From Nitrospinota bacterium (GTDB taxonomy: Bacteria > JADFOP01): a DNA stretch of 64,000 bases. Below, piece after piece: positions 1 through 64,000 of this stretch. Positions within the stretch are counted from its first letter, which is position 1. Each line of letters starts with the position of its first letter. Location of the stretch: positions 25,197 through 89,196 of the forward strand of contig JADFOP010000003.1 of assembly GCA_022562795.1 (NCBI GenBank). Reading direction: 5' to 3'. The notes beneath the pieces are model-generated. The model was not told the DNA's origin and ran no database searches. It worked only from the letters and a program-made list of their open reading frames with translations. A program made the position numbers and the translations under genes.

Positions 1-606
1 TCCTGGTGGGCTTGGCGTTGACCAATAATCTGTTTGGCCAGCTTCTCGCGGAAGGAAGGATCGACCGGAAAGCCCAAGTTGCTTGCGGCATCCAGTTCAT
101 CGGCCGCCCGTTTGTAATCACCAAAGTAGCAGTAAACGATAGCCAGGTTGTTTCGGGCGCCGGCGAGGCTTGGCTCGAGCGGCCCGAGTTCCACGGCCCG
201 CTCCAGGGCGGTCTTGGCCATCTGGTAGGCTCGGTTACGGATGTACAGCACGCCCATCCCGGCGAAAGCTTCGGCTCGATTGGGATCGCGTTCAAGCGCC
301 GCCTGGAAGTTCGCTGCCGCTCGGTCTTCGTCGCCATTCTGTAAGTAGGCGTCCCCAAGCTCAACCCACCACGATACCTCGGGATTCTCGGCCACGGCAA
401 TTGCCGCCTCCAGGTCGTCCGCCGCCTCACTCGCGCGCCCTAGCCGAAGCCGGCAGCGTCCCGCCTGCGCCCGGGTCTCGGCGGATTTGTCATCGAGCGA
501 GATGGCCTCCTGGTAGGCCTCCAGGGCATCGGCCCATCGGCCTATCATGAAGGCCCGCCCGGCACGGGCCAAAGCATCAACGGCGCCATCGAGGCTATCA
601 CTCATC
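1..606 (-). CDS. TPR repeat protein (3' end runs off window start)
   Basis: Reverse-strand translation from ATG (rc of 604-606) gives MSDSLDGAVDALARAGRAFMIGRWADALEAYQEAISLDDKSAETRAQ... with repeated A/L/Y/G TPR-like 34-aa periodicity. No stop before position 1. The forward ORF 6..344 is its antisense shadow. Confidence 0.6.
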
Positions 607-664
607 GTAGAAAATTATCTCCTAGTTGAAGGTCCGGGGAGTCTAACGCACCGAGGGCGGGAAA

Positions 665-1420
665 TCAAGGCTCCCCCAAAGGAGCCTGCCCGCTCAGCCA
701 CCGGGTTAGCTTGGCAGAGACCTCGGGATTGACGGGCAGCTCCCCGTGGTTCAACCATCGGGCCAGGTAGGCCGCGATATCTCCCTCTAGCATCACATCG
801 GGGAGTTGATGGAGACTCACTTCGACGAGCTCCGCCTGGCTGAGCTCCCCGGCGACGGCGTCGATGCCTTCAATTAGTGAGGGGATGTCTCCCGCCCCGC
901 GAAGCAGGAGAGTTGGCACCTGCCTGTCCGGCACGGGGCCCAGAGCCTGGAGAAGCATAAGTACGGCCTCGGGAGAGGCCTGGTTGACTTTTGTGGAGGA
1001 GAGCTTCGTCAAGACCTCCCGGCCCTCCAGCGAGGGCTTTGAGGGGACCGCCGGCGAGATGGCCACCAGCAGGTCGGCCTCGCTCATCAATGCGAGCCGC
1101 CCGGCCAGGGAGTGGCCGATGACGGCTACCGGGAGCCCCGGCCATCGCTCTCGGCAGTATCCCACGGCGCCGTTGATGTCGCCTAAGATCTCCTCGCCCA
1201 AGGGAGCTGGGTGCTCGCCGTGTCCTCTGAGATCGATAACCAAGGCGGCCCAGCCGTCTTCGGCCACCTTGACCCCCAGCCCTATAACGGCCTCTTTGGA
1301 CGAGGCGTAGCCGTGAGCGACGACGGCCGCTCCCCTCGTGGGGACTTCGGGAAGGATGAGGTAGGCAGGGACCGCCGCACCGTCGGAAGCTCGGCAGTCG
1401 TTGACGCGTTCAATCTCCAT
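665..1420 (-). CDS. alpha/beta hydrolase (dienelactone hydrolase-like)
   Basis: GHSLAG nucleophile elbow (GxSxG), HGYASS and HGEHP motifs. 251 aa. Confidence 0.6.
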   Translation of the reverse strand: MEIERVNDCRASDGAAVPAYLILPEVPTRGAAVVAHGYASSKEAVIGLGVKVAEDGWAALVIDLRGHGEHPAPLGEEILGDINGAVGYCRERWPGLPVAVIGHSLAGRLALMSEADLLVAISPAVPSKPSLEGREVLTKLSSTKVNQASPEAVLMLLQALGPVPDRQVPTLLLRGAGDIPSLIEGIDAVAGELSQAELVEVSLHQLPDVMLEGDIAAYLARWLNHGELPVNPEVSAKLTRWLSGQAPLGEP

Positions 1421-1512
1421 GGCGGCCGCCCCTCAAGCTCTTCGTAAGAGAAAGGGGCCCCTGCCCTCCGCGGAGCAGGAGCCCCAGTCGCCCTAGAGGG
1501 TATAGATGGAGC

Positions 1513-3177
1513 TCAATTACCCACGCGTTCCTTTTCCCACTCCCTGACGATTCTTCGAAGCAGCTTGCCCGTCGGCGTCTTCGGGAGGCTCTCCACGAAG
1601 TGGAGCTCGCGCGGGAGCTTGTAGACGGCGACGTGGTCCCGGCAGGAATCGACAATCTCCTTTTTGAGCTCATCGCTTTCCTCAGAGCCCTCCGCCAGGA
1701 CGCAGTAGGCGACGGTGTTCTCACCCCGAACGGGGTCGGGCGAGCCGATGACACAGGAGTCGGCCACCGCCGGATGCAAAAGGAGGGCCTCTTCCACCTC
1801 GGCGGGCCCGATGCGGTAGCCCGAGGACTTAATCATGTCGCCCTCGCGGGAGACGAAGAAGATGTAGCCCTCATCATCGCGGTAGACGGCGTCGCCTAGG
1901 ATGTTCCAGCCGTTTCGGACCGCCGACTTCTGGTTCTCAAGCAACCGCTCGTCGTCTACGTACGGCTTCCAGTAACAGATGCCCGTGGGCCCTTTGATGG
2001 CCAGCGAGCCGACCTCCTGGGGCGGACACTCCTCGCCCTCTTCATTGAGGACCCGGATGTCGAAGCCGGGCAGTTTCCATCCAATCGAGGAGGAGTTCGG
2101 CTCTGGAGCGACGGCGTTGGAAGTCACCAGGTGGATCATCTCTGTGGCGCCGAGCCCCTCGTAAATCTCGTGACCTGTCTTCGCCTTCCAGGCATCGAAC
2201 GTCGCCGGGGTCAGAGAGTCGCCCCCGGTGGTGTACATCCGGACGCTGGAGAAGTCGAAATCCGAGAAGTTCTTCTGGGCCAGGAGGACCCTGTAGGCCG
2301 TCGGCAGACCCGTGAAGACTGTAATCTGGTGCTTTGGGACGAGACTGAGCATCTCCTGGGGCTCGAACCTTGGAATGAGGCTCACGGCTGAGCCGAAGCG
2401 AAATGGGATGAGAGCGAATGTGCCGTAGCCGGCGGCGAAGGAGACGGGTGCGCCACCGCCCAGGGTATCCTCCGGGGTGAGCTTCCAGACGTGCTTGCCC
2501 ACGATGTCCGTCTCAATGAGGGTCTGGCCCACGAAGTGGCAGCAGCCCTTGGGGGGACCCGTCGTGCCGGAAGTGTAGAGGATTAAAGCGAGGTCGTCCT
2601 TCTTCATCTTGGTCGGCTCGAGCTCGGGGCTTCCCGCCCCCACGAGCTTCTCAAAAGAGAGCAGGCCCTTGCCTTCAAGCTCCTCCGCATCACCACCCGA
2701 GATGATAATGTGCTTGGTGAACTCCATGGCCTCTCGGGCCTTTTCCACCTCGGGGAGTATGGGGGCGGTGCTGAACAGGCCAACCGCCTCGGCGTTGTTT
2801 GCGGCGAAGGATATCTCGTCTTTCGACCATAGAGGGCTCATTGTAATCGGCACGGCGCCGATCTTCATAATGGCGAAGTTCGCGATTATCGCCGCCGGGC
2901 CGTTTGTCATCCTGAGCGCAATCCGGTCGAGGGATTCCACCCCCAGCTCCTTCAGGCTGTTGCCCAGGCTGTTTACGGATTCGTAGACCTGCTGGTAGGT
3001 CCAGCTTTTGTCCATGAACTTAATCGCAACGTTGTCGCCCCGTCCCTCCTTGATGTGGATGTCCAGCATCTCTTCGGTGAGGTTGATCTCGTCGGGAAGG
3101 TTCTCATACTCGGCAGGTATAAGGTAATCCGGCAGAAGGTCCGGGGGGGGCAGGCAGTCCTCACGAATTTTTGCCAT
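1513..3177 (-). CDS. AMP-dependent acyl/aryl-CoA synthetase (ligase)
   Basis: AMP-binding signature LILYTSGTTGPPKG, GYGTFA, YRIGPAEVEEAL and C-terminal LPKTPTGKLLRR. GAGGAGGA RBS before the ATG at 3177. Confidence 0.85.
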   Translation of the reverse strand: MAKIREDCLPPPDLLPDYLIPAEYENLPDEINLTEEMLDIHIKEGRGDNVAIKFMDKSWTYQQVYESVNSLGNSLKELGVESLDRIALRMTNGPAAIIANFAIMKIGAVPITMSPLWSKDEISFAANNAEAVGLFSTAPILPEVEKAREAMEFTKHIIISGGDAEELEGKGLLSFEKLVGAGSPELEPTKMKKDDLALILYTSGTTGPPKGCCHFVGQTLIETDIVGKHVWKLTPEDTLGGGAPVSFAAGYGTFALIPFRFGSAVSLIPRFEPQEMLSLVPKHQITVFTGLPTAYRVLLAQKNFSDFDFSSVRMYTTGGDSLTPATFDAWKAKTGHEIYEGLGATEMIHLVTSNAVAPEPNSSSIGWKLPGFDIRVLNEEGEECPPQEVGSLAIKGPTGICYWKPYVDDERLLENQKSAVRNGWNILGDAVYRDDEGYIFFVSREGDMIKSSGYRIGPAEVEEALLLHPAVADSCVIGSPDPVRGENTVAYCVLAEGSEESDELKKEIVDSCRDHVAVYKLPRELHFVESLPKTPTGKLLRRIVREWEKERVGN

Positions 3178-3253
3178 CTCAGTCCTCCTCCTCTTTAGGG
3201 GGAGAGGTGGAGCGGCACGCGCTTTTAAAGGCCGCCCCGACCTGGAACTCTTC

Positions 3254-3646
3254 CTACTCGGGAAGCCCGTCGGAGATAATCAAGTCGATCGCTTCGTTGA
3301 CTAGGAGCATCTTTGCTAATACCTTGTCGGTCCGCGGAAAGACCTCCGAGGGCTTTTTGTCGTCGCCTTTGTAAAAGCCGCTCAGAGCGGGGACGTCCTT
3401 GCCGAAGTTTTCCTCCAGGCCTCCCTTTGCACCAAAGATGGCCCGCTTGTCCATGGGCGGAGAGTTACAGGCCGCGTGATAATCCCTGAAGACGTCCACT
3501 CCGGAGGCTATGTCGACGATCTCGACCTCCACCCCTTTGCCCTCAAGATCTTTGAGCTGCTCGAGGGCCTTGTCGTTGTCACACGGATAGGTCTCCCCAA
3601 CCTCATCCTGAGTGCTGTAGAAAAACTTCACCTTTTCAAATCGCAT
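3254..3646 (-). CDS. hypothetical small protein (possible thioredoxin-like fold)
   Basis: 130-aa ORF preceded by a GGAGGA RBS. YPCDNDK and HAACN motifs. No confident family assignment. Confidence 0.45.
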   Translation of the reverse strand: MRFEKVKFFYSTQDEVGETYPCDNDKALEQLKDLEGKGVEVEIVDIASGVDVFRDYHAACNSPPMDKRAIFGAKGGLEENFGKDVPALSGFYKGDDKKPSEVFPRTDKVLAKMLLVNEAIDLIISDGLPE

Positions 3647-3828
3647 AGCCTGAAATCCTCCACATTCGTTTTTCGGATTACCGACAACACCGTCACGGCT
3701 CTGCCTGTGTTTTGTGTGTCCGGTAGGTAGAAATTGTCTACCGTACCGCTATTAATTATTAATGCTTCTCCTGTCCTAGAACTCTCAATAGATTGTCTTT
3801 AGGCCGGTCGAATGGTTAAATAGCGTCC

Positions 3829-4218
3829 TCAATACGATAAGTCCTCGACTTGACGGAGCCGATCGGCCAGGTCCTCCCCTTCTAGCTCGTGGAAATCCAC
3901 CCCCAGGGCTTGCTCCAGATTTGCTATCTCTTTCTCCATAAATTCCTTGGGGGGCGCGGAGAAATCGACCATATTTGTATCTCGATTGAGAGTTGCCATG
4001 GCGGCATTGTCGAGACCCCCGGAGCCCAGTTGGAAGGTGACAAAAATCTTCGTCCCCTCCTCGTTCATGTGAACTCCACGAAACCCTTCAAAGAGGTAGT
4101 CATACTCGACCAGGTAGATTTGCTCCCAGACCAGGCTAAGAGCTTCTTCAACCTCGTGGCGCTCAAGGCGTTCGTCCACGCAAAACAGCCTAGAACTCGG
4201 ATGTTTGGGTTTGGACAT
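3829..4218 (-). CDS. hypothetical protein
   Basis: ORF trimmed to internal ATG (MSKPKHPSS...) with a GGAGG RBS. The upstream 42 codons are unsupported. Confidence 0.4.
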   Translation of the reverse strand: MSKPKHPSSRLFCVDERLERHEVEEALSLVWEQIYLVEYDYLFEGFRGVHMNEEGTKIFVTFQLGSGGLDNAAMATLNRDTNMVDFSAPPKEFMEKEIANLEQALGVDFHELEGEDLADRLRQVEDLSY

Positions 4219-4416
4219 AATTGCCCTTCGGCCTCCGGCAACTGCAGATGAGATGCCCTCTAACAGCACAAGACGGCAGGCAATAAGGTGATATTGCCCC
4301 TCACCGCCCGCCGTCCGGTGTACCTTGCCCTTTGGAGGCGGGGGCAAGTCTTACCTGCCCCCGCCTCCAGGCATAGGAGGCTTATCGCTACTTCTGTTGC
4401 CTTACGACTCAGCCAA

Positions 4417-4605
4417 CTATGAGACGATCTCTTCCCTCACGTCGCAACTACTAGGCGCGGTAAAAGCCCCGGCTTGCTCCGCCTTGAAGATGGCGAGCGA
4501 GAAGGGCCATTCCAGCTTGAAGCAATACCCGTGGATGTGTGGGATAATGTCAGCAAACGCAGCCTCTTCGTAGTGCGCACAGGTTTGGCATAGTTCAATG
4601 CCCAT
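4417..4605 (-). CDS. small Cys/His-containing protein (62 aa)
   Basis: Strong AAGGAGGA RBS 8 nt before the ATG. CQTC ... HIHGYC metal-ligand-like spacing. Confidence 0.4.
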   Translation of the reverse strand: MGIELCQTCAHYEEAAFADIIPHIHGYCFKLEWPFSLAIFKAEQAGAFTAPSSCDVREEIVS

Positions 4606-4665
4606 TTATGTTAGTCCTCCTTTCGGTCGACACCCGTAATGTGCCTCATCGAGGCACGCGGGGCG

Positions 4666-5082
4666 TTAGCACATGACGTTGCCTAGCTTCTTGGCGTTGA
4701 AAATCTCCGTCCAGATGGAACCCGTCAGCTCTTCCGGCGTAAGAGGCTTACCGGCCTGCAGGTTGCCTCTGACGTTCGTTGTGAGCTCGCGGCAGACGCC
4801 GTCGAAACCGGCTCGTGCCAGCACCGGGGGAGCCACCTTGCCTTTCTCCGTGATGTACGTCCCCTCGGCGATCGTCTCGGCGAACCCCGGGAGGTTGGTT
4901 TGCACGCCCTCGCGGGCATCCTCCGGCCCCACGGTCATCTGACCGTTTTCCTTCTCAATGTAATACACCTTGTCGCATCCCGCGCAGGAGACGTTGCCTA
5001 CGAAGAACAAGAAGGTGTATGGGTCCAGGTAGTTCCTGACTCCACATTCACATTCGATCGTCGACTGGTTTCTTGTCGTCAC
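4666..5082 (-). CDS. zinc-ribbon hypothetical protein
   Basis: GAGGAGGA RBS. N-terminal CEC-x20-CAGC four-Cys ribbon. No recognisable OB fold (so not a clear DUF35/BbsA-type). Confidence 0.45.
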   Translation of the reverse strand: MTTRNQSTIECECGVRNYLDPYTFLFFVGNVSCAGCDKVYYIEKENGQMTVGPEDAREGVQTNLPGFAETIAEGTYITEKGKVAPPVLARAGFDGVCRELTTNVRGNLQAGKPLTPEELTGSIWTEIFNAKKLGNVMC

Positions 5083-5172
5083 TCAGCGTTCCTCCTCTCG
5101 ATAACTGTTACGGAGGGCGCGGAATAGGTGGCGTGAGCCACCTATTCCGTCCCTTGAACGTAGAGGTCTTCC

Positions 5173-6561
5173 TCAGATGATCATCTGCTCCTCCAGATCG
5201 CGAATGTACCCCATGGAGAAGCCCAGCACCTTCTGGTAGATGTACTCGTTGTCCGCTCCCACCGGCTTCATCTCCCACTTAATCCGGCGGGGGGTTTCGG
5301 ACATATGGGCGAGGGTGCCCTGGTGGCACAGCTCTCCAAAGCTTGGATCATCCAACCAGATAATCTCACCCCGTTGTAGGTAGTGCTCTTGGTTGGCCAC
5401 CTCCTTGCTGTTCCAAACGGGCTGGCAGTTGATCCCGGCCTCTATCAGGATGGCCTCGGCTTCTTCCTTGGTCTTGTCTGAGGCCCACGCTTCGACCTCG
5501 GGATAGATCTTGTACTGATTCTCAGCATTTACCCGGTCGTCGTGCGTCGGGTACGCCGTGGCCAGGTCGTCTCTGCCTATGACTTTGCAGAGCTTCGCGA
5601 AGTCTTCGTTTTCGTAGGCCGAGATGAAGATGTAACCGTTCTCCAGCTCCTGTGGATTGTCCGAGTCGGGGTAGGAGCTCTTGCCGCACATGATAGTCCC
5701 GTGGACGCAGAGCTGGGTGTCGTAGTTACCCCAGCGCTGGCGGATGACGCCGAAGCGACCCCAAAGCGGCAGGGCGTACTCCATCACTCGCGATACGCCG
5801 TGGACCTGGGAGTACTCGAAGTAGTTACCCTGGTTGGACTGGGTCTCGCGCCAGTAAAGCGCCGCCAAGGAGCCGGTGGCCCCGTACTGGCCTCCCCAGA
5901 AGTCAGCCAGCCAGATGCAGTGCTTGGAAGGATTCCCAATGCCTGCGCCGCCCTCTGGGGCCCCCCTCGGCGAGGGAAATCCGGTGATGGAGAAGGCCCC
6001 TCCCTGGGCCTGCCCCAGGATGTCGTAGCTGGCTCGCTTCCGTCCCTGGCCCCAGCCACCGAAACCGCCCTGCCACACCTGGACTAGGCGTGGGTTGACT
6101 TCCTTGGCGGCGTCGTAGCCGAAACCCCAGCGGTGGAAGGTGCCCGGCCGGTAGTTCCACAGCATGATGTCTGTCTTGCGCATCAACGAGTGCATGATGG
6201 TCTTCGCCTCGTCTTTGCGCATGTCGAGCGAGATGAAGTACTTGTTGACATTGGCCGAGGTTACGCCCAAGCCGAGCCCGCGGTCTGGCACCCATCGGGA
6301 GACGGGGAAGAGGTAGGGCTCGTTGTACGGAGTCGTATGCCGCATGGGCTCGCCAAGGCGGGGCATCTCAATCTTGATTACCTCGGCTCCAAGCTCGGCG
6401 AGGTAGGCGCACGAGCTGGGGCCGAGAATGTACTGCGTCGGCGACATGACCCGGTAGCCTTTCAGCGCTTCGGGCTTTGCCCAGGCGCCCTTAGGGTCGA
6501 ATATCGTCCGACAGTAGTCTTCAAATGACAGTGCGTCGAGATCTACGGACACGTATTTCAC
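5173..6561 (-). CDS. family III CoA-transferase (CaiB/BaiF family), subunit 1
   Basis: GYRVMSPTQYILGPSSCAYLAELGAEVIKIEMPRLGEP matches the family III CoA-transferase N-terminal Rossmann motif (LDLS..AGP......GAEVIKVE.P). The start may be the GTG 9 nt downstream with an AAGGGAGG RBS. Confidence 0.85.
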   Translation of the reverse strand: MKYVSVDLDALSFEDYCRTIFDPKGAWAKPEALKGYRVMSPTQYILGPSSCAYLAELGAEVIKIEMPRLGEPMRHTTPYNEPYLFPVSRWVPDRGLGLGVTSANVNKYFISLDMRKDEAKTIMHSLMRKTDIMLWNYRPGTFHRWGFGYDAAKEVNPRLVQVWQGGFGGWGQGRKRASYDILGQAQGGAFSITGFPSPRGAPEGGAGIGNPSKHCIWLADFWGGQYGATGSLAALYWRETQSNQGNYFEYSQVHGVSRVMEYALPLWGRFGVIRQRWGNYDTQLCVHGTIMCGKSSYPDSDNPQELENGYIFISAYENEDFAKLCKVIGRDDLATAYPTHDDRVNAENQYKIYPEVEAWASDKTKEEAEAILIEAGINCQPVWNSKEVANQEHYLQRGEIIWLDDPSFGELCHQGTLAHMSETPRRIKWEMKPVGADNEYIYQKVLGFSMGYIRDLEEQMII

Positions 6562-6569
6562 CTCCCTTT

Positions 6570-8000
6570 CTATATTACGTTGTTCTCGCGAAGCGAGATC
6601 ATATCGTCACGGGTGAGCCCAACCAGCCTGCGGTAGACATCATCGTTGTCGTAGCCGACAGGCCGTCCCAGGAATCGCACCCTAGCGGGCGTGCGGTGGG
6701 ACTGCAATGGGCTCGTACCGTAAAGGACCGGACCGTAGTGCTCGGTATCGACCATGGCCACGTGAACGCGGTACTTGAAGTGCTTGTACTCGGCGACCTC
6801 GTCGGTGAATAGCACACCGCCGGAGGCCACTTCTTCCTCCAAGAGCGCTCCCTCACTCTCCATCCGGGTCAGGTCCTTGCCCCACTCACTGAGCAGCGTG
6901 TAGGTTTTGACCTGGGAGTAGTAGGGAAGCCGGTCGATAACCACCCGCATATTCTCGTCATCGACCATCATCTCTTCAAGCTCCGGCCGGAGCTTGCCTA
7001 CGGTCTTCCAGATGCGGTACCAGAGGCGGTCGTGACCGCCGCCGACCATCAAGAGACCATCTTTCACCGGGTTGACGGCGTAGATGTTGATGGCGAGGTC
7101 CCAGTTACCGAAACGGGGACGGATGGAGCCATCGTAGCCGTACCAGACCCACTGATAGTCGATGATCCGGATGTTGCCGTTGGCGGCAGTGTTCTCGATG
7201 AACTGACCCTTGCCCGAGAGCGTGTCGCGGTGCAGGAGGGCTGCGATCGCGTTCATCGCCGCTCCCGTGCCGGATACGTGGTCCATGGCCATCATGCCGC
7301 TGCGGGTCGGGTGGCCGCCGAAGGCCTTCGGGGCGCCCGTGCCCCACTGGAATCCGCTGGCCGCCTGGCCGGTGGGCTCCAGCATCCAGGGCGTGTCCTT
7401 CTTCGGACCCCACTGGCCGCGCTGGCCGAGCCAGACGTAAATGAGCCGCGGGTTGATCTTGGAGAGCTGGCGGTAGCCGATGCCCCATTCGTCGAACTGT
7501 CCCGGAGGATAGTTCTCAACAACCACGTCGGCATGGACGGCCAGCTTCTTAAAAATCTCGCGGCCCTCTTCCGTCTCAAAGTTCAGCGTGATGGACTGCT
7601 TGTTTCGACACTCGTGGAGGAAGTGAGGACCACACTCCTCACCCGACCTCTTGTCTTTGAAGTACCACTTCTTGCGTCCGAAGGGCACGTACCGACGGGC
7701 CGGGTCCCCACCGGGGGGCTCCACCATGATGGTCTCGGCGCCCAGCTCGGAGAGCATAGAGCTGAACCATCGGGTCTGCATGCTTTTGATTCCGCAGTCA
7801 AGCACCCGCACACGCTCGAGAGCCATGGCCTTGCCAGGGTCGTCTTTGGGGTGCACGTGGTCCTCAAGGAACCTGGACCAGTTGATTTCCGCCTCCGTTG
7901 AGCCCGCATACGCCGTTTCGAAGTCTTCGATGGGCGAAAGCGGCCAGAGACAGATATCGTCACGGTCCGTTTGTTCATATGCTGGATAAGTATCTGCCAT
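6570..8000 (-). CDS. family III CoA-transferase (CaiB/BaiF family), subunit 2
   Basis: RVRVLDCGIKSMQTRWFSSMLSELGAETIMVEPPGGDPARR signature. AAGGAGGG RBS. Paralogous to, and 9 nt upstream of, the preceding transferase, giving a BbsEF-like heteromeric pair. Confidence 0.85.
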   Translation of the reverse strand: MADTYPAYEQTDRDDICLWPLSPIEDFETAYAGSTEAEINWSRFLEDHVHPKDDPGKAMALERVRVLDCGIKSMQTRWFSSMLSELGAETIMVEPPGGDPARRYVPFGRKKWYFKDKRSGEECGPHFLHECRNKQSITLNFETEEGREIFKKLAVHADVVVENYPPGQFDEWGIGYRQLSKINPRLIYVWLGQRGQWGPKKDTPWMLEPTGQAASGFQWGTGAPKAFGGHPTRSGMMAMDHVSGTGAAMNAIAALLHRDTLSGKGQFIENTAANGNIRIIDYQWVWYGYDGSIRPRFGNWDLAINIYAVNPVKDGLLMVGGGHDRLWYRIWKTVGKLRPELEEMMVDDENMRVVIDRLPYYSQVKTYTLLSEWGKDLTRMESEGALLEEEVASGGVLFTDEVAEYKHFKYRVHVAMVDTEHYGPVLYGTSPLQSHRTPARVRFLGRPVGYDNDDVYRRLVGLTRDDMISLRENNVI

Positions 8001-8153
8001 TCAGCTACTCCCTCCTTATATTGCGTTGCGTTACCTTAATAACGCGCATTAGATGAGTAACTCCTCTCTTTCCTTTATCAAACGACTGCTTGACTTCCTC
8101 CCCCCCTTTCTCTCCGAGGTTTGTGGATTGGTTAAGGCGGCACTCCTCTTTAT

Positions 8154-8180
8154 GGTATGAAAGGTATGAAAGGTATGAGT
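8154..8180. repeat. 3 x 9-bp tandem repeat GGTATGAAA / GGTATGAGT in transferase-operon promoter region
   Basis: Direct reading: ggtatgaaa ggtatgaaa ggtatgagt lies between the iclR 3' end and the CoA-transferase start. Confidence 0.5.
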
Positions 8181-8215
8181 CGTGCCACCGCCTCTCTTAG
8201 GTCCAAGCAATGTTT

Positions 8216-9025
8216 TTACCTCTCGCCGCCACTTAACGAGACGGCGATACCATAACCCAACCGGCGGGAGAGCTCGTCCCCAGCATCCTTCATGATGCCT
8301 ATGAGCTCAGTTTCAATCCTCTCGTCAGGCATCCGGGACGAGGGTCCGGCGATGCTGATGCCCGCCACCACCTGCTGGGTGTAGTCTCTGATGGGTACCG
8401 CTACACAACTCACGTTGTTTTCAAATTCCTCTCTGTCTACAGCGCACCCCTGCTCTGCCACATCCTTTAGATGGGCTTTTAAGGCTCCCATGTCCGTAAT
8501 TGTGGTTTCCGTGTAGGGATGCAATGGTTCGTCGCCATACAGCTCTTCGAACTTCTCCGGCTCCTGGTAGGCAAGCTGGGCTTTTCCGACGGCGGTACAA
8601 TATGCCTTGAGGCGCCGCCCGATTCGTGGAGCAATACGGACGGCCTGTGTGGTTTCGACCCCGTCGAGGTAGACCACATCGCCGTTCTGCAAGAGCGCCA
8701 GGTATGCAGATTCGTTACAGGCGGCAACGATTTTCTCCAATATGGGCCGGGCCTCTTGAATAAGCTTGAGATGGGCAACGAAGTTCTGACCAAGCTCAAA
8801 AATCCTCAATCCCAGGCGATAGTTTCCCGTCAGTTTATTCTGCTCTACGTAACCTTTGGCCTCCAGGGTCCCTAGCAGCCGTAATATATTGTTTTTGTTA
8901 AGACCCTGACGCTTAGCAAGCTCTGTAACTCCTAGCTCGTCATCGGGACCAGCCAGGTTTTCCAAAATATCCAGAGCGTTGTTGACGGACTGGACGACAT
9001 ACCGGCTCCTTTCCCGTTTGACCAT
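8216..9025 (-). CDS. IclR family transcriptional regulator
   Basis: N-terminal HTH (ILENLAGPDDELGVTELAKRQGLNKNNILRLLGTLEAKGYVEQ) and C-terminal IclR effector-domain pattern. Confidence 0.85.
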   Translation of the reverse strand: MVKRERSRYVVQSVNNALDILENLAGPDDELGVTELAKRQGLNKNNILRLLGTLEAKGYVEQNKLTGNYRLGLRIFELGQNFVAHLKLIQEARPILEKIVAACNESAYLALLQNGDVVYLDGVETTQAVRIAPRIGRRLKAYCTAVGKAQLAYQEPEKFEELYGDEPLHPYTETTITDMGALKAHLKDVAEQGCAVDREEFENNVSCVAVPIRDYTQQVVAGISIAGPSSRMPDERIETELIGIMKDAGDELSRRLGYGIAVSLSGGER

Positions 9026-9506
9026 TATGATTCAGTCCTACGACGAACCGGGAACGCCGTCAACACGATATAGACTCTCCAGACCTTGCTTGGCCTGGAA
9101 ACGTCGGCTGAGGAAAATCTGTGGTAATTCAGTGAATGGTGCGCATGCTGCTAGTGCTTGTAACGTAGATTATAAAAACCCTGTGGCCTTTGTCAAGCGA
9201 AAAATGCAAAAGGACTGCATTATTTTAAACGTCTTTTGGTTTTTCTGGCTGGGAGAATCGAGGCCTCCGTCGCCCTCCTCGCTTAGGGCCTTAGATATGT
9301 GTGATTTACGGCGAATATGGTCGGTGGATAGGCCCCACCATTTCGTTATGGGATGTCTTAAATGGCTCTCGGAATCCCTACGTGGAGCAGGGATGAACCC
9401 CTCCTCAGGGCTCTTTTAAGATGCTGTTTTAAACCCTATCGTAATGGAATCCGTTTCGCGGGGTCCTGTGACAGGAGGGCTGTGGATTAGTTTTCCACAT
9501 CTTGGG

Positions 9507-10700
9507 TTACTTTTTCCGCGATTTTCCGAATACGGTATTCCAGGCCTCCGTTTCGGCGACGCGCTGGACGGTTCGTAGGGCTAGGTCCTTGTCTTCCGCA
9601 ATCCGGCGGCAATCCTCGTATTCCGGCGCCACATTTAGGAGGCGGCCGGCCCGCCGTCCGACTTTGACGGCCACCGGCCCCCAGGGGGTCTCGACCGTGA
9701 GAAGCTCTCGATCCAACACGATCCGCCTGGTTGTGGTCCGACGGATGCCGAACGTTGTGGTCTCGGCAAAAAGGACGTCGGTGACCGCCTCGGCTGCCTC
9801 CGGCGGGGTGACGGCCGTCAGGGCCACTCCCGGGCGGTTCTTCTTCATCTGAATGGGCGTTAAGCCCACATCGAGCGCCCCGGCGGCGAAGCACCGGTTC
9901 ATGAGGTGGTCGAACACCTCGGGGGAGCAGTCGTCGATGTGAGTTTCCAACACAACGACCGTCTCGCCGGCGGCAAGCGGGTCGCGTTCTCCGAGAATTA
10001 TACGAAGGGCGTTTGGCCGCTCGGCCACATCGGCCTGGCCTGCGCCGTAGCCCACGGCCTGCGGCACCATAGGGGGCATGAGGCCGGATGAGGAGGCGAG
10101 CGTTGTGAGCAGGGCGGCGCCGGTTGGGGTGGCCAGCTCGAGGGGCGGCCCCTCGGCGTAACAAGAAAATCCGGCAAGGAGCTCTATTGTGGCGGGTCCG
10201 GGGACGGGCAAGGTGCCGTGGGCGGCCTTAACTGTGCCGCTGCCGGTGTTTACCGGCGAGGCGATAATCTCATCAACACCTAACCGGTGGAAGCCTGCGA
10301 CGGTGCCGACCACGTCTACGATCGCGTCAATGGCCCCAACCTCGTGGAAGCGGACCTCATCCACCGGGCAGCGATGGACTCGGGCTTCGGCTTCAGCCAG
10401 GCGGGTGAAGACGTGGGCCGCTCCCGCCCGGACCTCCTCGGGGAGGTCGGCCCCATCGACAATGGACAAAATGTCAGACAAGCGGCGGTGAGACTGCTCG
10501 TCGGCGGTAATTTCCACTGTGGCCAAGGTGCAGCCTATTCCGCAACGCTCGACCTCGGTCACCTCCAGACGCCATCCGCCCACGCCCAAGGTCTCGAGGT
10601 CGGCCCGGAGCGTATCCGCTGGCAGGCCCGCATCGAGAAGGGCTCCGAGGAACATGTCCCCGGCCACCCCGCTGAAACAGTCGCAGTAGGCGATAGTCAC
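9507..10700 (-). CDS. larC: LarC nickel-pincer cofactor biosynthesis protein (DUF111, Ni insertion/CTP-dependent)
   Basis: N-terminus MTIAYCDCFSGVAGDMFLGALLDAGL is the LarC/DUF111 hallmark. 397 aa. Confidence 0.8.
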   Translation of the reverse strand: MTIAYCDCFSGVAGDMFLGALLDAGLPADTLRADLETLGVGGWRLEVTEVERCGIGCTLATVEITADEQSHRRLSDILSIVDGADLPEEVRAGAAHVFTRLAEAEARVHRCPVDEVRFHEVGAIDAIVDVVGTVAGFHRLGVDEIIASPVNTGSGTVKAAHGTLPVPGPATIELLAGFSCYAEGPPLELATPTGAALLTTLASSSGLMPPMVPQAVGYGAGQADVAERPNALRIILGERDPLAAGETVVVLETHIDDCSPEVFDHLMNRCFAAGALDVGLTPIQMKKNRPGVALTAVTPPEAAEAVTDVLFAETTTFGIRRTTTRRIVLDRELLTVETPWGPVAVKVGRRAGRLLNVAPEYEDCRRIAEDKDLALRTVQRVAETEAWNTVFGKSRKK

Positions 10701-11482
10701 TCGTCTCCCCCCGAATGCTGTGGCTTTTCTCCCAAGCGGTTTATTGAGTGGGCCATAGTCCCGGCGCCGAAACCGTTATCGATGTTAACTACGGCGACCC
10801 CCGGCGCGCAGGTATTGAGCATGGTGAGCAGGGCAGCCAGGCCACCGAAGCTCGCCCCATAACCGACCGAGGTCGGCACAGCGATGACCGGCGCATCAAC
10901 CAGGCCCCCGATGACGCTAGGCAGCGCGCCGTCCATTCCGGCCACTACGACGATGACTCGGGCCTCATCAAGGCTCTCCCGCGCATCCAGGAGTCGGTGA
11001 ATCCCCGCCACACCGACGTCGTAGAGACGCTCTGTCCGGCTGCCCAAAACTTGTGCAGTTACTGCGGCTTCCTCTGCCACGGGAATATCCGAGGTGCCGG
11101 CGGTAACGACGAGGACTTTCCCGAGGGTGGGAACCACCGCCTCTCGTTGGATGACGACGGTACGGGCCAGCGAATTGTGCTCTGCACAAGTGTCCATGGC
11201 TTTCAGGCGTTCGGCCAGGGTTTCATCCACCCTCGTGGCCAGCACCGTTGAGCCCCCTGCGAGGAGAGAGGCCACGATAGCCTCCACATCCTCGGGCCTC
11301 TTGCCCTCGCAGTAGACCACCTCCGGGGAGCCGGTCCTCAAGGGCCGATGATGGTCGATTCGGGCGAAGCCGAGGTTCTCGAAGGGGAGGTTCCGGAGGG
11401 TTTCCACCGCTTCCTCAGGGCTCATCGCGCCCTGAGCCACGGCCTGGAGCATCTCCCTGAGCCGGGTTGGGTCCATCGCCAC
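10697..11482 (-). CDS. larB: LarB (PurE-like pyridinium-3,5-biscarboxylic acid mononucleotide synthase)
   Basis: PurE-like fold motifs VLVVTAGTSDIPVAEEA and VIVVVAGMDGALPSVIGG. Overlaps larC by 4 nt. Confidence 0.8.
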   Translation of the reverse strand: MAMDPTRLREMLQAVAQGAMSPEEAVETLRNLPFENLGFARIDHHRPLRTGSPEVVYCEGKRPEDVEAIVASLLAGGSTVLATRVDETLAERLKAMDTCAEHNSLARTVVIQREAVVPTLGKVLVVTAGTSDIPVAEEAAVTAQVLGSRTERLYDVGVAGIHRLLDARESLDEARVIVVVAGMDGALPSVIGGLVDAPVIAVPTSVGYGASFGGLAALLTMLNTCAPGVAVVNIDNGFGAGTMAHSINRLGEKPQHSGGDE

Positions 11483-11490
11483 CTCCGCTC

Positions 11491-12495
11491 TTAGTCCGTT
11501 TCCACTTTCGGGTCACGGGCCATGAGCTTCTCCACGGCGACTAAAGGAGCTTTTTCCCGATAGAGTATGGCCGCGACTTGTTCGGCTATCGGAAGCTCGA
11601 CCGCGTATTTCGCTCCCAGAGCCACGATAGCGGGGGTGGTTTTCACGCCCTCGGCGACCTCGTCGGTCTCCTTAAGGATGGCCTCGAGGGACATTCCCTG
11701 CCCGATCTTCAAGCCCACCGAGCGGTTGCGCGACAGAGCCCCCGTGCAGGTCAGGACCAGATCCCCAAGGCCCGCCAGCCCGGCGAAGGTCTCGGCGTCG
11801 CCCCCCATGGCGACACCGAGACGGGACATCTCGGCCAGGCCTCGAGCAATGAGAGCCGACCTCGCATTGAAGCCCAGCTCCAAACCGTCGGAAACCCCAC
11901 AGGCGATGGCCACAACGTTCTTATGCGCTCCGGCGAGCTCCACCCCCAGGATGTCTCGGTTCGTGTAGACTCGGAAGTATGAGGTGTTGAAGAGGGCCTG
12001 GACGGCCGAGGCGGCCTCGGCGTCTGCGCTCGCCGCCACAAGGGCCGTTGGCAGCTTGCCGGCCACCTCCTTGGCAAAGCTCGGACCCGATAGAGCCACT
12101 ATGGCCCGTCGTTTTCCGGAGGGGATCTCCTCGGTCATAATTCCGCCGACAGTCTGGAGGCTATCCTGTTCGATCCCCTTGGAGGCGGTGATGAGCAGGG
12201 TTGATGGGGGTAAGTGAGGCTCAAGAGCCCTAAGGACGGCCCGCGCCCCGAAGGTGGGAACGACCGAGAGCACCGTCGTTGCAGAGCCTGCGAGCGAAAG
12301 GTCGTTGGTCGGGGTAAGGGACTCCGGCAGGGGGTAACCTGGTAAAAACCAACGGTTTTCCCGATCCCGGGCCATCTCCTCGGCAAGTTCAGGCTCACGC
12401 ACCCATAGGGTCACGGCGCGGCCCAGCTCGGCAAGGTGGATTGCCAGGGTCGTGCCCCAACTACCGGCTCCAACGACGGCGATGGGCTCAGTCAC
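11491..12495 (-). CDS. gpsA: NAD(P)H-dependent glycerol-3-phosphate dehydrogenase
   Basis: AVVGAGSWGTTLA Rossmann motif, with LSGPSFAKEV and GAHKNVVAIACG motifs. GTG start. Confidence 0.9.
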   Translation of the reverse strand: MTEPIAVVGAGSWGTTLAIHLAELGRAVTLWVREPELAEEMARDRENRWFLPGYPLPESLTPTNDLSLAGSATTVLSVVPTFGARAVLRALEPHLPPSTLLITASKGIEQDSLQTVGGIMTEEIPSGKRRAIVALSGPSFAKEVAGKLPTALVAASADAEAASAVQALFNTSYFRVYTNRDILGVELAGAHKNVVAIACGVSDGLELGFNARSALIARGLAEMSRLGVAMGGDAETFAGLAGLGDLVLTCTGALSRNRSVGLKIGQGMSLEAILKETDEVAEGVKTTPAIVALGAKYAVELPIAEQVAAILYREKAPLVAVEKLMARDPKVETD

Positions 12496-12521
12496 GGGCT
12501 GAACACCCCCAGTACCGGCAC

Positions 12522-13991
12522 TTAGCCCTTGACCACCCCCAAGGGCCGAACTTTGGCAACCGTAGTGGCGATACCCGCCCCTTGGACCACCCGAACCACA
12601 TCGCTCACGTCCTTGTAGGCCTCCGAGATCTCCTCCACAACGGTGCGGCGGCCCGCGGCTCGAAGAATAATGCCCTTATCCTCCATCTCACGGAAGATTG
12701 ACCGGCCCTTGGCCAGCCGGGTTGCCGCTTTGCGGCTCATGAGACGCCCGGCGCCGTGGCACGAGGAACCCCAGGTCTCTTCCATAGCCTCGGGGGTGCC
12801 GACAAGGATGAAGCTGTATCGGCCCATATCACCGGGAATTAGGACGGGCTGGCCCACATGCCGGTAGGCCTCGGGTACCTCGGGGTGGCCCTTGGGGAAC
12901 GCCCGCGTCGCCCCTTTGCGGTGGACCATGAGGGGGCGCTTCCGGCCCTCGTGCGTGTGCTCCTCGAGCTTGACGATGTTATGAGCCACATCGTAGAGGA
13001 GCTTCATGCCGAGGTCTCGCGGCCCCATGCCGAGGGCCTTCTCGAAGGCCTCCCGTGCCCAATGAGTCATTGCCTGGCGGTTGGCCCAGGCGTAATTGGC
13101 CGCCCCAACCATTGCCCCCAGGTAGTCCTGGCCCTCAGGGCTGGAGTACGGCGCGCAGGCGAGTTGCTTATCGGGCAGTTGGATGTCGTACTTTCGAAGC
13201 GCATGCTCCATAACCACCAGATAGTCGGTGCAGACTTGGTGGCCGAAGCCCCTGGAGCCGGAATGAATCATGAGTGTAATCTGGCCTTTCCATAGGCCGA
13301 AGGCCTTAGCCACGTCCGCCTCATAAATCTCATCGACGACTTGCACCTCGGCGAAGTGGTTGCCACTGCCGAGCGTTCCGAGCTGCTTTCGGCCCCTGTC
13401 GAAGGCCTTCTTCGAGATGGCGTCAGGATCGGCCCCCTCCATCGCGCCGCCGCTTTCGGTGTGGTCCAGGTCTTCCGTCGTCCCGAATCCTTGCTCGACC
13501 GCCCAGCGTGAGCCTTTCGTTACTACCTTCTTAGCGTCGCTTTGCGAAAGGGTGATTTTACCTTTCGAGCCAAGGCCGCTTGGCAGCGCGTGGAAGAGGC
13601 TTTCGATTAAGGGGCGCATATGCTCTTGGACATCTTCTTGTTTGAGATTGGTCGTCAGGAGGCGTACTCCGCAGTTGATGTCGAAACCCACGCCGCCCGG
13701 GGTAATTACCCCGTCGGCGTCAGGGTCGGTCGCTATAACACCCCCTATAGGCAACCCATAGCCAAAGTGAATATCTGGCATGGCAAGGGAGCGGCCGACG
13801 ATCCCCGGCAGAGTGGCGGCGTTTGCCACCTGTTCTACGCAGTCGTCCTTTTCAATGTCGGCCATGAGCTTGTCGTCGGCGTAGATGAGACCGGGGACCC
13901 TCATGCCCTCCTTGTAGTCTATTGGGACCTCCCAACGGTAGGGGTCCAATCGTTTCAAAGGCTTCTTAGTACCTCTATCTTCCATTTTCAT
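12522..13991 (-). CDS. rtcB: RNA-splicing ligase RtcB
   Basis: DIHFGYG, GFDINCGVRLL and HSGSRGFGHQ motifs. GGAGG RBS. Confidence 0.9.
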   Translation of the reverse strand: MKMEDRGTKKPLKRLDPYRWEVPIDYKEGMRVPGLIYADDKLMADIEKDDCVEQVANAATLPGIVGRSLAMPDIHFGYGLPIGGVIATDPDADGVITPGGVGFDINCGVRLLTTNLKQEDVQEHMRPLIESLFHALPSGLGSKGKITLSQSDAKKVVTKGSRWAVEQGFGTTEDLDHTESGGAMEGADPDAISKKAFDRGRKQLGTLGSGNHFAEVQVVDEIYEADVAKAFGLWKGQITLMIHSGSRGFGHQVCTDYLVVMEHALRKYDIQLPDKQLACAPYSSPEGQDYLGAMVGAANYAWANRQAMTHWAREAFEKALGMGPRDLGMKLLYDVAHNIVKLEEHTHEGRKRPLMVHRKGATRAFPKGHPEVPEAYRHVGQPVLIPGDMGRYSFILVGTPEAMEETWGSSCHGAGRLMSRKAATRLAKGRSIFREMEDKGIILRAAGRRTVVEEISEAYKDVSDVVRVVQGAGIATTVAKVRPLGVVKG

Positions 13992-14050
13992 GAGGTAGGA
14001 CCTCCGCTAAAATGCAGCCTTTTTGCGTTTTCACCTCGCCCCGGCGGCCT

Positions 14051-14473
14051 TCAAACGTCGACTATGACGTAGGCTTCCCACCCTGAGGGACCCTCGACCA
14101 CCCGTGCCAGGTGATAGGTCGCCGCCTTAAGCTCGGTCCCCAGCGTGTGGCGGTCTTCGTCTATTGGCTCTCCCCACGCAGTGGCCTCAATTCTGGAGGG
14201 GTCGAAGGCCGTAATCTCAAACCGCCGAAAGAGAACGTCGTGGACATCGTGAAGGTAGATGAGCTCGTTCAACCATGAGACGAGCAGCCCTTCAAGGCTA
14301 ATGCCCTCACACACGACCGAAAAGGGTTGGGTCGGCTCTATCGCCTCAAGATCGGTGACGAGGCTAAAGAGCCCCTCAGCTGCGTGGATGAATGCTTCCT
14401 CGCAAGTGGCCCCTGTAGCCAGCACCCCCACATCGGCCGTCGTGCCAATAATCTCAAACGGTCGGTCGGCCAT
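14051..14473 (-). CDS. archease (RtcB activator)
   Basis: 140-aa protein with an archease-like sequence (FEIIGTTADVGVLATG ... KAATYHLARVVE) immediately downstream of rtcB. Confidence 0.75.
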   Translation of the reverse strand: MADRPFEIIGTTADVGVLATGATCEEAFIHAAEGLFSLVTDLEAIEPTQPFSVVCEGISLEGLLVSWLNELIYLHDVHDVLFRRFEITAFDPSRIEATAWGEPIDEDRHTLGTELKAATYHLARVVEGPSGWEAYVIVDV

Positions 14474-14522
14474 GGATGTACCTATAAGATAAAGGCGTTT
14501 GCTACGCTCTTCAAGATTAAAG

Positions 14523-15383
14523 TTAGCGTAGGGCGCTCAGCGAGGGCATGTAGCTGAAGACGGCGTTAATCTGGAGCCGTCTCTTTGTAATCCGCCTCGG
14601 GAAGGGATTATAAGGGTTAGCCATCTTGACGGCCCGAACGGCCTCATCATCCAAGAGGCGAGACCCGCTGGAACGCAACAGACGCACATCTTCGAGTCGT
14701 CCGTCATGCAGAATGGTAAAACGGAGCATAAGTTCACCAAAGATTCCCGTCCTGGCGGCCTCCTCAGGATAGTTCCAGACGAGCTCGATCTGTCGTTTGA
14801 TAGTGGCGAAGTAGGATATGTAACGGAAATCCCGGGTATCGAGACTCACCACCTCCGCTTCTTCGGCATTCAGGTCGAGGCTGGCGTACCGCTCGAGGTC
14901 GGCCCCGCTCAACAGGGGTAGTTTTCTAAGCTTTGGCACCCCTTGTGGCAAAATTCTCGGCCGCTCGGAGAGCCTTGCCGTCAGCGCCTCTTTCGGTTTT
15001 GGCGGTTCAAGCTTCTGCTTGACGGGCTTCGGGAGGGGCTTCTCAAGCGGAGGGACAATGGGCCGGGTGGGTTTTATTGCCTTGGCCATAATTCGAACCT
15101 TTGGATGCTTTGGCTCACGAACACGTTCCAATACTTTTGGCCCCTTGGCCCGTCGGTCGGCGTTGCTGAGGGCCGCCGTTTTCGTCTTGATGGGGGTTTG
15201 CTCCTTCTTGGGTTTCGGCAGATCGGTGATAATTCGGACCATGACCGGAACATTGGGCTTCATTACGTTTGACGACAGCGACGGGTAGAAGGCAAGGAAG
15301 AAAATGGTGTGAGCCAGGAGAGAAACCAGTATAAAGCGTGGGCCGTGGAGCCCCTGGCGTGGAATACTTTCAAGATTGATCAT
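14523..15383 (-). CDS. TonB C-terminal-domain protein (energy transducer-like)
   Basis: TM helix FILVSLLAHTIFFLAFY, then a Pro/Lys-rich spacer (PKPKKEQ..KPLPKPVKQKLEPPKPKE), then the TonB_C fold ending ...AVKMANPYNPFP. Start set at the internal ATG; the ORF-track TTG start sits in AT-rich intergenic sequence. Confidence 0.6.
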   Translation of the reverse strand: MINLESIPRQGLHGPRFILVSLLAHTIFFLAFYPSLSSNVMKPNVPVMVRIITDLPKPKKEQTPIKTKTAALSNADRRAKGPKVLERVREPKHPKVRIMAKAIKPTRPIVPPLEKPLPKPVKQKLEPPKPKEALTARLSERPRILPQGVPKLRKLPLLSGADLERYASLDLNAEEAEVVSLDTRDFRYISYFATIKRQIELVWNYPEEAARTGIFGELMLRFTILHDGRLEDVRLLRSSGSRLLDDEAVRAVKMANPYNPFPRRITKRRLQINAVFSYMPSLSALR

Positions 15384-15832
15384 CGGTTTCGAATACCCTG
15401 TGGGGGGTTGTAAGCCTCGGGAGGGGCAGGCCAGGCGACTCGTCGAAGAGATATCATACCATTTCGCTTGACGCGCATCAAGAAAAAATACCTCTGGCAA
15501 ATATTGATGCTGAGTTTTAAATAACTGGATGTAACTGCTCAATTAAGCAATGAAAACAAACCTACGCCTCCATCCTTTTCCCACTTTGAAAAAGAAGATT
15601 GGTGAAGGGCGCCGGTTCGGCCGGTCGGACCGAGGATCTTCCAACCCTGCTGCCTATTCCTTGAGCAATCTGGATCACCGGGCTGCCTCACTGTAACCCT
15701 TTAGAATCCCGCCATTTATATACTTCCCCTCAGCTACCCTGCCCCACTGGGTAGCATCCATAGCCCCAGCAGAGGAAGATATGGGCGCCCGAAGTTTTTC
15801 ATTATCAAGCCATTAGAGGTCCTTCAGCCCTT

Positions 15833-15848
15833 TGGTATCACTCTTGCT
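15833..15848 (+). promoter_or_regulatory. sigma-54 (-24/-12) promoter upstream of amt
   Basis: TGGTAT-N5-TTGCT (GG-N10-GC spacing) ~70 nt upstream of the amt ATG. GGGAGA RBS at 15905. Confidence 0.5.
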
Positions 15849-15916
15849 GTAACGGATGATGTCAGTTGGGAGTCTTGGAGTGCAACATTAACCATTCAAC
15901 TTGCGGGAGAACCTCA

Positions 15917-17230
15917 ATGAGCCGTAGCAAACGCTGGTCATTAGTGAGTGCCCTGGTCACATACGCGATCGTAGCCCTGCCTGCCCTGGCACTGGCCGAT
16001 GAGGCTGCAAAACTCGATTCGGGCGACACCGCCTGGATGCTTACCTCTACCGCCCTGGTGTTATTCATGACCATTCCGGGCCTATCGCTGTTCTACGCCG
16101 GAATGGTGCGTTCCAAGAACGTGCTGTCAGTCTTAATGCAGTGTTTCACTATCACCGCACTGATGACGGTTTTGTGGACCGTCTACGGCTATAGCTTGGC
16201 ATTTACAGACGGCGGCGCCCTCAACGCCTTCATCGGTGGCCTTAGCAAGTTATTTCTGATTGGAGTGACGGTGGATGCCCTAAGCGGCACCATCCCCGAG
16301 AGCGTTTTTATGATCTTCCAGATGACCTTCGCGATCATCACCCCAGCGCTCATCGTGGGGGCTTTCGCCGAGCGCATGAAGTTTACCGCCATGATGCTTT
16401 TCATGGCGGCCTGGGTGACCATAGTCTACGCCCCGGTTTGTCACTGGGCGTGGGGTGGCGGATGGATGGGCAGTATAGGCGTCTTGGACTTTGCTGGCGG
16501 CACCGTGGTGCACATCAATGCCGGGGTCGCCGGCTTGGTCGCCGCCATCTTACTTGGCAAACGCAAGGGTTTTCCGGCCACGCCCATGCCGCCGCACAGC
16601 CTTCCGCTAACGGTAATCGGCGCGGGCATGCTCTGGGTCGGTTGGTTTGGGTTCAATGCCGGCAGTCAGCTGGCCGCGGACGGCACCGCTGGAATGGCTA
16701 TGGTGGTGACCCAGGTCGCTACAGCTACCGCCGCCCTGGCTTGGATGTTCATGGAGTGGTGCAGGCACGGCAAACCAACCGCCTTGGGTATCGTGACCGG
16801 CGCGGTTGGGGGCCTCGTTGCCATCACCCCCGCTTCCGGGTTCGTTGGACCAATTGGGGCCCTGGTCATCGGCGCGGCCTCCGGCGTTTTATGCTTCTTG
16901 GCCTCCACGACTCTCAAAAGCAAGATGGGTTATGACGACTCACTTGACGTCTTCGGTGTGCATGGAATCGGCGGAATCGTTGGAGCTCTTCTCACGGGCG
17001 TTTTCGTATCCTCCAGCTTTGGCGGGGCGGGCCTCAGCGAAGGAATGACCATGGTGGGCCAAGTGGGGATTCAGGTGCTCGGCGTTACCGGCACTATCGT
17101 TTACTGCGGTATCGCCAGTTACGCCATCCTCAAGGTGGTGGATGCCGTAGTGGGCCTTCGGGTCGATGAGGAGGAGGAAACCCTGGGGCTCGATCTTTCC
17201 CTGCACGACGAGCGTGGCTACAACCTGTGA
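15917..17230 (+). CDS. amtB: ammonium transporter
   Basis: Signal peptide, then the Amt family pattern (DSGDTAWMLTSTALVLFMTIPGLSLFYAG ... multiple TM segments). 437 aa from ATG 15917. Confidence 0.9.
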   Translation: MSRSKRWSLVSALVTYAIVALPALALADEAAKLDSGDTAWMLTSTALVLFMTIPGLSLFYAGMVRSKNVLSVLMQCFTITALMTVLWTVYGYSLAFTDGGALNAFIGGLSKLFLIGVTVDALSGTIPESVFMIFQMTFAIITPALIVGAFAERMKFTAMMLFMAAWVTIVYAPVCHWAWGGGWMGSIGVLDFAGGTVVHINAGVAGLVAAILLGKRKGFPATPMPPHSLPLTVIGAGMLWVGWFGFNAGSQLAADGTAGMAMVVTQVATATAALAWMFMEWCRHGKPTALGIVTGAVGGLVAITPASGFVGPIGALVIGAASGVLCFLASTTLKSKMGYDDSLDVFGVHGIGGIVGALLTGVFVSSSFGGAGLSEGMTMVGQVGIQVLGVTGTIVYCGIASYAILKVVDAVVGLRVDEEEETLGLDLSLHDERGYNL

Positions 17231-17402
17231 TTGTCAGATCCGACTATACGCTTTCCAGTATGAGGGGTCCGGCCCTATAGCGGGCCGCACCCATCTTTCT
17301 TGCAGGCCCCGAGGTCGGCATCGTACCACGAAAACAGGCCACTCATTGGACCCTGTTCTCCCGCCCGCCACCTCGGGGCTTTCTACTGTTTGATCCACCT
17401 TA

Positions 17403-17444
17403 CAAATACAAAAAGAAATACCCCGCACCGCTCGCGGTGCGGGG
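17403..17444 (-). terminator. rho-independent terminator of glnA
   Basis: Hairpin CCCCGCACCGcgagCGGTGCGGGG followed on the minus strand by TATTTCTTTTTGTATTTG. Confidence 0.7.
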
Positions 17445-17467
17445 TCATCCTTCCGGTTGATCTGTAA

Positions 17468-18880
17468 CTAGCAATCGTAGTAGAGGGCGAACTCTATCGG
17501 ATGGGGCCTGAGCCGCAGCTCATCGACCTCAACCGTTCGCTTGAAATCCAACCAGGTCTCGATGACGTCTTCGGTAAAGACGTCGCCCTTGAGGAGAAAC
17601 TCGTGGTTGGCCTCCAGGGCGTCGAGGGCCTCGTCGAGCGAGCCAGGGACGCTCGGCACTTTCGCAAGCTCCTCGGGGGGGAGCTCGTAGATGTCTTCGT
17701 CCATCGGCTCGCCCGGGTCCATTTTGTTTTGGATGCCGTCGAGCCCGGCCATGAGCATGGCGCTGAAGGCGAGGTAGCCGTTGCACGACGGGTCGGGAAA
17801 GCGCACCTCAATGCGCTTGGTCTTGGGATTGGGCGAGTACATGGGGATGCGCACACCCGTCGAGCGGTTTCGGCTCGAATAGGCGAGATTAACCGGGGCC
17901 TCGAAGCCCGGCACGAGCCGCTTGTAGCTGTTGGTCGTTGGGGCTACTAAGGCACACAGCGCCGGGGCGTGGTGGAGGATGCCCCCGATGTAGTAGAGGG
18001 CCATCTGGGAAAGCCCCCCGTAGAGGTCGCCGGCGAAGAGCGGCTCGCCGTCCTTCCAGATCGACTGGTGGACGTGCATGCCGGTCCCGTTGTCGTTCCA
18101 GATGGGCTTCGGCATGAAGGTGGCCGTCTTACCGTTTCGGAGGGCTACGTTTTTCACGATGAACTTGTACCACATGAGATTGTCGGCCATTTTCTTGAGC
18201 GAGTCGAACTTTATGTCGATCTCACCTTGGCCCGCCGTGCCCACCTCGTGGTGCTGCGCCTCTATATTCATGCCAACCGACTCCATCACCAGGCACATCT
18301 CCGTCCGGATATCTTGCAGCGTGTCAGTGGGCGAGAGGGGGAAATAGCCCTCTTTGTACTGAGGCTTGTAGCCGAGGTTGGGACCCTCCTCCCGACCCGT
18401 GTTCCAACGGCCCTCCACAGAGTCGATGTAATAAAACGCGTGCTGCTCTCTACAATCGAAGCGGATGTCGTCCAGGATGAAGAACTCCGCCTCTGGACCG
18501 AAGTAGGCAACATCGCCGATTCCGGATGCGACGAGGTATGCCTCGGCCTTCTGGGCTATGTTTCGAGGATCGCGGCTGTACTTCTCCCGGGTGATGGGGT
18601 CCACGATGTCGCATATCATCGACAAGGTCGGCTCTTTGGTGAAGGGGTCCATGACGGCCGTCGCTGGATCTGCCACGGCGAGCATGTCTGAGGCGTGAAT
18701 GGCCTGCCAGCCGCGGATGGACGAGCCGTCGAAACCGTAGCCCTCTTCAAATGCGTCCTCAGAGAGCTCGGAGATCGGAACCGAGAAGTGTTGCCAGAGG
18801 CCGGGGAAGTCCATGAATTTCAGGTCGACCATCTTGGCGCCGTTCTCTTTGGCAAAAGCAATAACCTCTTTCGGCGTCAT
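17468..18880 (-). CDS. glnA: glutamine synthetase type I
   Basis: GlnA catalytic motifs throughout. Start trimmed to ATG (MTPKEV...) because the upstream codons AAAAAGGAGGGGA form its RBS. Confidence 0.9.
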
Positions 18881-18938
18881 TCCTATCCCCTCCTTTTTCA
18901 TCTCTCACGTACTGATAAGGAAACAGCGTGGCTGAAAG

Positions 18939-19325
<387 letters not shown>

Positions 19326-19530
19326 TTAACTGTTGAGCGCTAGCAAGCGCTCTCACGAATGGGGCTATCTTCAGGAGGTGCTTGACCGTAACACACCACC
19401 GTGAGCCGTGTAAAGGGGAAAGTTCGGAACGTTTTGTGAGCCACAGGGCCTCACCGGCAGCCCCGTCGAATGCCGGTTTCCTCCCGCCTCACTGCAGGCG
19501 GTCTCCCCATCAACCCTGCAAAATGTGATA

Positions 19531-19548
19531 AAGCAAGAGTCGTGCCAC
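19531..19548 (-). promoter_or_regulatory. sigma-54 promoter upstream of glnB-glnA
   Basis: Minus-strand reading GTGGCACGACTCTTGCTT is a perfect TGGCAC-N5-TTGCT, ~250 nt upstream of glnB. Confidence 0.5.
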
Positions 19549-19736
19549 TTTGGGGGCATCCGGTGTTGTGGTATCGCCTTGATTTTTTGGATGTTACGCG
19601 ATGGTGGCTTGGCGCCGATGATGGGAGAGTGGGGGGGCTGACCGATTTCGCGCCACCTCTGCCGCCGAATGCGTGCGTACCGTTGAAAACAGGGAGTTTC
19701 CACTACTGCTTACCTATCGGGCAGCGTGCTTATTAA

Positions 19737-19772
19737 ACCATCGGCCGGCCCCGAGCTGGGAGCCGGCCGATG
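19737..19772 (-). terminator. putative terminator after groEL
   Basis: GC-rich inverted repeat CATCGGCCGG...CCGGCCGATG just beyond the groEL stop, followed on the minus strand by GGTTTAATAA. Confidence 0.4.
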
Positions 19773-19803
19773 GGTGAGGAACCAGGCCAGAGGCGTAGGG
19801 ACC

Positions 19804-21447
<1,644 letters not shown>

Positions 21448-21469
21448 TTATGTATCCAGGGTGCTTGCC

Positions 21470-21763
21470 TTATGCAATGATGGCAAAGACGTCTTCCTCG
21501 CGCAGGATGAGGTACTCCTCATCGTCGATCATGACATCGGTGCCAGAGTACTTGCCGAAAAGTACGAGATCGCCGACCTTTACGTCCATCGGCTGACGCT
21601 CGCCGCTTTCCAAGCGGCGGCCCTCGCCAACGGCAACAACCTCGCCCTCCTGAGGCTTTTCCTTGGCGGTGTCCGGGATGATGATGCCTCCCTTTTTGAC
21701 CTCTTGCTCTTCGATCCTTCTTAAGAGGATGCGGTCATGGAGAGGTCGCACTTTTGCGCTCAT
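21470..21763 (-). CDS. groS: co-chaperonin GroES
   Basis: [21 protein letters not shown]...; 97 aa. Confidence 0.95.
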
Positions 21764-21877
21764 ATAAGCTCCTCACTGCCACCTCGCAGTGGCGGATGGG
21801 CCCGGTAGGTTGGGGCCAATTCGTCTCGACGGTTAACGGCTTGATGCGCCGTACCCTAACGTATGGTTTCTAACCTA

Positions 21878-21904
21878 TTAGCACTCTCCAGTGGAGAGTG
21901 CTAA
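21878..21904. promoter_or_regulatory. CIRCE operator (HrcA site) of groESL
   Basis: TTAGCACTC-N9-GAGTGCTAA is the exact CIRCE consensus. It sits inside a longer palindrome AACCTATTAGCACTC...GAGTGCTAATAGGTT. Confidence 0.9.
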
Positions 21905-21918
21905 TAGGTTGCAGTAAG

Positions 21919-21947
21919 ATATATACTCATCGCAACCGTTCGGTCAA
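21919..21947 (-). promoter_or_regulatory. sigma-70-like promoter of groESL
   Basis: Minus-strand TTGACC-N16-TATATA immediately upstream of CIRCE. Confidence 0.45.
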
Positions 21948-22096
21948 GAAAAAAATGGCCGGTGGGCAGGAATTTTTTGGAGCCGGTCTCCCCTCCGATA
22001 TCGGGACGCCATCAGTGACCCAACCACGATAGACGTTTAGAAAGTCTCCCTTAAGCCCGCAAAGTGGTATGAGCAAAGGGCGGTGTTGGGTCGGCC

Positions 22097-23692
22097 TCAA
22101 TGCTTGAAGTGGCGGATGCCGGTGAAAACCATCGCAATGCCGTGCTCGTTGCAGGCAGCTATAACCTCCTCATCGCGGATACTCCCACCTGGCTGGATGA
22201 CGGCTGCGATGCCCTGGGCCGCCGCCTCGTCGATGGCGTCACGGAAGGGGAAGAAGGCGTCGGAGGCCATAACGCAGCCGTGAAGGTCGCTTTGGGCCTT
22301 TTCGGCGGCGAGGCGAGCCGAGTCGACCCGGCTCATCTGCCCGGCGCCGATTCCTACGGTCCGGTCGGCGCGCGTGTAGACTATGGCGTTGGACTTAACA
22401 TGTTTGACCACTTTCCATGCAAACCGCAGGGCCGACATCTCCTCATCCGTGGGCTTCCGCTCTGTCGGGACGGTGATTTGCTCAGCCGAGAGGTCTATCG
22501 TGTCGCGCTCCTGGACGAGAACCCCCCCGAGGAGCTTCTTAATCTCCAATCCTTGGGCCACTGGCTCCGTCCCCTCACCTAGGCCGGGGCATCGTATGAG
22601 CCTCAGGGCTTTTTTCTTTGAAAGCAGAACTTGGGCCTCATCGCTGAAGGCCGGGGCGATGAGAGCCTCGACGAAAATTTTAGACAGAGCCTCGGCCAGG
22701 GATGCCTCTATTGGCCGGTTGAAGCCGATTACCCCTCCGTATGCGCTCATCGGATCACAGGCGTTGGCCTTAAGGTAGGCCTCGGTGAGGTCTTCGGCGA
22801 GGCCCACACCGCAGGGGTTGGTGTGCTTGATGATGACGCATGCAGGCACCTCGAACTCCAGGATGCAAAGCAGGGCCGCCTCTAGGTCCACCAGATTGTT
22901 GAACGAGAGCTCTTTACCGTGGAGCTGGTCGGCTTCAAGCAGCGAGGGAGCGAGTCCCGCTTCCGAGGCGTCACGGTAGAGAGCTGCGCGTTGATGCGGG
23001 TTCTCGCCGTAACGTAGCTCTTGGACGAGCTCAAGCTGTAAGGTTTTGCTGGAGGGGAATGTTTCATCCTCTTGACCGTCGGCCTCCCGCTGCTCGGCCA
23101 TGAAGGAGGAGGCGGCCGCGTCGTAGCGGGCGGTGTGGGCGAAGGCTTTGTGGGCGAGGGTGATACGGGTGGATAAGGACAGGCTACCCTCGTTGGCTTC
23201 GAGCTCCTCACCTACTGCTGGGTAGTCATTAGGATCGACTACCACGGCCACATCGCGGAAATTTTTCGCCGCAGCCCGAATCATGCTAGGTCCACCTATG
23301 TCGATCTGCCCAACCGCTTCGTCAACTGTCAAATCGGGCTTGGAGAGGGTGGCTTCGAATGGGTAAAGGTTTACCACGACGAGGTCGATGGGTCGGATGC
23401 CGTGCTCGGCTAGGGCGGACTCGTGGTCAGGGTCACCCCGTCGGGCTAGAATTCCACCGTGAATCTTCGGGTGGAGAGTTTTGACCCGACCGTCTAGAAT
23501 CTCCGGGAAACCGGTGACGTCCGAGACCTGGGTGACGGCGACTCCATTATCGGCCAGCAGCCTCGCGGTCCCGCCCGTGGAGATAATTTCCACGCCCGCA
23601 GCCACCAAGGCCTCGCAGAACTCGACCGCACCCTCCTTATCGGACAAACTGACCAGGGCCCGTGAGACCTTTCTCGGCTCCTCCACGGTCAT
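22097..23692 (-). CDS. purH: bifunctional AICAR transformylase / IMP cyclohydrolase
   Basis: [35 protein letters not shown]-like N-terminus and AICARFT C-terminus. Start trimmed to the ATG with an AGAGGGA RBS. Confidence 0.9.
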
Positions 23693-23820
23693 AACTCCCT
23701 CTGATTGATTACTTAATGAACGAAGGGTTTGCAAAAGGTGAGTTGCCGCTTCGGCGGCCCAATCTTAACCGAGCCGCCCTTTGAGTGTCAAGCTGCGCTA
23801 AGTGGTCCTCTGGGTTTGGG

Positions 23821-24564
23821 CTAGAGGCCCCCGAAGGCGTGCTGGAGGATGGCCAGAAGGGCCAGGGGAGCCGTCTCAGTCCTGAGAATCCTGGGCCCCA
23901 GGCTTGTTGCTACGAAGCCTGCCTCGGTTGCCTTGGCCACCTCGGGCGCCTCGAAGCCCCCCTCGGGCCCGACCAGGCATACTACCTTCTTCGGCCTGAT
24001 GCCTCTGGCGAGGAGCTCTCGTAGGGGTTCGCTCGCCTCCTCCCATAGAAGAAGCCGCATCTGCGTTGAGGCGGGTGGGCCGAGATCAACCAAAAAATCC
24101 TCAAGCGAGGCCAAAGGGGCGACTTCTGGCACTGATGGGCGGCGGCATTGCTTGGCCGCCTCCACGGCAACGCGACGCCAACGCTCAAGCCTCTTGGCAG
24201 CTCTCTGCCCCGAGAGACGGACCACCGCGCGCTTGGTCGAGATCGGCACGATTCGGGCGGCCCCCAGCTCAACGGCCTTCTGGAGGATAAGCTCGAACTT
24301 CCGCCCTTTTGGAAGCCCTTGGGCCAGGGTGATGGATGGAGTAGTCTCTGGAGGCGCTCCGGCGGCCTCCACCACCGTCCCTTCGACCGTCTCGTCGGCG
24401 ATCCGATCGATCCTAACCCGGCTGAGACGGCCCTCTCCGTCAGAGACCGACACAAAGTCGCCCGGCCCCAGCCGCAGCACCCGCGTTATGTGATGTACGT
24501 CGGGCCCTGTGATAGCGACCCGATTTTCCGTCATCTGCTCTGGTACGACGAAGAAGAGGCGCAC
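23821..24564 (-). CDS. rsmE: 16S rRNA (uracil1498-N3)-methyltransferase
   Basis: RsmE family pattern (PUA-like N-terminus, then LLQKAVELGAARIVPISTKR ... GPEGGF). Confidence 0.8.
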   Translation of the reverse strand: MRLFFVVPEQMTENRVAITGPDVHHITRVLRLGPGDFVSVSDGEGRLSRVRIDRIADETVEGTVVEAAGAPPETTPSITLAQGLPKGRKFELILQKAVELGAARIVPISTKRAVVRLSGQRAAKRLERWRRVAVEAAKQCRRPSVPEVAPLASLEDFLVDLGPPASTQMRLLLWEEASEPLRELLARGIRPKKVVCLVGPEGGFEAPEVAKATEAGFVATSLGPRILRTETAPLALLAILQHAFGGL

Positions 24565-24588
24565 GGCTTTTTATCCTAATAGTGCGAA

Positions 24589-25203
24589 TTATGGCGGCGG
24601 TCCGGAGGAGACGATGACCTTGGCCGGCCTCAAGATACGCTCTTTGAAGCGGTAGCCTTTCTCGATCTGATTGATGACAACTCCTTCGGGGACTTCCGAA
24701 GAGGGCTGGGTTGAGACGGCCTCGTGGATGGTGGGGTCGAAGGGCCCGCCGATGGCTTCTATGGGGTCAACGCCCTCGCGGCGGAGAAACTCTTTAAGCT
24801 CTCGCAGGGTGAGCTCGACACCGGCCACCAGGCCGTCGTGGCCGGCGTCGGACGTTGCGGCTGCCAGTGCACGCTCCAGATTGTCTACAACCGGCAGAAG
24901 CTTCTCCAGGAGCACTTCATTGGCGTAGGCGAGAACCTTCGCCCGCTCCCGCTCCATACGCTTCTTGTGGTTTTCAAATTCGGCCGCTAGTCTGAGGTAA
25001 CGTTGCTCCAGGGGCTCCGCATCTTCCTCGGGCGCCCCCGTTTCCTCTGTACCTGTCTCGGAAGAGGAAGATTCCAGAGCCCCTCCGCCCTCTCCCGGTG
25101 ACGAGGGAGCGGAGGCCTTCTCGCCGCTACGTCTCTCATCGTCGCTCTCAATGGGGATACGGCGCGCCACGGCTACGCTCTCCTTAGACCGGCTCGCCCG
25201 CAA
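24589..25203 (-). CDS. grpE: nucleotide exchange factor GrpE
   Basis: Coiled-coil plus beta-domain signature (ERERAKVLAYANEVLLEKLLPVVDNLERA ... DPTIHEAV). Overlaps the hrcA stop. Confidence 0.85.
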   Translation of the reverse strand: MRASRSKESVAVARRIPIESDDERRSGEKASAPSSPGEGGGALESSSSETGTEETGAPEEDAEPLEQRYLRLAAEFENHKKRMERERAKVLAYANEVLLEKLLPVVDNLERALAAATSDAGHDGLVAGVELTLRELKEFLRREGVDPIEAIGGPFDPTIHEAVSTQPSSEVPEGVVINQIEKGYRFKERILRPAKVIVSSGPPP

Positions 25204-26236
25204 GCAGGTGGCTCAACCTCTTGGCCGCGTAGTCGACCAGGCCCATGACCCGTGCGTACTCCATCCGCTTGGGTCCCATGATGCCAACAGCCCCCAAGGG
25301 TCCCTCACCCATCCTGTATGATTGGCTTACGACCGATAAATCGTCGAGGCCCTCTATCTCGCTCTCTTCACCGATGAAGACGCTGAGGCCATCGCTCGTC
25401 AGGCAGCGATCGAGCAAGCGGACCAGGCGGCCCTTGTCCTCGAAGGCCTGAAAGATGGTCCGCATCTTCTCGATGTCTCTTTGAATCTCAGGCGAGTTTA
25501 GAATGTTGCTCGCCCCCTCGACGATGACCTCTCCTGGGGACTCATCCATCTCCCGGCCGAAGGACTGCTCATAAAGGGCCATAGCATTCTGGAGGAGAGC
25601 GTCGTACTCGGCTTTCTCCTCGGCCATCTGCTCCAAGACCTTGACCCGGACCTCCCTGAGCGAGAGTCCCTCAAACTGACTGTTGAGGAAGTTTCCCATC
25701 TCCGTGAGTTTATCCTGGAGGAGGTCTTCATCCAACTTCACTACCTTGGTGTGGGTCATCCCCGCCTCGGAGACTAGGACGGCTAGGACCTTCTTGGGCC
25801 CAAGCCTGGCGAAGTTAATCTGCTTGAAGACGATGGTCGGGAGCCGAGGAGCGAAGACGAGCCCGGCGTGCTGGGAGAACTGGCTCAGCAGCAAGCTCGT
25901 CTGCTCGAGGAGCGACTCAATGCGCTCGAACTTGGATGGCGCCGAGAGTGTGAGGGCCTCCAGGTCATTGCTCTGGAGCCGGGGGATGGAGGTCAGGCTG
26001 TCGACGTAGTAGCGGTAACCGAAATCGGTGGGCACCCGGCCGGCCGAGGCATGGGGTTGGGCGACGAGGTCCATCTCTTCGAGATCGGCCATGACGTTGC
26101 GGATTGTGGCGGGGCTGAGGTTCAGACCGCTTTTGCGGGCTACCGTACGGCTGCCGATGGGCTCCCCGACAAGAACGTAATCCTGGATTATTGTAAAAAG
26201 AACGGTCCGTTGGCGCTCGGTAAGGGCAAGGGGCAT
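25184..26236 (-). CDS. hrcA: heat-inducible transcription repressor HrcA
   Basis: MPLALTERQRTVLFTIIQDYVLVGEPIGSRTVARK winged-helix N-terminus. 350 aa. Confidence 0.9.
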   Translation of the reverse strand: MPLALTERQRTVLFTIIQDYVLVGEPIGSRTVARKSGLNLSPATIRNVMADLEEMDLVAQPHASAGRVPTDFGYRYYVDSLTSIPRLQSNDLEALTLSAPSKFERIESLLEQTSLLLSQFSQHAGLVFAPRLPTIVFKQINFARLGPKKVLAVLVSEAGMTHTKVVKLDEDLLQDKLTEMGNFLNSQFEGLSLREVRVKVLEQMAEEKAEYDALLQNAMALYEQSFGREMDESPGEVIVEGASNILNSPEIQRDIEKMRTIFQAFEDKGRLVRLLDRCLTSDGLSVFIGEESEIEGLDDLSVVSQSYRMGEGPLGAVGIMGPKRMEYARVMGLVDYAAKRLSHLLAGEPV

Positions 26237-26258
26237 GATCGATCACACATAGGGGTCT

Positions 26259-26285
26259 TAGCACTCTATACGGTAGAGTGCCAAG
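26259..26285. promoter_or_regulatory. CIRCE-like operator upstream of hrcA-grpE
   Basis: TTAGCACTC-N9-GAGTGCCAA (one mismatch to CIRCE). A TTGACA-N17-TATCTT promoter on the minus strand lies just upstream (26292-26320). Confidence 0.7.
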
Positions 26286-26391
26286 GTCAAAAGATACAGG
26301 GCTGATGTAGTATTGTCAAGCCTCAAGAGGCGGGCGGGCATTGTCGCTCTCTCCCTTCTCGTGCTAGATTGAGCCGGGAGGTCGGCACGCG

Positions 26392-26910
26392 GTGAGCGTT
26401 AGAAAAGCCCCTAGGTTTCTTTGCGATGCCATGCTTGGGAAGCTCTGTAAGTGGCTTCGCATCGCCGGGTACGATTCGGCCTATGCCCGCCGCTCGGTCC
26501 CCCTTCAAATCGTGGACAGAGCCCGCCGGGAGGAACGCATCATCTTGACTCGGAATACAAAGCTCTTGGCCCGCGAGAACCTCCCCACCCACCTATTTAT
26601 TAAGAATAATGGGTGGGATGCCCAACTTGTAGAGGTTGCTGGCGCTTTCGGGCTTGACCTCGAGGCTCGGGCTTTCTCCCGCTGCCTGGCCTGTAACGTG
26701 GAGACAGAGCCGGTAGAGAGGCGAACCGAGGTAGAGGCCGTGGTCCCGGAGTATGTCTACCGTCGGGTGGTGGAGTTCCACTGCTGCCCTGTCTGTGGGA
26801 AGGTATTCTGGTCTGGCACCCACCTGGCAAGCATGGGCCGGCGGCTTAGGGCTGTAGCCGAGCGGGTAGATGAGCTTAAGGAGACGGGAGGCACGGTGTT
26901 GGATAAATAA
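26392..26910 (+). CDS. Mut7-C RNase-domain protein (DUF82)
   Basis: RFLCDAMLGKLCKWLRIAGYD matches the Mut7-C/PIN-like N-terminal signature. C-terminal CPVCG zinc ribbon. GTG start assumed. Confidence 0.65.
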   Translation: MSVRKAPRFLCDAMLGKLCKWLRIAGYDSAYARRSVPLQIVDRARREERIILTRNTKLLARENLPTHLFIKNNGWDAQLVEVAGAFGLDLEARAFSRCLACNVETEPVERRTEVEAVVPEYVYRRVVEFHCCPVCGKVFWSGTHLASMGRRLRAVAERVDELKETGGTVLDK

Positions 26911-27162
26911 GCAAGAAGGTTTTCGATGCCTACCCAACTGACTATTTCGGACATCACTCATCAATCCGGCTTCCCGTTTGTCCCGCCCATGCCCTGTGAA
27001 GGTTTCTTGGAAGATTTCCCCATTCCTTAAGCTGCTTAACCGACGAGCAAATTATACCGAAAAGGACTAAGGGGATTAGTATGCCCTGGCGGATTCGAGA
27101 CAAAAACGTCCGGAGCGCCGCTTCGGATGGGATCCCATGGCCTAGGAATAAGGTTTTTCATA

Positions 27163-27729
27163 ATGTCCGAACAGAAACGATGCTACGAAATCCTTGGATT
27201 GGAGCCTGGCGCGTCACCTGAAAGGGTGAAACAGGCGTATCGGGACATGGTACAGGTATGGCATCCGGATCGGTTTGAGCACGACCCCCGGCTCCAAAAG
27301 AAAGCTCAGGAGAAGCTAAAAGAAATCAACGAAGCCTACGGGAAACTGACCAACACCAATTCCGGCACAAGGGTTCGTAGAGGCAAGAGGTATGCAAAAC
27401 AATATGTCGGAGCCCAAAGGAGGGAACATTTCAGGGTAGAGTATCCATCGAGGTATAGGCCCAAACTCGTTATAGCTGAAAGTGAGTATGACGTTTTAGA
27501 CCTCTCCGAGAGCGGGGTTAGATTTTCCTGCAGCGGTGGGAGAGGGTTGGAACATAATATACAAGGAACAATAACATTCCATGATGGAGAGGACTTAGAG
27601 ATAGTAGGGGAAGTTTTCCGGTCCGGATACAACGAAATGACATTACGTCTTGTGAAAAGGGTTCCATTACAGAGGATCGTTAAGGAGCAGCGGCATCTTA
27701 TGAACGAATTATGGGTGTATGGAACGTAA
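27163..27729 (+). CDS. J-domain / PilZ-domain fusion protein
   Basis: N-terminal J domain (CYEILGLEPGASPERVKQAYRDMVQVWHPDRF; HPD tripeptide). C-terminal PilZ-like RREHFR...DLSESGVRF...GTITFHDG (RxxxR / DxSxxG c-di-GMP motifs). Lower GC than its neighbours. Confidence 0.65.
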   Translation: MSEQKRCYEILGLEPGASPERVKQAYRDMVQVWHPDRFEHDPRLQKKAQEKLKEINEAYGKLTNTNSGTRVRRGKRYAKQYVGAQRREHFRVEYPSRYRPKLVIAESEYDVLDLSESGVRFSCSGGRGLEHNIQGTITFHDGEDLEIVGEVFRSGYNEMTLRLVKRVPLQRIVKEQRHLMNELWVYGT

Positions 27730-27879
27730 GGTGGAGGCGGCATTAGGGCTTCGACCAAATTACCCTCCGGTCGGCTTTATGTGGCTACATAAATTGGGCG
27801 TTATTATCCTTTCCAACACACAACGATGGGTCCATAATATATAGATATAGATAAGGCGATTCGTTTGTAGGGGACCCTC

Positions 27880-28794
27880 GTGCAACGCGTTGTCTCTTTG
27901 ATTGCCAGCAGCACCGAAATCGTATGTGCCCTCGGCTTGGAAGACCGCTTGGTGGGCCGCTCCCACGAGTGCGACTTTCCCGAATCTGTCGCCCTCCTTC
28001 CGGTCTGCACCGAGCCCAAGTTCAACGTGGACGGCACCAGCTATGAGATCGACCAGCGGGTCAAAGCAATTCTGCAAGAAGCGCTGTCCGTCTACCGAGT
28101 CCACGCCGATACGCTGAAGCAGCTCAAGCCCGATCTCATTCTCACTCAATCCCAATGCGAGGTCTGTGCGGTTACCCTTAAGGATGTGGAGGAGGCCGTT
28201 AGCGAATGGCTTGACGCTCGCCCCCAAATTGTTTCTTTGGAGCCGAACGGCCTCTCTGACGTTTGGGCGAGTATAGCTCGGGTGGCCGAGGCGCTTGGGG
28301 CCTCCGAGCGGGGTGGCGAGCTGGTTGGTCGCCTGCAGGACCGGATGTCTGCCATAACAAAGCAAGCTCAAGCGGCGCCGTCCAGGCCGACCGTCGCATG
28401 TATTGAATGGATTGAGCCGCTAATGGCATGCGGCAACTGGGTGCCGGAGATGGTGGAGATGGCCTGGGGCGAGAATCTCTTTGGCGAGTCCGGCAAACAT
28501 TCTCCATGGATGACCTTGGAGGAGTTTTGCAGGGAGGACCCGGAGGTCGTTGTGGTTATGCCGTGCGGCTACGACATCGCCGAGACTCGGGAAAACATGC
28601 CCGCATTGACGAATAAGCCGGAGTGGCCGAGCCTTCAGGCGGTAAGAGACGGGAGGGTCTACCTACTCGACGGCAATCAGTATTTCAACCGACCGGGGCC
28701 GCGCCTGGTCGAGTCCCTGGAAATTCTCGCCGAGGTGTTGCACCCAGGCCTCTTTCAGTTCGGGCACGAGGGAAAAGGCTGGGAGTTGCTCTGA
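27880..28794 (+). CDS. BtuF/TroA-like periplasmic-binding-protein fold protein without signal peptide
   Basis: VVSLIASSTEIVCALGL, DLILTQ and VVVVMPCGY motifs typical of cobalamin/siderophore class III PBPs. No N-terminal hydrophobic leader. GTG start. Confidence 0.6.
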   Translation: MQRVVSLIASSTEIVCALGLEDRLVGRSHECDFPESVALLPVCTEPKFNVDGTSYEIDQRVKAILQEALSVYRVHADTLKQLKPDLILTQSQCEVCAVTLKDVEEAVSEWLDARPQIVSLEPNGLSDVWASIARVAEALGASERGGELVGRLQDRMSAITKQAQAAPSRPTVACIEWIEPLMACGNWVPEMVEMAWGENLFGESGKHSPWMTLEEFCREDPEVVVVMPCGYDIAETRENMPALTNKPEWPSLQAVRDGRVYLLDGNQYFNRPGPRLVESLEILAEVLHPGLFQFGHEGKGWELL

Positions 28795-28872
28795 GCGCCA
28801 GCCCCCCTTGACTTCCCCTCCGCCGGTTGCTAGATTATGTAATTCCAAGTACCAGCGAGAACTGGAGATTGG

Positions 28873-29514
28873 ATGGCGACTCGTGCCCGCTACCTGGCGA
28901 TCGAGGGCCCCATCGGAGTGGGAAAAACCTCCCTCGCCACCCGGCTGGCCGAACGCCTGGGCGGTAGGCTGGTTCTGGAGCGGGTTGAGGCGAACCCATT
29001 TCTCGCCGATTTCTACCGCGACCGAGAGCGCCTCGCCTTTCAGACCCAGATCTTCTTTTTGCTGAACCGCTACCGGCAGCAGGAAGAGCTGGCCCAGCAC
29101 GAGCTCTTTGACAGAGTCACCGTTGCGGACTATCTTTTTATTAAGGACCGCATTTTCGCATCGCTGACGTTGGACGAAGCGGAGTTCGCACTCTACACCG
29201 AAATATTCAACCTTCTGCAGGGGAAGCTCCCTCGGCCAGACTTGGCTGTCTTCCTGCAGGCCTCCACAGAGGTCTTGATGGAGCGCATTGCCCAGCGGGG
29301 GGTCGTTTACGAGAGGAACTTCGATCAGGATTATTTAGAGCGCCTCGTGAGGGCGTACAACCACTACTTCTTTCATTACCGGGCCACGCCGTTGCTCGTG
29401 GTCAACACGAACGAAGTCGATTATGTCAATAAACAGGAGGATTTCGAAAGGCTCGTTAAAAAGATAGAGACCCACGAAATGGGGACTGCCTACTTCGTAC
29501 CGCTTGGATCCTGA
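28873..29514 (+). CDS. deoxynucleoside kinase (dAK/dGK/dCK family)
   Basis: P-loop IEGPIGVGKTS, followed by ERVEANPFL and the LID region. 213 aa. Confidence 0.8.
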   Translation: MATRARYLAIEGPIGVGKTSLATRLAERLGGRLVLERVEANPFLADFYRDRERLAFQTQIFFLLNRYRQQEELAQHELFDRVTVADYLFIKDRIFASLTLDEAEFALYTEIFNLLQGKLPRPDLAVFLQASTEVLMERIAQRGVVYERNFDQDYLERLVRAYNHYFFHYRATPLLVVNTNEVDYVNKQEDFERLVKKIETHEMGTAYFVPLGS

Positions 29515-29665
29515 GAGAGGGACCGAGACGGAAGCCCCGAGGTTACGGGCCCTTAAGGAGCGTCGAGAGGCCGTCGGGAGGGTTATTTCCTCTAAGGAGG
29601 AGAAGCCCAGCCCGCTAAAGGCGGCCGGCCCGACGACGAAGGGCTCCGAAGACTCAACAAAGGGA

Positions 29666-29698
29666 AACCTTCCGGCTCGACCGGAAGGTTTTTTTGTT
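29666..29698 (+). terminator. rho-independent terminator
   Basis: AACCTTCCGG-ctcga-CCGGAAGGTT followed by TTTTTGTTG. Confidence 0.85.
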
Positions 29699-29733
29699 GC
29701 GTCCGCCCACCCCGGAGGCGAAGGGAGGAGGAT

Positions 29734-30543
29734 ATGACCGAACGGAAGAAAGTGACCGTCCCACGGGTGGTGGCCAAGAAGGCCGCTGGCGAGAAAATAA
29801 CGATGGTGACGGCTTACGATTACCCTGCGGCCCGACTGGTCGACCGAGCCGGGGTCGACATTATTCTCGTCGGCGACAGCCTGGGTATGGTGGTGCTCGG
29901 CTACGAGGACACTACCAAAGTGACCATGGACGAGATGCTTCACCACAGCCGGGCCGTGGCCCGGGCCCGCCCTCGGGCCCTAGTGGTGGGGGATATGCCG
30001 TTCGGCACCTTCCAGGCCTCGGCCGATGACGCCGTTAGAAACGCCGTTCGCTTCGTTCAAGAAGGGGGCGCCGAGGCCGTCAAGCTCGAGGGGGGCCAGG
30101 CCGTGGCGTCCGCAGCAGCCAGTATCGTCGCCGCCGGCATCCCCGTCATGGGCCACATCGGGCTCACCCCACAGAGCATTCATGCCTTGGGAGGCTACCG
30201 CGTCCAAGGTCGCACGAGCGAGGCCGAAAGCCGGCTGCTCCGCGACGCCGCCTCCCTAGAGGCCGCCGGGGTATTCGCCGTGGTGCTCGAAGGCATGCCT
30301 TTGAAGCTCGGCCGCCGCATCACCGAAGCGCTCCGGGTTCCCACAATAGGCATCGGAGCAGGGCCTCACTGCGACGGCCAGGTGCTCGTACTACATGACT
30401 TGCTGGGCTTCTTCGACGGCTTCGCCCCGAAATTCGCAAAGGCTTACGCCGATCTCAATACGGTCATCGTTGAGGCGGTCGAGCGCTTCCGCGCCGAGGT
30501 GGAGGCCGGCGCCTTTCCAGACCGCGAGCACAGCTACGAGTGA
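29734..30543 (+). CDS. panB: 3-methyl-2-oxobutanoate hydroxymethyltransferase
   Basis: ITMVTAYDYPAARL...ILVGDSLGMVVLGYEDT signature. Confidence 0.9.
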   Translation: MTERKKVTVPRVVAKKAAGEKITMVTAYDYPAARLVDRAGVDIILVGDSLGMVVLGYEDTTKVTMDEMLHHSRAVARARPRALVVGDMPFGTFQASADDAVRNAVRFVQEGGAEAVKLEGGQAVASAAASIVAAGIPVMGHIGLTPQSIHALGGYRVQGRTSEAESRLLRDAASLEAAGVFAVVLEGMPLKLGRRITEALRVPTIGIGAGPHCDGQVLVLHDLLGFFDGFAPKFAKAYADLNTVIVEAVERFRAEVEAGAFPDREHSYE

Positions 30544-31418
30544 GGGCAACAGAGGTGAGTGTGGAGATTATCGAGACGGTTCGCGCCATGCAGGCCCGCT
30601 CTGAGGAGTGGCGGGCGGCGGGGGAGACCGTCGCCCTGGTTCCCACCATGGGGGCCTTTCACGAGGCCCACCTAAATCTCATGCGGGAGGGTAGACGCCG
30701 GGCCGACCGGCTAGTTGTGAGCCTATTCGTAAACCCCACCCAGTTCGGCCCGGGTGAGGACTACGAGGCCTATCCACGGAATCTTGAAGCGGATCTTAAG
30801 GCCACTGAGGACATCGGGCTTGACGTCCTCTATCACCCCACCGCCGAAGAGATGTACCCGGAAGGCTACGCCTCTTACGTTGAGGTCGAGGGCCTGACCG
30901 ACACTCTTTGCGGGCCGAGCCGGCCGGGCCATTTTCGGGGAGTCGTGACCGTCGTGATCAAGCTCTTCACCGCGGTAAAGCCTCATGTGGCCATCTTCGG
31001 CGAAAAGGACTTCCAGCAGCTTGCTGTGATACGCCGCATGGTGGCCGATCTTCACTTAGAGATCGAGATTGTCGGGATGCCCATCGTCCGGGAGGCCGAC
31101 GGGCTGGCCATGAGCAGCCGCAACCTCTACCTCTCGGCCGAGGAGCGTCGGACGGCCTTGGGTTTGAGCAGCTCCCTGGTCATCGCCCGACAGATGATTC
31201 TCGACGGCGAGAGAGATGTCCAGACGATTGAGGAAAAGCTCCGCTCTCACATAGAAGCGGCTGGGCCGTGCACGATCGATTACGTGGCCGTGGCAGACCA
31301 AGAGACCATGGCCCTCAAAGAGACAATTGACGGCCCGCTCCTTATAGCGCTGGCCGTCAGGGTGGGCCCCGCCCGCCTCATCGACAATACGGTCATTGAA
31401 CCACCGGCCTCATCATAG
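30540..31418 (+). CDS. panC: pantoate--beta-alanine ligase
   Basis: VPTMGAFHEAHLNLMR HIGH motif. GTG start overlapping the panB stop. Confidence 0.9.
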   Translation: MRATEVSVEIIETVRAMQARSEEWRAAGETVALVPTMGAFHEAHLNLMREGRRRADRLVVSLFVNPTQFGPGEDYEAYPRNLEADLKATEDIGLDVLYHPTAEEMYPEGYASYVEVEGLTDTLCGPSRPGHFRGVVTVVIKLFTAVKPHVAIFGEKDFQQLAVIRRMVADLHLEIEIVGMPIVREADGLAMSSRNLYLSAEERRTALGLSSSLVIARQMILDGERDVQTIEEKLRSHIEAAGPCTIDYVAVADQETMALKETIDGPLLIALAVRVGPARLIDNTVIEPPASS

Positions 31419-31438
31419 GAAAGAGGGAGAGGGAGACT

Positions 31439-31798
31439 ATGCGACTGATGCTATCGTCCAAGCTTCACCGGGCCGTCGTTACCGACTCAAACGTCGACTA
31501 CGAGGGCTCGATCACCATTGATGCCGCGCTTATGGCCTCTGTGGACATCCTGCCGTACCAGCAGGTGGAGGTCTACAACATCATCAACGGAGACCGCTTC
31601 ACCACGTACGCCATCGAGGGCACGGCCAGCAGCGGCACTATCTGCATCAACGGGGCCGCCGCCCACCGGGCGAAGGTCGGCGACCGGATCATCATCTGCG
31701 CCTACCGGCCCGTTAGGGACGAAGACGCCCACGCCATCGCTCCTAAGGTCGTCGTCCTCGATGAGGCCAACCGGCCTCGGAAGGCTGTTGTGGCATAG
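31439..31798 (+). CDS. panD: aspartate 1-decarboxylase
   Basis: MRLMLSSKLHRAVVTDSNVDYEGSITID with the self-processing Gly-Ser site. Confidence 0.9.
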   Translation: MRLMLSSKLHRAVVTDSNVDYEGSITIDAALMASVDILPYQQVEVYNIINGDRFTTYAIEGTASSGTICINGAAAHRAKVGDRIIICAYRPVRDEDAHAIAPKVVVLDEANRPRKAVVA

Positions 31799-31858
31799 CC
31801 TTTCGTTGACAGACCCGCTGTCTGTCGGGTACCATCACCCCAGACTAAGGGAGGACCG

Positions 31859-32215
31859 ATGCGCATCGGCGCACTGGTCGAGTACACCGTCTACGGGGTC
31901 TTGTGGCTTCTTTGGAAGGGAGGCACGTGGCTCGGCCTGACCGACGACGGCTTGGCCTTTGGCCCCGGCACCCCCATGGTGATGCCCGATGAGTTCGCCC
32001 CGGTCGTGCCAGCGCCGCCGCCAGAGGCAACTCGGGCAGTGGCCGGCGAACCCGATGCCCGGCCCCTCGGCTTGGTGGGCCACCGCCGCTCCAGGACACT
32101 CCATCGCTCAACCTGCCGCCACGCCCCCCCACCGGAGCTTGCCCAGCCCTTCGCAGAGAGGTCCTCGGCCGAGGCCGCCGGATTCCGCCATTGTAAGGTC
32201 TGCACCCCCGATTGA
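31859..32215 (+). CDS. small protein with Ada-like Zn-binding C-terminal domain
   Basis: AAGGGAGG RBS. Hydrophobic N-terminus. C-terminus HRSTCRHAPP...AAGFRHCKVC resembles the Ada N-terminal Zn-binding module (CRPSC...AAGFRPCKRC). Confidence 0.45.
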   Translation: MRIGALVEYTVYGVLWLLWKGGTWLGLTDDGLAFGPGTPMVMPDEFAPVVPAPPPEATRAVAGEPDARPLGLVGHRRSRTLHRSTCRHAPPPELAQPFAERSSAEAAGFRHCKVCTPD

Positions 32216-32222
32216 AGGCCCC

Positions 32223-34262
32223 TTGCTCCTTCAGCGTATTGCCACCCCCGTCCTGGCTCTCCTCCTCTTGGTTACCCCGGCCTGGGGATCGGAGAAGCCC
32301 GAGCGCATCTACATATTCGCCTTAAAAGCTTACCAAGACGGACTTTATGAGGTCTCCGCCGATGCATTCCGCGAGTATCTGGCCTCGCCGGGACCGGGGA
32401 AGCAGCAAGCCGAGGCAGGCCTATTTCTCGGCCAAGCACTATTGGCCTTGGGGCGTGATGAAGAGGGCCTCGCCGCCCTCGAGGTCGCCGCCAAGACCGA
32501 CTCTAAAGCCAGCGTCGCTCCTCTGGCGCGTATGATTAGAGCCCAACGCTACCTCGACCTGGTCCGATATGGAGAGGCGGAGGCCGAATCTGGACGGTGG
32601 CTGCGCTACTTTCCCCGCCATCCTCTCCGATGGGAGGTCCGGCTCCTCAGGGGCCGAGCCCTGTCGGGGCTGAAGCGCTGGGACGAGGCGGCAGCCCTCT
32701 TCAAGGAGGTGGCCGAAGCTGAGAAAACGCCCGGTGATCTCCCGGTGGAGGCCTTATCCAGGCTCGCCGCCATTTGGACCCATCAGGGAAAGCCTGAGGA
32801 GGCGGCCGCAGCATGGGCGGCGCTCGTCGAGCGCGCCCCCGCAGACCCCCGGGCGGCCAAGGCCCTCCTCCACCTCGCGGCCCGAACGGAGCAGGCGGGC
32901 CGATTTGACGAGGCGCTGGCCCACGTCGAGGCCCTTACCGCGACTTTTCCCGAAGCTCCCGAGGCAGGTCTGGCAAAGCTCATTCGCGCCGATAGCCTCT
33001 TCGGTCTGGGGCGATGGTCGGAGGCCGCGGACGAATACCGCGAGGCGGCTCAAGGTGAGGGCGCGGTGGCCTTCAGCCCCTCCAAATGGGAGCGGGCCGG
33101 GCTTGCCGCCTACCGGGCCGAGCGCTTTCAGGAGGCGGCGGACGCCCTGGCCAGAGCCGGCGATGGCCCCGATGGGTCTAATCTCGCTCTTCGGATCCGG
33201 TCGCTTCGTAAGGTCGGAAAGCCTGTCGAGACTTTTAAGGCGTCTACCAAGCTACTGGCCTCATATCCGCGCAGTCCGTGGGCCGCAGAGGCTCTTTGGC
33301 CGACAATCACGCTTGCCCGAACGACCGGGCGTTGGGAAGAGGTCCGAAAGGCTGTTTCAGACTATGTGAGCGGGGCCCCGGCTGCTAAGGAGATGGAGGC
33401 CCGATACGGGCTGGCCCACGTGGAGCTTTACGGCGGCCGACCGGGTGAGGCCGCGCGGCTCTTCGGGGCATTGGCGGAGGCCGAAGGCGGGCTGGACCGA
33501 TTTAGAGATGTACGGTATAAACGGGCCGTGGCGCTCGTCGCCGCAGGCCGTCACATAACGGCCGTGGAGCTCGTAGAGGACTTGAGCGAGCAGGAGCGCG
33601 CCGCTGCAGGGTCAGAGTCGATCCTAGCATTGGAGGCCCATATACAGCGGGCTCAAGGGCACTACAGTGCAGCCGCCGACCGCTACCAATCCCTCTTGGC
33701 CCAGTGGCCCGAGGCGGGGGCGGCGGGTCGATGGCTGTTGGCTCTTGCCGAGATGGAGCAGGCCCGGGGGCGCTCGAGCGAGGCGCTCGAGGCATACGAG
33801 AAGTGGCTTGAGAGCCGCGCTGGAGACCCTGAGGCCCCTACAGTGCAGCTCGCAACTGCCCGGCTCATGGTCGCCGTAGGCCGACGCGACGATGCATGGG
33901 CGAGCCTCGAGGCGCTAGGCGCCGGCGATGATCCTGAGCTTGCCGCCCAAGCCTTCCTCCTGCAGGGGCGCATCGCCTTCGAGGAGCACGACTACGAAGC
34001 GGCGCTCAAGGCGGCCGCCAAGGCGCTGGAGGGTCTTTCGGCCGAGAGTCCAGCCCACGCCCTCGCACGCTGGCGGATGGCCCGAACCCTTGAGGAGGCC
34101 GGACGGCCTTCCGATGCGGCAACCCACTATCGGTGGCTGGCCGAGCATGTCGAGGATGATGAGGTGCGAGAAGCGTCCGAAGAGGGCCTCACACGCGTAA
34201 CCGAAGTTCGCAGAAACGCGGAAAAAGCCAAAATTAAGAAAAAGGTGGAAAAGGTTCCATGA
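32223..34262 (+). CDS. large secreted TPR-repeat protein (TTG start proposed)
   Basis: Signal-peptide-like LLLQRIATPVLALLLLVTPAWG, followed by >15 TPR-like repeats. The ORF-track 5' extension overlaps the upstream gene in another frame and is Pro/Arg-rich junk. Confidence 0.65.
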   Translation: MLLQRIATPVLALLLLVTPAWGSEKPERIYIFALKAYQDGLYEVSADAFREYLASPGPGKQQAEAGLFLGQALLALGRDEEGLAALEVAAKTDSKASVAPLARMIRAQRYLDLVRYGEAEAESGRWLRYFPRHPLRWEVRLLRGRALSGLKRWDEAAALFKEVAEAEKTPGDLPVEALSRLAAIWTHQGKPEEAAAAWAALVERAPADPRAAKALLHLAARTEQAGRFDEALAHVEALTATFPEAPEAGLAKLIRADSLFGLGRWSEAADEYREAAQGEGAVAFSPSKWERAGLAAYRAERFQEAADALARAGDGPDGSNLALRIRSLRKVGKPVETFKASTKLLASYPRSPWAAEALWPTITLARTTGRWEEVRKAVSDYVSGAPAAKEMEARYGLAHVELYGGRPGEAARLFGALAEAEGGLDRFRDVRYKRAVALVAAGRHITAVELVEDLSEQERAAAGSESILALEAHIQRAQGHYSAAADRYQSLLAQWPEAGAAGRWLLALAEMEQARGRSSEALEAYEKWLESRAGDPEAPTVQLATARLMVAVGRRDDAWASLEALGAGDDPELAAQAFLLQGRIAFEEHDYEAALKAAAKALEGLSAESPAHALARWRMARTLEEAGRPSDAATHYRWLAEHVEDDEVREASEEGLTRVTEVRRNAEKAKIKKKVEKVP

Positions 34263-37200
34263 TGCGGTTCTGGAGAGCCGTTGCCCTAGGGGCGTTGGTC
34301 GCGCCCCTTTCGGTGGCCTGGACGGCCCCCGAGGGACGTCCTCCCATCCGTCTGCCGGAGGTCGTCATCGTCGGCCTGCCTGTTGCCGAGCCGACCGAGG
34401 CCAAAGAGCCGATTGGGTTTCCGACGACAGGGCCCGAAAGAGAGATGCCACGCGAGGTTAAAGAGCCGGTCGATGTAGCTTCCCTCCAGGAGGCGGGCCG
34501 TACGCTACCGGTCTCCCCGGCCCCGGGATGCGCCTACAGAAGCAGTGTGACCACGGCGGTGGCAAAGGTCTTCCTGAAAGACGAAGCCCAGTACAAGCTC
34601 GGCCTCTACCGCATCCAGCATGGCCAGCCCGCCGAGGCTATCGGGGCCTTTGAAAGCCTCCTCGCCAACTACCCGGCGAGCCTGTGGCGGACGGGTGCCC
34701 GATATTGGATCGGTGAGGCCCGCCTCGCACTGGGAGATGCGGATCGGGCCATGGCTTCCTTCGAGGCGGCCGAAGCCGAGCCACCACGTCAGCGTTTGGC
34801 CGATTACGCCATTTACGCCAGCGCATGGCTCCACGTTAGGCGTGGGGAGCACGCGCTTGCGCTGGAGAAGCTCGACCGCCTCTCCGCTCAGTACCGGACA
34901 AGCCCTGTGATGCCGGCGGCCCTTGAGCTCAGGAGCATCGCTCACGCGAATCTCGGCGAGTTTGACCTCGCATCGAAGGCCTCTCGTCATATTGCCCAAA
35001 TTTATCCCGGAAACCGCCGGGCTGCTGTAGCCCGCTTCTGGCAGGCTGAGAGCGCCTACCGGGCGGGCGCATTCGAGGAGGCCTGGGAGGCATACCAGGC
35101 CTTCCTCGCGCGCCATCCGGGACACCCGCGCTCTGCCGAGGCCCTATACGGACTCGCCTGGACGGGCTTGGCGCTGGGAGACGGCCATCGAGCCCTTGAT
35201 GCCTTTATGCGCTTTGAGGAGAGATACCCAGGGCATCGGCTTCTGCCATCGGTCCGATACGGGCTGGTCCGCTCCGCTCTGGCCTCGGGCCGGCCTGATT
35301 TAGCCCGCTCGCGCCTTGCGTTGATTAAAAAAACGGCGCCCGGCCATTGGGCCACTGCGGCCCTGGCTGCCTTAGCGGACGCGGACTTCAACTCCGGGAG
35401 GCACGAAGAAGCCCTAGCGGCCTACAGAGCAATTGCGGCCGCGGGCTCAGGCGGGCCCTACGAGCTCGTGGGGCTTCTCAGGGGCGCCGAGAGCGCCCTG
35501 GCCCTGGAGCGATACGACGAGGCCCTATCCATCTACGACACCGCGCTGCTGAGGCCCCTGGATGAGGAGGTCTACATGACGCTCCTTGTAAAACGCGGCG
35601 TGGCCCTTTACGAGAGCGCCCGCTATCGGGAGGCGGCCGTCACTTTCGGCGAGGCGGCGGATCTCGACCGTGAATCACCCGCAGGGGGGGAGGCCCGCTG
35701 GCTGCAGGCCGAAAGCCTCTACCAGGCCCGCGAGCTCGGACAGGCCAGGGCGATCTTCCGGGCTCTCGAGCCCGACGGGCCTCGCGGCGCCGAAGCCCTC
35801 TTCGGCCTGGCGTGGGTTGAGGCCGACATGGGCCATCTTAATGAGGCTCGGGCCTTGCTCGACCGTGTTGCCCTGGGGCGGCCAGACCATCCACTCGCAC
35901 CAGCGGCTCGTCTCAAGGCCGCTTCACTGGTGGCTGATGCCAAGGGCTACGTCGAGGCGGCTGAGCGGCTTAAGGCCCTGCTCGTCGCCTACCCCGAAAG
36001 CGACGAGGCCCCTCGGGCCGCATGGAGGATTGGGCTCATGCTCGCCCGGGCAGGGGAGTTTCGAAAAGCCGCAAACGCCCACGCCGCTTTCCTCGGTCGC
36101 TACCCGGACCACGACTTGGCCGACGACGCCCAGTTCGAGCTCGCCATGAATCTCTACCGAACGGACGCCTTCGGGCGGGCCCGGGTGGCTCTGAAGCGAC
36201 TCATCGGCGACTACCGCACCTCGCCCCACTTGCCCAAGGCCTTCCTCACGCTAGGGGATACCTACTACAACGAGAGTGACTACGCGTCGGCCGAGGACGC
36301 CTATCGCCAGGTGGTGAAGCTTTATCCCACCGATGCGGCGGCCGTGGAGGCGGACTACGGCATCGTGCTGACCCATCTGAGACGGGATGCCTGGGAGGAA
36401 TTCCTCACCGGGGCCGAACGATTTCTGGCCGCTCACCCCGACCATCCTCTCTCTGTGACATTGGCTTTTCAGGTGGGAGACAGCGCTGCCAGCCGCAATG
36501 AACGGGCCCAAGCCATAGGCGCCTTCGAGCGGGCGGTGAGACTGTTCCCGAAAAGCGAATTGGCCGACGATGCCCTCTTTCGCATTGGCGAGCTCACCAG
36601 GGCCGAGGGCCGAGAGAGCGAGGCCGCCGAGGTATTCGGGCGGCTGCTGTCCGAGTACCCAAAAAGCAACTTGGCCGTGGACGCCCACTTTGCCCTGGCC
36701 GAGCTCTATGAGGGGCAGCGGCGGTGGGAGGAGGCGCTGACCCACGCCCGGGGGGTTATCGCCGCTGGGGCGGGTTCAGGCAGGCTCCAGGCGGCCGCTA
36801 TCATCCAAGGACGCTCATTGGTCCACAGTAGAAAGCCCTCGGCGGCCGCGGAGGCTTTTCAGATGGCCGTCAACGCCGGGCCTGAACAACCCATAGGCCG
36901 CAGGGCGGCCCTCGAACTCGGCGACTTGCAGGTAGGCCGCAAACGCTATAGCAAGGCCCTGATCGCCTACCAGGTTGCGGCCCAGGCGGACGAGCCCTCC
37001 GTGGCCGTGCAGGGAAATTACGGAACGGCCCGCATGCTAGAAGCCACGGGCGATAGGCAAGCCGCCGTGGCGGCTTACCTTAAGGTCTTCTACCTCTACC
37101 CCAAGTTTCGAAGCTTAGGGGCTAAATCGATGCTTTCCGCCGCAGACGGGTATGCGGCCCTCGGACGTCAAGACCTCGCCCTGTCCTTGTACAAGAAGCT

Positions 37201-37288
37201 TCTCGCCGAGTACCCTAAAGAGCCGGCGGCCCAAGAGGCCAGAACAAGCCTGAAGGCGGCAGGCGAAGCCGTGGGAGAGGAGAGATAA
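34259..37288 (+). CDS. giant secreted TPR-repeat protein (1009 aa)
   Basis: Signal peptide MMRFWRAVALGALVAPLSVAWTA, followed by continuous TPR/YbgF-like repeats. ATGA overlap with the upstream TPR gene. Confidence 0.75.
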   Translation: MMRFWRAVALGALVAPLSVAWTAPEGRPPIRLPEVVIVGLPVAEPTEAKEPIGFPTTGPEREMPREVKEPVDVASLQEAGRTLPVSPAPGCAYRSSVTTAVAKVFLKDEAQYKLGLYRIQHGQPAEAIGAFESLLANYPASLWRTGARYWIGEARLALGDADRAMASFEAAEAEPPRQRLADYAIYASAWLHVRRGEHALALEKLDRLSAQYRTSPVMPAALELRSIAHANLGEFDLASKASRHIAQIYPGNRRAAVARFWQAESAYRAGAFEEAWEAYQAFLARHPGHPRSAEALYGLAWTGLALGDGHRALDAFMRFEERYPGHRLLPSVRYGLVRSALASGRPDLARSRLALIKKTAPGHWATAALAALADADFNSGRHEEALAAYRAIAAAGSGGPYELVGLLRGAESALALERYDEALSIYDTALLRPLDEEVYMTLLVKRGVALYESARYREAAVTFGEAADLDRESPAGGEARWLQAESLYQARELGQARAIFRALEPDGPRGAEALFGLAWVEADMGHLNEARALLDRVALGRPDHPLAPAARLKAASLVADAKGYVEAAERLKALLVAYPESDEAPRAAWRIGLMLARAGEFRKAANAHAAFLGRYPDHDLADDAQFELAMNLYRTDAFGRARVALKRLIGDYRTSPHLPKAFLTLGDTYYNESDYASAEDAYRQVVKLYPTDAAAVEADYGIVLTHLRRDAWEEFLTGAERFLAAHPDHPLSVTLAFQVGDSAASRNERAQAIGAFERAVRLFPKSELADDALFRIGELTRAEGRESEAAEVFGRLLSEYPKSNLAVDAHFALAELYEGQRRWEEALTHARGVIAAGAGSGRLQAAAIIQGRSLVHSRKPSAAAEAFQMAVNAGPEQPIGRRAALELGDLQVGRKRYSKALIAYQVAAQADEPSVAVQGNYGTARMLEATGDRQAAVAAYLKVFYLYPKFRSLGAKSMLSAADGYAALGRQDLALSLYKKLLAEYPKEPAAQEARTSLKAAGEAVGEER

Positions 37289-37292
37289 GCTA

Positions 37293-37934
37293 ATGGTGGA
37301 GGCGTTGCGTACCGTGGTCGGATACTTCCCCTTGGGCACGACCCTCGTAAAAGGGGGCATCCTCATGGTGCCAATCGGGATATGCTCGCTCCTTGCGGTG
37401 GCCATCGTCCTGGAGCGCTTCTTCATGCTTCGCCAACCCAGGGTTATCTCGCCCGAGGTCCTTCGCCGGGTTGAAAGCCATCTTCGAGAGGGTGAGACGG
37501 ACGAGGCGCTCTCCCTTTGCCGCCACCGACCGTCCGCCATTACCCGGGTCCTCCACGTCGGGATCGCCAACCACCAAAGGCCCAAAGGCGAAATCAAGGA
37601 GATTATCGAGGACGCAGGGCGCCACGAGGTTCCCAGCCTCGAGCGATACCTGGGGGTCCTGGGGACCATCGCGTCAATCTCGCCGCTCCTTGGGCTGCTG
37701 GGGACGGTGACCGGAATGATTAAGGTCTTCAATGTCATCGCAGTCAGGGGTGTCGGCCACCCGGGAGCCCTGGCCGGTGGGATCAGCGAGGCTCTAATCA
37801 CTACCGCCGCAGGCCTGTCCGTCGCCATACCATCGTTGGTCTTTTACAACTATTTCGTTACCAAAGCCGACGGGCTCGTTATCGAGATGGAGAAGGCCTC
37901 GTTGCGTATGCTCGACATACTGAAGAGCGACTGA
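37293..37934 (+). CDS. exbB: MotA/TolQ/ExbB proton-channel protein
   Basis: Three TM segments. ExbB/TolQ family pattern ISPLLGLLGTVTGMIKVF. Confidence 0.85.
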   Translation: MVEALRTVVGYFPLGTTLVKGGILMVPIGICSLLAVAIVLERFFMLRQPRVISPEVLRRVESHLREGETDEALSLCRHRPSAITRVLHVGIANHQRPKGEIKEIIEDAGRHEVPSLERYLGVLGTIASISPLLGLLGTVTGMIKVFNVIAVRGVGHPGALAGGISEALITTAAGLSVAIPSLVFYNYFVTKADGLVIEMEKASLRMLDILKSD

Positions 37935-37944
37935 GGGGGGACCG

Positions 37945-38358
37945 GTGGAGTTTGCCAGCAGACGTCGCGTAAACGCGAGCCTCAACATCACGCCGCTAAT
38001 CGACGTGGTCCTGCTCCTTCTAATCTTCTTCATGATATCGACGACATTCGTCGTCCAGCCTGGCATCCCCATCCAGTTACCGGAGGCCGTCTCGGCTTCC
38101 GGCCAGATACAGCGCGAATGGGTGGTGGCGGTCACCGCCCAGGACGAAATCTACCTGAACGAAGTCCGGGTGACCCTGAAAACCCTCCAGCGTCAGCTTG
38201 AGGCGGCGGTCGGAAGGGGCGAGATCGAAGTCCTGATAATCAAGGGTGACGAGGTGGCTCGTCACGGTCGAATCGTGAAAGTGATGGACGCCGCCAAGCT
38301 GGCCGGCGTCAAGCGTCTGGCCATCGCCACGGCGCACAAATCGACCGGTCGGCCATAA
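37945..38358 (+). CDS. exbD: ExbD/TolR biopolymer transport protein
   Basis: NITPLIDVVLLLLIFFMISTTF single TM with the essential Asp. Confidence 0.85.
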   Translation: MEFASRRRVNASLNITPLIDVVLLLLIFFMISTTFVVQPGIPIQLPEAVSASGQIQREWVVAVTAQDEIYLNEVRVTLKTLQRQLEAAVGRGEIEVLIIKGDEVARHGRIVKVMDAAKLAGVKRLAIATAHKSTGRP

Positions 38359-38365
38359 AATCCCC

Positions 38366-39268
38366 ATGTCCAACGCTATTGAGATCGAGAGCTTCCTGGA
38401 CCCCCCGGCGACCCGCGGGCCCCTGGCGGCAGCTCTCGCGTGGTCGGTCGTCCTCCACGGCCTGCTCGTCTACCTCTCACCTCCTCTAGGCCAGGCGCAT
38501 ATCCCCAACAAAGTCGTCTACACGGAAGTTGAGCTCCTCCGGATGCCAGAGGCGCCTCCAATCGTGCGCCGTGCCCCTCCCCCTGCGCCGGCGACCACGC
38601 CTGCCGTCCAGCAGAAGGTCTGGAAGTCCGTCGAGGGCGAAGCCGCCGCCGTCCTGGAGCGCCGGGCGCTGGAGGCGCTGCGCCGGGCCCGGACAGAGAG
38701 CCTGGGAAGTACCCTGGCCTACCCGGGTCTAGACCTTACGTTGCCTAAGACGCCCGCCGAGGAGCCCGCTAAGCGGGGTGAGGAGCCCGAGGCCATGTTG
38801 CTCCAGGAGTCCCTCGCCCGGGCCGGCCGGGCTGTGGCAATGCCGGGGGTCCCCACGGGTGAAGAGCTCCGCGCAGAGCCGGGAATTCCGGGCGAGCGGA
38901 AGCCCTTTGCCTTAGCTAGCGAGACCGCCCGGCGTCTGGCCCGCAACCTAATGGAGGCGGAGCTAGCCAGGAAGCCCTCGCCTGCGCCGCCACCCACATC
39001 AACGGGGATCGCGGGCCCGGCGGCCAGCAGGCAAGTTCTCTACCGTCCACCCCTGCCGAAAGTTACCGTGGAGCGCGAGACGGCCGTTCTCCTCAAGTTC
39101 TGGGTACGACCAGATGGAACGGTGGGCCGGGTCGTGCCGCTGCGCAAGGGCGATCCCAGGCTGGAGGCTGTGGCGGTTCGCTTCCTCAAGGGATGGCGAT
39201 TCGATCCGCTGACGGAGAAGACGCCAGAGCAGTGGGGCACGATCCCTATCGTCTTTCGAAGGCCGTAA
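38366..39268 (+). CDS. TonB/TolA-like energy transducer
   Basis: N-terminal TM anchor, Pro/Ala-rich spacer, then C-terminal TonB_C-like KVTVERETAVLLKFWVRPDGTVGRVVPLRKGDPRLEAVAVRFLKGWRFDP. Confidence 0.7.
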   Translation: MSNAIEIESFLDPPATRGPLAAALAWSVVLHGLLVYLSPPLGQAHIPNKVVYTEVELLRMPEAPPIVRRAPPPAPATTPAVQQKVWKSVEGEAAAVLERRALEALRRARTESLGSTLAYPGLDLTLPKTPAEEPAKRGEEPEAMLLQESLARAGRAVAMPGVPTGEELRAEPGIPGERKPFALASETARRLARNLMEAELARKPSPAPPPTSTGIAGPAASRQVLYRPPLPKVTVERETAVLLKFWVRPDGTVGRVVPLRKGDPRLEAVAVRFLKGWRFDPLTEKTPEQWGTIPIVFRRP

Positions 39269-39369
39269 GGGGAGCTCTAAGACGGGACCCCCTTTCCCTA
39301 TTTACACTCCCGGGGCCCTTTCGTAGACTAAGGCATCATCATCGCGCCTCAGCGCCGGGGCTTGCAAAC

Positions 39370-40968
39370 ATGAGCCGACAACTCCTTCGGATTCTCACAT
39401 CCTGCGCCCTTCTGCTTGTGGCCTCGGGCGCTTCTGTTTCCTTGAGCGCCGAGACCAAAGAGATTTTGGCCATTCCTGTGGACCCATTCGGCGTACCAGG
39501 CTTCATCAGATTGCTCCACGACCCCGTGGCTGACGAGATAATTCTTGCAGTCACCCCTCAGGACCTGCGCTCCACCGCGTATGACCGCTTCTTCGCCACC
39601 TGGGAGGTGTCGACACCCGAGGGGGTCCAGACCCAGCCTTCACCACCGGCGAGCCTCTCGACCTTTGGACCCTGGTCAGAGACCGTACGCCACCCGGTTA
39701 GTGGCCGTTACAGAGCTGATCTCGTCTTGGAGCGGCCCCGGCCCGACGGCCGCCTGGAAGCCTCACGGCGCCTCTCCATCAATTTCGTCTTCGACGCCGA
39801 ATCCTCTACCGCTGAACTTGACGCCAAAGCACCCCCGCGTGCCATGCCCCGGGCTGGTCGGGCGGGGAGCCTCGCCTCGCTCCGCCGGGCTGGGGCTCTA
39901 GAGATAGTTCGGGTTAAGGCCGTGGGAGCTTCCGCAGTCCATCCTGCAGCAGGTCTTTTTCGGCCCGAGGAGCGGGCTGTCACCATCAACTACGCCTGGC
40001 GAGGCGCCAGGCCGGGCACCCCGCTGGTCGCCACGTGGTATTACCTGGAGGGGATGGAGCGGCTTCAATGGTTGACCCAAAGGGAAATCCTTCAGGCTAT
40101 CGAGGGCAAAGGCCGGTTTACCTTCGTTATCGACGAGGAAGAACAGTGGTTTACGGGTGATTACGTGGTGGAGATAACAGCCGCCGGCCAATTGCTCCGG
40201 GAGGTCTTTTTCGCCGTGCGTCCGTGGGAGAAGCTCGACGCCGGCCGATCGCTCGTGGTCGTGGCGATGAGCGTCACCGCATCAGGGGCTGTCCCCCAAC
40301 CGGTGGGCCCGGGGGCAGTAGTGTCACCAGACGCCCAGCAGGTAGACCTGCGGGTAGCCTACAGGGGCGGAACGCCGGGTCAGCGCCTCACCTCCAGTTG
40401 GCATTTCGTCGAAGGGGCCCTTCGCCGTCCGTTCAGCAAGTCAACAGTCGAAATCCTAAGGCCCGATTACGAGGCAGCGTTCTCGTTTACCTTGCGACCT
40501 GGAGAGAAGTGGCTACCGGGAACCTACGAGGTGGACATTTTCTCTGGGACCGATTTGGTGGCCACAGCGACCTACCGGGTCAGTGCACCGGCAGATAGGG
40601 CCGCATGGCCAGCTGCAGAGCCCGCCCGCGTGGCGCTTCGGCCCGACCTGGTCCCCGCCGGTGAGGAGTGCATCGTCGAGGGACGGGGCTTTTCCGCCAA
40701 CGGCCGTATCTCCCTGGAAGGCATTGTGTTGATCGACGCCTCGGGCCGGACCGAGCGCTTTCAGGGGGCGCCCCTGAGGCTCTCGCCTCAGGGGACCTTC
40801 GCCTTCCGCTTCCGGATACCCCCGAACACTGCTCCGGGAGTTGCCTCTATATCCGTGACCGATCAGGCTCACCGCACGGCCACTGTGAGCTTTCAGGTGG
40901 CGCGGCCTCAGACGGTCAAGGAGCAGATTAAAGAGATCGAGCGCCAGTGGAAAGGTATTTTCCGTTGA
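39370..40968 (+). CDS. secreted protein with internal ~100-aa repeats
   Basis: Signal peptide MSRQLLRILTSCALLLVASGASVS. Two repeat copies visible (TINYAWRGARPGTPLVATWYYLEG / LRVAYRGGTPGQRLTSSWHFVEG). C-terminal Ig/IPT-like beta-rich segment. Confidence 0.5.
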   Translation: MSRQLLRILTSCALLLVASGASVSLSAETKEILAIPVDPFGVPGFIRLLHDPVADEIILAVTPQDLRSTAYDRFFATWEVSTPEGVQTQPSPPASLSTFGPWSETVRHPVSGRYRADLVLERPRPDGRLEASRRLSINFVFDAESSTAELDAKAPPRAMPRAGRAGSLASLRRAGALEIVRVKAVGASAVHPAAGLFRPEERAVTINYAWRGARPGTPLVATWYYLEGMERLQWLTQREILQAIEGKGRFTFVIDEEEQWFTGDYVVEITAAGQLLREVFFAVRPWEKLDAGRSLVVVAMSVTASGAVPQPVGPGAVVSPDAQQVDLRVAYRGGTPGQRLTSSWHFVEGALRRPFSKSTVEILRPDYEAAFSFTLRPGEKWLPGTYEVDIFSGTDLVATATYRVSAPADRAAWPAAEPARVALRPDLVPAGEECIVEGRGFSANGRISLEGIVLIDASGRTERFQGAPLRLSPQGTFAFRFRIPPNTAPGVASISVTDQAHRTATVSFQVARPQTVKEQIKEIERQWKGIFR

Positions 40969-41050
40969 GTTGCCCGGAGAGGGGCGCCTCGTCTGCGACG
41001 CCTGTAGGTAGGCCCAAGTCACGCCGACCCGGCTCTGAGGGGAGACGGTG

Positions 41051-41365
41051 ATGTACAAACTCAACTGGAAGGGCCTGGGAGATGCCCTCTACTCTCAGGA
41101 CGGCATGGTGACAGCGGTCAAGGGAGCGATTATTCTGGCTCTTTGGGGGGCCGCGCGGGTCCTCCACCATTACTACGGCCTAAAGCCTCCAGAGGGAATG
41201 GGCATCGTGGAGGCTGTAAAACGCGGAAAGATGCGCCCGACCAAGCGGTTCTTGGCCTTGCCGCATCCCAGGCGCCGCGTCGTGCGGAACGCCGAAAACA
41301 CCCTTTATACGGTGCTGACCATCCTGGGTATCCTCTTCGTCCTGACCTATTTTCAGATTCTCTAG
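41051..41365 (+). CDS. small two-TM membrane protein
   Basis: GGAG RBS. Two hydrophobic helices. No family assignment. Confidence 0.35.
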   Translation: MYKLNWKGLGDALYSQDGMVTAVKGAIILALWGAARVLHHYYGLKPPEGMGIVEAVKRGKMRPTKRFLALPHPRRRVVRNAENTLYTVLTILGILFVLTYFQIL

Positions 41366-41462
41366 GTGGGGTGAAGGGTCTCAAATCGGGGAGGACCGAT
41401 TTCTTGTTGCCCCTCCTTCCTGGCCTCGTGATAGGCTGTCTTGTAAATGTCTCCAATAGGGG

Positions 41463-42935
41463 ATGCCGCGAGCCGTGATGAATCGTCGTCGCTCCATATG
41501 CCTCCTGGCTTCTGCCCTGCTGGCGCTCGCCCTTATGCTGGGGTCCGCCTTGGGCGCGGAGCCCTCACCGCAGCCTGAGGTATCCCAGAGGCTCCTTGGC
41601 GCTGGACGGGATGCTGCCGATAGAGGGGACTATGGCGAAGCGGATTTAGCTCTGCGTGGAGCGCTGGCCTCCTGTCGGGCCGTGGGGGATGAAGGCTGTA
41701 TGTGGACGGCGCTCGCCTCGCTGGCCGCCGTGGCCCAGGCCCGTGGAAAGCTCGATGAGGCGAGGGGCTTCGCCAACGAGGCGCTGGTGGTCGCCCACCG
41801 GATGGGCGACCGGCCGGCCGAAGCCGAGAGCTACCACATCCTGGCGTCGGTGTTGGCCGAGACGGGAAATTCGGAAGAGGCCTGGGCAGCCGCGGTACGG
41901 GTCCTGGCCGTGGGCAACGAGCTTGAGCGGGCCGACTTCCAAGCAAGGGCCCTGAATGTCTTCGGTAGGTTGGAGCTGGCCGCCGGTAGAACGGATGAGG
42001 CCTGCGGGGCCTTCGAGGAGGCCTCGGTCCGAGCCAAGCTGTCGGGTATCGTCTCCCTGGGGATGAGGGCGCTGATGGGCGTCGGGCGCTGTCGCCTCGC
42101 CCGGGGCGAACTTAAAGAGGCAGACGCCGCCTTCGAGGAGGCCTTCACCGAAGCGGTCGGTTTGGGGGATGAGCTTTCGGTGGCTCGGCTCATGCAGGAG
42201 ATGGGACGGCTCGCCTCCGCTCGCGGTGAGCCCGCCCGAGCCGAGGAGCTCTTGGACGAGGCCTTGAGGAAGTTCCGCGCATTGGGGGCCCCGACCTACG
42301 CAGAGAGGGCGGCCGCCGACCTGGAGAAGCTGCGGGCCGAGGCCCGCCTTCCGACTGCGTCCGAGAAGGCCGAGAGGGCCGCCGATGCCCTACGCCGGGG
42401 CCTGGAGCGCTTCGAGGCGGGCAACTTGGAGGCGGCGGTCCGGGAGCTAAAGGAAGCCGTAACCCTCGCCCCATACGATCTGGAGGCCCATCAGGCTCTG
42501 GGGCGGGCCTACCTCGACCTCGGCCTCCAAGCGCTGGCCGATGAGGAGAGCCGATATTCCTCGGCTTTGGCGGCGAATAACTCCACCCTCGGCCTCGACT
42601 CCCCAAACCCTCTCTACCGCGATTACTTCTCTAAGCTGCACCGCCAGATCGACAGGGTCTACGTCGTCCCAGCCGAGGTATCGAGCGGAGAGCTGGCCGG
42701 CGCCGTCAAAGTGACCTTTACGCTGGAGCGGACGGGCCGACTCGCCGATGCCTCTGTAGAGAGTTCGGACGGCTCGACCCTCCTCAGCGAAGCAGCCCTT
42801 ACCACGCTGAGGCTCGCCGATCCATTCAATCCATTTCCTGACGGTATGCCCCAAGAGCGAGTCACAATCACGGCCCGGTTCGTGTACGATAAAGATTTAG
42901 CTAAGGGGCCTACTTCATCCCCGTGGAAAAAGTAA
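41463..42935 (+). CDS. secreted TPR protein fused to a TonB C-terminal domain
   Basis: Signal peptide, then TPR-like helical repeats, then a C-terminal TonB_C fold (GELAGAVKVTFTLERTGRLADASVESSDGSTLLSEAALTTLRLADPFNPFP). Confidence 0.6.
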   Translation: MPRAVMNRRRSICLLASALLALALMLGSALGAEPSPQPEVSQRLLGAGRDAADRGDYGEADLALRGALASCRAVGDEGCMWTALASLAAVAQARGKLDEARGFANEALVVAHRMGDRPAEAESYHILASVLAETGNSEEAWAAAVRVLAVGNELERADFQARALNVFGRLELAAGRTDEACGAFEEASVRAKLSGIVSLGMRALMGVGRCRLARGELKEADAAFEEAFTEAVGLGDELSVARLMQEMGRLASARGEPARAEELLDEALRKFRALGAPTYAERAAADLEKLRAEARLPTASEKAERAADALRRGLERFEAGNLEAAVRELKEAVTLAPYDLEAHQALGRAYLDLGLQALADEESRYSSALAANNSTLGLDSPNPLYRDYFSKLHRQIDRVYVVPAEVSSGELAGAVKVTFTLERTGRLADASVESSDGSTLLSEAALTTLRLADPFNPFPDGMPQERVTITARFVYDKDLAKGPTSSPWKK

Positions 42936-43072
42936 ATGCGGCGGTGGCTTTGAAGCCCTTTCGCTCCCTCCTGACTTAGTCCTAACAAGGCGCTGCCCGC
43001 TGGAAAGAAGGGTTTGAAATAGGATAGGATAAGAAAAAATATTTCTTTTTTAATATCTACATGAAAAAACAC

Positions 43073-43101
43073 TTGACAACCTTCCTCTCAGGTGTTAAAT
43101 A
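43073..43101 (+). promoter_or_regulatory. sigma-70-like promoter in AT-rich spacer
   Basis: TTGACA-N17-TAAATA, ~85 nt upstream of the TadG-like gene. Surrounding sequence is AT-rich (gataggataagaaaaaatatttcttttttaat). Confidence 0.5.
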
Positions 43102-43185
43102 TTATTATGTAAGCCAGCGACCCGGCCGGCCCCTCACACCTCATCGGGGGCTAGGAGCCACAAGTCGCATGGAGGTGATACTCAG

Positions 43186-44496
43186 ATGCAGAGGCGGGAC
43201 ACATTAGGAAATCATTCTTCGGCCCGGAGAGCGTCCTTTCTAGCGTGGCGAGGCGACGAACGGGGGGCTGTTGCCGTTCTTGTAGCGGTGCTCCTGGCTG
43301 TTCTGATCGGTTTTGCAGGCCTCGTCATCGACCTTGGCCATCTGTTCGTCGTCCACTCCACGCTTCAAAACGTCGCCGACTCGGCCTCCCTAGCCGCCGC
43401 CTCAAGCCTGAGCTACGGCCCCGATGAGGCCAGAGGCCAGGCTCAGCTCCTAGCCCATAAGCACGCTGTAGACGGCACTCCAGTCGCCCTCGCTCTGGTG
43501 GACATCGAGCTTGGCACCTGGGATAAGGAGACCAAGACTTTCACCGTCTTGGAGCCAGCCCAAGAGGCAAACGCCAACAGTGTCCGGGTCATGGCTCAGC
43601 GCTCCCAAGACCGCAACAACCCCATATTTCTCATCTTCATGCCCTTGTTCGGGCACCAGGCATCGGACGTGAGAGCGATCTCCGTGGCGTACCAGGCGGG
43701 TTCGTGTATGGGGGGCATTATCGGCGGGAGACGGATAACCCTCAACAGCTCAAGTGTCACCGATAGCTACAATTCCGACTTCGGGCCGTACAGCCCCGCT
43801 ACAGCGAATCAAAATGGGGATGTCTGCAGCTGCGGAGACATCGAGCTCAACTCGTCGGCCGGCGTAAATGGCGATGCGGGGCCTGGCGATGGTCATGAGG
43901 TTATCCTGAATAGCTCCGCCTACGTCACAGGCTCCACTACCCCCGGGGGCTGCCCGGTATTACCCGACGTCGAGCTCGGTGACATCGCCACAAACAACGA
44001 CAACGGCAACATCCCGACAATGACGGACGACGGCAATGATCCTTTTGAGGATGGGCCTTACGATCTCGCACTTAATAGAGGCGACAGTATCACTTTGCCC
44101 GGTGGCCGGTACTACTTCAACTCGGTCGTGCTTAACAGCTCCTCGACGCTAAGCGTTGCGGGTCCGACCGTCATATACGTTACCGGGGAGTTCGCTGTGA
44201 ATGGTTCGGGCATCATGAATCCAGGCCTAAATCCGCAAGACCTCGTTGTTATGATCTCCTCCACCTTGGAGGTGCAACTTAACAGCAGCGTCGATTTCTA
44301 CGGCGTCATCTACGCGCCCAACGCGCGTGTCGTCAATAACAGCGGCGTCGAATTTTATGGGTCAATAATGGCAGATGAGGTCACCTTCAACAGTTCGGTC
44401 CAGTTCCATTACGACGAAGCGCTAAGCGATCTGGCGTTCCTCGACGGCGTGGAGATCGTCTTCAATAGCACTTTGAGCTCCACTCTCGTCCGGTAG
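43186..44496 (+). CDS. TadE/TadG-like (Flp pilus assembly) N-domain protein with LNSS beta-repeats
   Basis: N-terminus RGDERGAVAVLVAVLLAVLIGFAGLVIDLG matches the Tad-like TM/prepilin-type segment. The C-terminal half has at least 8 roughly periodic [LVF]N[SN]S motifs (ITLNSSSV, IELNSSAG, VILNSSAY, VVLNSSST, VQLNSSVD, VVNNSGVE, VTFNSSVQ, IVFNSTLS). Confidence 0.55.
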   Translation: MQRRDTLGNHSSARRASFLAWRGDERGAVAVLVAVLLAVLIGFAGLVIDLGHLFVVHSTLQNVADSASLAAASSLSYGPDEARGQAQLLAHKHAVDGTPVALALVDIELGTWDKETKTFTVLEPAQEANANSVRVMAQRSQDRNNPIFLIFMPLFGHQASDVRAISVAYQAGSCMGGIIGGRRITLNSSSVTDSYNSDFGPYSPATANQNGDVCSCGDIELNSSAGVNGDAGPGDGHEVILNSSAYVTGSTTPGGCPVLPDVELGDIATNNDNGNIPTMTDDGNDPFEDGPYDLALNRGDSITLPGGRYYFNSVVLNSSSTLSVAGPTVIYVTGEFAVNGSGIMNPGLNPQDLVVMISSTLEVQLNSSVDFYGVIYAPNARVVNNSGVEFYGSIMADEVTFNSSVQFHYDEALSDLAFLDGVEIVFNSTLSSTLVR

Positions 44497-44551
44497 CTCA
44501 ATATCCCGGAGGGCTTAGGAAACGTAGGACGAAGAGGAGGCACCAAGGTTC

Positions 44552-45424
44552 ATGCCAACTAATGATTCGACAGCCAATGAGCTAACTGGAAGCCTGATCC
44601 GCATCCGATCTTCTATGGAGGGGCTCCATACAGCCGAACGGAGGGTGGCCGAGGCCGTCCTATCCAACCCCGAATCGATTCTGACGAGCTCTGTCACTGA
44701 AGTCGCAAACAGCGCCGGCGCGAGCGAGGCCACCGTTGTCCGTTTCTGCCGGTCTTTGGGCTACAAAGGCTACCAGGACTTTAAAATTTCTCTCGCCAGA
44801 GACCTTGTGTCTCCCATCAAGAGCCTCCACGAGGAGTTGGAAGAAGGCGATGAGCCGCCGGATGTGGCGGCCAAGGTCTTCCGATCCCACATCCAGGCCC
44901 TGGAGGAGACCCTCGCCGTGCTCGACCCCGCCCATTTCGCCAAAGCCGTGGAGCTCCTCGTCGGCGCTCGGCAAATCTTCTTTATCGGGGTTGGAACCTC
45001 GGCGCCCAACATCCTCGATGCACAGAACAAGTTCTTCCGGCTGGGCTATGCGACCTCTGCGCAGAGCGACAGCCACCTGCAGGCCATGCAGGCGGCGCTG
45101 CTGGAGCCGGATGACGTGGTGGTGGCCATCTCCCACTCGGGACAGACCCGCGACACCATCGAGACGGTCCAGGTCGCTAAGGCCAGAGGGGCGAGCGCCA
45201 TTGCCATCACCAACGCGGCCCTCTCGCCGCTGGCAAAGCTCTGTGACATCACCCTGGTGACCGCCTCTCGCGAAACTCGGTTCCGTATGGAGGCCCTCGC
45301 CAGCCGTATAGCTCAGACCACTATTATCAACGCCCTCTTCATGGCCTGCAGCCTGGCAGATATGGAGCGCACCTTACTGCTTCGCGAGGTCATCGAAGAG
45401 GCAGTTGTCGGCAAGCAGTACTGA
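44552..45424 (+). CDS. RpiR/MurR family transcriptional regulator (HTH + SIS domain)
   Basis: HTH_6 N-terminus SVTEVANSAGASEATVVRFCRSLGYKGYQDF. SIS domain IFFIGVGTSAPNILDAQNKF ... SHSGQTRDT. Confidence 0.8.
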   Translation: MPTNDSTANELTGSLIRIRSSMEGLHTAERRVAEAVLSNPESILTSSVTEVANSAGASEATVVRFCRSLGYKGYQDFKISLARDLVSPIKSLHEELEEGDEPPDVAAKVFRSHIQALEETLAVLDPAHFAKAVELLVGARQIFFIGVGTSAPNILDAQNKFFRLGYATSAQSDSHLQAMQAALLEPDDVVVAISHSGQTRDTIETVQVAKARGASAIAITNAALSPLAKLCDITLVTASRETRFRMEALASRIAQTTIINALFMACSLADMERTLLLREVIEEAVVGKQY

Positions 45425-45500
45425 GGAGGGAACGGGAGAAGAGGGTGGACGATAGAGCGACGCTCGCTCTTTCACTAGCCCCAGATTGGGAGTTCAACCG

Positions 45501-46160
45501 ATGATGATCGAACAGACCACGAATGGCATAGACCTTCGCACCTTTATCGTTCTGGATAACCTGCAGTACCAGCTCGCCTCCTTTATTGGCACGACCGCCC
45601 GTGGGTTTTTGCCCATCGGGGGGATGGCGAGCCTATTCGTCGAGATCGCCCCAGGGATCGCCATCAACCGGCTGACCGACGTGGCCCTCAAGGCCACCAA
45701 CGTCAAGCCCGCCATGCAGATCGTGGAGCGTGCCTACGGGCTTCTGGAGGTTCACTCCGAAAGCCAGGCCGACGTACGCCAGGCGGGCCAGGCCATCCTC
45801 GATGACTTGGGCCTCCAGGAAAGAAACCGCCGCAAGCCCCGCACCGTCTCGACCCAGATCATCCGCAACGTAGACGACTATCAGGCCCAACTCATCAACC
45901 GGGAGCGCCACGGTCAGATGCTCATACCTGGCCAGACCCTTTACATCCTGGAGGTGGAGCCAGCGGGCTACGCTGCGCTGGCCGCCAACGAGGCTGAGAA
46001 GGCAAGCAACGTCAACCTGGTAGACGTGAGGCCCTTCGGGGCCTTTGGGCGACTCTACCTGGGCGGTGAGGAGCGCGACGTTGTGGTCGGCAGCGAGGCG
46101 GCCCTTCGGTCCCTGGAGATGGTGGATGGCCGCGAGGTCGCCGAGGGGACTGAGAGATGA
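45501..46160 (+). CDS. divergent tandem-BMC-domain shell protein (BMC-T-like)
   Basis: Two successive segments fit the BMC-domain pattern ([27 protein letters not shown]...[11 protein letters not shown] and [27 protein letters not shown]...[14 protein letters not shown]). GGGAG RBS before ATG 45501. Confidence 0.5.
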
Positions 46161-46240
46161 GCCGAAGAAGAAAAGGAAAAAATGGATCGCCGGCCAAGCG
46201 AACCCGCGATTTCAATAAAGGAGGGGGAGGAGGTGAGGTC

Positions 46241-47413
46241 ATGAACGAACTCGAGCAGACCGAAATCCTGGAACGCTCTCGGACTATGACACCCGATTTG
46301 GCATCCGTGTCATCCAGAGTAGCATCCCCATCGGAGTCGTATCAATTACCCATCGGCTCGACCATGACCGCGAAGGATTTGCTCATGGAGCCTGAAATTG
46401 GCGGCACCACAAAGCGGGGCGGGCGGAACGGAGCAAGCGTACGCGAAGATTGGATCGCCCTGGAGCAGGTCGTGGTGACCAGCCCCAAGATGAAGCAGGT
46501 ATTCAAGCTTGCCAGAACCCTCGGCCGTGCCGACCGGGCGACGGTGCTTATTACCGGCGAGACGGGCACTGGCAAAGAGGTGATAGCCAGGACCATTCAT
46601 CTTATGAGCCCCCGGCTCGACCAGCCCATGGTAGTGGTCAACTGCGGGGCCATCCCGAAGGAACTCATGGAGGCCGAGCTACTGGGCTACGCGAAGGGGG
46701 CCTTCACGGGGGCGGCCACGGGCGGCAACAAGGGCAAGGTGGAGTTGGCGCATAAGGGCACCCTCCTTTTAGATGAGATTGCCGAGCTGCCTCATGGAGC
46801 CCAGACTATCTTGTTGCGTATTCTGGACGGCCAGCCCTTCTACCCGGTGGGTTCCAACCGGGAGGTTAGAGCCGACGTACGGGTCATTGCCGCTACGAAC
46901 CGAGACCTTGAAGCCGCCGTGTCCGAAGGCTCCTTCCGCGAGGACCTTTTCTACCGGCTGAACGTGGCCCATATGCATCTGCCGCCGCTTAGGGAGCGGG
47001 CCGATGATATTTTGCCCCTGGCCAAAAGCTTCCTGAACGAGTTCAACCAGCTATACGGCAAGGCATTTCGGGAGATCACCCAGCAGGGGGCTGCTCGTCT
47101 GCTTTCATACCCCTGGAAGGGGAACGTCCGGGAGATAAAAAACGCCATCGAGCGGGTTGTGGTTTACGAAGATGACACAAAGGTAAGGGCCGAGCACTTA
47201 ACTTTTCTGGAACCCGGCCCGGCAGAAACGACCAACGGGGCCTCGGCATTCACTCTGCCGCGCGAGGGCGTTGATATTGAGAGCGTCTTCAGAAGCCTCA
47301 TCGTTCAGGCCCTCGATAGAACCGAAGACAATCAGTCAGAGGCCGCCCGCTTGCTGGGCATCTCGCTGCCCACGCTCCGATACCGAATGGCGAAATACGG
47401 TCTGAAAAACTAA
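46241..47413 (+). CDS. sigma-54-dependent transcriptional activator (enhancer-binding protein)
   Basis: AAA+ sigma-54 interaction domain (GETGTGKEV Walker A, GAFTGA sigma-54 contact motif, ESELFGH-like EAELLGYAKGAF, DVRVIAATNRDL). C-terminal Fis-type HTH (SEAARLLGISLPTLRYRM). Strong AAAGGAGGGGGAGGAGG RBS. No obvious N-terminal receiver domain. Confidence 0.85.
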   Translation: MNELEQTEILERSRTMTPDLASVSSRVASPSESYQLPIGSTMTAKDLLMEPEIGGTTKRGGRNGASVREDWIALEQVVVTSPKMKQVFKLARTLGRADRATVLITGETGTGKEVIARTIHLMSPRLDQPMVVVNCGAIPKELMEAELLGYAKGAFTGAATGGNKGKVELAHKGTLLLDEIAELPHGAQTILLRILDGQPFYPVGSNREVRADVRVIAATNRDLEAAVSEGSFREDLFYRLNVAHMHLPPLRERADDILPLAKSFLNEFNQLYGKAFREITQQGAARLLSYPWKGNVREIKNAIERVVVYEDDTKVRAEHLTFLEPGPAETTNGASAFTLPREGVDIESVFRSLIVQALDRTEDNQSEAARLLGISLPTLRYRMAKYGLKN

Positions 47414-47538
47414 GAGGGAGCAAGGGGTATGACGTGGTGCTCGGCAGTGGGGTGGCCTGAATATAAACCGATGGGTAGCAAGGAACGCCGGCCAATCTCG
47501 CCGGCAATTTCAAGGACCAATAGAGAGGAGGTAAAACC

Positions 47539-47844
<306 letters not shown>

Positions 47845-47852
47845 GGCAGCCC

Positions 47853-48152
47853 ATGCTTATCGGCCGCATTGTAGGCACGGTCGTGGCCACCCAGAAGGAG
47901 CCGCGACTTGAAGGCCTCAAGTTACAAGTGGTCAAGCGGGTGGAAATCGAAGGCAGCCTCTCGGAGACCTTCGTGGTGGCGGTCGACGCCGTGGGGGCAG
48001 GTCAAGGTGAAACAGTCCTCTACGCAACCGGCAGCGCCGCCCGCCAGACCCCCCTGACTGATGGACGACCCGTCGATGCGGTGGTCATGGCCATCGTCGA
48101 TACCTGGGACGTGGACGGACGGGTCGTCTATGACAAGCAGAAGGAAGGGTAA
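47853..48152 (+). CDS. BMC-P vertex (pentamer) protein, EutN/CcmL/PduN family
   Basis: MLIGRIVGTVVATQKEP...GSAARQ...DAVVMAIVD pattern of EutN/CcmL. Confidence 0.85.
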   Translation: MLIGRIVGTVVATQKEPRLEGLKLQVVKRVEIEGSLSETFVVAVDAVGAGQGETVLYATGSAARQTPLTDGRPVDAVVMAIVDTWDVDGRVVYDKQKEG

Positions 48153-48163
48153 GGGAGATAGCC

Positions 48164-49594
48164 ATGCAGATGTCAGAGGCTCAGGTGGCCTCCATTGTTG
48201 AGAAGGTGCTTCAGAGGATGGAGAGCCCCCCTAGGGCCGAGCCCGCTCCTGCCTCGGCCGGAACGGAAGGCCCCGGAATTTTCGCCACCCTCGACGAGGC
48301 AGTCTCGGCTGCTGAGAAGTCCCAGCGGGACCTCGTGGCTCTCGGCCTCGCGGTTCGGGTAGCCATGGTGGAGTCGATCCGCCTGGTCTGCCTCGAGCAC
48401 CTCGAGAGCCTCGCCCGGATGGCCGTTGAGGAGACGGGATTCGGCCGCCTCGAGGACAAGGTAGTCAAGAACCGCCTTGTGACCGAGCTCACACCGGGGC
48501 CCGAGTTCTTAACAACTGAGGCGTTTAGCGACGACTCCGGCCTCACGATTCAGGAGCGGGCCCCATACGGGGTATTGAGCGCTATCACCCCTTCGACGAA
48601 CCCCTCTTCCACCATCATAAACAACGCAATCGCCATGGTATCGGCCGGCAACGCGGTCGTCTTCAACCCCCATCCGGGGGCGGTGGGCGTCTCGCTGCGA
48701 ACCATTGCGCTGATGAACGAGGCTGCCGTCTCGGCCGGAGGTCCCCCGACCTGCTTTACTTCCCCGGCAGAGCCATCGGTCGAGACGGCCCAGTCTCTCA
48801 TGCGCCACCCCAAGGTGGCCCTCAACGTGGTAACCGGCGGGCAGGCCGTCGTAGAGGAAGCCCGCCGGGCCGGAAAGCGGGTCATCGGCGCCGGGCCCGG
48901 CAACCCCCCCATCGTGGTGGACGAGACGGCGGAGATCGACCGGGCCGCCCGCGACATCGTGGCCGGGGCGAGCTTTGACAATAACGTCGTCTGCACAGAC
49001 GAGAAGGAACTCTTTGTCGTGGCCTCCGTGGCCGATGAGCTCAAGGACCGGATGAAGGCCCACGGAGCGTACGAGCTCAGCCCTCACCAGACCGAGCGGC
49101 TCTCTAGGCTCGTGATCGAGCGGGAGGCCCCGACGCGGCAGTCCTCGGCCATTAACCGGGCCTTGGTGGGCAAGGACGCCCAGGTGATCCTGAGCGAGAT
49201 CGGCGTGGATGCGCCCGAGACGGTGCGGCTTATTCTCTGCGAAACCGACCGGGACCACCCCTTCGTCTGGACTGAGCTCCTCATGCCCATCCTGCCCCTT
49301 GTGCGGGTGGAAGATGTGGAGGAGGCCATCGGCCTGGCCGTCCAGGCCGAACACGGCTTTGGCCACACGGCAGTGATTCACTCGACCAACGTGGGCGCCA
49401 TGGACAAGATGGCCAGGGATATCAAGACCGCCCTCTTCGTCAAGAACGGCCCGAGCTATGCCGGCCTAGGTGGGGGCGGGGCGGGATACACGAGCTTTAC
49501 CATCGCCACACAGACCGGCGAAGGGCTCACCACCCCCTACACCTTCACCCGCGAGCGTCGATGCACGCTTGTGGGTTCGTTTCGAATCGTATGA
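48164..49594 (+). CDS. CoA-acylating aldehyde dehydrogenase (PduP/EutE-like) with N-terminal encapsulation-peptide-like helix
   Basis: ALDH fold with a catalytic Cys region (FDNNVVCTDEKE). N-terminal amphipathic helix SEAQVASIVEKVLQRM, followed by a Pro/Ala linker PPRAEPAPASAGTEGPG, as in BMC-targeted AldDHs. Confidence 0.85.
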   Translation: MQMSEAQVASIVEKVLQRMESPPRAEPAPASAGTEGPGIFATLDEAVSAAEKSQRDLVALGLAVRVAMVESIRLVCLEHLESLARMAVEETGFGRLEDKVVKNRLVTELTPGPEFLTTEAFSDDSGLTIQERAPYGVLSAITPSTNPSSTIINNAIAMVSAGNAVVFNPHPGAVGVSLRTIALMNEAAVSAGGPPTCFTSPAEPSVETAQSLMRHPKVALNVVTGGQAVVEEARRAGKRVIGAGPGNPPIVVDETAEIDRAARDIVAGASFDNNVVCTDEKELFVVASVADELKDRMKAHGAYELSPHQTERLSRLVIEREAPTRQSSAINRALVGKDAQVILSEIGVDAPETVRLILCETDRDHPFVWTELLMPILPLVRVEDVEEAIGLAVQAEHGFGHTAVIHSTNVGAMDKMARDIKTALFVKNGPSYAGLGGGGAGYTSFTIATQTGEGLTTPYTFTRERRCTLVGSFRIV

Positions 49595-50253
49595 CGCCCG
49601 CGCGCCCGACACCTCGACCCATCTACCCAGGCCAGGACTTCCGTCCTGTCCTGACGCGCCTGCCTGAGCCCTACCTGGTGGAGGAGTGGGCCGTGGCGGC
49701 CGTGGAGCTCAACCGGATCGCCCCTGGATTCACCGCGTGTGACGCCATGCTGAAGGCCGCTCCGGTAACGCTCATAGAGGCCGCGCCCCTCTGCCCGGGC
49801 AAGTACCTGATCATTGTCGGCGGCGAGGTGGCGAGCGTGGAGAGCGCGTACGAGGCGGGCCTCGCCGTTGGCGGGACGGCCGTCATCGATCGGCTCCTGC
49901 TCGCCAAGGCCGATCGGCAGGTCTTTCCGGCCCTCGTGGGCGAGTCCAAACGGTCGGTGACCTTCACCGAGGGCGACAGCTTGGGGGTCATTGAGACCTG
50001 CTCGGCCGCCTCGGCCATCCTCGCCGCCGACGCCGCCTGCAAGGCCGCCGGAGTGCGTCTCTACGAATGCCACATCGCCCAGGGCCTCGGCGGAAAGGGC
50101 TATCTTTACTTCTTCGGAGAGCTCAGTGCCGTGGAGGCGAGCGTGGAAGCAGGAGGGGCCATCGTATCACCGGATGGACTCCTCGTCGGCACCGAGGTCA
50201 TACCCGACCCGGATGCAATTCTCGTTGAGCGTCTTATGAGAGAGGTTCCCTAA
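49591..50253 (+). CDS. tandem-BMC-domain shell protein (BMC-T, PduT-like)
   Basis: Two BMC domains (AAVELNRIAPGFTACDAMLKAAPVTLIEAAP... and LGVIETCSAASAILAADAACKAAGVRLYECHIAQGLGGKGYLYFFGELSAVEASVEAG). ATGA overlap with the AldDH stop. Confidence 0.7.
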   Translation: MTPARPTPRPIYPGQDFRPVLTRLPEPYLVEEWAVAAVELNRIAPGFTACDAMLKAAPVTLIEAAPLCPGKYLIIVGGEVASVESAYEAGLAVGGTAVIDRLLLAKADRQVFPALVGESKRSVTFTEGDSLGVIETCSAASAILAADAACKAAGVRLYECHIAQGLGGKGYLYFFGELSAVEASVEAGGAIVSPDGLLVGTEVIPDPDAILVERLMREVP

Positions 50254-50256
50254 GCG

Positions 50257-50613
50257 ATGTTCCTCGCTGATGTTCTCGGCAGAGTCGTGGCCACCCGCCG
50301 ATACGATAAAACTATAGGCTACCGGCTACTTTGGGTTCAGCCTTTGGACCACCACGGGGAGGCGGCAGGCCAGCCCGAGGTGGCACTCGACACCGTCTTG
50401 AGCGGAAGCGGCGACCGGGTCATCTGCGTAATCGGTCGGGAGGCCTCCATGGCCATGGACCTCCCCGGCCGGTTCAGCCCCGTGGACCTGGCTATTGTTG
50501 GTATCGTCGACCGGGTAGACGTGGATAATGGTGAGCCGGACAACGGGAATGCCAACGGTAATTCCAATGGACATGCCAACGGTAATTCCAATGGGAATGC
50601 CAATGGGCATTAA
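50257..50613 (+). CDS. BMC-P vertex protein with Asn/Gly-rich C-terminal repeat tail
   Basis: MFLADVLGRVVATRR ... DRVICVIGREAS ... DLAIVGIVDRV EutN/CcmL pattern, plus a C-terminal NGNANGNSNGHANGNSNGNANGH tail. Confidence 0.8.
   Translation: MFLADVLGRVVATRRYDKTIGYRLLWVQPLDHHGEAAGQPEVALDTVLSGSGDRVICVIGREASMAMDLPGRFSPVDLAIVGIVDRVDVDNGEPDNGNANGNSNGHANGNSNGNANGH
50545..50610 (+). repeat. short coding tandem repeat (aatgg[ga][ac]atgccaacggtaattcc) encoding N-G-N/H-A-N-G-N-S
   Basis: Direct reading: ggaatgccaacggtaattccaatggacatgccaacggtaattccaatgggaatgccaatgggcat. Confidence 0.6.
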
Positions 50614-50637
50614 TCGAGGAAGAGGGTTCTCAAGCTG

Positions 50638-50910
50638 ATGCTCCTCGCTCAGGTAGTCGGTACGGTGAACTCAACGGTCAAGCAACCTGCATTGATCGGA
50701 CACACCGTTCTTTGCGTGGAGCCCCGCGACGAGGCCTGGCAGTCGACGGGAGAACCCTCCTTCCTCGCGATCGATTTCGCACTGGCCGGGGTGGGCGACC
50801 GGGTGCTGGTGGTGCGCGAGGGCGGGGCGAGCCGTCTCACCATGGGGGTGGAAGACGCCCCCGTCCACGCCGTCGTCGTAGGCATCGTGGATGCCGTCGA
50901 AGGGAGATAG
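50638..50910 (+). CDS. BMC-P vertex protein (third paralog)
   Basis: MLLAQVVGTVNSTVKQP...DRVLVVREGGASR...HAVVVGIVDAV EutN/CcmL pattern. 90 aa. Confidence 0.8.
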   Translation: MLLAQVVGTVNSTVKQPALIGHTVLCVEPRDEAWQSTGEPSFLAIDFALAGVGDRVLVVREGGASRLTMGVEDAPVHAVVVGIVDAVEGR

Positions 50911-50917
50911 TGAGGTT

Positions 50918-51724
50918 ATGGGAATGGCCATCGCCGCACCCTGGCAGACCGAGAAAATGCTCCGAGAGGAAATGTGCCGCATAGGACGGCTCATCTATGA
51001 GCGGGGCTTCATCGCCGCCACCGACGGCAACCTCTCGGTGCGTCTCGACGACGAACGGGTCCTCTGCACTCCGTCTGGCCTCTGCAAGGGATTTCTCGAG
51101 CCGTCAGACCTGGTGGTGGTGGACTTTGATTTGAAGCTGCTGAAGGGGGTCGGTCAGGCTAGCACTGAGATACTTATGCACTTGGGGGCATACCGGGCCC
51201 GGCCCGAAGTTCGCGCCGTCATTCACGCTCACCCGCCCACGGCGATCGCCTTCTCCATCGGGGGGCGGTCTGAGGCTCTTGCCGGGGCTTTCTTGCCGGA
51301 GGTCGTCTACACCCTTGGGGCCATCCCGACGGCCCGCTACGCGACCCCCGGCACGGCTGATGTCCCGGCGAGCCTCGAGCCCTACTGGGCCAAGTGCGAC
51401 GCCATCATCCTCGACCGACACGGCTCCATCACGGTGGGAGAGACCCTGTTGGAGGCCTACCTGAAGCTCGACAAGGTGGAGCACGCCGCCAAGGTGACCT
51501 TCATGGCTACGCTGCTGGGAACGCCCCGGCCCCTTCCGGCCAAGGAGGTTGAAAAGCTCGCCCTTCAGGGAGCGGCCAGGGGCTACCCGACCGAGTGCTC
51601 GGCCTGCGCCGACGGCGGGGTCTGCGATCGGGAGGCGCCCGAGGGTGATCGCGGCCTATCCGATGCGGTCGAGGAGTCTATCGTCGAAGAGGTGCTTCGG
51701 GCTGTCCGGAAGGCGGCAGGGTAA
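50918..51724 (+). CDS. class II aldolase/adducin-family enzyme (L-fuculose/rhamnulose-1-phosphate aldolase-like) with C-terminal encapsulation-peptide-like helix
   Basis: GNLSVRLDD...VLCTPSG and AVIHAHPPTAIAFS (Zn-binding His) typical of FucA/RhaD/AraD. C-terminal extension ends in the amphipathic LSDAVEESIVEEVLRAVRKAAG after a Cys-rich linker. Confidence 0.8.
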   Translation: MGMAIAAPWQTEKMLREEMCRIGRLIYERGFIAATDGNLSVRLDDERVLCTPSGLCKGFLEPSDLVVVDFDLKLLKGVGQASTEILMHLGAYRARPEVRAVIHAHPPTAIAFSIGGRSEALAGAFLPEVVYTLGAIPTARYATPGTADVPASLEPYWAKCDAIILDRHGSITVGETLLEAYLKLDKVEHAAKVTFMATLLGTPRPLPAKEVEKLALQGAARGYPTECSACADGGVCDREAPEGDRGLSDAVEESIVEEVLRAVRKAAG

Positions 51725-51775
51725 AGGCGACGAACTCTACCCCCTCCGCCCAGGATACCTGAGGGCCGTGCTTGC

Positions 51776-54700
51776 CTATCCCCCCTCCTCCATTAGCTTG
51801 ACGACCTGGCCCTCCAGGACCGATTCACCCCGTTGATTCACGATCTCAATAGAGAGCGGCACGATGGGAGGCCCCTGGCCTTTCTTCGAGCGGCGAATGT
51901 CTGACGGCTCAGGAGCAGTCACTGTCACGGTGAGGTCGTCGCCCGCCTCGATGGGGGCACCGAAGGCCGAGACCTCGGCGCTTAGAAGGAGGTGGCCCGG
52001 TGCGCTCTCGGCTGAGGCCATGGCCATGGTTCCGATAGCGAGCAGGGCGCTCAGCTGGTGCAGGTCGAGCGCCCCGAAGAGGGCTCTGGTCGCACGGACG
52101 ATCTCGTCGGTGATGGGTTTGGTTATGCTTTGGACGCGGGGGCTTGCCGGGTTGGTGAAGTCGTGAATGACGTCGGGCACTGATGGGGCGACGTCGTCGG
52201 CCCACGCCCTCACCCAGGGAAGCTCCGCTGGGGCCGGGACAACCGGCTCTGGGCGGGCCTGGCGCCGGATGGTCGTCTCGCCCTCGCATACCACCGTCCC
52301 CGCCTGGTTGAGGGCCTTTAGAGCCAGGCGGGCTCGGCCGTCGTCGGAGACCTCCTCGACGTAGGCCACGGAGGTCAGCGTGTCGTCGAAAGCCACCGGG
52401 GCGCGGAAGCGCACCGTTAGGGTTTCTTCCGTATCTCCGGGCAGCAGCCGCCCCAGGCTCGCGAGCATAAGAGAGGTGGTGAGCAGCCCGTGGGCCACGA
52501 GCCCGCCGAAGCGGGAGGCATCGGCGTAGGCCTTATCGAGATGGTAGCGGTTCCGGTCGCCCGAGGTCTTTGCGAAGGTCTGAACCATCCATTCCCTAAC
52601 CGGGGTTGCGTAGCCGACCAGTGTCTGGCCGGGGAAGACGGCTGTGCCCAGCTGCTCCGTGCCGCCGGGCCTCAGGGCGAGCAGGAGCCGCTCGCGGGCG
52701 GTGACGTAGCGCTCGGCCTCATCGTCGGTGAGGTGGTCGGCCTTGAAAGCCCTCTCAAGCTGGCCGTAGTATATACGCGCCGTGGCGGCGTCCACGAGCT
52801 CAGGCTGGTTGGTCACCGGGTCGTTGTAGGCCACCGCCCCGAGCTTCCGCTCCTGGTCGGCCGTGGCGTATAGCTCGAGTATCTCCAGCGCCCTCTCGAC
52901 CGAGTTGGTCCACCGGGAAAGGAACGCGGCCCCTTCAGGGGTTGAGAGGTCCTCCGGGGGGGTCCCGGCCCTGGGCGGGTTCATGATGGCGGCCACGGCG
53001 TCGGCCTGCTCAGGGGTGACGAGCTTGCCGTGAAAGCCGAGGTTGGCAACGAAAGAAGCCTCGTCCTCGACCTTTTCCGGCTCACTCGGCCCGTCGATTG
53101 CGTCGATGTCGGCCTGTGCAGTGGCGGCGACCAGCGCCGAGTGGTAATAGAGGTAGCCCTTGGTTGCGGGGTCAGCGAGGTCCTCTTTAGGCATGTCTTG
53201 GGCGAGATCGAGGATGAGCCACATCATGCGGCGGCTCGCCTCTGCGATGGCCTCTGAGTCCCGCTCCACGCTTTCGGGCTTCGTAAGCCTCACCCCTAGG
53301 GCCAGGGCGCCCACCTCCAGGCCCACCTCGCGCTCGGCTTCGGTAAGCAGCCCTGCGGCCTCGCGGACCGTGGCGACATCGTCCACCTCAGGGAGGACGA
53401 TGCCGTGGATGGTCTCGCCGAGGGCTCCAAGGAGGCTGGCCAGCCCGGATGCGGCCCCCTCGCCGCGTAGGTCGGCCTGGCAGGCTACCACCTTTCCTCC
53501 TCCCTCCGATTTCAAGGCCTCGGCCAAAGCCTCGTGGGTGGCTTCTTGTCCGGGCGCGAGGAGCCCATCGACGTCGCAGATGATCATGTCGGCCCTAGAA
53601 GCTACGGCCACTCGGACGGATTCGAGGTCGTCGCCTTTGGCTTCGACCACCGAGCGGGCGAGGACGACGGGCCGGGGGATGAAGACGGTGGGGGGCAAGA
53701 TGGGCCGGGCCTCTGCGGCAAGCCGCTTGAGCTCCTCGAGGTCGAAGGGCTCGATGGGCTCGTATTCCAGCCGCCTTCGGACCGGCGACGGGAAGTGCGA
53801 GGCGTGTCGGGCGATGCCTTCGATGTGGGCCGGATGGACGCTCCATTTGCGGTGGATGCCGATGGAGATGGCCTTAGTGGTGTCCTGCTCCGTATCGTCA
53901 GCGTTGAGCTTTACCGTGATACCCGTGCCGGCGACCTTCCCGGTTGCGCGGGCCGCCTCGACGATGGTCAGCAGCGGGAAGCGCATGTAGGTGTACTGCT
54001 GCTGCTGGACGATGCTTCGGCCCCCCGTGGCCGCCGTGTAGTCGACGACACCCAGGTTTATCTCCTCAACTTCGGGCGCCGCGGCGAGTATCTGGCGGGC
54101 CTGGAGAATGGCCCCCGGCAGCTCGGTAAGGACGAAGACCTTGTGGCGAGCGGGCCGCCAGCCCCGCTCGGCCTGGATGGCTCTGAGTATTCTGACTGCC
54201 ACGAGCACGTCGTCCGCATCCTTGACCTTCGGCAGATAGATGCCGTCGATTAAGTCCCCCACCTCCCGGATCACATGGATGTAGTCGCCTGCCGACCAAC
54301 TCGTCCGAAGGTTGTTGGGCCTCACAAGGATCATCTGGTCGGGGGGAAGGCGGAGGTCTGGCTTGAGGGCGAGGCCGCCTTCGGTTGGCTCGAAGGCTTC
54401 GGCCAGCTGGTCGGCCCGGCCCTCGGGCATGGCGTGCTCCTGGAGGAAGGCTACGTCCTCAGGGGTCAAGACCTGGCCGCGGAAGGCCCTAATCAGCAGT
54501 GCGATGACCGGGCGGGCGATCTCCTTGCGGGTGGTCGCTACGGCATCTTCGATGTCTAGCAGAAGAATGTGAGCATCCGATTGGGCCGCCTTGTGCAAGA
54601 AGTACCAGTTGTCGCCTGGGAAGACGTGCTCGATGGTCCGGGGGCGGAGCTCCCAGCTCAAACGATCTATGACCGCCTCTCGGCTCGCCTTAGGGTCGAG

Positions 54701-54799
54701 GGCCTGCAAGGCCTCCAACCGCTCGGCGACCTCTGCCTCAGCTTCGGCGTCGTGGCCACCGTACGCCTCAACAATCTCGCTCCAGGCTTGATCCGTCAT
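51776..54799 (-). CDS. mega-fusion: two CitE/HpcH-type (malyl/citramalyl-CoA lyase-like) domains + MaoC-like (R)-hydratase hot-dog + second hot-dog
   Basis: Start trimmed to MTDQAWSEIV (AAGGAA RBS at 54804-54810). CitE motif RTIEHVFPG...HILLLDIEDAV. A second degenerate CitE-like repeat (ADMIICDVDGL...IHGIVLPEVDDV). MaoC core NRYHLDKAYADASRFGGLVAHGLLTTSL...FRAPVAFDDTL, followed by a second hot-dog. The 104-codon ORF-track 5' extension is low-complexity. Confidence 0.7.
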   Translation of the reverse strand: MTDQAWSEIVEAYGGHDAEAEAEVAERLEALQALDPKASREAVIDRLSWELRPRTIEHVFPGDNWYFLHKAAQSDAHILLLDIEDAVATTRKEIARPVIALLIRAFRGQVLTPEDVAFLQEHAMPEGRADQLAEAFEPTEGGLALKPDLRLPPDQMILVRPNNLRTSWSAGDYIHVIREVGDLIDGIYLPKVKDADDVLVAVRILRAIQAERGWRPARHKVFVLTELPGAILQARQILAAAPEVEEINLGVVDYTAATGGRSIVQQQQYTYMRFPLLTIVEAARATGKVAGTGITVKLNADDTEQDTTKAISIGIHRKWSVHPAHIEGIARHASHFPSPVRRRLEYEPIEPFDLEELKRLAAEARPILPPTVFIPRPVVLARSVVEAKGDDLESVRVAVASRADMIICDVDGLLAPGQEATHEALAEALKSEGGGKVVACQADLRGEGAASGLASLLGALGETIHGIVLPEVDDVATVREAAGLLTEAEREVGLEVGALALGVRLTKPESVERDSEAIAEASRRMMWLILDLAQDMPKEDLADPATKGYLYYHSALVAATAQADIDAIDGPSEPEKVEDEASFVANLGFHGKLVTPEQADAVAAIMNPPRAGTPPEDLSTPEGAAFLSRWTNSVERALEILELYATADQERKLGAVAYNDPVTNQPELVDAATARIYYGQLERAFKADHLTDDEAERYVTARERLLLALRPGGTEQLGTAVFPGQTLVGYATPVREWMVQTFAKTSGDRNRYHLDKAYADASRFGGLVAHGLLTTSLMLASLGRLLPGDTEETLTVRFRAPVAFDDTLTSVAYVEEVSDDGRARLALKALNQAGTVVCEGETTIRRQARPEPVVPAPAELPWVRAWADDVAPSVPDVIHDFTNPASPRVQSITKPITDEIVRATRALFGALDLHQLSALLAIGTMAMASAESAPGHLLLSAEVSAFGAPIEAGDDLTVTVTAPEPSDIRRSKKGQGPPIVPLSIEIVNQRGESVLEGQVVKLMEEGG

Positions 54800-54980
54800 C
54801 ACAGTTCCTTCGGGTAACACGTCATGGGGATACCCAATCGGCCTGTGCCGTCGTGCGCTACGCTCGGTGAAAAGGTCTCGAAGCGGTGACGCGGTTGCCC
54901 CGGCTTTACTGTAACCGAGGTTTTCAGGTGGTTGACCCAAATTATAACCCGAATCCGAGGCGCTTTCAAGCGCTAGAGCC

Positions 54981-55009
54981 TTGACGGACCCCCAAGGCGT
55001 CCGTATAGT
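54981..55009 (+). promoter_or_regulatory. sigma-70-like promoter
   Basis: TTGACG-N17-TATAGT ~30 nt upstream of the 55039 ORF. Confidence 0.4.
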
Positions 55010-55038
55010 GGGCCTTTGCCACATCGAGGAGGTCGTGC

Positions 55039-55509
55039 ATGGAGCGTGGGGCATTGAGGTTTTGGCGGTGGGGCGCTGTCGCCCTGTTTGCTCTCGGACT
55101 GCTAATACCATTCCCCTCTGCGGCAGCCGACCTCTCGAAGGAAGAGGCGGTTAAGAAAGTCATCGAGAAGGTTGTTCTGCCGAGCTCCAATCGAGAGACC
55201 CTCCGGGCGCATTTTTGGCCCCATCCCCTCCGTCCTGGTGATGTGATAACCGTATTCAGACCTGATGGCGAGCGCTGGCCCATCAAAGAGCCGACATGGT
55301 TCTTCTGGATCGACGACCTGCCCGAGGCTCTCTTCGGCCACCCCGCACGTTTTGTCTACGTCGATGTTGCGACGGGGGCCATTACCGTTCAACGTGCGGA
55401 TTCCTGGCCGGCCCTGAACGGCGAGACCTTGTGGGGATTTGCCGAGGAGCGAGAGGACCCACGGTTCGTTATCTATCCGCTTAAGCGCCCTGGGGGTCCA
55501 GGGAAGTGA
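55039..55509 (+). CDS. secreted PepSY-like small protein
   Basis: Signal peptide. KEEAVKKVIEKVV ... ARFVYVDVATGAITV resembles the PepSY beta-hairpin C-terminus. Confidence 0.4.
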   Translation: MERGALRFWRWGAVALFALGLLIPFPSAAADLSKEEAVKKVIEKVVLPSSNRETLRAHFWPHPLRPGDVITVFRPDGERWPIKEPTWFFWIDDLPEALFGHPARFVYVDVATGAITVQRADSWPALNGETLWGFAEEREDPRFVIYPLKRPGGPGK

Positions 55510-57170
55510 GCGGGGTGCGTTGTTCACAGGGACTGGTTCTGCTGCTGGCTTTGGCGGTGGGCCTGCCGACTTCGGCGTGGGCAGGGAAACACTGCCCAAA
55601 GGTACCCTGCATTGATGGGGCTCCGCCGAAGAAATTCGCCCTAATCATTGATGGACATAACACTCTCGACTTTAACCCTAACTCAGTCGGACTGTATGAC
55701 ATCCTCAAGGGTTTGGGCTACGAGGTCACCTTCCTCTCCCCGCGGTTCCAGGAGACAGGCTATAAGGGCAAGGCCAATGGAACCACGACTCTTCCTGCTA
55801 TCAAGGCGGAATTCGAGGCCCTGGGGGCTAAGGCCCGCTGCTGCGATGATGTTGTCATCGCTTTCTTTGCCCATGGTTGGTCCGGCCTTTCGATCTATCC
55901 TCCTGACAAGGCCGCTGAGGAGGCAAAGAAGTGGAACCCGGACAAGGACCCAGGAAAGTGGCACCCCAGCCTTTCGTTGAACCCCTACGAGAAAAGCAAG
56001 ACCAGCGGAAAAGAAGCCGGAGATAAAAAAGGGGGTTCCCTCACTTTCAACAAGCTTGCGAAATGGCTCGATCTGGTCAAGTCGTGCGACGTCAAGATCT
56101 ACATCAATTCCTGCTACAGTGGGTCGTTCCAAGGCTTGAAGAACTCTAAGCAGCGGGACAACTGCTACTGTCGAACGGTGTATACTAGTTCAAAACCAGA
56201 GCTGGTTTCTTATGGGCCTAGTAGCTTCATCTCAGGCTACGGCGAGGTGCCAAATAAGAAGGGAGATCCTACGTCCTTTCACGGGGTCTTTGTCAAGGCG
56301 GTAAAGAGTCAAAAGGATCTAATAAAAAAGTTAGAGAAAAGAACGGGGAAAAAGCTACGGATTATCGATACACCGCAGATATATGAAGGAGACATAGTGC
56401 TTTGTTTAGACGGCGACGGCGACAACCTCTGCGACGGGCTGGAGAGTTTCTATGGCACCGACCCGCTGGTGGCGGATTCGGACGCTGATGGAGTGAGTGA
56501 CGGTCAGGAGGTGAGTGACGGCACCAAGCCCCTTATTCGCGACAGCGACGGGGACAAGCTCTCGGACGGCGAAGAGAAAAAGATGGGAACTAATCCCAAT
56601 AAGAAAGATACCGATGGCGACGGCCTGAACGATAAATATGAAATGTTTGCAGGGACCAACCCCCTCCTCTCAGACACAGACGGAGACGGCATCTCAGACG
56701 GGGAGGAAGTGCTGCGCCTCCACACGAACCCGCTACGTGCGGATACCCCCGCTAAGAAGAAGACCGCCGGGCTCATCCCCAGCGATGTAGAGTCCATGGT
56801 CGCTGTCATCCCTCCTGGGCCCATGGTCGAGGCGTACATAGCCATGGCGGTGGAAGCACACGACCGGTTCCGCGACCTCGACGCGGCCCACGACTGGCTG
56901 GAGAGGGCGTTGGAGCTCGATCCGGATAACTATGTGGCCAAGGGTATCCTTGACAGGGTTAAGGCAGAGGAGCAGCAGGTAGGCCTCCAGCGGGCCGGCG
57001 TGGTCTTGGGCGCCCTTCAGCAGATGCTGGCCGAACAGGCACGGAGAGAGCAAGAGCAGCAGGAACATGAGGAGTACAAGGAGAGCCACCCAGGGGGGGA
57101 GCGCCATCCGGGCGGCGGGGAGCGCCCTCCCGTTGAGGAGTGGGACCCGCCACCAAAGGAGGACTACTGA
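55506..57170 (+). CDS. secreted clan-CD (caspase/legumain-fold) peptidase-like protein with thrombospondin-type-3 Ca-binding repeats and C-terminal helical domain
   Basis: Signal peptide LVLLLALAVGLPTSAWA. Putative His/Cys dyad context FFAHGWSG ... IYINSCYSGSF. Five DxDxDGxxDxxE repeats (DGDGDNLCDGLE, DSDADGVSDGQE, DSDGDKLSDGEE, DTDGDGLNDKYE, DTDGDGISDGEE). C-terminal TPR-like/helical tail rich in E/Q. Confidence 0.55.
   Translation: MSGVRCSQGLVLLLALAVGLPTSAWAGKHCPKVPCIDGAPPKKFALIIDGHNTLDFNPNSVGLYDILKGLGYEVTFLSPRFQETGYKGKANGTTTLPAIKAEFEALGAKARCCDDVVIAFFAHGWSGLSIYPPDKAAEEAKKWNPDKDPGKWHPSLSLNPYEKSKTSGKEAGDKKGGSLTFNKLAKWLDLVKSCDVKIYINSCYSGSFQGLKNSKQRDNCYCRTVYTSSKPELVSYGPSSFISGYGEVPNKKGDPTSFHGVFVKAVKSQKDLIKKLEKRTGKKLRIIDTPQIYEGDIVLCLDGDGDNLCDGLESFYGTDPLVADSDADGVSDGQEVSDGTKPLIRDSDGDKLSDGEEKKMGTNPNKKDTDGDGLNDKYEMFAGTNPLLSDTDGDGISDGEEVLRLHTNPLRADTPAKKKTAGLIPSDVESMVAVIPPGPMVEAYIAMAVEAHDRFRDLDAAHDWLERALELDPDNYVAKGILDRVKAEEQQVGLQRAGVVLGALQQMLAEQARREQEQQEHEEYKESHPGGERHPGGGERPPVEEWDPPPKEDY
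56401..56720 (+). repeat. coding repeats for TSP3-like Asp-rich Ca-binding motifs
   Basis: Recurring gacggcgacgg / gatggcgacgg / gacggagacgg ... tcagacgg units at ~36-45 bp spacing. Confidence 0.55.
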
Positions 57171-57811
57171 TGCGCCAACGCGTCCTTGTCCTCGTTGCCC
57201 TCGCGGTTTCTCTCCTTTGGCCGGCCTCGGCTCTGGCCGGGCGACCGGCCGTCTGCCTGCCTACATTCACCGACGCTCGACCCGTCAAGAGCCCTGATTC
57301 GGTGCCATACAACGTGAAGGCCGAGAATACTCCTAAACCCTTACGGGCACATCCTCGCGAGGGCCCTGCAGAGGTGCGCCGCATGGTCTTAAGAGCCCTG
57401 AAAGCGGAGCGCGGGATTGAGGTAATTGACCTCGCCGACGCCGACCTCCAACACCTGGCCGACGACCCCAACTTCAACCGTTGCTCCATCGTCGTAGGCG
57501 GTGCGGTCTTCCACTACGAGGGCACCGTGGCCGTGGACATCTACGGCACAAAGCTCTTTACGGGCCTTGTGGGCTTTGAGCTCGTCGCCGCAGATTCGCG
57601 CCGGGGCCACCTGACCTTCCCTCCGGTCGCCTTTGCGGGCCGGCGCCAGAGCGAGCCGGTTAAGGCCGACGACGATTTCGGGACGAACGACCGCCAGACC
57701 TTCAAGGAGTGGATTGGCGAAGCCCTGAAGACCGCTTCGGCGAGCCTGCCCGCCCGGTTCGTCCGGCCGGCTGTTGCCGCTGCCCGCCGGGACGCCCCAC
57801 CTCCCCAATAG
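57170..57811 (+). CDS. secreted hypothetical protein
   Basis: ATG overlaps the upstream stop (TGATG). Signal peptide MRQRVLVLVALAVSLLWPASALA. Confidence 0.45.
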   Translation: MRQRVLVLVALAVSLLWPASALAGRPAVCLPTFTDARPVKSPDSVPYNVKAENTPKPLRAHPREGPAEVRRMVLRALKAERGIEVIDLADADLQHLADDPNFNRCSIVVGGAVFHYEGTVAVDIYGTKLFTGLVGFELVAADSRRGHLTFPPVAFAGRRQSEPVKADDDFGTNDRQTFKEWIGEALKTASASLPARFVRPAVAAARRDAPPPQ

Positions 57812-57951
57812 AGAGCCTTTCCTCCCTTCTCCCCTTGCCCAGCCTCGTGGGCGGTGGTATATTCTTGGGTATAAAGACCCTGCTGGGCCTACACAGAAGG
57901 GAATGGGAGTGACAATTCGTTTCCTATAAACGCACGCGGGGGGAAGACCGT

Positions 57952-58602
57952 ATGAAGCTCTTCATCGATAGCGCCGACATTGACGAGATAACCGAGGCCC
58001 AGGCCCTGGGGGTCCTCGACGGGGTGACGACCAACCCCTCTCTCATCGCCAGGACGGGGAAGCCCTTCGAGCAGGTGGTGCGCGAAATTCTAAAGGTCAT
58101 CGATGGCCCGGTGAACCTTGAAGTGGTTGGGACCGACGCCGAGACCATGGTGGCCGAGGGGCGAAAGCTCGCCGCCTTCGGCGAAAATGTGGTTGTGAAA
58201 ATTCCCATGCTGCCCGAGGGCCTAAAGGCCGTGAAGCGTCTGACCTCCGAGGGGTTCAAGACCAACGTGACGTTGATATTCTCCCCCTCCCAGGCGTTGC
58301 TCGCCGCAAAGGCCGGGGCGAGCTACGTGAGCCCCTTCGTCGGCCGCCTGGACGACATCAGTCACGAGGGCATGGAGATCGTCGCCCAGATTCGTGAGAT
58401 CTACGACAACTACGACTACGGAACCGAGATTCTCGCGGCCTCTCTTCGCCACCCTATCCACTTTATAGAGGCGGCCCGGCTCGGGGCCGATGTGGCGACG
58501 CTGCCGCTCAAGGTCATTCTCAGCCTCACCCAGCACCCTCTGACCGACAAAGGCTTGGCAACCTTCCTGGCCGACTGGGAGAAGGTGCAGGATAAGTTTT
58601 AG
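57952..58602 (+). CDS. tal: transaldolase (short-form, FSA/TalC-like)
   Basis: [13 protein letters not shown]...[11 protein letters not shown]...VVVKIP (Schiff-base Lys)...SPFVGRLDD. Confidence 0.9.
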
Positions 58603-58634
58603 CGGAGCGCCCTTAAGGGCAAACGGAGAGCATC

Positions 58635-58835
58635 ATGCCCATATATGAGTTCACATGCCCCGGCTGCGGGAACGAATTTGAAAAGCTCGTCATGGGGGGC
58701 TCGGTGGCTGTGGCCTGTCCCGCGTGCGGGGCCGACGAGGTGGAGCGCCGCATGAGCATCTTCGGCGTGGGTGGCGGGGCGGCGGCGTCCTCGAACCCTG
58801 GGTCCGGCAACGGCCCGACCTACTCCGGCGGCTGA
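58635..58835 (+). CDS. FmdB-family zinc-ribbon protein
   Basis: MPIYEFTCPGCGNEFE...CPACG is the FmdB hallmark. Confidence 0.75.
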   Translation: MPIYEFTCPGCGNEFEKLVMGGSVAVACPACGADEVERRMSIFGVGGGAAASSNPGSGNGPTYSGG

Positions 58836-58941
58836 CGGAGCTGCGCCTGTCGGTGAGCGGGCCGGTCGGCCCGACGCCCCTTCCGAGACTTCTTCCGCAC
58901 ACAGAGCCTCGACGTCTCTTACCCTCTCCCTAACTTAGAAG

Positions 58942-59580
58942 GTGGTGAAGGAGACCGCGCCGATGGAGCGTAGGGAAACACCTGAGAGTCGCCTGGAGCG
59001 CCTGACGGACCTATTTCGAGAGAAATCCTTCAAACGCGGGACCTTCAAGCTTGCCAGCGGCATCACCAGCCGGTACTACTTCAACGCCAAGCCCACGCTC
59101 TTCACCGCCGAGGGCTCCCGCCTGGTGGGCGAGCTGGTGTGCGACGAGGCCGCCCGCCTGCAAGCGACGGCCCTGGGGGGCCTTATGGTGGGAGCGGTGC
59201 CCATTGTCCACGCCGCCCTTGCCGTGGCCGCCGAGCGCGGCTTAGCCCTCAAGGGCTTCTGGGTCCGTAAAGAACCCAAGGACCACGGCACCGAGCGGCT
59301 CATCGAGGGCGAGCTTGAGGCGAGCGACAGAATACTCATCGTCGATGATGTCATCACGACGGGCAACTCCATCCGGCGGACCGTCGAGGCCCTCGCCGAG
59401 GCTGGCTGCAGCGAGATCGCCGGCGTCTGTGTCCTGCTCGATCGCCGCCAGCGCTCGCCCGCCGAAAGCGCCGAGCTCGAGGCCCTTGGGCTTGTGAGCC
59501 TCATGGATCTGGCCAGCTTCCTTGAGGCGGAGGAGATCGCCGCGATGGAGGCAGAGGCGGCGAATCGGCCCGCCTCCTGA
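58942..59580 (+). CDS. pyrE: orotate phosphoribosyltransferase
   Basis: PRPP-binding motif ILIVDDVITTGNS with F-K-L-A-S-G flexible-loop residues. Confidence 0.85.
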   Translation: MVKETAPMERRETPESRLERLTDLFREKSFKRGTFKLASGITSRYYFNAKPTLFTAEGSRLVGELVCDEAARLQATALGGLMVGAVPIVHAALAVAAERGLALKGFWVRKEPKDHGTERLIEGELEASDRILIVDDVITTGNSIRRTVEALAEAGCSEIAGVCVLLDRRQRSPAESAELEALGLVSLMDLASFLEAEEIAAMEAEAANRPAS

Positions 59581-59673
59581 CGGAGGCCCCCTCTAGATGG
59601 TGTCGGGGTTCCGCCTGAGGTGGACGCCCCTGCCTCCTCATCGTGCTCGCTCGCCGCCCTTCACTATTACTAG

Positions 59674-59871
59674 CTAGTAGCCTTTCTCATCTGTCCGCTC
59701 TTTCGCAGCGTCTTCCGTCGTCCGGCGGCCAACCTGTTTGATGTGGCCCTTGGGCCATTTCTTCTGGTGCTCGCCCTCGCGCCGCTCCAGGTCGTCGGTG
59801 ATGCCTCCGTGGACGATCTTGTTTCCAATCTTGAATTGGTACTTGTACGTGTCACGAGGTTTCTTAGCCAT
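59674..59871 (-). CDS. small basic protein with GIY-YIG-like motif
   Basis: AAGGAGGA RBS 9 nt before the ATG. YKYQFKIGNKIVHGGITDDLERREGEH resembles the GIY...YIG...R...E core. Confidence 0.35.
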   Translation of the reverse strand: MAKKPRDTYKYQFKIGNKIVHGGITDDLERREGEHQKKWPKGHIKQVGRRTTEDAAKERTDEKGY

Positions 59872-59893
59872 TGACACAATCCTCCTTCTTCTC

Positions 59894-60307
59894 TCAGATG
59901 AGTTCGGTGATGTCTACACCGAGGGCCTTAGCGACCCGCCTGTAGGTCTTGATCGTCGGGCGATAGTCGGGATCTTCGATCTGACTGACCCGAGTCTGAC
60001 CCACGCCAAGCCTCTTGGCGAGTTCTTTCTGAGTGATTTTTTTCCGCTTCCGCACCCTCTTGATACGATTATCGAGGATTGTCTTACGGGCCTCCTCGAG
60101 GGAAATCACATCGTCCTTCTGGTCGGCCATAACGGCTTTAGCCTCGCGCAAATCTGTATAGTCTTCGATGAGCTCTATAATCTCTTCCCACACCTCAGCG
60201 GGGATGACCACCATCTGGTGTCCCTTAATTTCCACCTGGCCGACCGGCTCTGGAACCTCAAACCCATGACGCGGTTGCGCCTGTTTTTTTGTCTTCGTTG
60301 TTCTCAT
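59894..60307 (-). CDS. HTH-XRE antitoxin (HigA-like)
   Basis: C-terminal Cro/C1 HTH ITQKELAKRLGVGQTRVSQIE. Located immediately downstream of a RelE-family toxin gene (toxin-first order, as in higBA). Confidence 0.7.
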   Translation of the reverse strand: MRTTKTKKQAQPRHGFEVPEPVGQVEIKGHQMVVIPAEVWEEIIELIEDYTDLREAKAVMADQKDDVISLEEARKTILDNRIKRVRKRKKITQKELAKRLGVGQTRVSQIEDPDYRPTIKTYRRVAKALGVDITELI

Positions 60308-60346
60308 GCTGTCCCCTCCTGTTTAATGCCCTTTAAAACCTAAATA

Positions 60347-60619
60347 TCAATATGCGCCCTCCCTAGTTTTTGCTATGACGACTGTCACAGTCCTTTGCTT
60401 ATCGTCAATCTTGTAAATTACTCTGTATCGACGCCCTATCCAAATTCGCCAGTAGTCGTCCTCGAGCTTCTTGCAACCTGGTGGGCGGGGGTTGTTCGCC
60501 AGCCTTTCGATGGCATCGAGAACCCGCTCCCCTATATTTTTTGGAAACCTTGCAATACTCTTTTCTGCGCTTCTCTTTACGATGACCGTGTATCGTTTCC
60601 TTTTCATCTTGTCTTTCAT
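60347..60619 (-). CDS. RelE/ParE-superfamily toxin (HigB/RelE-like mRNA interferase)
   Basis: 90-aa basic protein. YRVIYKID...TVTVVIAKTRE matches the RelE/StbE C-terminal pattern. Confidence 0.7.
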   Translation of the reverse strand: MKDKMKRKRYTVIVKRSAEKSIARFPKNIGERVLDAIERLANNPRPPGCKKLEDDYWRIWIGRRYRVIYKIDDKQRTVTVVIAKTREGAY

Positions 60620-60677
60620 CTCCCGTTGCCTCTTACTTGTAATATAAGGGTTATCATGGTATTTATCAAGTTCATAT

Positions 60678-60690
60678 TATGATAATCATA
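60678..60690. promoter_or_regulatory. palindromic operator candidate TATGAT-a-ATCATA upstream of the toxin gene
   Basis: 6-bp inverted arms ~60 nt upstream of the toxin start in an AT-rich promoter region. Confidence 0.35.
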
Positions 60691-60815
60691 GTATTATTTA
60701 TTATGCTTTGCAAAAAAATCCCCCATCATCTGTCTCCATACCATGAGGCGATTTCTAAGAAGCCTTGGGTGTCTACCGAAGGTAGCTTGCTGTCTCGTTC
60801 TCTTGTTCGGTGCTG

Positions 60816-60841
60816 TCCGCCTCAGGCGGACCTGAGGCGGA
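60816..60841. other. perfect 11-bp-stem hairpin TCCGCCTCAGG-cgga-CCTGAGGCGGA
   Basis: Direct reading in a non-coding AT-rich spacer. No flanking T-tract. Confidence 0.35.
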
Positions 60842-61224
60842 ATGTACCTGCATGGTAATTCATACGCGTTAAATCAATTAGGAGAAATACCGAATATTCA
60901 AGTAGAGGTGAAAGTGTTCTTGGGAAGGGACTTTCGAAGCCTTATCGGCTTCATAACCCTTACCGCCATCGACCTCATAGCTCTGCTAATCGAACAAATG
61001 GAATCAAACAGTTCCTAAAGCGGCAACGTAGAGGTTCAGCAGCTTGACCGTAGCACAATCACCCCGTCACACCGTATGTATATTTGCCAGAGGGTTTAAT
61101 TTAGCCCGCTCCACGCTCAATGTGATGCCCGAAGCCCCGCTGGGGCGGTTGCAAAGAGGACCGTCCGGGCTGTATGATGGGCCCTGGATAGCTAGCCGTG
61201 AGATGACCCATGCCCCGACCATAC

Positions 61225-62319
61225 ATGACGGCCCGCCGCGCACTCCCACCTGTTCTTGCCCTCGTACTTGCGATGGGAGGGGGCTGCGGAGCCCCGTATT
61301 TATTGCACCTCGCCCAAGGCCAGGCCAACATCCTCTTGACCAGCAAACCCATAGAAGAGGTTATCGCCGACCCCGGCGCCGGGCCTGACATTAAGGCAAA
61401 GCTCGAGCTGGTGCGGACGGTCAAGCGTTACGGGGAGGATGTGGTAGGGCTCAAGGCCGATGGGAGCTTCACCACCTTCACCCCTGTCGAAGGCCCGGCG
61501 GCCCTCTACGTAGTGACCGCCGCCCCGAAGCTGAAGCTGGAGCCCCACACCTGGACCTTCCCCCTGGTTGGGACCTTCCCATACAAAGGGTTTTTCGACA
61601 AGTCTATGGCCGAGGCTGAGGAGGCTCGCCTGGCAAGAGCGGGCTTCGACACGTATCTAAGGCCGGCTGCCGCCTACTCGACCCTTGGCTGGTTCACCGA
61701 CCCGGTCCTCGAGCCGCTCCTGGCATCCGGGGAAGTCTCCATCGCCAACGTCATCCTCCACGAAAAGACCCACTCCACGATCTTCGTTCCCAACCACGTG
61801 GCGTTTGACGAGGGGCTCGCGACTTTCGTCGGGAGGCAGGGGGCCATTGATTTCTTCGCCGCCACCGACGGGCCTGGGTCGCCTCATCACGTGGAGGCCA
61901 TAAAGCGCATGGAGGACGAGCTCCGGTTTGGGCGTTTTCTGCAAGTGGTTATAGCCGAGTTGGAGGGGCTCTACGGCTCGGACATTCCCAGTTCAGAAAA
62001 GCTCGAGCGGCGCGAACGCATTTTTGAGAAGAGCCGCCTTAAGATGCTGAAAGAGCGAGACGGCTACAATTACCCTACTCTGGCGGAGTTTTACACCGAG
62101 ACTCCGCTCAATAACGCCTTCCTAGTAACCCTTAAGCTCTACACGGTTGATGTGGAGACTTACGTGATGGTCTATGAGCGCCACGGCCGCGATTTGGCCA
62201 AGACGGTTGAGTTCTTCAAGGGCGTGGAGCGTCTTGGCGATGACCCGGCCGCGTATGTGCGACGATGGCTTGATACGGGCGGAGCACGGGCGGCCGCCGC
62301 CGCAGGACCGACGCTGTGA
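61225..62319 (+). CDS. predicted zinc aminopeptidase lipoprotein (DUF2201/Aminopep-like)
   Basis: Lipobox [12 protein letters not shown]. HExxH motif (ILHEKTHS). Confidence 0.6.
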
Positions 62320-63209
62320 ACCGCCGCTTCTTACTCCCCGTGCTCGCCTGGCTCATGCTGGGATTGTTCCTTCCACCGATTCCTGATCGGGCGGCGACAG
62401 CCGTGCTCGTCCTTCCAGGCGGCGATAAGGTGGAAGGCCGCGTTATCGTTCGAGACGGCACAGTCACGGTCGTCGGCGAAGGGCTGTTTCAGTTTCCCGC
62501 CGGGAGGGTAAAACACGTCGAAGCCAATTCCCCTAAGGAGTGGGTCCTCCCGTTCAACGGCACGCCGCTCTATTCAGGTTCAGACCTCGATGAGGGCTTG
62601 CCTGCTCTGACCCTCGATGCCGGCTCCTCGGTTGTGGTCGTGGACTCGTTAGAGGGAGCCAGACAGGTGGAGACCTACGCGGGGCCTTTGTGGGTGGCGG
62701 CGGGACAGCTTGCCAAGCGCTACACTTTTGAGAACAAGGAGGTTTTGCCCATGGTGGACATGGAGACCGAAAAGGGGACCATCTCGTTGGAGCTGTTTGA
62801 GGACGACGCCCCCAATACGGTGGCCAATTTCGTATCATTGGCCGAGAAGGGCTATTATGACGGGCTTACGTTCCACAGGGTCCTCAAAGACTTTATGATC
62901 CAAGGCGGCGACCCCAGGGGAGACGGCTCCGGTGGACCCGGCTACCGCATTCGCGACGAGATAAACCCCCGCAAACACGACCGCGGGGTCCTCAGCATGG
63001 CCAAGACCCAAGCTCCTGACTCTGGCGGCTCGCAGTTCTTCATCACCCACAAGGCGACCCCCTGGCTCGACGGAAAACACACAGTCTTCGGGCGCGTGAC
63101 CGAAGGGATGGAAGTGGTCGACGCCATCGAGCAGGGCGACAAAATCATATCGGTCAAGGTAACCTCCAAGCGCGACCATCCCTACGAGCCTGAAACCCTC
63201 CCGGAGTGA
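62316..63209 (+). CDS. cyclophilin-type peptidyl-prolyl cis-trans isomerase with N-terminal extension
   Basis: Signal peptide. Cyclophilin core [15 protein letters not shown] ... GVLSMAKT ... GSQFFIT ... [12 protein letters not shown]. Confidence 0.85.
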
Positions 63210-63315
63210 GAACGGAAAAGCTCTCCGAACGGGCATCGCGCCCGTTATTACCGGCAGGGAGGGCATTTAGAATTGTCCCGGAAAGCGGGAAACCCTGCCC
63301 ACTACAATAGCAGAT

Positions 63316-64000
63316 TTACTTTAATTCATTATGAGGAAGAATCCACGTTGCCGGTGGCCAAAGCCGAGCATTAACCTTTGCAAGATTCACATTAGGATCA
63401 ATCAAGAGCTGGGACGGCCTATGATTCAAGGAGACTGGCGCATGGGCCCTTACCTCAACGTTAGGATAACCCTTTTTTTTGAAGAGCTTGGCTAGATGAT
63501 GACTAAACTGTAATATCATATCCGGGCTTGCGGTCATTTTGCTGTATTGAGGGGTTGTTAAGAGCTTCAAAGACCTTTGAAGAGAAAATACCCAAGTTTT
63601 GTAACTATCGGGGTCAGTCACATAGAATGTCACCAGACCTTCTTTGCGATTAAGCTTCATATTCCAAGAGAAAAGGTATCCCTCTCGATTCCAGCTTGAG
63701 GTGCCGGGGTAAAGGGCCTGCCTGAATGGCATGAGTAGTTGGAAGGATAGATATAAAACAAGAAAATATGTTGTTAATAAACGAGTTAATGGGGTGATCT
63801 CCGGCATGGAGACCTCTTCTTCTTCCGGACGCCATTCCTTTCGTTGAACTCTTGCCAGCAATTGACGAGGCCAACTCGGAGGGAAGAAGATTAAGGTTGC
63901 CGGTATCATCATCCAGGGGAAAATCCCAATCTTAAATAACTGGGAATTCATTATATGAGACATTACCGCCCCGATGTACGCAAGTAGCCGCGTTCTACGG
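63316..64000 (-). CDS. HTTM-domain-like membrane protein (N-terminus beyond window end)
   Basis: Open reading frame continues to the window edge. Hydrophobic segments IFPWMMIPATLIFFPPSWP and LLTTYFLVLYLSFQLL. Markedly lower GC than the rest of the window. Confidence 0.45.
   Translation of the reverse strand, partial: RRTRLLAYIGAVMSHIMNSQLFKIGIFPWMMIPATLIFFPPSWPRQLLARVQRKEWRPEEEEVSMPEITPLTRLLTTYFLVLYLSFQLLMPFRQALYPGTSSWNREGYLFSWNMKLNRKEGLVTFYVTDPDSYKTWVFSLQRSLKLLTTPQYSKMTASPDMILQFSHHLAKLFKKKGYPNVEVRAHAPVSLNHRPSQLLIDPNVNLAKVNARLWPPATWILPHNELK

Follow-up and report, generated by a model that had tools for sequence, protein, structure and literature searches.

The region holds a real operon that is conserved across many bacterial phyla and one archaeal order and that is uncharacterised. 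We interpret it, with moderate confidence, as encoding a conserved enzyme of several subunits, with a family III CoA-transferase heterodimer as its basis, which would be fed by a dedicated thioester-forming enzyme. The universal core is made up of the two transferase subunits (alpha, CoAT-A, and beta, CoAT-B) and two small proteins (S1 and S2), with two further small proteins (S3 and S4) that are lineage-variable.

Organization of the locus

In the window (the whole stretch of DNA analysed, 64,000 nt from a Nitrospinota MAG) the nine ORFs of the operon were all confirmed at the coordinates given in Table 1. Read along the minus strand they encode an IclR regulator, two paralogous family III CoA-transferases, four small proteins, an AMP-forming ligase and an alpha/beta hydrolase, so that the composition proposed in the initial annotation is borne out by the ORFs and by their Pfam domains. 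Near-consensus ribosome binding sites, as had been claimed, precede the four small-ORF starts (GAGGAGG, AAGGAGG, GGAGG and GGAGGA). Of the sizes originally given for these ORFs (138, 62, 130 and 130 aa) three stand and the third becomes 129 aa; homologue alignment favours the ATG at 4218 as the start of S3, whereas the mechanical ORF begins at a TTG further upstream and is 172 aa long. In the window the small genes are separated by long spacers (60–198 nt), and the longest, between S2 and S3, has a minimum free energy of −104.9 kcal/mol (z = −6.8 vs shuffles) and no match in Rfam. A terminator-like hairpin parts the hydrolase gene from that of the ligase.

Table 1. Features of the operon and its flanks in the window.
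Feature	Position	Strand	Evidence or remark
Sigma-70-type promoter-like site upstream of iclR	9169..9196	-	TTGACA-16 nt-TATAAT, 12/12 matches; consensus match only, shuffled sequence holding equally many such sites
IclR-family transcriptional regulator, 269 aa	8216..9025	-	Pfam HTH_IclR + IclR_C
CoAT-A, family III CoA-transferase subunit alpha, 476 aa	6570..8000	-	PF02515
CoAT-B, family III CoA-transferase subunit beta, 462 aa (459 aa with the gene callers' start)	5173..6561	-	PF02515
S1, putative Zn-ribbon small subunit, 138 aa	4666..5082	-	
S2, Cys-rich mini-protein, 62 aa	4417..4605	-	
Structured 198-nt spacer S2/S3, two long GC-rich hairpins	4219..4416	-	Free-energy calculation
S3, lineage-variable small subunit, 129 aa	3829..4218	-	Homologue alignment
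S4, small subunit of thioredoxin fold lacking CxxC, 130 aa	3254..3646	-	
AMP-forming acyl-CoA ligase (ANL superfamily), 554 aa	1513..3177	-	Pfam AMP-binding + AMP-binding_C
Terminator-like hairpin between ligase and hydrolase	1454..1485	-	13 pairs, 10 G-C, then T-run
Alpha/beta hydrolase, 251 aa, GHSLAG nucleophile elbow	665..1420	-	Pfam Hydrolase_4, Abhydrolase_1

The transferase pair

CoAT-A and CoAT-B are paralogues (27% identity, E 1e-41) that lie side by side as first described, although their spacing is 8 nt if CoAT-B begins at the GTG at 6561 (17 nt with the gene callers' start) and not the 9 nt reported. Both belong to family III, scoring 229.3 and 253.8 bits, respectively, against PF02515 (cut-off 23.3) and covering positions 1–359 and 1–366 of the 366 in the profile. 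The residue at the catalytic position is an invariant Asp in each subunit, Asp240 in CoAT-A (20 orthologues) and Asp220 in CoAT-B (21 orthologues), and the latter corresponds in the alignment to the GDSNTG Asp of formyl-CoA:oxalate CoA-transferase 3ubm. Against the NCBIfam equivalogs every score fell far below the cut-off, as illustrated by the formyl-CoA transferase models TIGR03253 (CoAT-B 158.6, CoAT-A only 98.8, cut-off 504.2) and NF003809 (168.1 and 104, respectively, cut-off 442). The best PDB matches of the pair are at about 1e-28 (8.7e-28 for CoAT-A), with entries for formyl-CoA, CaiB/BaiF-family and SUGCT transferases ranging from 1e-25 to 1e-29. Judged by these profile and PDB scores neither transferase is close to any characterised clade; tight clustering with a characterised single-substrate clade, which would have spoken against the initial annotation, was not seen.

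The small proteins

None of the four small proteins matches a family in Pfam or NCBIfam, in line with the original description of them as belonging to no family that could be named, and a profile search of PDB sequences with S1 and S2 also found no match. They are nevertheless all products of real genes, kept at 35–55% identity in syntenic loci of another phylum, a conservation whose lack would have told against the initial reading. Two of them have the Cys clusters noticed at the outset. In S1 (C11, C13, C33, C36) these form a CxC/CxxC...CxxC pattern in which C13, C33 and C36 are invariant and the fourth Cys varies; the protein would be composed of a Zn-ribbon and an extended tail, its structure model is beta-rich, and an archaeal homologue gives a sub-threshold match to Pfam Zn_ribbon_5 (E 0.004). 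In S2 (C6, C9, C28, C54) the last three never vary, and most sequences also have C6. Both proteins presumably bind metal, the putative ligands being read from the Cys patterns. S4 has a thioredoxin fold but is no redox thioredoxin, as it has no CxxC/CxxS active-site motif and its lone Cys (C22) is non-invariant, being Thr or Phe in some relatives. S3 is kept at 23–43% identity in type-1 and type-3 loci and is absent from type 2, and the type-4 protein at the same position is not homologous to it. Indeed in type 4 both S3 and S4 are swapped for non-homologous proteins.

Distribution and conservation of gene order

S1 served as the marker of the system, and 93 distinct S1 sequences were collected; the protein is rare, with only 52 clusters among 1.84 billion representatives. 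The loci come from MAGs of Nitrospinota, Anaerolineae, Campylobacterota, Thermodesulfobacteriota, Actinomycetota, Bacillota and the archaeal Archaeoglobales, so that the system spans at least seven phylum-level groups, and relatives of S4 were found among NC10 and Rokubacteria proteins as well. In several Anaerolineae MAGs two variants of the system lie next to each other within a single genome. Sufficient upstream sequence was present at 66 loci, and in 65 of these S1 directly follows CoAT-B; the alpha-beta-S1-S2 order is fixed across phyla and domains of life. With this gene order repeated in about 100 independent loci and all four small ORFs conserved in another phylum, the arrangement amounts to more than chance. 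Reading frames overlap by 1–4 nt in the Campylobacterota, Hippea and Archaeoglobales loci, and in 11 loci S2 and S4 are fused as one polypeptide. The suggestion that the small ORFs encode novel accessory subunits is therefore a fair reading, because they are conserved, system-specific and of unnamed families, and it is strengthened by the fusions and the overlapping frames; likewise the transferases form the fixed adjacent pair expected of a heteromeric enzyme. The operon as originally drawn holds for the alpha-beta-S1-S2 core and for the frequent ligase and IclR genes, but as an evolutionary unit it does not, given the variable S3 and S4 and the loose association of the hydrolase.

Partner genes

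The ligase is the commonest partner of the cluster, found in 20/20 type-2, 5/11 type-1, 6/21 type-3 and 3/7 type-4 loci, and the clusters of other phyla contain its orthologues (E 1e-150 to 1e-209). It is a member of the ANL superfamily (PF00501, 253.6 bits; PF13193, 82.1 bits) with the core motifs YTSGTTGPPKG and PKTPTGKLLR in the translation; no substrate-specific NCBIfam equivalog attains its cut-off, and the nearest PDB entries are an anthranilate-CoA ligase (4wv3, 2e-72), an acetyl-CoA synthetase (9g79) and benzoate-CoA ligases. The IclR protein belongs to its family (PF09339, 46.9 bits; PF01614, 156.7 bits) and lies below every NCBIfam equivalog cut-off (best BhcR, 188 bits vs 350); its gene flanks the cluster in 13 of the 20 type-2 loci. 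Besides the ligase there is a second kind of thioester-forming partner, an LsrF-type thiolase (NCBIfam NF006081, 344 bits vs cut-off 297), which is present in 17 of the 21 type-3 loci. The hydrolase is a loose, occasional neighbour, with homologues accompanying the cluster in loci of the Anaerolineae, Archaeoglobales and Actinomycetota but, by iterated search, in only 7 of 112 loci.

Proposed working of the system

In the interpretation that we prefer, the ligase of the cluster would make the first acyl-CoA thioester from a carboxylic acid, and an alpha-beta complex would then move CoA between this thioester and a second acid by the customary Asp-anhydride ping-pong mechanism. The small subunits may stabilize or gate the complex, the core carrying two more of them, S3 and S4, in the Nitrospinota genome, and the substrate or an intermediate would be the signal to which IclR adjusts expression. 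Several observations count against this explanation: in type 4 S3 and S4 give way to non-homologous proteins, which is unexpected of subunits with a purely structural role, S1 and S2 have only three invariant Cys each, and six of the 11 type-1 loci, those of the Anaerolineae, have no ligase nearby.

Comparison with known systems and alternative explanations

The initial annotation likened the pair to BbsEF, and a module of that type would be a succinyl-CoA:arylalkylsuccinate transferase serving the anaerobic breakdown of hydrocarbons or aromatic acids. The likeness of arrangement stands: two paralogous family III subunits lie side by side, implying a heteromeric enzyme, and the nearest solved relatives of the ligase include anthranilate- and benzoate-CoA ligases. 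The likeness does not extend to sequence, as the matches to the BbsE/F chains (9fn0), at 1e-19 to 1e-24, do not surpass those to formyl-CoA, YfdE or SUGCT transferases. Further differences are that no Zn-ribbon, Cys-rich or thioredoxin-fold proteins accompany BbsEF and that both subunits here keep the catalytic Asp; no acyl-CoA dehydrogenase, enoyl-CoA hydratase, SDR or bbs-type thiolase was found in the annotated neighbourhoods or among the recurrent neighbour families; and among the hosts are MAGs of Nitrospinota, NC10 and Campylobacterota without a hydrocarbon-degradation context. Clusters of anaerobic benzene degraders (the 'Magic' cluster of ORM2; BzS1_26180/90) also combine a pair of family III transferases with small partners of poor annotation and an acyl-CoA synthetase, but from their descriptions they are set apart by having MaoC/hot-dog proteins and a GlcDEF-like flavoprotein as partners; S1–S4-type proteins are not described for them. 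We therefore give a BbsEF-type role almost no credence, and an anaerobic or aromatic substrate is not inferable from the evidence. The best sequence matches of CoAT-B are Frc/YfdW and 3ubm, with the catalytic Asp aligned as described above, but Frc/YfdW and formyl-CoA:oxalate CoA-transferase are homodimers, the Gly-rich stretch of 3ubm aligns with a part of CoAT-B that is not rich in glycine, and there is no oxalyl-CoA decarboxylase gene among the annotated neighbours. It is also very unlikely that the transferases are an ordinary heterodimer acting alone and the small ORFs unrelated passengers (regulators, chaperones or an independent linked system): the interaction of the small proteins with the pair is one that we infer and their genes are widely spaced in the window, but the core order is invariant, S1 is almost never found away from CoAT-B, and other lineages show overlapping frames and the S2-S4 fusion.

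Two further explanations give the pair a different task. One is a shunt for CoA-dependent isomerization or repositioning, in which a (di)carboxylic acid would first be activated by the ligase, the pair would act intramolecularly (as in mesaconyl-CoA C1-C4 transferase or ThnP) or as a racemase (as in alpha-methylacyl-CoA racemase), and a hydrolase or thioesterase would free the product. Intramolecular transfer would suit a ligase for which neither a second acid nor a CoA donor is obvious, and some hydrolase (alpha/beta hydrolase, MBL-fold protein or 4HBT thioesterase) often lies beside the cluster; however, these are of differing folds and not universal, the small subunits are left without a role, and CoAT-B has the transferase-type S-Y-D motif and not the His-Asp pair of the racemases. 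Intramolecular family III transferases are documented (PMC11659651, PMC9196870), yet on balance we consider a shunt improbable. The other explanation, which we hold only tentatively, is that the pair loads the substrate as a CoA ester on which a metal centre in S1 or S2 would carry out a step such as dehydration, isomerization or C–C cleavage, the transferase recycling CoA onto the next substrate and the ligase serving only for priming. Among the annotated recurrent neighbours there is no conserved enzyme that would process a CoA ester further, which leaves a plain transferase role without visible purpose for the pathway and means that any chemistry would have to sit in the small proteins. The pattern of exactly three invariant Cys plus a variable fourth ligand in both S1 and S2 also fits catalytic metal sites, and near the cluster in Nitrospinota and Anaerolineae there is an AAA+/VWA protein of the MoxR type, a group that commonly takes part in the maturation of metalloenzymes. 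The pairing of ligase and transferase is typical of priming and recycling systems such as the carnitine system CaiB/CaiC, in which an AMP-forming ligase primes the CoA cycle of a family III transferase. In Clostridium sporogenes the phenyllactate dehydratase FldABC is likewise combined with a priming AMP-forming ligase, FldL, an arrangement of transferase, partners and ligase like that proposed here; FldABC is described as having a family III transferase subunit (PMC13416013). The partners differ, S1–S4 being homologous neither to the FldBC or HgdAB dehydratases nor to CaiD/CaiA, and an activator ATPase is absent. Searches of Pfam, NCBIfam and PDB revealed no relationship to dehydratase, lyase or Fe-S families; S1 and S2, being small, might be mere structural Zn modules, and S4 has no redox motif.

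A heterodimeric transferase with accessory subunits thus remains our preferred interpretation. Should the metal-centre explanation prove true, for which the chances are modest, alpha-beta-S1-S2 would be an unrecognised class of CoA-thioester-dependent metalloenzyme with the transferase pair as its loading and recycling module, and variant-specific subunits, either S3/S4 or the non-homologous pair together with an MBL-TPR protein, would tune its substrate range.

Organization of the operon

The nine genes at positions 665-9025 of the window all lie on the minus strand and form the operon that the initial annotation had drawn, correctly in all essentials as judged by ORF coordinates and by Pfam, which confirmed every named domain. 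By exact-sequence look-up the window belongs to a Nitrospinota MAG, where GenBank labels these genes ‘CoA transferase’, ‘hypothetical protein’ and ‘acyl-CoA synthetase’; among those genes of the system whose source annotation was seen, the only labels are ‘hypothetical protein’, ‘CoA transferase’ (CaiB-like/CaiB/BaiF family), ‘acyl-CoA synthetase’ and ‘2-aminobenzoate-CoA ligase’. The products of the paired transferase genes, CoAT-A (alpha) and CoAT-B (beta), share 27% identity, and the genes are 8 nt apart (9 nt in the initial annotation). Each of the four small ORFs behind them (S1-S4) has a Shine-Dalgarno-like sequence 5' of its start and, as had been proposed, belongs to no family that can be named, with no match in Pfam or NCBIfam. 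A perfect TTGACA-16-TATAAT match lies 5' of iclR, the product of which may regulate the cluster; the iclR-CoAT-A spacer contains no inverted repeat fit for an IclR operator. As a GC-rich hairpin and a T-run follow the ligase gene, the hydrolase may be transcribed separately. The S2 and S3 genes abut in other lineages whereas in the window a highly structured spacer separates them; this has no T-run and no Rfam match, and could either act in mRNA processing or stability or be a repeat that was inserted. Rfam gave no match across the whole window, structured spacers included.

Features of the window and of related loci
Feature	Positions	Strand	Size	Remarks
IclR regulator	8216-9025	-	269 aa	First in transcription order
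iclR-CoAT-A spacer	8001-8215
CoAT-A, family III CoA-transferase	6570-8000	-	476 aa
CoAT-B, family III CoA-transferase	5173-6561	-	462 aa
S1	4666-5082	-	138 aa
S2	4417-4605	-	62 aa
S2-S3 spacer	4219-4416	-	198 nt	Two long GC-rich hairpins; -104.9 kcal/mol, z -6.8
S3	3829-4218	-	129 aa
S4	3254-3646	-	130 aa
AMP-forming acyl-CoA ligase	1513-3177	-	554 aa
Alpha/beta hydrolase	665-1420	-	251 aa	Last in transcription order
LarC-like (Ni_insertion) and LarB-like (AIRC) genes	9507-11482	-		Directly 5' of iclR
Microcompartment-like locus	48164-51724	+		Aldehyde dehydrogenase (476 aa), tandem-BMC-domain shell protein (230 aa), class II aldolase (277 aa)
HpcH/HpaI-MaoC protein	51776-55111	-	1111 aa	HpcH/HpaI (citrate-lyase beta / malyl-CoA-lyase-like) and MaoC dehydratase domains
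L001, window's genome, just left of position 1	15093-19593			MBL-TPR protein, 121-aa protein, fused MoxR-type AAA+/VWA protein
L007, Anaerolineae-type locus	4867-5433			Gpr1/Fun34/YaaH gene (SatP-type acetate/succinate channel), two genes 5' of CoAT-A
L032, metagenomic locus with tandem transferase pairs	3156-12255			Alpha-beta, Uma2 nuclease-like gene, S1, second diverged pair, 121-aa protein, S2-S4 fusion, ligase

Elsewhere in the window, the 476- and 554-aa ORFs at 48 kb and 55 kb were considered as a second copy of the system and rejected, being an aldehyde dehydrogenase and a TSP3-repeat protein; the former belongs to a small bacterial-microcompartment-like locus. The HpcH/HpaI-MaoC protein, encoded some 45 kb away from the operon, unusually joins two CoA-ester enzymes in one polypeptide. 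The LarC-like and LarB-like genes belong to the biosynthesis of the nickel-pincer cofactor; the annotated neighbours include no LarA, and GpsA, RtcB and archease come next.

The transferase pair and the small proteins

Both large subunits belong to a known superfamily; their closest solved relatives match at only 1e-28 to 1e-29. No NCBIfam equivalog was reached, by a wide margin (formyl-CoA transferase, for example, scored 159 bits against a cut-off of 504), and by sequence the pair is close to no characterised clade. Aligned with formyl-CoA:oxalate CoA-transferase (3ubm), CoAT-B has its Asp opposite the catalytic Asp of GDSNTG. Since alpha Asp240 and beta Asp220 are invariant in 20-21 orthologues from different phyla, along with about 100 further positions in each subunit, both subunits look catalytically competent.

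S2 is a mini-protein with a CxxC...C...C pattern, in which three Cys are invariant, the same number as in the Zn-ribbon-like S1; both may bind metal. S4 has a thioredoxin fold without the CxxC, and S3 is poorly conserved. Searches of Pfam and NCBIfam with S1-S4 and their counterparts in type-4 loci (see below) gave only sub-threshold Zn-ribbon and Glrx-like hints, and S1 and S2 alignment profiles found only chance matches among PDB sequences (E above 0.4). S1 forms only 12 clusters in a collection of 5.8 billion proteins and 52 among 1.84 billion representatives, and 93 distinct sequences were counted in our census. Three longer S1-containing representatives (P0150, P0151 and P0158) were left out as candidate fusions because they look like frameshift or chimeric artefacts.

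Conservation and gene order

Relatives of S1-S4 (35-55% identity) occur in Anaerolineae MAGs in the same order behind the same two transferases; the initial annotation had named such neighbourhood conservation as a check. A genome scan with the S1 alignment gave 22 loci, every one in a MAG, from Anaerolineae, Campylobacterales, Hippea, Thermodesulfobacteriota/Syntrophobacterales, Bacillota, Actinomycetota and Archaeoglobales; a metagenome scan gave 167 further S1 relatives, 80 of whose loci were retrieved. The range of the system takes in Nitrospinota, NC10, Rokubacteria, Anaerolineae, vent Campylobacterota and Archaeoglobales. CoAT-B ends directly 5' of S1 in 65 of the 66 loci with enough upstream DNA, and S2 comes next after S1 wherever downstream sequence is visible, with the sole exception of L032, where a second transferase pair lies between them. 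In Campylobacterales, Hippea and Archaeoglobales the cluster genes abut or overlap by 1-4 nt, and S2 and S4 are a single polypeptide in 11 of the 112 loci (seven type-2 loci among the 60 surveyed for architecture). On this comparative evidence the small ORFs are genuine, conserved genes that are specific to the system. The fixed gene order, overlapping reading frames and S2-S4 fusion argue that their products are either subunits of a heterodimeric family III transferase or its obligate partners.

Architectures in the 60 loci that extend 2.5 kb or more 3' of S1
Type	Gene order	Loci	Partner genes (loci)
1 (window-like)	alpha-beta-S1-S2-S3-S4	11	Ligase (5), or MBL-TPR protein and 116-aa protein (6, several with MFS transporter too)
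2	alpha-beta-S1-S2-S4, without S3	20	Ligase (20), flanking IclR (13), U32-family genes (10)
3	alpha-beta-S1-S2-S3, without S4	21	LsrF-type DeoC-family thiolase (17), Tdh-like Zn-alcohol dehydrogenase (20), ligase (6)
4	alpha-beta-S1-S2 and two other small proteins	7	MBL-TPR protein (7), ligase (3)

These four recurring architectures make alpha-beta-S1-S2 the evolutionary core, with S3 and S4 as variable modules; in profile-profile comparison the type-4 proteins at the S3 and S4 positions were not homologous to S3 and S4, respectively. Three Anaerolineae MAGs carry type 1 and type 4 on different contigs (L015/L026, L010/L027 and L012/L028), which suggests that paralogous complexes serve separate roles within the same cell. 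The co-evolving ligase (orthologues across phyla at E 1e-150 to 1e-209) and IclR are frequent partners and the hydrolase an occasional one (homologues in 7 of 112 loci by iterated search). The type-3 thiolase scores 344 bits against NCBIfam NF006081 (cut-off 297). Three genes within 5 kb of the hydrolase in the window's genome (L001) encode an MBL-TPR protein, a MoxR-type AAA+/VWA protein and, at 121 aa, a relative of the 116-aa protein. As all three families also border the cluster in Anaerolineae, a role in maturation or as accessory factors is possible. Type-2 loci (L034, L035, L037 and L038) often carry, 3' of the ligase gene, one to three U32-family genes (UbiU/UbiV/TrhP-like) and a YbgC-like 4HBT thioesterase gene, and several adjoin nuo and ATP-synthase operons. 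This context may point towards O2-independent hydroxylation or quinone chemistry; a link to quinone biosynthesis is kept only as a lead because the UbiU/V-like proteins score far under the thresholds of their equivalogs and are present in just 10 of the 20 type-2 loci.

Clues to the substrate are few. The closest solved relatives of the ligase (anthranilate-CoA ligase, an acetyl-CoA synthetase and benzoate-CoA ligases) match at only about 1e-60 to 1e-72, and transporters found with the cluster vary by lineage (MFS, APC-type amino-acid permease, Liv-type ABC). The channel gene in L007 hints that acetate or succinate may be among the acids exchanged.

Discussion

The usual view of family III CoA-transferases is that of self-sufficient enzymes, whether homodimeric or heterodimeric. 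Most loci of the present system encode a thioester-making enzyme, which fits a scheme in which this partner (the ligase, or the LsrF-type thiolase in type 3) would provide the first CoA thioester and the alpha-beta complex would then transfer CoA via an Asp-anhydride mechanism, with the small proteins as subunits or obligate partners; we give this an even chance of being correct. The main rival, which we consider doubtful, places a catalytic metal centre in the Cys-rich subunits, so that the whole complex might transform CoA esters by analogy with FldABC/FldL. It would account for the absence of conserved downstream CoA-ester enzymes nearby.

Less well supported are a CoA-dependent isomerisation shunt, which is unlikely, and the BbsEF-type hydrocarbon reading, which we consider very improbable. 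The paired transferase layout is indeed known from BbsEF; the resemblance that the initial annotation noted is nevertheless one of layout, as the benzylsuccinate transferase chains (9fn0) match at 1e-19 to 1e-24 and formyl-CoA, YfdE and SUGCT enzymes are at least as good. Clusters of anaerobic benzene degraders also have paired type III transferases but with partners other than S1-S4, and were therefore rejected as the same system.

No description of the present architecture was found in the literature searched, broad searches returning nothing relevant. What is new is the obligatory tie to two Cys-rich proteins of no named family, a third and a fourth subunit that are interchangeable, and how widely the system is distributed without a characterised member. 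A deeply conserved transferase pair always tied to two such proteins without known relatives, with a dedicated thioester-forming partner, occurs in environmentally important, uncultured lineages. If the small proteins are subunits, this would be a new enzyme architecture with at least four new protein families, and would point to an unrecognised step in the organic-acid metabolism of the host organisms.

Follow-up and report, generated by a model that had tools for sequence, protein, structure and literature searches.

A conserved operon of uncultured bacteria encodes two large secreted TPR proteins with an ExbB–ExbD–TonB-type motor

Results

A tightly packed operon recurs across lineages

Gene order and sequence comparison identify the TPR1–TPR2–exbB–exbD–tonB cluster found in a 64-kb stretch of DNA (the window) as a genuine, conserved, and previously unstudied operon of uncultured bacteria from several phyla (Table 1). 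We lean toward a reading in which this locus encodes a dedicated PMF-driven force-transduction module of the Ton/Tol type, whose pulled ligand would be a soluble TPR scaffold. New relative to a first-pass annotation of this DNA are a disordered tether on TPR2 and the TonB-box-like strand motif that it carries.

Table 1 Features of the TPR–exbB–exbD–tonB locus (window coordinates)
Feature	Position	Strand	Basis
Promoter candidate, sigma-70-like	31806..31835	+	TTGACA-18-TACCAT, 10/12 matches; consensus match only
Ada_Zn-binding-like small ORF, 118 aa	31859..32215	+	Pfam PF02805, 25.2 bits vs cut-off 23
TPR1, secreted TPR solenoid, 679 aa	32223..34262	+	TTG start; AF2; TIGR02795
TPR2, secreted, 1009 aa	34259..37288	+	AF2; TIGR02795; HMMER
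TonB-box/TolA-box-like motif PPIRLPEVVIVG (TPR2 aa 28–39)	34340..34375	+	Conservation in distant homologues
ExbB/TolQ-family proton channel subunit, 213 aa	37293..37934	+	PF01618, 116 bits
ExbD/TolR-family subunit, 137 aa, GTG start	37945..38358	+	PF02472, 105 bits
TonB-family transducer, 300 aa	38366..39268	+	TIGR01352, PF03544
Possible accessory gene, secreted, 532 aa	39370..40968	+	Conserved in L003 only
Possible accessory gene, TPR + TonB_C natural fusion, 490 aa	41463..42935	+	TPR_12, TonB_C

All six ORFs called in the first-pass annotation lie on the + strand where it placed them, and the two signs of close coupling that it reported, an ATGA start/stop overlap of the TPR1 and TPR2 genes and a 4-nt gap between the TPR2 stop codon and the exbB-like gene, are read directly in the sequence. 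Gaps of 10 and 7 nt separate the exbB-like from the exbD-like and the exbD-like from the tonB-like gene, giving a run of five genes on one strand with spacings of 0 to 10 nt and one promoter-like site upstream, the latter positioned after panD and before the Ada_Zn-like ORF. The order TPR-TPR-exbB-exbD-tonB is found again in loci L003, L088, L089, and L095, and the order TPR2-exbB-exbD-tonB in L011, L012, and L096; this repetition argues that the arrangement is not due to chance and bears out the initial view of the motor and two large secreted TPR proteins as a single tightly packed unit. The module is present in Tectomicrobia, Nitrospinota, Thermodesulfobacteriota, and “Deltaproteobacteria” MAGs.

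The flanking genes are not part of this conserved core. The Ada_Zn-like ORF, whose PF02805 match is marginal, is probably cotranscribed with the operon, and the first-pass annotation had counted it as a member of the system; it is instead lineage-specific, with a tblastn match in L003 (a 95%-identical relative) and none in L088, L089, L095, L096, L011, or L012, which places it outside the conserved module. Downstream, the 532-aa secreted protein has no Pfam or NCBIfam match, and its gene is preceded by its own promoter-like site (39301–39329); the 490-aa fusion protein (TPR_12, 56 bits; TonB_C, 38.5 bits) is likewise conserved in L003 only. The window also encodes, at 14523–15542 and apart from the operon, an orphan TonB of more canonical type (TonB_C, 60 bits).

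TPR2 carries a TonB-box-like motif on a disordered tether

Signal peptides are predicted on both TPR proteins, as the first-pass annotation had proposed. We assign the start of TPR1 to the TTG at 32223 rather than to an ATG, which yields a protein exactly as long as the orthologue called by NCBI, with predicted signal peptide cleavage between TPAWG and SE. In the AF2 model of TPR1 (pLDDT 90.5), helices spanning residues 26 to 676 follow the signal peptide immediately and no N-terminal tether is seen; five stretches match TIGR02795. An equivalent protein of 616 to 840 aa is encoded at the same gene position in L003, L088, L089, and L095.

TPR2 is organized differently, with a signal peptide (aa 1–22), a disordered tether of ~85 residues (aa 23–105), and then ~25 TPR hairpins (aa 108–1000). 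Its AF2 model has a pLDDT of 87, with values below 50 for residues 10 to 47 and 78 to 105 and of ~93 for the solenoid, and the YbgF/CpoB-type TPR model TIGR02795 hits TPR2 in ten stretches, for a total of 260 bits. An exhaustive HMMER search (E<1e-30) recovers a family of 417 cluster representatives, mostly 980 to 1050 aa long and aligned end to end, which derive from Nitrospinota, Tectomicrobia, Deltaproteobacteria MAGs, and Ca. Anaeroferrophillus and carry no annotation beyond “TPR repeat protein,” “hypothetical,” or “TolA-binding protein.”

Some 10 residues past the predicted signal-peptide cleavage site, TPR2 harbors a motif that is kept as (I/L)xLPEVVIVGx(D/E) in homologues of just 25 to 32% overall identity. 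The consensus (I/L)(K/R)LPEVVIVGx(D/E) is carried by 29 sequences, at positions 17 to 60, and the motif is found in 27 of 137 N-terminal windows versus 6 of 687 internal windows, an ~23-fold N-terminal enrichment; where the genomic context of a motif-bearing TPR2 gene is known, it lies directly upstream of exbB-exbD-tonB (8 of 8 cases). By sequence, LPEVVIVG looks like a TonB box or the TolA-binding N terminus of TolB (compare DDTIVVTA in E. coli FepA and EVRIVIDSG in E. coli TolB). Related single-TPR modules of Omnitrophota- and Planctomycetota-labeled MAGs and of L013 lack the motif, which is thus not universal among TPR-exbBD-tonB clusters.

The motor resembles Tol–Pal but is probably distinct from it

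The ExbB-like subunit is predicted to have three transmembrane segments, and its TM2 Thr and TM3 Glu, Thr, and Pro residues are invariant in an alignment with E. coli TolQ and ExbB; the ExbD-like subunit has one predicted segment bearing the essential Asp20, which is invariant in an alignment with E. coli TolR and ExbD. Judged from these alignments, the pair retains the proton-path residues. The transducer comprises a TM helix with an SxxxH motif (WSVVLH), a Pro-rich and charged spacer, and a TonB C-terminal domain (TIGR01352, 37.6 bits, cut-off 27.1; PF03544, 27.2 bits, cut-off 24.6). SxxxH is the helix motif through which TonB and TolA dock on their stators. In this family, SxxxH, (Y/F)(R/K)P, KFWVRPDGTV, and YLKxWRF are kept in the orthologues and align with E. 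coli TonB.

The top NCBIfam matches of the stator are to TolQ for the ExbB-like subunit (97.7 bits, cut-off 221; ExbB, 65.2 bits, cut-off 206) and to TolR for the ExbD-like subunit (73.6 bits, cut-off 127; ExbD_2, 60.4 bits, cut-off 123). These matches invite the reading that the locus is a split Tol–Pal system, in which the membrane trio would be TolQ, TolR, and TolA, the TPR proteins would be enlarged homologues of CpoB/YbgF, and tolB-pal would lie elsewhere in the genome. The ten matches of TPR2 to the Tol–Pal YbgF TPR model and the retrieval of TPR2 and its homologues with E. coli CpoB as query point the same way, CpoB is known to bind TolA (PMC7391070), and split tol-pal loci are on record, as are TonB-like (nonhelical) TolA proteins outside Gammaproteobacteria (PMC12204202). 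We nevertheless consider a split Tol–Pal system unlikely. All of these scores fall 2-3 fold under the equivalog cut-offs, those for TolQ/TolR and ExbB/ExbD alike, in agreement with the earlier proposal that this is not a standard TonB uptake or Tol–Pal system, and the CpoB model gives 106 bits where its cut-off is 383. A PDB search with the ExbB-like subunit returns TolQ (2.5e-13) and ExbB (6e-12), whereas that with the ExbD-like subunit ranks ExbD above TolR. A rough tree places both E. coli TolQ and E. coli ExbB outside the whole clade.

Genomic context also argues against a split Tol–Pal system. [quoted passage not shown] With E. coli queries, which have limited sensitivity, no TolB-, Pal-, or FepA-like ORF was found either in the 64-kb window or less than 10 kb from any fetched TPR-exbB locus, and no unassigned ORF exceeding 600 aa, as a TonB-dependent receptor would require, is present in the window; the first-pass annotation had likewise seen none of these genes adjacent and had named such neighbors as the mark of an ordinary Tol–Pal or TonB locus, so that its view survives this search. 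Finally, TPR2 has a TolB-like N-terminal box of its own, which suggests that it acts in place of TolB and not beside it.

The module and Tol–Pal have in common the 5:2-type motor family, the SxxxH helix, and TPR proteins of the CpoB/YbgF type, which in Tol–Pal bind the transducer. TPR2 also resembles TolB, a soluble periplasmic protein with a disordered N-terminal strand that the transducer C-terminal domain captures. In contrast to Tol–Pal, the candidate “TolA box” is carried by a TPR protein, and TPR1 and TPR2 have ~18 and 25 repeats and lack the CpoB coiled coil, whereas CpoB has three repeats.

Comparison with TonB uptake and TPR-scaffolded motors

A TonB C-terminal domain that clears its family thresholds, together with the higher rank of ExbD in the PDB search, is consistent with an ordinary TonB uptake system with TPR accessories, serving TonB-dependent receptors encoded elsewhere. 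TonB systems often have no genetic linkage to their receptors (PMC12204202), and the 425-aa TPR protein TtpD2 is essential in Vibrio TonB2 (PMC6957404). The module shares with TonB–ExbB–ExbD the SxxxH motif, the Pro-rich spacer, the stator family, and a TonB-box-like ligand motif, and with Vibrio TonB2 an operon-encoded TPR accessory. However, TtpB- and TtpC-type genes are missing, the TPR genes lie upstream, encode proteins 2-4 times larger, and are translationally coupled to the motor, and the true TonB2-like loci among those fetched have another architecture and another ExbB clade. The ExbB and ExbD scores lie far under the respective equivalog cut-offs, the more canonical orphan TonB is encoded elsewhere in the window, and the box belongs to TPR2 itself, a soluble solenoid, and not to the plug of an outer-membrane barrel. 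We therefore regard a TonB uptake system as very improbable.

Large periplasmic TPR proteins also organize MotA/ExbB-family 5:2 motors as flagellar stator scaffolds, including chains K and L of the Campylobacter jejuni structure (PDB 9hmf) and the spirochaete FlcA collar. Foldseek matches of TPR2 are generic, the bacterial envelope proteins noticed among them being 9hmf_K/L, and TPR2 matches the FlcA C-terminal model weakly (E 9e-6). Unlike those scaffolds, the module has no flagellar genes, its stator is of the ExbB/ExbD rather than the MotA/MotB type, and a TonB-like transducer is coupled to it. An uncharacterized TPR gene also co-occurs with a Tol/Exb-like motor and a noncanonical transducer in what its authors propose to be a new PMF-driven envelope system (PMC12204202); the module described here differs in its transducer C-terminal domain (TonB rather than vWA), its one ExbD-like gene, and its lineages.

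The Agl–Glt core complex and a Fibrobacter cluster are the closest precedents

The arrangement has published counterparts in the Agl–Glt core complex (PMC3169522) and the F. succinogenes cluster FSU_2396-2403, with the order OmpA-TPR-TPR-?-ExbB-ExbD-ExbD-TonB (PMC6851124); likened by their descriptions, these are the closest precedents. The Agl–Glt core comprises the TPR proteins encoded by gltD, gltE, and gltC, the aglR/Q/S motor, and the TonB-like transducer encoded by gltG. Signal peptides are present on GltD (1191 aa), GltC (673 aa), and GltE (471 aa), TPR proteins that accompany a TolQ-like/TolR-like motor and a transducer with a TonB_C domain (PMC3169522), and core genes are clustered in nongliders, where their function is unknown (Luciano et al. 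2011, PMC3169522). Both systems thus pair a TolQ/ExbB and TolR/ExbD PMF motor with a TonB-like C-terminal domain on the transducer, one secreted TPR protein of ~1000 to 1200 aa, and further secreted TPR proteins of ~470 to 680 aa from clustered genes, and in both the giant TPR protein is proposed to receive the transducer C-terminal domain on its N-terminal part, as modeled for GltG on GltD (PMC11761067).

This shared inventory raises the question of orthology to the Agl–Glt core complex, the ancestor of the Myxococcus gliding and Nfs spore-coat machines, which we judge to be distinctly doubtful. Every module locus has a single ExbD-like gene, versus AglQ and AglS, and the window transducer lacks an FHA domain and scores 12.8 bits against the AgmX/PglI C-terminal model NF033768 (cut-off 40), far worse than against the generic TonB model. 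Unlike GltD and GltE, which begin at Cys1, neither TPR1 nor TPR2 is a lipoprotein, their signal peptides being of type I and lacking the lipobox Cys; no outer-membrane barrel or OmpA genes lie nearby, and the Myxococcota and Bdellovibrionales loci found with the ExbB profile are not Glt-like. No counterpart of the TPR2 tether with its TonB-box-like strand is described for GltD in PMC3169522 or PMC11761067.

A proposed mechanism of force transduction

TonB takes the TonB box, and TolA the N terminus of TolB, by β-strand augmentation. In the force-transduction module that we favor, the TonB-like C-terminal domain would capture the LPEVVIVG box on the flexible TPR2 tether in the same way, and through this grip the motor would pull or reposition the soluble 25-repeat scaffold, with TPR1 as a partner; the load of the scaffold, held at the outer membrane or cell wall, would then move along with it. 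Precedent for the binding mode is provided by TolA–TolB β-augmentation and the TolA Ser18/His22 motif (PMC7391070).

The roles suggested in the first-pass annotation, namely outer-membrane tethering, export, or a gliding-type function, are conjectural for this locus. Envelope maintenance or assembly is the likely role and nutrient uptake a less likely one, since the TPR proteins are CpoB-like and related exbBD pairs adjoin LPS/lipid A genes in other lineages. Such neighbors are not seen at the two-TPR loci, this window included. In 12 gammaproteobacterial loci, exbBD pairs related to the module neighbor msbA-lpxK, and lptF and an lpxL-type gene lie near the exbBD pair in L011/L012.

Layout of the TPR–ExbB–ExbD–TonB-like operon

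The six ORFs listed by the first-pass annotation are present in the order it gave, all on the forward strand and 3' of panB-panC-panD, with a sigma-70-like site just 5' of the first ORF. Read from the sequence, the ORFs of the two TPR-repeat proteins, TPR1 and TPR2, overlap at an ATGA, and the junctions that follow are gaps of 4, 10, and 7 nt. TPR1 and TPR2 each begin with a type I signal peptide; hydrophobic segments number three in ExbB, one in ExbD, and one in the TonB-like protein, hereafter the transducer. The window holds an intact, complete ExbB/ExbD/TonB-type set in translational coupling with two secreted solenoids.

Features of the window and of comparison contigs (coordinates refer to the window unless a locus is named)
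Feature	Coordinates	Strand	Description
Orphan TonB	14523-15542	-	339 aa
J-domain–PilZ fusion	27127-27729	+	200 aa
dNK and panC	28873-31418		deoxynucleoside kinase (dNK) and panC
Sigma-70-like site	31806-31835
118-aa ORF	31859-32215	+	marginal Ada_Zn-binding match, 25.2 bits (cut-off 23)
TPR1	32223-34262	+	TTG start, 679 aa, the length called in orthologues
TPR2	34259-37288	+	1009 aa
ExbB/TolQ-family protein	37293-37934	+
ExbD/TolR-family protein	37945-38358	+
TonB-family protein	38366-39268	+	transducer
P532	39370-40968	+	secreted, 532 aa
TPR–TonB_C fusion	41463-42935	+	490 aa
TadG-like protein	43186-44496	+	Flp-pilus assembly
Microcompartment locus	44552-49594	+	assigned by synteny with L003
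Aldolase/lyase-like–MaoC fusion	51776-55111	-	1111 aa
Unannotated protein after motif-less TPR	L001:13100-14917
Unannotated protein after motif-less TPR	L005:13280-15274
Unannotated protein after motif-less TPR	L097:3054-3707
Unannotated protein after motif-less TPR	L007:13017-14750

A TonB-box-like tether on a giant TPR protein

AlphaFold2 models TPR1 and TPR2 as solenoids made entirely of TPRs, 650 and 890 residues long, respectively. In TPR2, residues 1 to 105 comprise the signal peptide and a disordered stretch, and residues 108 to 1000 form ≈50 helices (≈25 hairpins) with a pLDDT of ≈93; the TPR1 solenoid spans residues 26 to 676 and has no such tether. TPR2 gives 10 matches to the YbgF/CpoB-type repeat model TIGR02795 (260 bits), and the full-length CpoB model NF008068 reaches 106 bits, below its cut-off of 383. 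A Foldseek search of the PDB with TPR2 returned generic TPR scaffolds and, as a bacterial envelope analogue among them, the Campylobacter jejuni motor scaffold (9hmf), a periplasmic scaffold of a 5:2 motor. An exhaustive HMMER search retrieved 417 cluster representatives at E<1e-30, mostly of 980 to 1050 aa and aligned end to end, which places the family at no fewer than ≈400 clusters at 50% identity. Its members carry only the source names “TPR repeat protein,” “hypothetical protein,” and “TolA-binding protein”; annotators should be aware that ≈1000-aa genes called “TolA-binding protein” or “TPR repeat protein” beside exbBD constitute one coherent family.

Ten residues past the predicted signal-peptide cleavage site, the disordered tether of TPR2 bears the sequence PPIRLPEVVIVG. 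This box, with the consensus (I/L)(K/R)LPEVVIVGx(D/E) and variants such as LPPVVIVGEE and LPEVVITAKD, recurs at positions 17 to 60 of homologues that are only 25 to 32% identical overall, and a permissive form of the pattern occurs in 27 of 137 N-terminal windows versus 6 of 687 windows from the interior of these proteins. Wherever context is visible, a motif-bearing gene is followed directly 3' by exbB-exbD-tonB-like (8/8). In sequence, position after the signal peptide, and disordered setting, the box resembles both the TonB box (DDTIVVTA in Escherichia coli FepA) and the TolA-binding N terminus of TolB (EVRIVIDSG; PMC7391070). The distinguishing feature of the module is this TonB-box-like tether on a giant TPR protein, a putative ligand of the transducer. 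The prediction is that the 12-residue peptide PPIRLPEVVIVG binds the last 90 residues of the neighboring TonB-like protein, and RPPIRLPEVVIVGLPV would serve as the putative ligand peptide for a recombinant TonB-like C-terminal domain.

On Bacteroidota-like contigs, the gene that follows a motif-less ≈1000-aa TPR homologue encodes a secreted, unannotated protein of ≈580 to 660 aa. Three of four such proteins have a box-like N terminus (LPEFVITG, LPEFEITG, and REFEIRG, in L001, L005, and L097), and that of L007 shows KEITVERD only. In these contigs, the box may therefore be carried by a separate partner, and the ≈600-aa neighbor could be a putative outer-membrane partner with a TonB box.

Motor and transducer

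Identity is ≈25% between the window ExbB and E. coli TolQ or ExbB, and between the window ExbD and E. coli TolR or ExbD, and alignment with the E. coli proteins indicates that the invariant proton-path residues are kept (the TM2 Thr and TM3 Glu/Thr/Pro of ExbB and the transmembrane Asp of ExbD). The top curated models are tolQ for ExbB (TIGR02796, 97.7 bits, cut-off 221) and tolR for ExbD (TIGR02801, 73.6 bits, cut-off 127.3), and both scores fall far below threshold, as do those of exbB (TIGR02797, 65.2 bits, cut-off 206), ExbD_2 (60.4 bits, cut-off 123), and ExbD_1 (46.6 bits, cut-off 153). Searches against solved structures gave near-equal E-values for TolQ and ExbB with the window ExbB, and placed ExbD slightly above TolR with the window ExbD. 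In a rough neighbor-joining tree of ExbB homologues, the E. coli proteins TolQ and ExbB branch outside the group that unites all retrieved relatives; with three references from E. coli and no bootstrap, the tree serves us for this non-nesting only.

The transducer exceeds the thresholds of two TonB C-terminal domain models (TIGR01352, 37.6 bits, cut-off 27.1; PF03544, 27.2 bits, cut-off 24.6), contains Pro-rich stretches, and has C-terminal motifs that are kept in orthologues and can be aligned with E. coli TonB. Its transmembrane helix bears, as WSVVLH, the SxxxH motif by which TolA and TonB touch their stators (PMC7391070, PMC12204202), and thus has the Ser/His signature (SHLS) expected of Tol-Pal. 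The motif is retained in orthologues in which the N-terminal helix could be read, the starts called in L011 and L012 being too short to show it; as it is common to TonB and TolA, it does not discriminate between Tol-Pal and Ton. Elsewhere in the window, an orphan TonB gene of more canonical type (TonB_C, 60 bits; TonB_2, 38 bits) adjoins archease and RtcB and has no exbBD as a neighbor.

Conservation and spread of the module

A 95%-identical relative, L003 (GCA_032840045.1), has a layout identical to that of the window. ExbB homologues at 62 to 68% identity were traced to L088 (a 5.17-Mb genome) and L089 (GCA_964575845.1), both with the order TPR(760–840 aa)-TPR(1009–1048)-ExbB(199)-ExbD(138)-TonB-like(290–304), and a Nitrospinota MAG contig (L095) carries TPR(616)-TPR(1019)-ExbB-ExbD-TonB_C. 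A single-TPR form, TPR2-ExbB-ExbD-TonB-like, is found in two Thermodesulfobacteriota MAGs (L011 and L012) and a sediment contig (L096), and a looser relative, uvrA-TPR(≈830)-ExbB-ExbD-TonB-like(≈210–255), is common in MAGs labeled Omnitrophota or Planctomycetota. One ExbB relative, 86% identical to that of the window, is labeled Candidatus Tectimicrobiota, and the source organism of the window therefore probably belongs to this lineage. The closest ExbB homologues (60–68%) came from exact-protein look-ups; those from the genome-collection scan are at most 55% identical among the matches listed. We conclude that the module is real, conserved, uncharacterized, and Ton/Tol-like, a TPR-coupled variant of the Tol/Ton/Glt-type force transducers. 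The literature searched neither describes it nor mentions a periplasmic TPR protein that bears a TonB box.

The core comprises the two TPR genes, exbB, exbD, and the tonB-like gene. The Ada_Zn-like gene, which the first-pass annotation had counted as part of the module, was removed from it together with P532 and the TPR–TonB_C fusion, because all three are found only in L003. Two other approaches to delimiting the module were abandoned. Synteny anchored on TPR2 similarity in a word-indexed search yielded mixed contexts (L001, L002, and L004–L007); repeat similarity alone is unreliable, and we therefore relied on ExbB-anchored loci and the N-terminal motif. A large gene upstream of the nearest ExbB relatives was dropped as a criterion since Pfam identified it in several loci as the unrelated ComEC, UvrA, GGDEF, PEP carboxylase, or PolA. 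The ≈830-aa Omnitrophota TPR protein is at most a candidate TPR1 orthologue: it has N-terminal similarity to TPR1 (E 3e-8) but aligns with TPR2 over 770 residues (E 9e-40).

Two features of the flanking genes may be recorded here. The dNK and panC genes also lie upstream of the module in L088 and L089, a synteny unusually stable for unrelated functions given an ExbB identity of only 62 to 68%. In loci of the Omnitrophota type, uvrA directly adjoins the large TPR gene (Pfam-confirmed in L014, L025, and L030), and a gene of the same size occupies this position in L017, L021, L036, L048, L054, and L086; the uvrA–TPR adjacency is also seen in L004 and in L006, which carries a protein labeled Candidatus Krumholzibacteria.

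Relationship to known systems

On model scores, membership in Tol-Pal and in TonB uptake fails at the equivalog level, and in the loci searched neither system has its partner genes nearby. The first-pass annotation had proposed an envelope machine distinct from both, with no TolB, Pal, or TonB-dependent receptor gene adjacent. Searches by phmmer with E. coli queries, which have limited sensitivity, gave no TolB or Pal match in the window or within ≈10 kb in any TPR-exbB locus; the only Pal match lies in L082, an unrelated TonB2-like locus. The window has no unassigned ORF of receptor length, and no receptor with a TonB box is found in the window or these loci, the TonB-box-like motif being on TPR2 instead; TonB-dependent receptors are often unlinked to their TonB systems (PMC12204202). 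The proposal thus survives its own test on adjacent genes, although it overstated the uniqueness of the arrangement and included a noncore gene. Tol-Pal CpoB, with a coiled coil and a three-repeat TPR domain in ≈260 aa, differs from both TPR1 and TPR2.

Vibrio TonB2 also includes a TPR protein, the ≈425-aa TtpD encoded downstream of tonB2, with TtpB and TtpC upstream of exbB2 (PMC6957404). The window lacks a large TtpC-like ExbB fusion and a TtpB-sized gene, and its TPR genes, of 679 and 1009 codons, lie upstream. TonB2-like loci (L063, L067, L068, L070, L073, L075, L078, and L082) have a 400- to 600-aa ExbB-related gene 5' of exbB that is missing from the window, and, at 34–41% identity, the short ExbBs of these loci rank with the most distant of the retrieved relatives.

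The closest published look-alike is the Agl-Glt core complex, which combines the TPR proteins GltD (1191 aa), GltC (673 aa), and GltE (471 aa) with AglR/Q/S and the TonB-like transducer GltG, and whose genes are clustered in nongliding bacteria, where their function is not known (PMC3169522). Agl-Glt has one TolQ-like and two TolR-like proteins (AglR, AglQ, and AglS), whereas a single ExbD-like gene is present in the window, L003, L088, L089, L095, L096, L011, and L012. Transducers of the Myxococcus GltG/GltJ type have an N-terminal FHA domain; the window transducer gave no FHA match, has only ≈18 residues before its transmembrane helix, and scores 12.8 bits (E 0.098) with the AgmX/PglI C-terminal model NF033768, against a cut-off of 40. 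The signal peptides of the module are of the nonlipoprotein type, unlike those of GltD and GltE. The features compared here do not support placing the module in the Glt family. Four loci from Myxococcota and Bdellovibrionales considered as Agl/Glt loci (L022, L057, L072, and L077) proved not to be Glt-like. Another close look-alike is the Fibrobacter succinogenes cluster FSU_2396-2403, OmpA-TPR-TPR-?-ExbB-ExbD-ExbD-TonB (PMC6851124), and vWA transducers found with TPR, tolQ, and two tolR genes (PMC12204202) are a further, distinct relative that is likewise uncharacterized.

Proposed mechanism and role

By analogy with TolA–TolB and with GltG–GltD docking, the C-terminal domain of the transducer would capture the TPR2 box by β-augmentation, and PMF-derived force would pass through the transducer to the TPR2 scaffold; in a structural model, the TonB-like domain of GltG docks on GltD at its N-terminal part (PMC11761067). 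We favor a role in envelope maintenance or assembly because the repeats are CpoB-like, the bacterial envelope structures noticed among the generic TPR matches scaffold a 5:2 motor in the periplasm (9hmf), and related exbBD pairs adjoin LPS genes. In 12 gammaproteobacterial loci (L015, L016, L018, L029, L032, L034, L035, L037, L050, L053, L061, and L074), msbA and/or lpxK follows exbB-exbD, with a ComEC/YcaI-like gene upstream in seven; in L050, MsbA (745 bits) and LpxK (231 bits) both exceed their cut-offs. The E. coli order is ycaI-msbA-lpxK with no exbBD insertion. In L011 and L012, lptF lies upstream of TPR2-exbBD-tonB and an LpxL-type acyltransferase gene downstream. No LPS-gene neighborhood was found in the two-TPR loci, and the LPS link is therefore only a lead.

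To our knowledge, the understood routes by which inner-membrane energy crosses the periplasm are few, namely, TonB uptake, Tol-Pal, flagellar stators, gliding motors, and Zor-type defense. A bolder reading, which we advance tentatively and consider somewhat likelier to be wrong than right, is that the module represents a third class of Ton/Tol-like force transduction, spread widely among uncultured lineages of the Nitrospinota, Tectomicrobia, and Desulfobacterota-like type, in which the ligand of the transducer is the soluble, TonB-box-bearing, 25-repeat TPR2 solenoid rather than an outer-membrane barrel or TolB, and the PMF moves or tensions a periplasmic scaffold. Under such a scheme, the module may stand for the simple form ancestral to the Agl-Glt gliding core. 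If true, pulling on a soluble TPR scaffold would be a new output for 5:2 motors, and these four or five genes would offer a much simpler model in which to address a long-standing question, the role of the nonmotile “core complex” of the Myxococcus gliding machinery.

Other genes in the window

Downstream of the module, P532 has no family match, contains internal repeats of ≈110 aa, and has a mature N terminus, ETKEILAIPVDP, that is strand-like in appearance; the neighboring natural fusion joins a TPR region to a TonB C-terminal domain. As a matter of speculation, the two might form a second ligand/transducer pair. The TadG-like protein has a DUF7305/ice-binding-like adhesive domain, and its gene is missing at the matching position in L003. 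The bacterial microcompartment locus encodes an RpiR-like regulator, a tandem-BMC shell protein, a sigma-54 activator, a BMC shell protein, an EutN/CcmL vertex protein, and an aldehyde dehydrogenase. Finally, the window encodes two further fusions, one of a DnaJ J-domain to a c-di-GMP-binding PilZ domain and the other of an HpcH/HpaI aldolase/citrate-lyase-like domain to a MaoC dehydratase domain.

Follow-up and report, generated by a model that had tools for sequence, protein, structure and literature searches.

Gene content of the locus

Within the 64-kb stretch of DNA that was analyzed (the window), positions 44552–51724 hold on the + strand, in this order, genes for an RpiR-family regulator, a BMC-Tdp, a sigma-54 EBP, a BMC-H, a BMC-P, an aldehyde dehydrogenase (AldDH), a BMC-Ts, two further BMC-P proteins, and a class II aldolase (Table 1). 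All genes of the initial annotation were recovered at the same positions. [quoted passage not shown] From BMC-H through the aldolase, neighboring genes overlap or are separated by short gaps. For four genes (Tdp, EBP, Ts, and aldolase) the table gives the later starts chosen by the gene callers; earlier alternatives lie at 45486 (Tdp), 49561 (Ts), and 50891 (aldolase).

Table 1. Features of the locus (positions in the window)
Feature	Position	Strand	Match or remark
RpiR-family regulator, HTH_6 and SIS sugar-phosphate-binding domain	44552..45424	+	Pfam SIS 90 bits, HTH_6 80 bits
BMC-Tdp, CcmP/CsoS1D-like permuted tandem-BMC	45501..46160	+	NCBIfam CcmP 313 bits
Sigma-54 EBP, AAA+ and Fis-type HTH	46241..47413	+	Pfam Sigma54_activat 209 bits, HTH_8
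BMC-H, sole hexamer shell protein, PRPH edge motif	47539..47844	+	PF00936 104 bits
BMC-P 1, pentamer/vertex protein	47853..48152	+	PF03319 97 bits
CoA-acylating AldDH, predicted cargo enzyme	48164..49594	+	PF00171; PRK15398
AldDH N-terminal putative encapsulation peptide: amphipathic helix SEAQVASIVEKVLQRM, then Pro/Ala-rich linker	48173..48271	+	Precedes conserved core
BMC-Ts, PduT-type tandem-BMC trimer	49591..50253	+	PF00936 twice, 126 bits
BMC-P 2, low-complexity Asn/Gly C-terminal tail	50257..50613	+	PF03319 78 bits
BMC-P 3	50638..50910	+	PF03319 72 bits
Class II (metal-dependent, FucA-fold) aldolase-family enzyme, predicted cargo	50924..51724	+	PF00596 153 bits
Aldolase C-terminal extension: Cys motif C225-x2-C228-x5-C234, disordered linker, amphipathic helix ESIVEEVLRAVRKA	51596..51718	+	

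The host is a metagenome-assembled genome of the Nitrospinota/Tectimicrobiota group. Five independent metagenome contigs of this species also carry the operon intact, as does a relative (L086) at about 78% identity. Judged by its sequence, the region is a real, intact, and complete catabolic BMC (metabolosome) operon, as had been proposed.

Homologs of PduL, DeoC, and RpiB were found nowhere in the 64 kb, nor was a kinase, isomerase, or transporter that would feed the aldolase. Pfam scans of the window ORFs of at least 180 amino acids (all but a few that overlap scanned ones and a 201-residue ORF at 59738–60343) revealed no alcohol dehydrogenase, acetate kinase, PduS, FucI/K, or RhaA/B, and scans of the long ORFs in the window no lactaldehyde reductase. 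The reported absence of phosphotransacylase (PTAC), alcohol dehydrogenase, and acetate kinase agrees with these scans. The transaldolase noted downstream is indeed present as a transaldolase/FSA-family gene at 57952–58602 (TIGR00875, 306 bits against a cut-off of 246), but unrelated genes lie between it and the BMC locus, and no specific link was seen.

Shell proteins

The BMC-Tdp, initially described as a second, divergent tandem BMC, falls just under the Pfam BMC cut-off (23.9 against 24.5 bits), yet its match to the CcmP model is strong. Its precomputed Pfam domain is CsoS1D_N, and the solved structures that it matches are CcmP (276 bits), HO-T2 (260 bits), HO-T3 (237 bits), and CsoS1D (197 bits). 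These matches mark it as an unambiguous double-stacking BMC-Tdp, which is predicted to form a stacked, gated trimer. By match coordinates only, allowing for the 5lsr numbering offset, Glu-81 and Arg-82 would map to CcmP residues 69–70, which we take to be the gating pair. The most similar Tdp proteins (62–68%) come from SPU3-like loci.

No further BMC-H gene was found in the window. The best natural solved match of the BMC-H is HO-5815 (153 bits), and that of BMC-P 1 is the Haliangium ochraceum BMC-P of 5v74 (98.5 bits). The BMC-Ts matches 3nwg with 129 bits, PduT structures with 107–114 bits, and HO-T1 with only 75 bits. Its pore cysteine, in the motif PLCPGKY (codon 49792–49794), aligns with a cysteine of 3pac and a serine of the PduT structure 3n79. 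We take 3pac to be Citrobacter freundii PduT and the aligned residue to be Cys-38, a [4Fe-4S] ligand, and 3n79 is presumably the C38S mutant. Although this pore cysteine is kept, as in PduT, its usual partner PduS was not found in the window. The tail of BMC-P 2 is encoded by a 24-nucleotide tandem repeat (50541–50610) with one unit more than in L081/L083. A Ts gene followed by a P2-type and P3-type pair is an order common to many related loci.

Predicted cargo enzymes and their terminal extensions

On PRK15398, the NCBIfam model for BMC-type acylating AldDHs, the AldDH scores 639 bits against a cut-off of 403. The solved structures closest to it are those of BMC AldDHs (5jfl, 452 bits; 4c3s, 417 bits), with which the cysteine-containing motif FDNNVVCTDEKE aligns. 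These matches and the N-terminal extension uphold its initial assignment to the CoA-acylating BMC type. The alignment to the truncated structure 4c3s begins at residue 37, and the helix and Pro/Ala linker that had been pointed out precede this core. Residues 8–18 (VASIVEKVLQR) fit the motif xIxxIVExVxxxL, which is kept at the N termini of BMC AldDHs from many loci, among them HO-like, SPU2/3, MIC7-like, and PduL-plus-aldolase loci. The most similar AldDHs (55–57%) belong to SPU2/SPU3-type loci with RpiB and DeoC. In bootstrapped NJ trees the nearest group was MIC7-like in 49%, SPU3 in 15%, PduL-plus-aldolase in 14%, and HO-like in about 1%.

The aldolase is 29–32% identical to a manually entered Escherichia coli FucA sequence, compared with 42–58% within the aldolase's own family of BMC and non-BMC members. 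FucA residues Asn-29, Thr-43/Gly-44, Ser-72/Glu-73, His-92/His-94, Tyr-113, and His-155 are kept and Ser-71 is replaced by alanine, so that the catalytic, zinc-binding, and phosphate-binding residues of that sequence are mostly conserved. The nearest solved structures are 6vop and 6voq (107 and 92 bits). The protein lies under all NCBIfam equivalog cut-offs: FucA and RhaD models give 42–105 bits against cut-offs of 170–400, and the top match, OtnC (3-oxo-tetronate-4-phosphate decarboxylase), gives 132 bits against 250. The description FucA/RhaD-like therefore holds at the level of the superfamily but no further. As the top match is a decarboxylase family, aldol cleavage is a predicted activity. 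The trees resolve a sister type for neither the aldolase nor the AldDH.

The C-terminal extension of the aldolase runs past the ends of all solved homologs. An AlphaFold2 model has a confident core, a disordered segment at residues 225–244 (pLDDT below 50), and a terminal helix at residues 247–265. By a conservative regular expression, this helix occurs in 30 of 41 homologs encoded near shell genes and in 4 of 13 others (Fisher p = 0.009); by eye it is present in 40 of the 41. It is nearly identical to the AldDH N-terminal helix (SIVEEVLRA and SIVEKVLQR, respectively), and flexible linkers join both to their enzymes. The amphipathic helix first noticed here is supported by the model and by its tracking of shell genes; it is encapsulation-peptide-like and would act as an encapsulation peptide.

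Regulatory genes

Regulation by RpiR together with a sigma-54 EBP had been proposed, and the two genes fared differently. The RpiR gene is co-directional with the first shell gene and ends 61–76 bp before it. Its product is under every NCBIfam equivalog cut-off, and the relative (L086/L087) has its counterpart in the corresponding place, with 79% identity. The EBP, which has no recognizable sensor domain and is encoded between the Tdp and BMC-H genes, is missing from the otherwise syntenic L086 and is probably a lineage-specific insertion. No canonical −24/−12 promoter was found upstream of the BMC-H gene; in this genome, glnB-glnA is preceded by a perfect one.

Relation to catalogued BMC types

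As described in the text of the 2021 catalog (PMC8217296), HO type II loci encode one H, three P, Ts, Tdp, an AldDH with an N-terminal encapsulation peptide, a pfam00596 aldolase that in some carries a C-terminal one, and no PTAC; SPU5 is close to this type. The gene content and order of the present locus match that description. The solved structures that its products match are those of HO shell proteins and of BMC AldDHs. Loci from Myxococcales, Bdellovibrionia, Oligoflexia, and Spirochaetes share the arrangement Tdp-H-P-AldDH-Ts-P-P(-aldolase) and likewise lack DeoC, RpiB, and PduL. We therefore read the locus, with a probability of roughly 0.7, as an HO type II/SPU5-like metabolosome operon with aldolase and AldDH as cargo. 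The HO (Haliangium)/SPU5 kind is already catalogued, with unknown function; the Nitrospinota/Tectimicrobiota-group lineage was not found in the catalog text. That PTAC, alcohol dehydrogenase, and acetate kinase are missing, at first considered unusual, is normal for HO type II/SPU5 according to the same text. However, the Ts resembles PduT more than HO-T1, and the AldDH does not group with HO-like ones. The fit is a mosaic, and assignment to a single catalog type is not clean.

In such an organelle the shell would, from family knowledge, enclose both enzymes. The substrate, a phosphorylated ketose of the ketose-1-phosphate type, would enter, probably through the gated Tdp pore, and be cleaved by the metal-dependent aldolase to DHAP plus a short, reactive aldehyde, for which acetaldehyde, lactaldehyde, and glycolaldehyde are candidates. 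With NAD+, the AldDH would oxidize this aldehyde on the spot to an acyl-CoA and so keep it from the cytoplasm. As the locus lacks phosphotransacylase and alcohol dehydrogenase, CoA and NAD+ would have to be exchanged across the shell, via the Tdp pore or with electron transfer at a possible Fe-S site in Ts, or else be regenerated by enzymes from outside the locus. RpiR, via its SIS domain, probably senses the pathway sugar phosphate.

The initial annotation had instead called the locus PVM-like, a minimal variant in another lineage of the organelle in which L-fuculose-1-phosphate or L-rhamnulose-1-phosphate yields DHAP and lactaldehyde that is processed in the shell. The class II aldolase and acylating AldDH core with three BMC-P paralogs, taken as the PVM hallmark, and the largely kept FucA active site speak for it, and according to the catalog the pfam00596 aldolase is a signature enzyme of PVM/GRM5 too. 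However, this core, when joined by a Ts and a Tdp and lacking PTAC, defines HO type II, and the BMC-P triplet is common to HO, SPU, MIC, ACI, and FRAG types and is therefore no PVM hallmark. [quoted passage not shown] The present shell set contains a single H along with a Ts and a Tdp, and the 64 kb holds no PTAC. With the low FucA and RhaD scores, the closer identity of the aldolase to its own family, and no fucI/K, rhaA/B, or lactaldehyde reductase found in the window, a PVM-type organelle is very unlikely, a distinction based on how the loci are defined rather than on phylogeny. An SPU-type (deoxyribose-phosphate) organelle, with DeoC and RpiB at a satellite site and the class II aldolase as an accessory, seems unlikely as well. 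It would accord with the sources of the closest AldDHs and Tdp proteins, with aldolase homologs inside SPU loci that have DeoC, RpiB, and TIM (L174, L125), and with the remotely located DeoC genes of some HO genomes, whose products bear an encapsulation peptide (PMC8217296). Against it, DeoC and RpiB are absent not only from the 64 kb but also from the 10 kb on either side of the relative's aldolase, and the class II aldolase is the only enzyme here besides the AldDH with the shared peptide.

One version of the HO type II/SPU5-like reading can be put forward tentatively, as possible though doubtful: a DHAP-shunt organelle for 5-deoxy- or 5-methylthio-ribulose-1-phosphate, which MtnK/MtnA-type enzymes from other parts of the genome would supply. 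The aldolase would then free acetaldehyde or (methylthio)acetaldehyde, from which the AldDH would form the CoA ester. Two Spirochaete loci (L072, L177) have the order Tdp-H-P-AldDH-Ts-P-P-aldolase, like this one, and continue directly into mtnK, DeoR, sugar-binding proteins, mtnA, and an ABC transporter, a linkage that suggests such a role. The L072 kinase reaches 494 bits on TIGR01767, for which the cut-off is 275, and the L072 isomerase reaches 442 bits on TIGR00512, with a cut-off of 279; the L177 assignments come from Pfam APH and IF-2B matches and 65% MtnK identity. In Alkalispirochaeta alkalica a P-P-P-aldolase block lies beside mtnK-DeoR-mtnA, a RuBisCO-like protein, and an ABC transporter, and in Clostridium aceticum a non-BMC member of the aldolase family adjoins mtnK. 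The AldDH also resembles SPU-type AldDHs, most of which the catalog text places on the acetaldehyde-processing EUT1 branch (PMC8217296). However, the mtnK/mtnA-linked BMC loci found are all from one phylum, none of 170 other fetched loci has mtnK/mtnA-type genes near shell genes, mtnK and mtnA were not found in the window, and the tree shows no specific grouping of the aldolase with its Spirochaete counterparts (22% bootstrap). That the aldolase-fold protein is instead an OtnC-like decarboxylase or AraD-like epimerase, with the AldDH's aldehyde coming from another source, is highly improbable. The best NCBIfam match and the nearest solved structures, which are not FucA, would allow it, but the NCBIfam scores are all far under the curated cut-offs, and a decarboxylase yielding DHAP and CO2 would give the co-packaged AldDH no aldehyde. 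Moreover, members of the aldolase family adjoin mtnK/mtnA, a setting in which the known step is aldol cleavage.

Organization and conservation of the locus

Ten co-directional genes on the plus strand make up the locus at 44552-51724, and their positions are listed in the table. The intergenic gaps from the BMC-H gene to the aldolase gene are 3-24 bp, or the genes overlap, which is the spacing expected for a single operon. The initial annotation had recognized a cluster of shell genes with an aldolase and an aldehyde dehydrogenase (AldDH), and this observation is confirmed: the hexamer BMC-H, the three BMC-P pentamers and the tandem trimer BMC-Ts score comfortably above the Pfam thresholds. 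Besides these proteins and one double-stacking tandem protein (BMC-Tdp), no further shell gene was found in the 64-kb window.

Coordinates of the genes of the locus, of other genes in the window and of the Spirochaete comparison loci
Feature	Position	Strand	Remarks
glnA	17468-18901	minus	
glnB	18939-19277	minus	
RpiR-family regulator	44552-45424	+	HTH_6 + SIS
BMC-Tdp	45501-46160	+	divergent tandem BMC
Sigma-54 EBP	46241-47413	+	
BMC-H	47539-47844	+	
BMC-P1	47853-48152	+	
AldDH	48164-49594	+	476 aa
BMC-Ts	49591-50253	+	tandem BMC
BMC-P2	50257-50613	+	
BMC-P3	50638-50910	+	
Class II aldolase	50924-51724	+	
HpcH-MaoC fusion	51776-54799	minus, converging	1007 aa; two HpcH/CitE-like CoA-ester lyase domains and MaoC hot-dog hydratase domains
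mtnK-mtnA-linked Spirochaete loci	L072:1817-12655; L177:5016-18196; L176:617-13171		

An identical AldDH is present on five independent metagenome contigs (JGI, ENA, Logan). Both long contigs contain the full gene order, and the shorter contigs agree over the stretch that they cover. In a relative with about 78% amino acid identity (L086 and L087), the order from RpiR to the aldolase is kept, but the gene for the sigma-54 enhancer-binding protein (EBP) is missing. An aldolase that is 80% identical was found in a Candidatus Tectimicrobiota MAG. In the window, PGAP annotation already includes the names "aldehyde dehydrogenase EutE," "BMC domain-containing protein," and "class II aldolase/adducin family protein."

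Regulatory genes

The RpiR gene is conserved with the locus in L086, and the protein fits a sugar-phosphate effector at the level of its family only. The EBP has no recognizable sensor or receiver domain. Its gene is situated between the BMC-Tdp and BMC-H genes, which in L086 are 72 bp apart with no EBP gene, and it looks like a recent insertion. A search near the locus for TGGCAC-N5-TTGCW with at most one mismatch gave no match. The best GG/GC-anchored sites contain 3-4 mismatches and are found at 47340, within the EBP gene, and at 47442, where the GC is lost in population variants; no convincing -24/-12 element was found upstream of BMC-H. A perfect sigma-54 consensus, TGGCACGACTCTTGCT, is present at 19532-19547 on the minus strand, about 255 bp upstream of glnB-glnA, which indicates that the host uses the canonical sigma-54 consensus.

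Shell proteins

The BMC-Tdp scores 0.6 bit under the Pfam BMC threshold, yet it reaches 313 bits on the NCBIfam CcmP model. Compared with solved structures, it scores 276 bits with CcmP, 260 bits with HO-T2 (Hoch_5816), and 237 bits with HO-T3 (Hoch_3341), and these matches together with the CcmP model score identify it as a permuted, double-stacking BMC-Tdp. Its closest relatives are in SPU3-like loci (62-68% identity). The best natural solved match of BMC-H is HO-5815 and that of BMC-P1 is the 5v74 BMC-P, both from H. ochraceum; among the comparison loci, the two proteins are closest to HO-like loci and to loci that contain both PduL and an aldolase.

The BMC-Ts scores 129 bits with 3nwg, 107-114 bits with PduT, and 75 bits with HO-T1 (5dih), and it is 41-48% identical to proteins from MIC7/SPU-like loci versus 31-37% for HO-like loci. 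The cysteine of its PLCPGKY motif (codon 49792-49794) aligns with the equivalent cysteine of the 3pac chain. The 3pac chain is a PduT, and its aligned cysteine is the [4Fe-4S] ligand Cys38. The BMC-Ts retains this PduT-type pore cysteine despite the lack of a PduS homolog in the 64-kb window, which was searched with a tblastn probe taken from comparison locus L098 and with Pfam scans.

A 24-nt tandem repeat at 50541-50610 encodes NGNANGNSNGHANGNSNGNANGH, the Asn/Gly tail at the C terminus of BMC-P2. The number of repeats varies between populations, the window having one unit more than contigs L081 and L083 of the same species, and L086 has a strongly basic tail in its place. Judged by sequence, the shell is a mosaic of HO-like BMC-H and BMC-P, a PduT-like cysteine BMC-Ts, and a CcmP-like BMC-Tdp.

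Cargo enzymes and their terminal helices

The AldDH scores 639 bits on PRK15398, the model for acylating AldDHs of the BMC type (cut-off 403). Among solved structures its best matches are BMC AldDHs, and the alignment includes the cysteine-containing motif. The first 36 residues lie ahead of the enzyme core and contain the helical peptide VASIVEKVLQR, after which comes a Pro/Ala-rich linker. The motif xIxxIVExVxxxL opens the AldDHs of HO-like, SPU2/3, and MIC7-like loci as well as those of loci with PduL and an aldolase.

The aldolase belongs to PF00596 and is 32% identical to E. coli FucA, the query sequence having a numbering that reproduces the residues in the literature. In the alignment, Asn-29, Thr-43/Gly-44, Ser-72/Glu-73, His-92/His-94, Tyr-113, and His-155 are conserved, and Ser-71 is replaced by alanine; the FucA-type active site is largely intact. 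The NCBIfam models for FucA, RhaD, AraD, MtnB, and OtnC were each considered, but because all scores are far under the cut-offs the aldolase is not an equivalog of any of them. The nearest solved structures are 6vop/6voq.

Past residue ~222, the aldolase continues with a C-x2-C-x5-C motif (Cys-225, Cys-228, and Cys-234; 51596-51625), a linker, and a terminal helix. An AlphaFold2 model shows residues 225-244 as disordered and the terminal helix at residues 247-265. The sequence of this helix, ESIVEEVLRAV, is nearly identical to the N-terminal helix peptide of the AldDH. These matching helices on both enzymes are the strongest internal sign of a putative shared targeting to the shell.

A survey of the terminal helix was performed on 84 loci encoding aldolase homologs. 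With a conservative motif count, the helix was identified in 30 of 41 shell-adjacent genes versus 4 of 13 shell-free genes (Fisher p = 0.009), the latter having no shell gene for at least 3 kb on either side. Ten of the 11 shell-adjacent misses contain the same ELIGxVDEAL helix and were excluded only by its glycine, so that the count by eye is 40 of 41. The motif count was used in place of a hydrophobic-moment threshold, which overlooked obvious ACI-type helices. The terminal helix of the aldolase tracks the shell-gene neighborhood.

Many aldolase homologs contain a CxxCxxC motif at this position, with LCADCSVC, ICYDCGVC, and TCRSCGAC among the variants, and the number of cysteines varies, with four in some homologs and one in the ACI type. 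The description of the HO type in the BMC catalog of Sutter et al. 2021 does not mention a cysteine motif in the aldolase (PMC8217296). The C-x2-C-x5-C motif could bind a metal or an Fe-S cluster.

The neighbors of aldolase homologs outside BMC loci were considered as a guide to the substrate and set aside, as the recurrent genes (QueA, TonB receptor, PolA, and SerRS) reflect lineage synteny rather than a pathway. In one such locus (L105:8402-10645), an RpiR homolog 54% identical to that of the window is found about 540 bp upstream of an aldolase homolog (50%), with a GNAT gene between them and a methyltransferase and a glycosyltransferase nearby. This pairing hints at an association of RpiR and aldolase that is independent of the shell.

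Microcompartment type

The locus had initially been read as PVM-like, and it does share with the PVM type a cargo of class II aldolase and acylating AldDH as well as three BMC-P paralogs. PVM loci also carry a phosphotransacylase (PTAC), acetate kinase, and lactaldehyde reductase, and the substrate of the PVM microcompartment (Erbilgin et al. 2014) is fucose or rhamnose. [quoted passage not shown] The window differs by its single BMC-H, the presence of BMC-Ts and BMC-Tdp, and the lack of a PduL-type match in 64 kb; its aldolase is under the cut-offs of the FucA and RhaD models. PVMlike loci are mostly from Firmicutes and have a PTAC, AldDH, and BMC-P related to GRM5 (PMC8217296), whereas the window has no PTAC and belongs to a Nitrospinota-group MAG. 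The PVM-like assignment is replaced here by an HO type II/SPU5-like one. A comparison locus with the order P-AldDH-P-P-aldolase (L163) was discarded as a PVM reference, having no BMC-H or PTAC nearby and unrelated flanks.

[quoted passage not shown] The window resembles HO type II in its one BMC-H, three BMC-P, BMC-Ts, and BMC-Tdp, in its N-terminal-EP AldDH, in the absence of PTAC, DeoC, and RpiB, and in a pfam00596 aldolase that is encoded in the main locus directly 3' of two BMC-P genes and ends in an EP-like helix. Hoch_5816-5812 of H. ochraceum are arranged as T2-H-P-AldDH-T1, the same order as in the window. The P-P-aldolase satellite of H. ochraceum described in the catalog (PMC8217296) matches the P-P-aldolase end of the window. 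[quoted passage not shown] SPU5 is similar to HO, but has a cysteine BMC-Ts paired with PduS, with DeoC in half of the loci, and its hosts are Proteobacteria and Chloroflexi; the HO clade is next to SPU5 and SPU7 in the AldDH tree of the catalog (PMC8217296). The window has the pore cysteine of SPU5, but no PduS within 64 kb. [quoted passage not shown]

Comparison loci were anchored on the AldDH and sorted by gene content. SPU2-like loci have the order H-Tdp-H-P-P-Ts-AldDH-P-P-RpiB-DeoC, SPU3-like loci RpiB-DeoC-Tdp-H-P-AldDH-Ts-P-P, and MIC7-like loci (Eisenbacteria) H-H-P-AldDH-Ts-P-P; SPU4 is represented by Bacillales loci with PduL, and a further group contains PduL followed at a distance by AldDH-PduS-Ts-P-P-aldolase. 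An HO-like group (Myxococcales, Bdellovibrionia, Oligoflexia, and others) has the order Tdp-H-P-AldDH-Ts(-P-P) without signature enzymes. The order in the window is that of the HO-like group, and with the aldolase included it is identical to that of L072, a locus from a Spirochaetaceae MAG. In a neighbor-joining tree that did not include the H. ochraceum AldDH, the AldDH of the window is placed beside the HO-like group, but the bootstraps for the nearest group (MIC7-like 49%, SPU3 15%, PduL with aldolase 14%, HO-like ~1%) reveal no stable sister. Neighbor-joining bootstraps were therefore rejected as a means of fixing the catalog type, as neither the AldDH nor the aldolase tree settles a sister group.

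The tblastn probes for PduL, DeoC, and RpiB matched nothing in the 64-kb window. These probes are validated by their matches to the corresponding genes in dozens of comparison loci of the SPU and PTAC kinds. A Pfam scan of window ORFs found no alcohol dehydrogenase (including Fe-ADH), acetate kinase, sugar kinase, or sugar isomerase; it covered ORFs of at least 180 aa, apart from a 201-aa ORF at 59738-60343 and a small number overlapping with ones that were scanned. The absence of PTAC, alcohol dehydrogenase, and acetate kinase, which had been called unusual, is normal for the HO type II/SPU5 kind.

The locus is thus classed as HO type II/SPU5-like within the HO/SPU/MIC7 supergroup, with a mosaic fit, and PVM is excluded by features of the locus rather than by phylogeny. 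It is a complete single-operon version of the HO type in which both cargo enzymes have the same targeting helix, and it shows shell modules mixed across the HO, SPU, and MIC types of the catalog. Neither Nitrospinae nor Tectomicrobia is mentioned in the available text of the catalog and its supplement, including the complete Tdp tree (PMC8217296). The locus joins a known, functionally unsolved kind of BMC, in a host lineage not found in that text.

Possible function

Among BMCs, the HO microcompartment serves as the principal structural model of the shell. Its function was called enigmatic in the 2021 catalog (PMC8217296). By the logic of BMCs, cleavage of a phosphorylated ketose would give DHAP and a short aldehyde, from which the acylating AldDH would form acyl-CoA within the shell. 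As neither a PTAC nor an alcohol dehydrogenase is encoded, cofactors would have to pass through the shell or depend for their recycling on enzymes from other loci, a problem common to all HO- and MIC-type BMCs.

Spirochaete loci with the order Tdp-H-P-AldDH-Ts-P-P-aldolase run directly into mtnK, DeoR, sugar-binding proteins, mtnA, and an ABC transporter. In L072, where mtnK scores 494 bits (cut-off 275) and mtnA 442 bits (cut-off 279), the order past the aldolase is mtnK, DeoR, sugar-binding protein, mtnA, and ABC ATPase. The whole arrangement is repeated in L177, which was reached via mtnK homologs. In the cultured Alkalispirochaeta alkalica (L176), P-P-P-aldolase-mtnK-DeoR-mtnA is found beside a RuBisCO-like protein, transketolase, and ABC transporter. 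In Clostridium aceticum, mtnK adjoins the aldolase gene and no BMC is present. MtnK, MtnA, and a class II aldolase constitute the DHAP shunt for 5-deoxyribose and methylthioribose, which reportedly (North et al.; Beaudoin et al.) yields DHAP together with acetaldehyde or (methylthio)acetaldehyde. The fusion to mtnK-mtnA suggests that the Spirochaete loci encode a DHAP-shunt microcompartment, and these loci make 5-deoxy- and methylthio-pentose catabolism a candidate function for the whole kind of organelle. A literature search found no paper tying the DHAP shunt to microcompartments and no description of the Spirochaete loci, and the accessory-protein list of the catalog contains no IF-2B/MtnA model (PMC8217296).

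It is possible, although unlikely at a probability of about 0.2, that HO type II/SPU5 BMCs including that of the window are DHAP-shunt organelles, in which ketose-1-phosphates derived from 5-deoxyribose or 5-methylthioribose are cleaved to DHAP and an aldehyde that is converted to a CoA ester. The pentoses would be by-products of radical-SAM or polyamine chemistry or be scavenged from detritus, and the acetaldehyde or (methylthio)acetaldehyde would be trapped as the CoA ester. In the same unlikely reading, the conserved CxxCxxC-type motif between the core of the aldolase and its targeting helix, taken with a cysteine-pore BMC-Ts that lacks a PduS partner, hints that the cargo has a redox or metal feature not described before. 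The window shares with the Spirochaete loci the gene order and a same-family aldolase with a C-terminal helix. It differs in having RpiR and the EBP and no feeding enzymes, with neither mtnK nor mtnA in the 64 kb, and in an aldolase identity of 42-48%. The BMC loci linked to mtnK/mtnA are all from one phylum, and the aldolase tree does not tie the enzyme of the window to the Spirochaete aldolases. For the window, the DHAP shunt is only a lead.

Neighboring genes

The HpcH-MaoC fusion, whose N terminus contains an EP-like SEIVEAY, was considered as cargo or as a partner in CoA recycling and rejected. Full-length homologs with 62-64% identity and the same N terminus are found in NC10/Methylomirabilales with no BMC genes nearby, and none of the 170 other loci compared contains a homolog. 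The fusion is a conserved enzyme and not BMC cargo. A link to the FSA/TalC-family transaldolase gene was likewise considered and dropped, as this gene is 6 kb downstream, with genes for a TSP3-repeat protein and a hypothetical protein in between, and its only tie to the locus is synteny in a close relative.

Elsewhere in the window, a minus-strand cluster at 1513-9025 encodes an acyl-CoA synthetase, two family III CoA-transferases (formyl-CoA/mesaconate-CoA-transferase-like), and an IclR regulator, which points to organic-acid CoA metabolism. At 9507-11482, a nickel-insertion protein (PF01969, LarC-like) adjoins an AIR-carboxylase-domain protein (LarB-like), and these genes could serve the maturation of a nickel-pincer cofactor of the lactate-racemase type.
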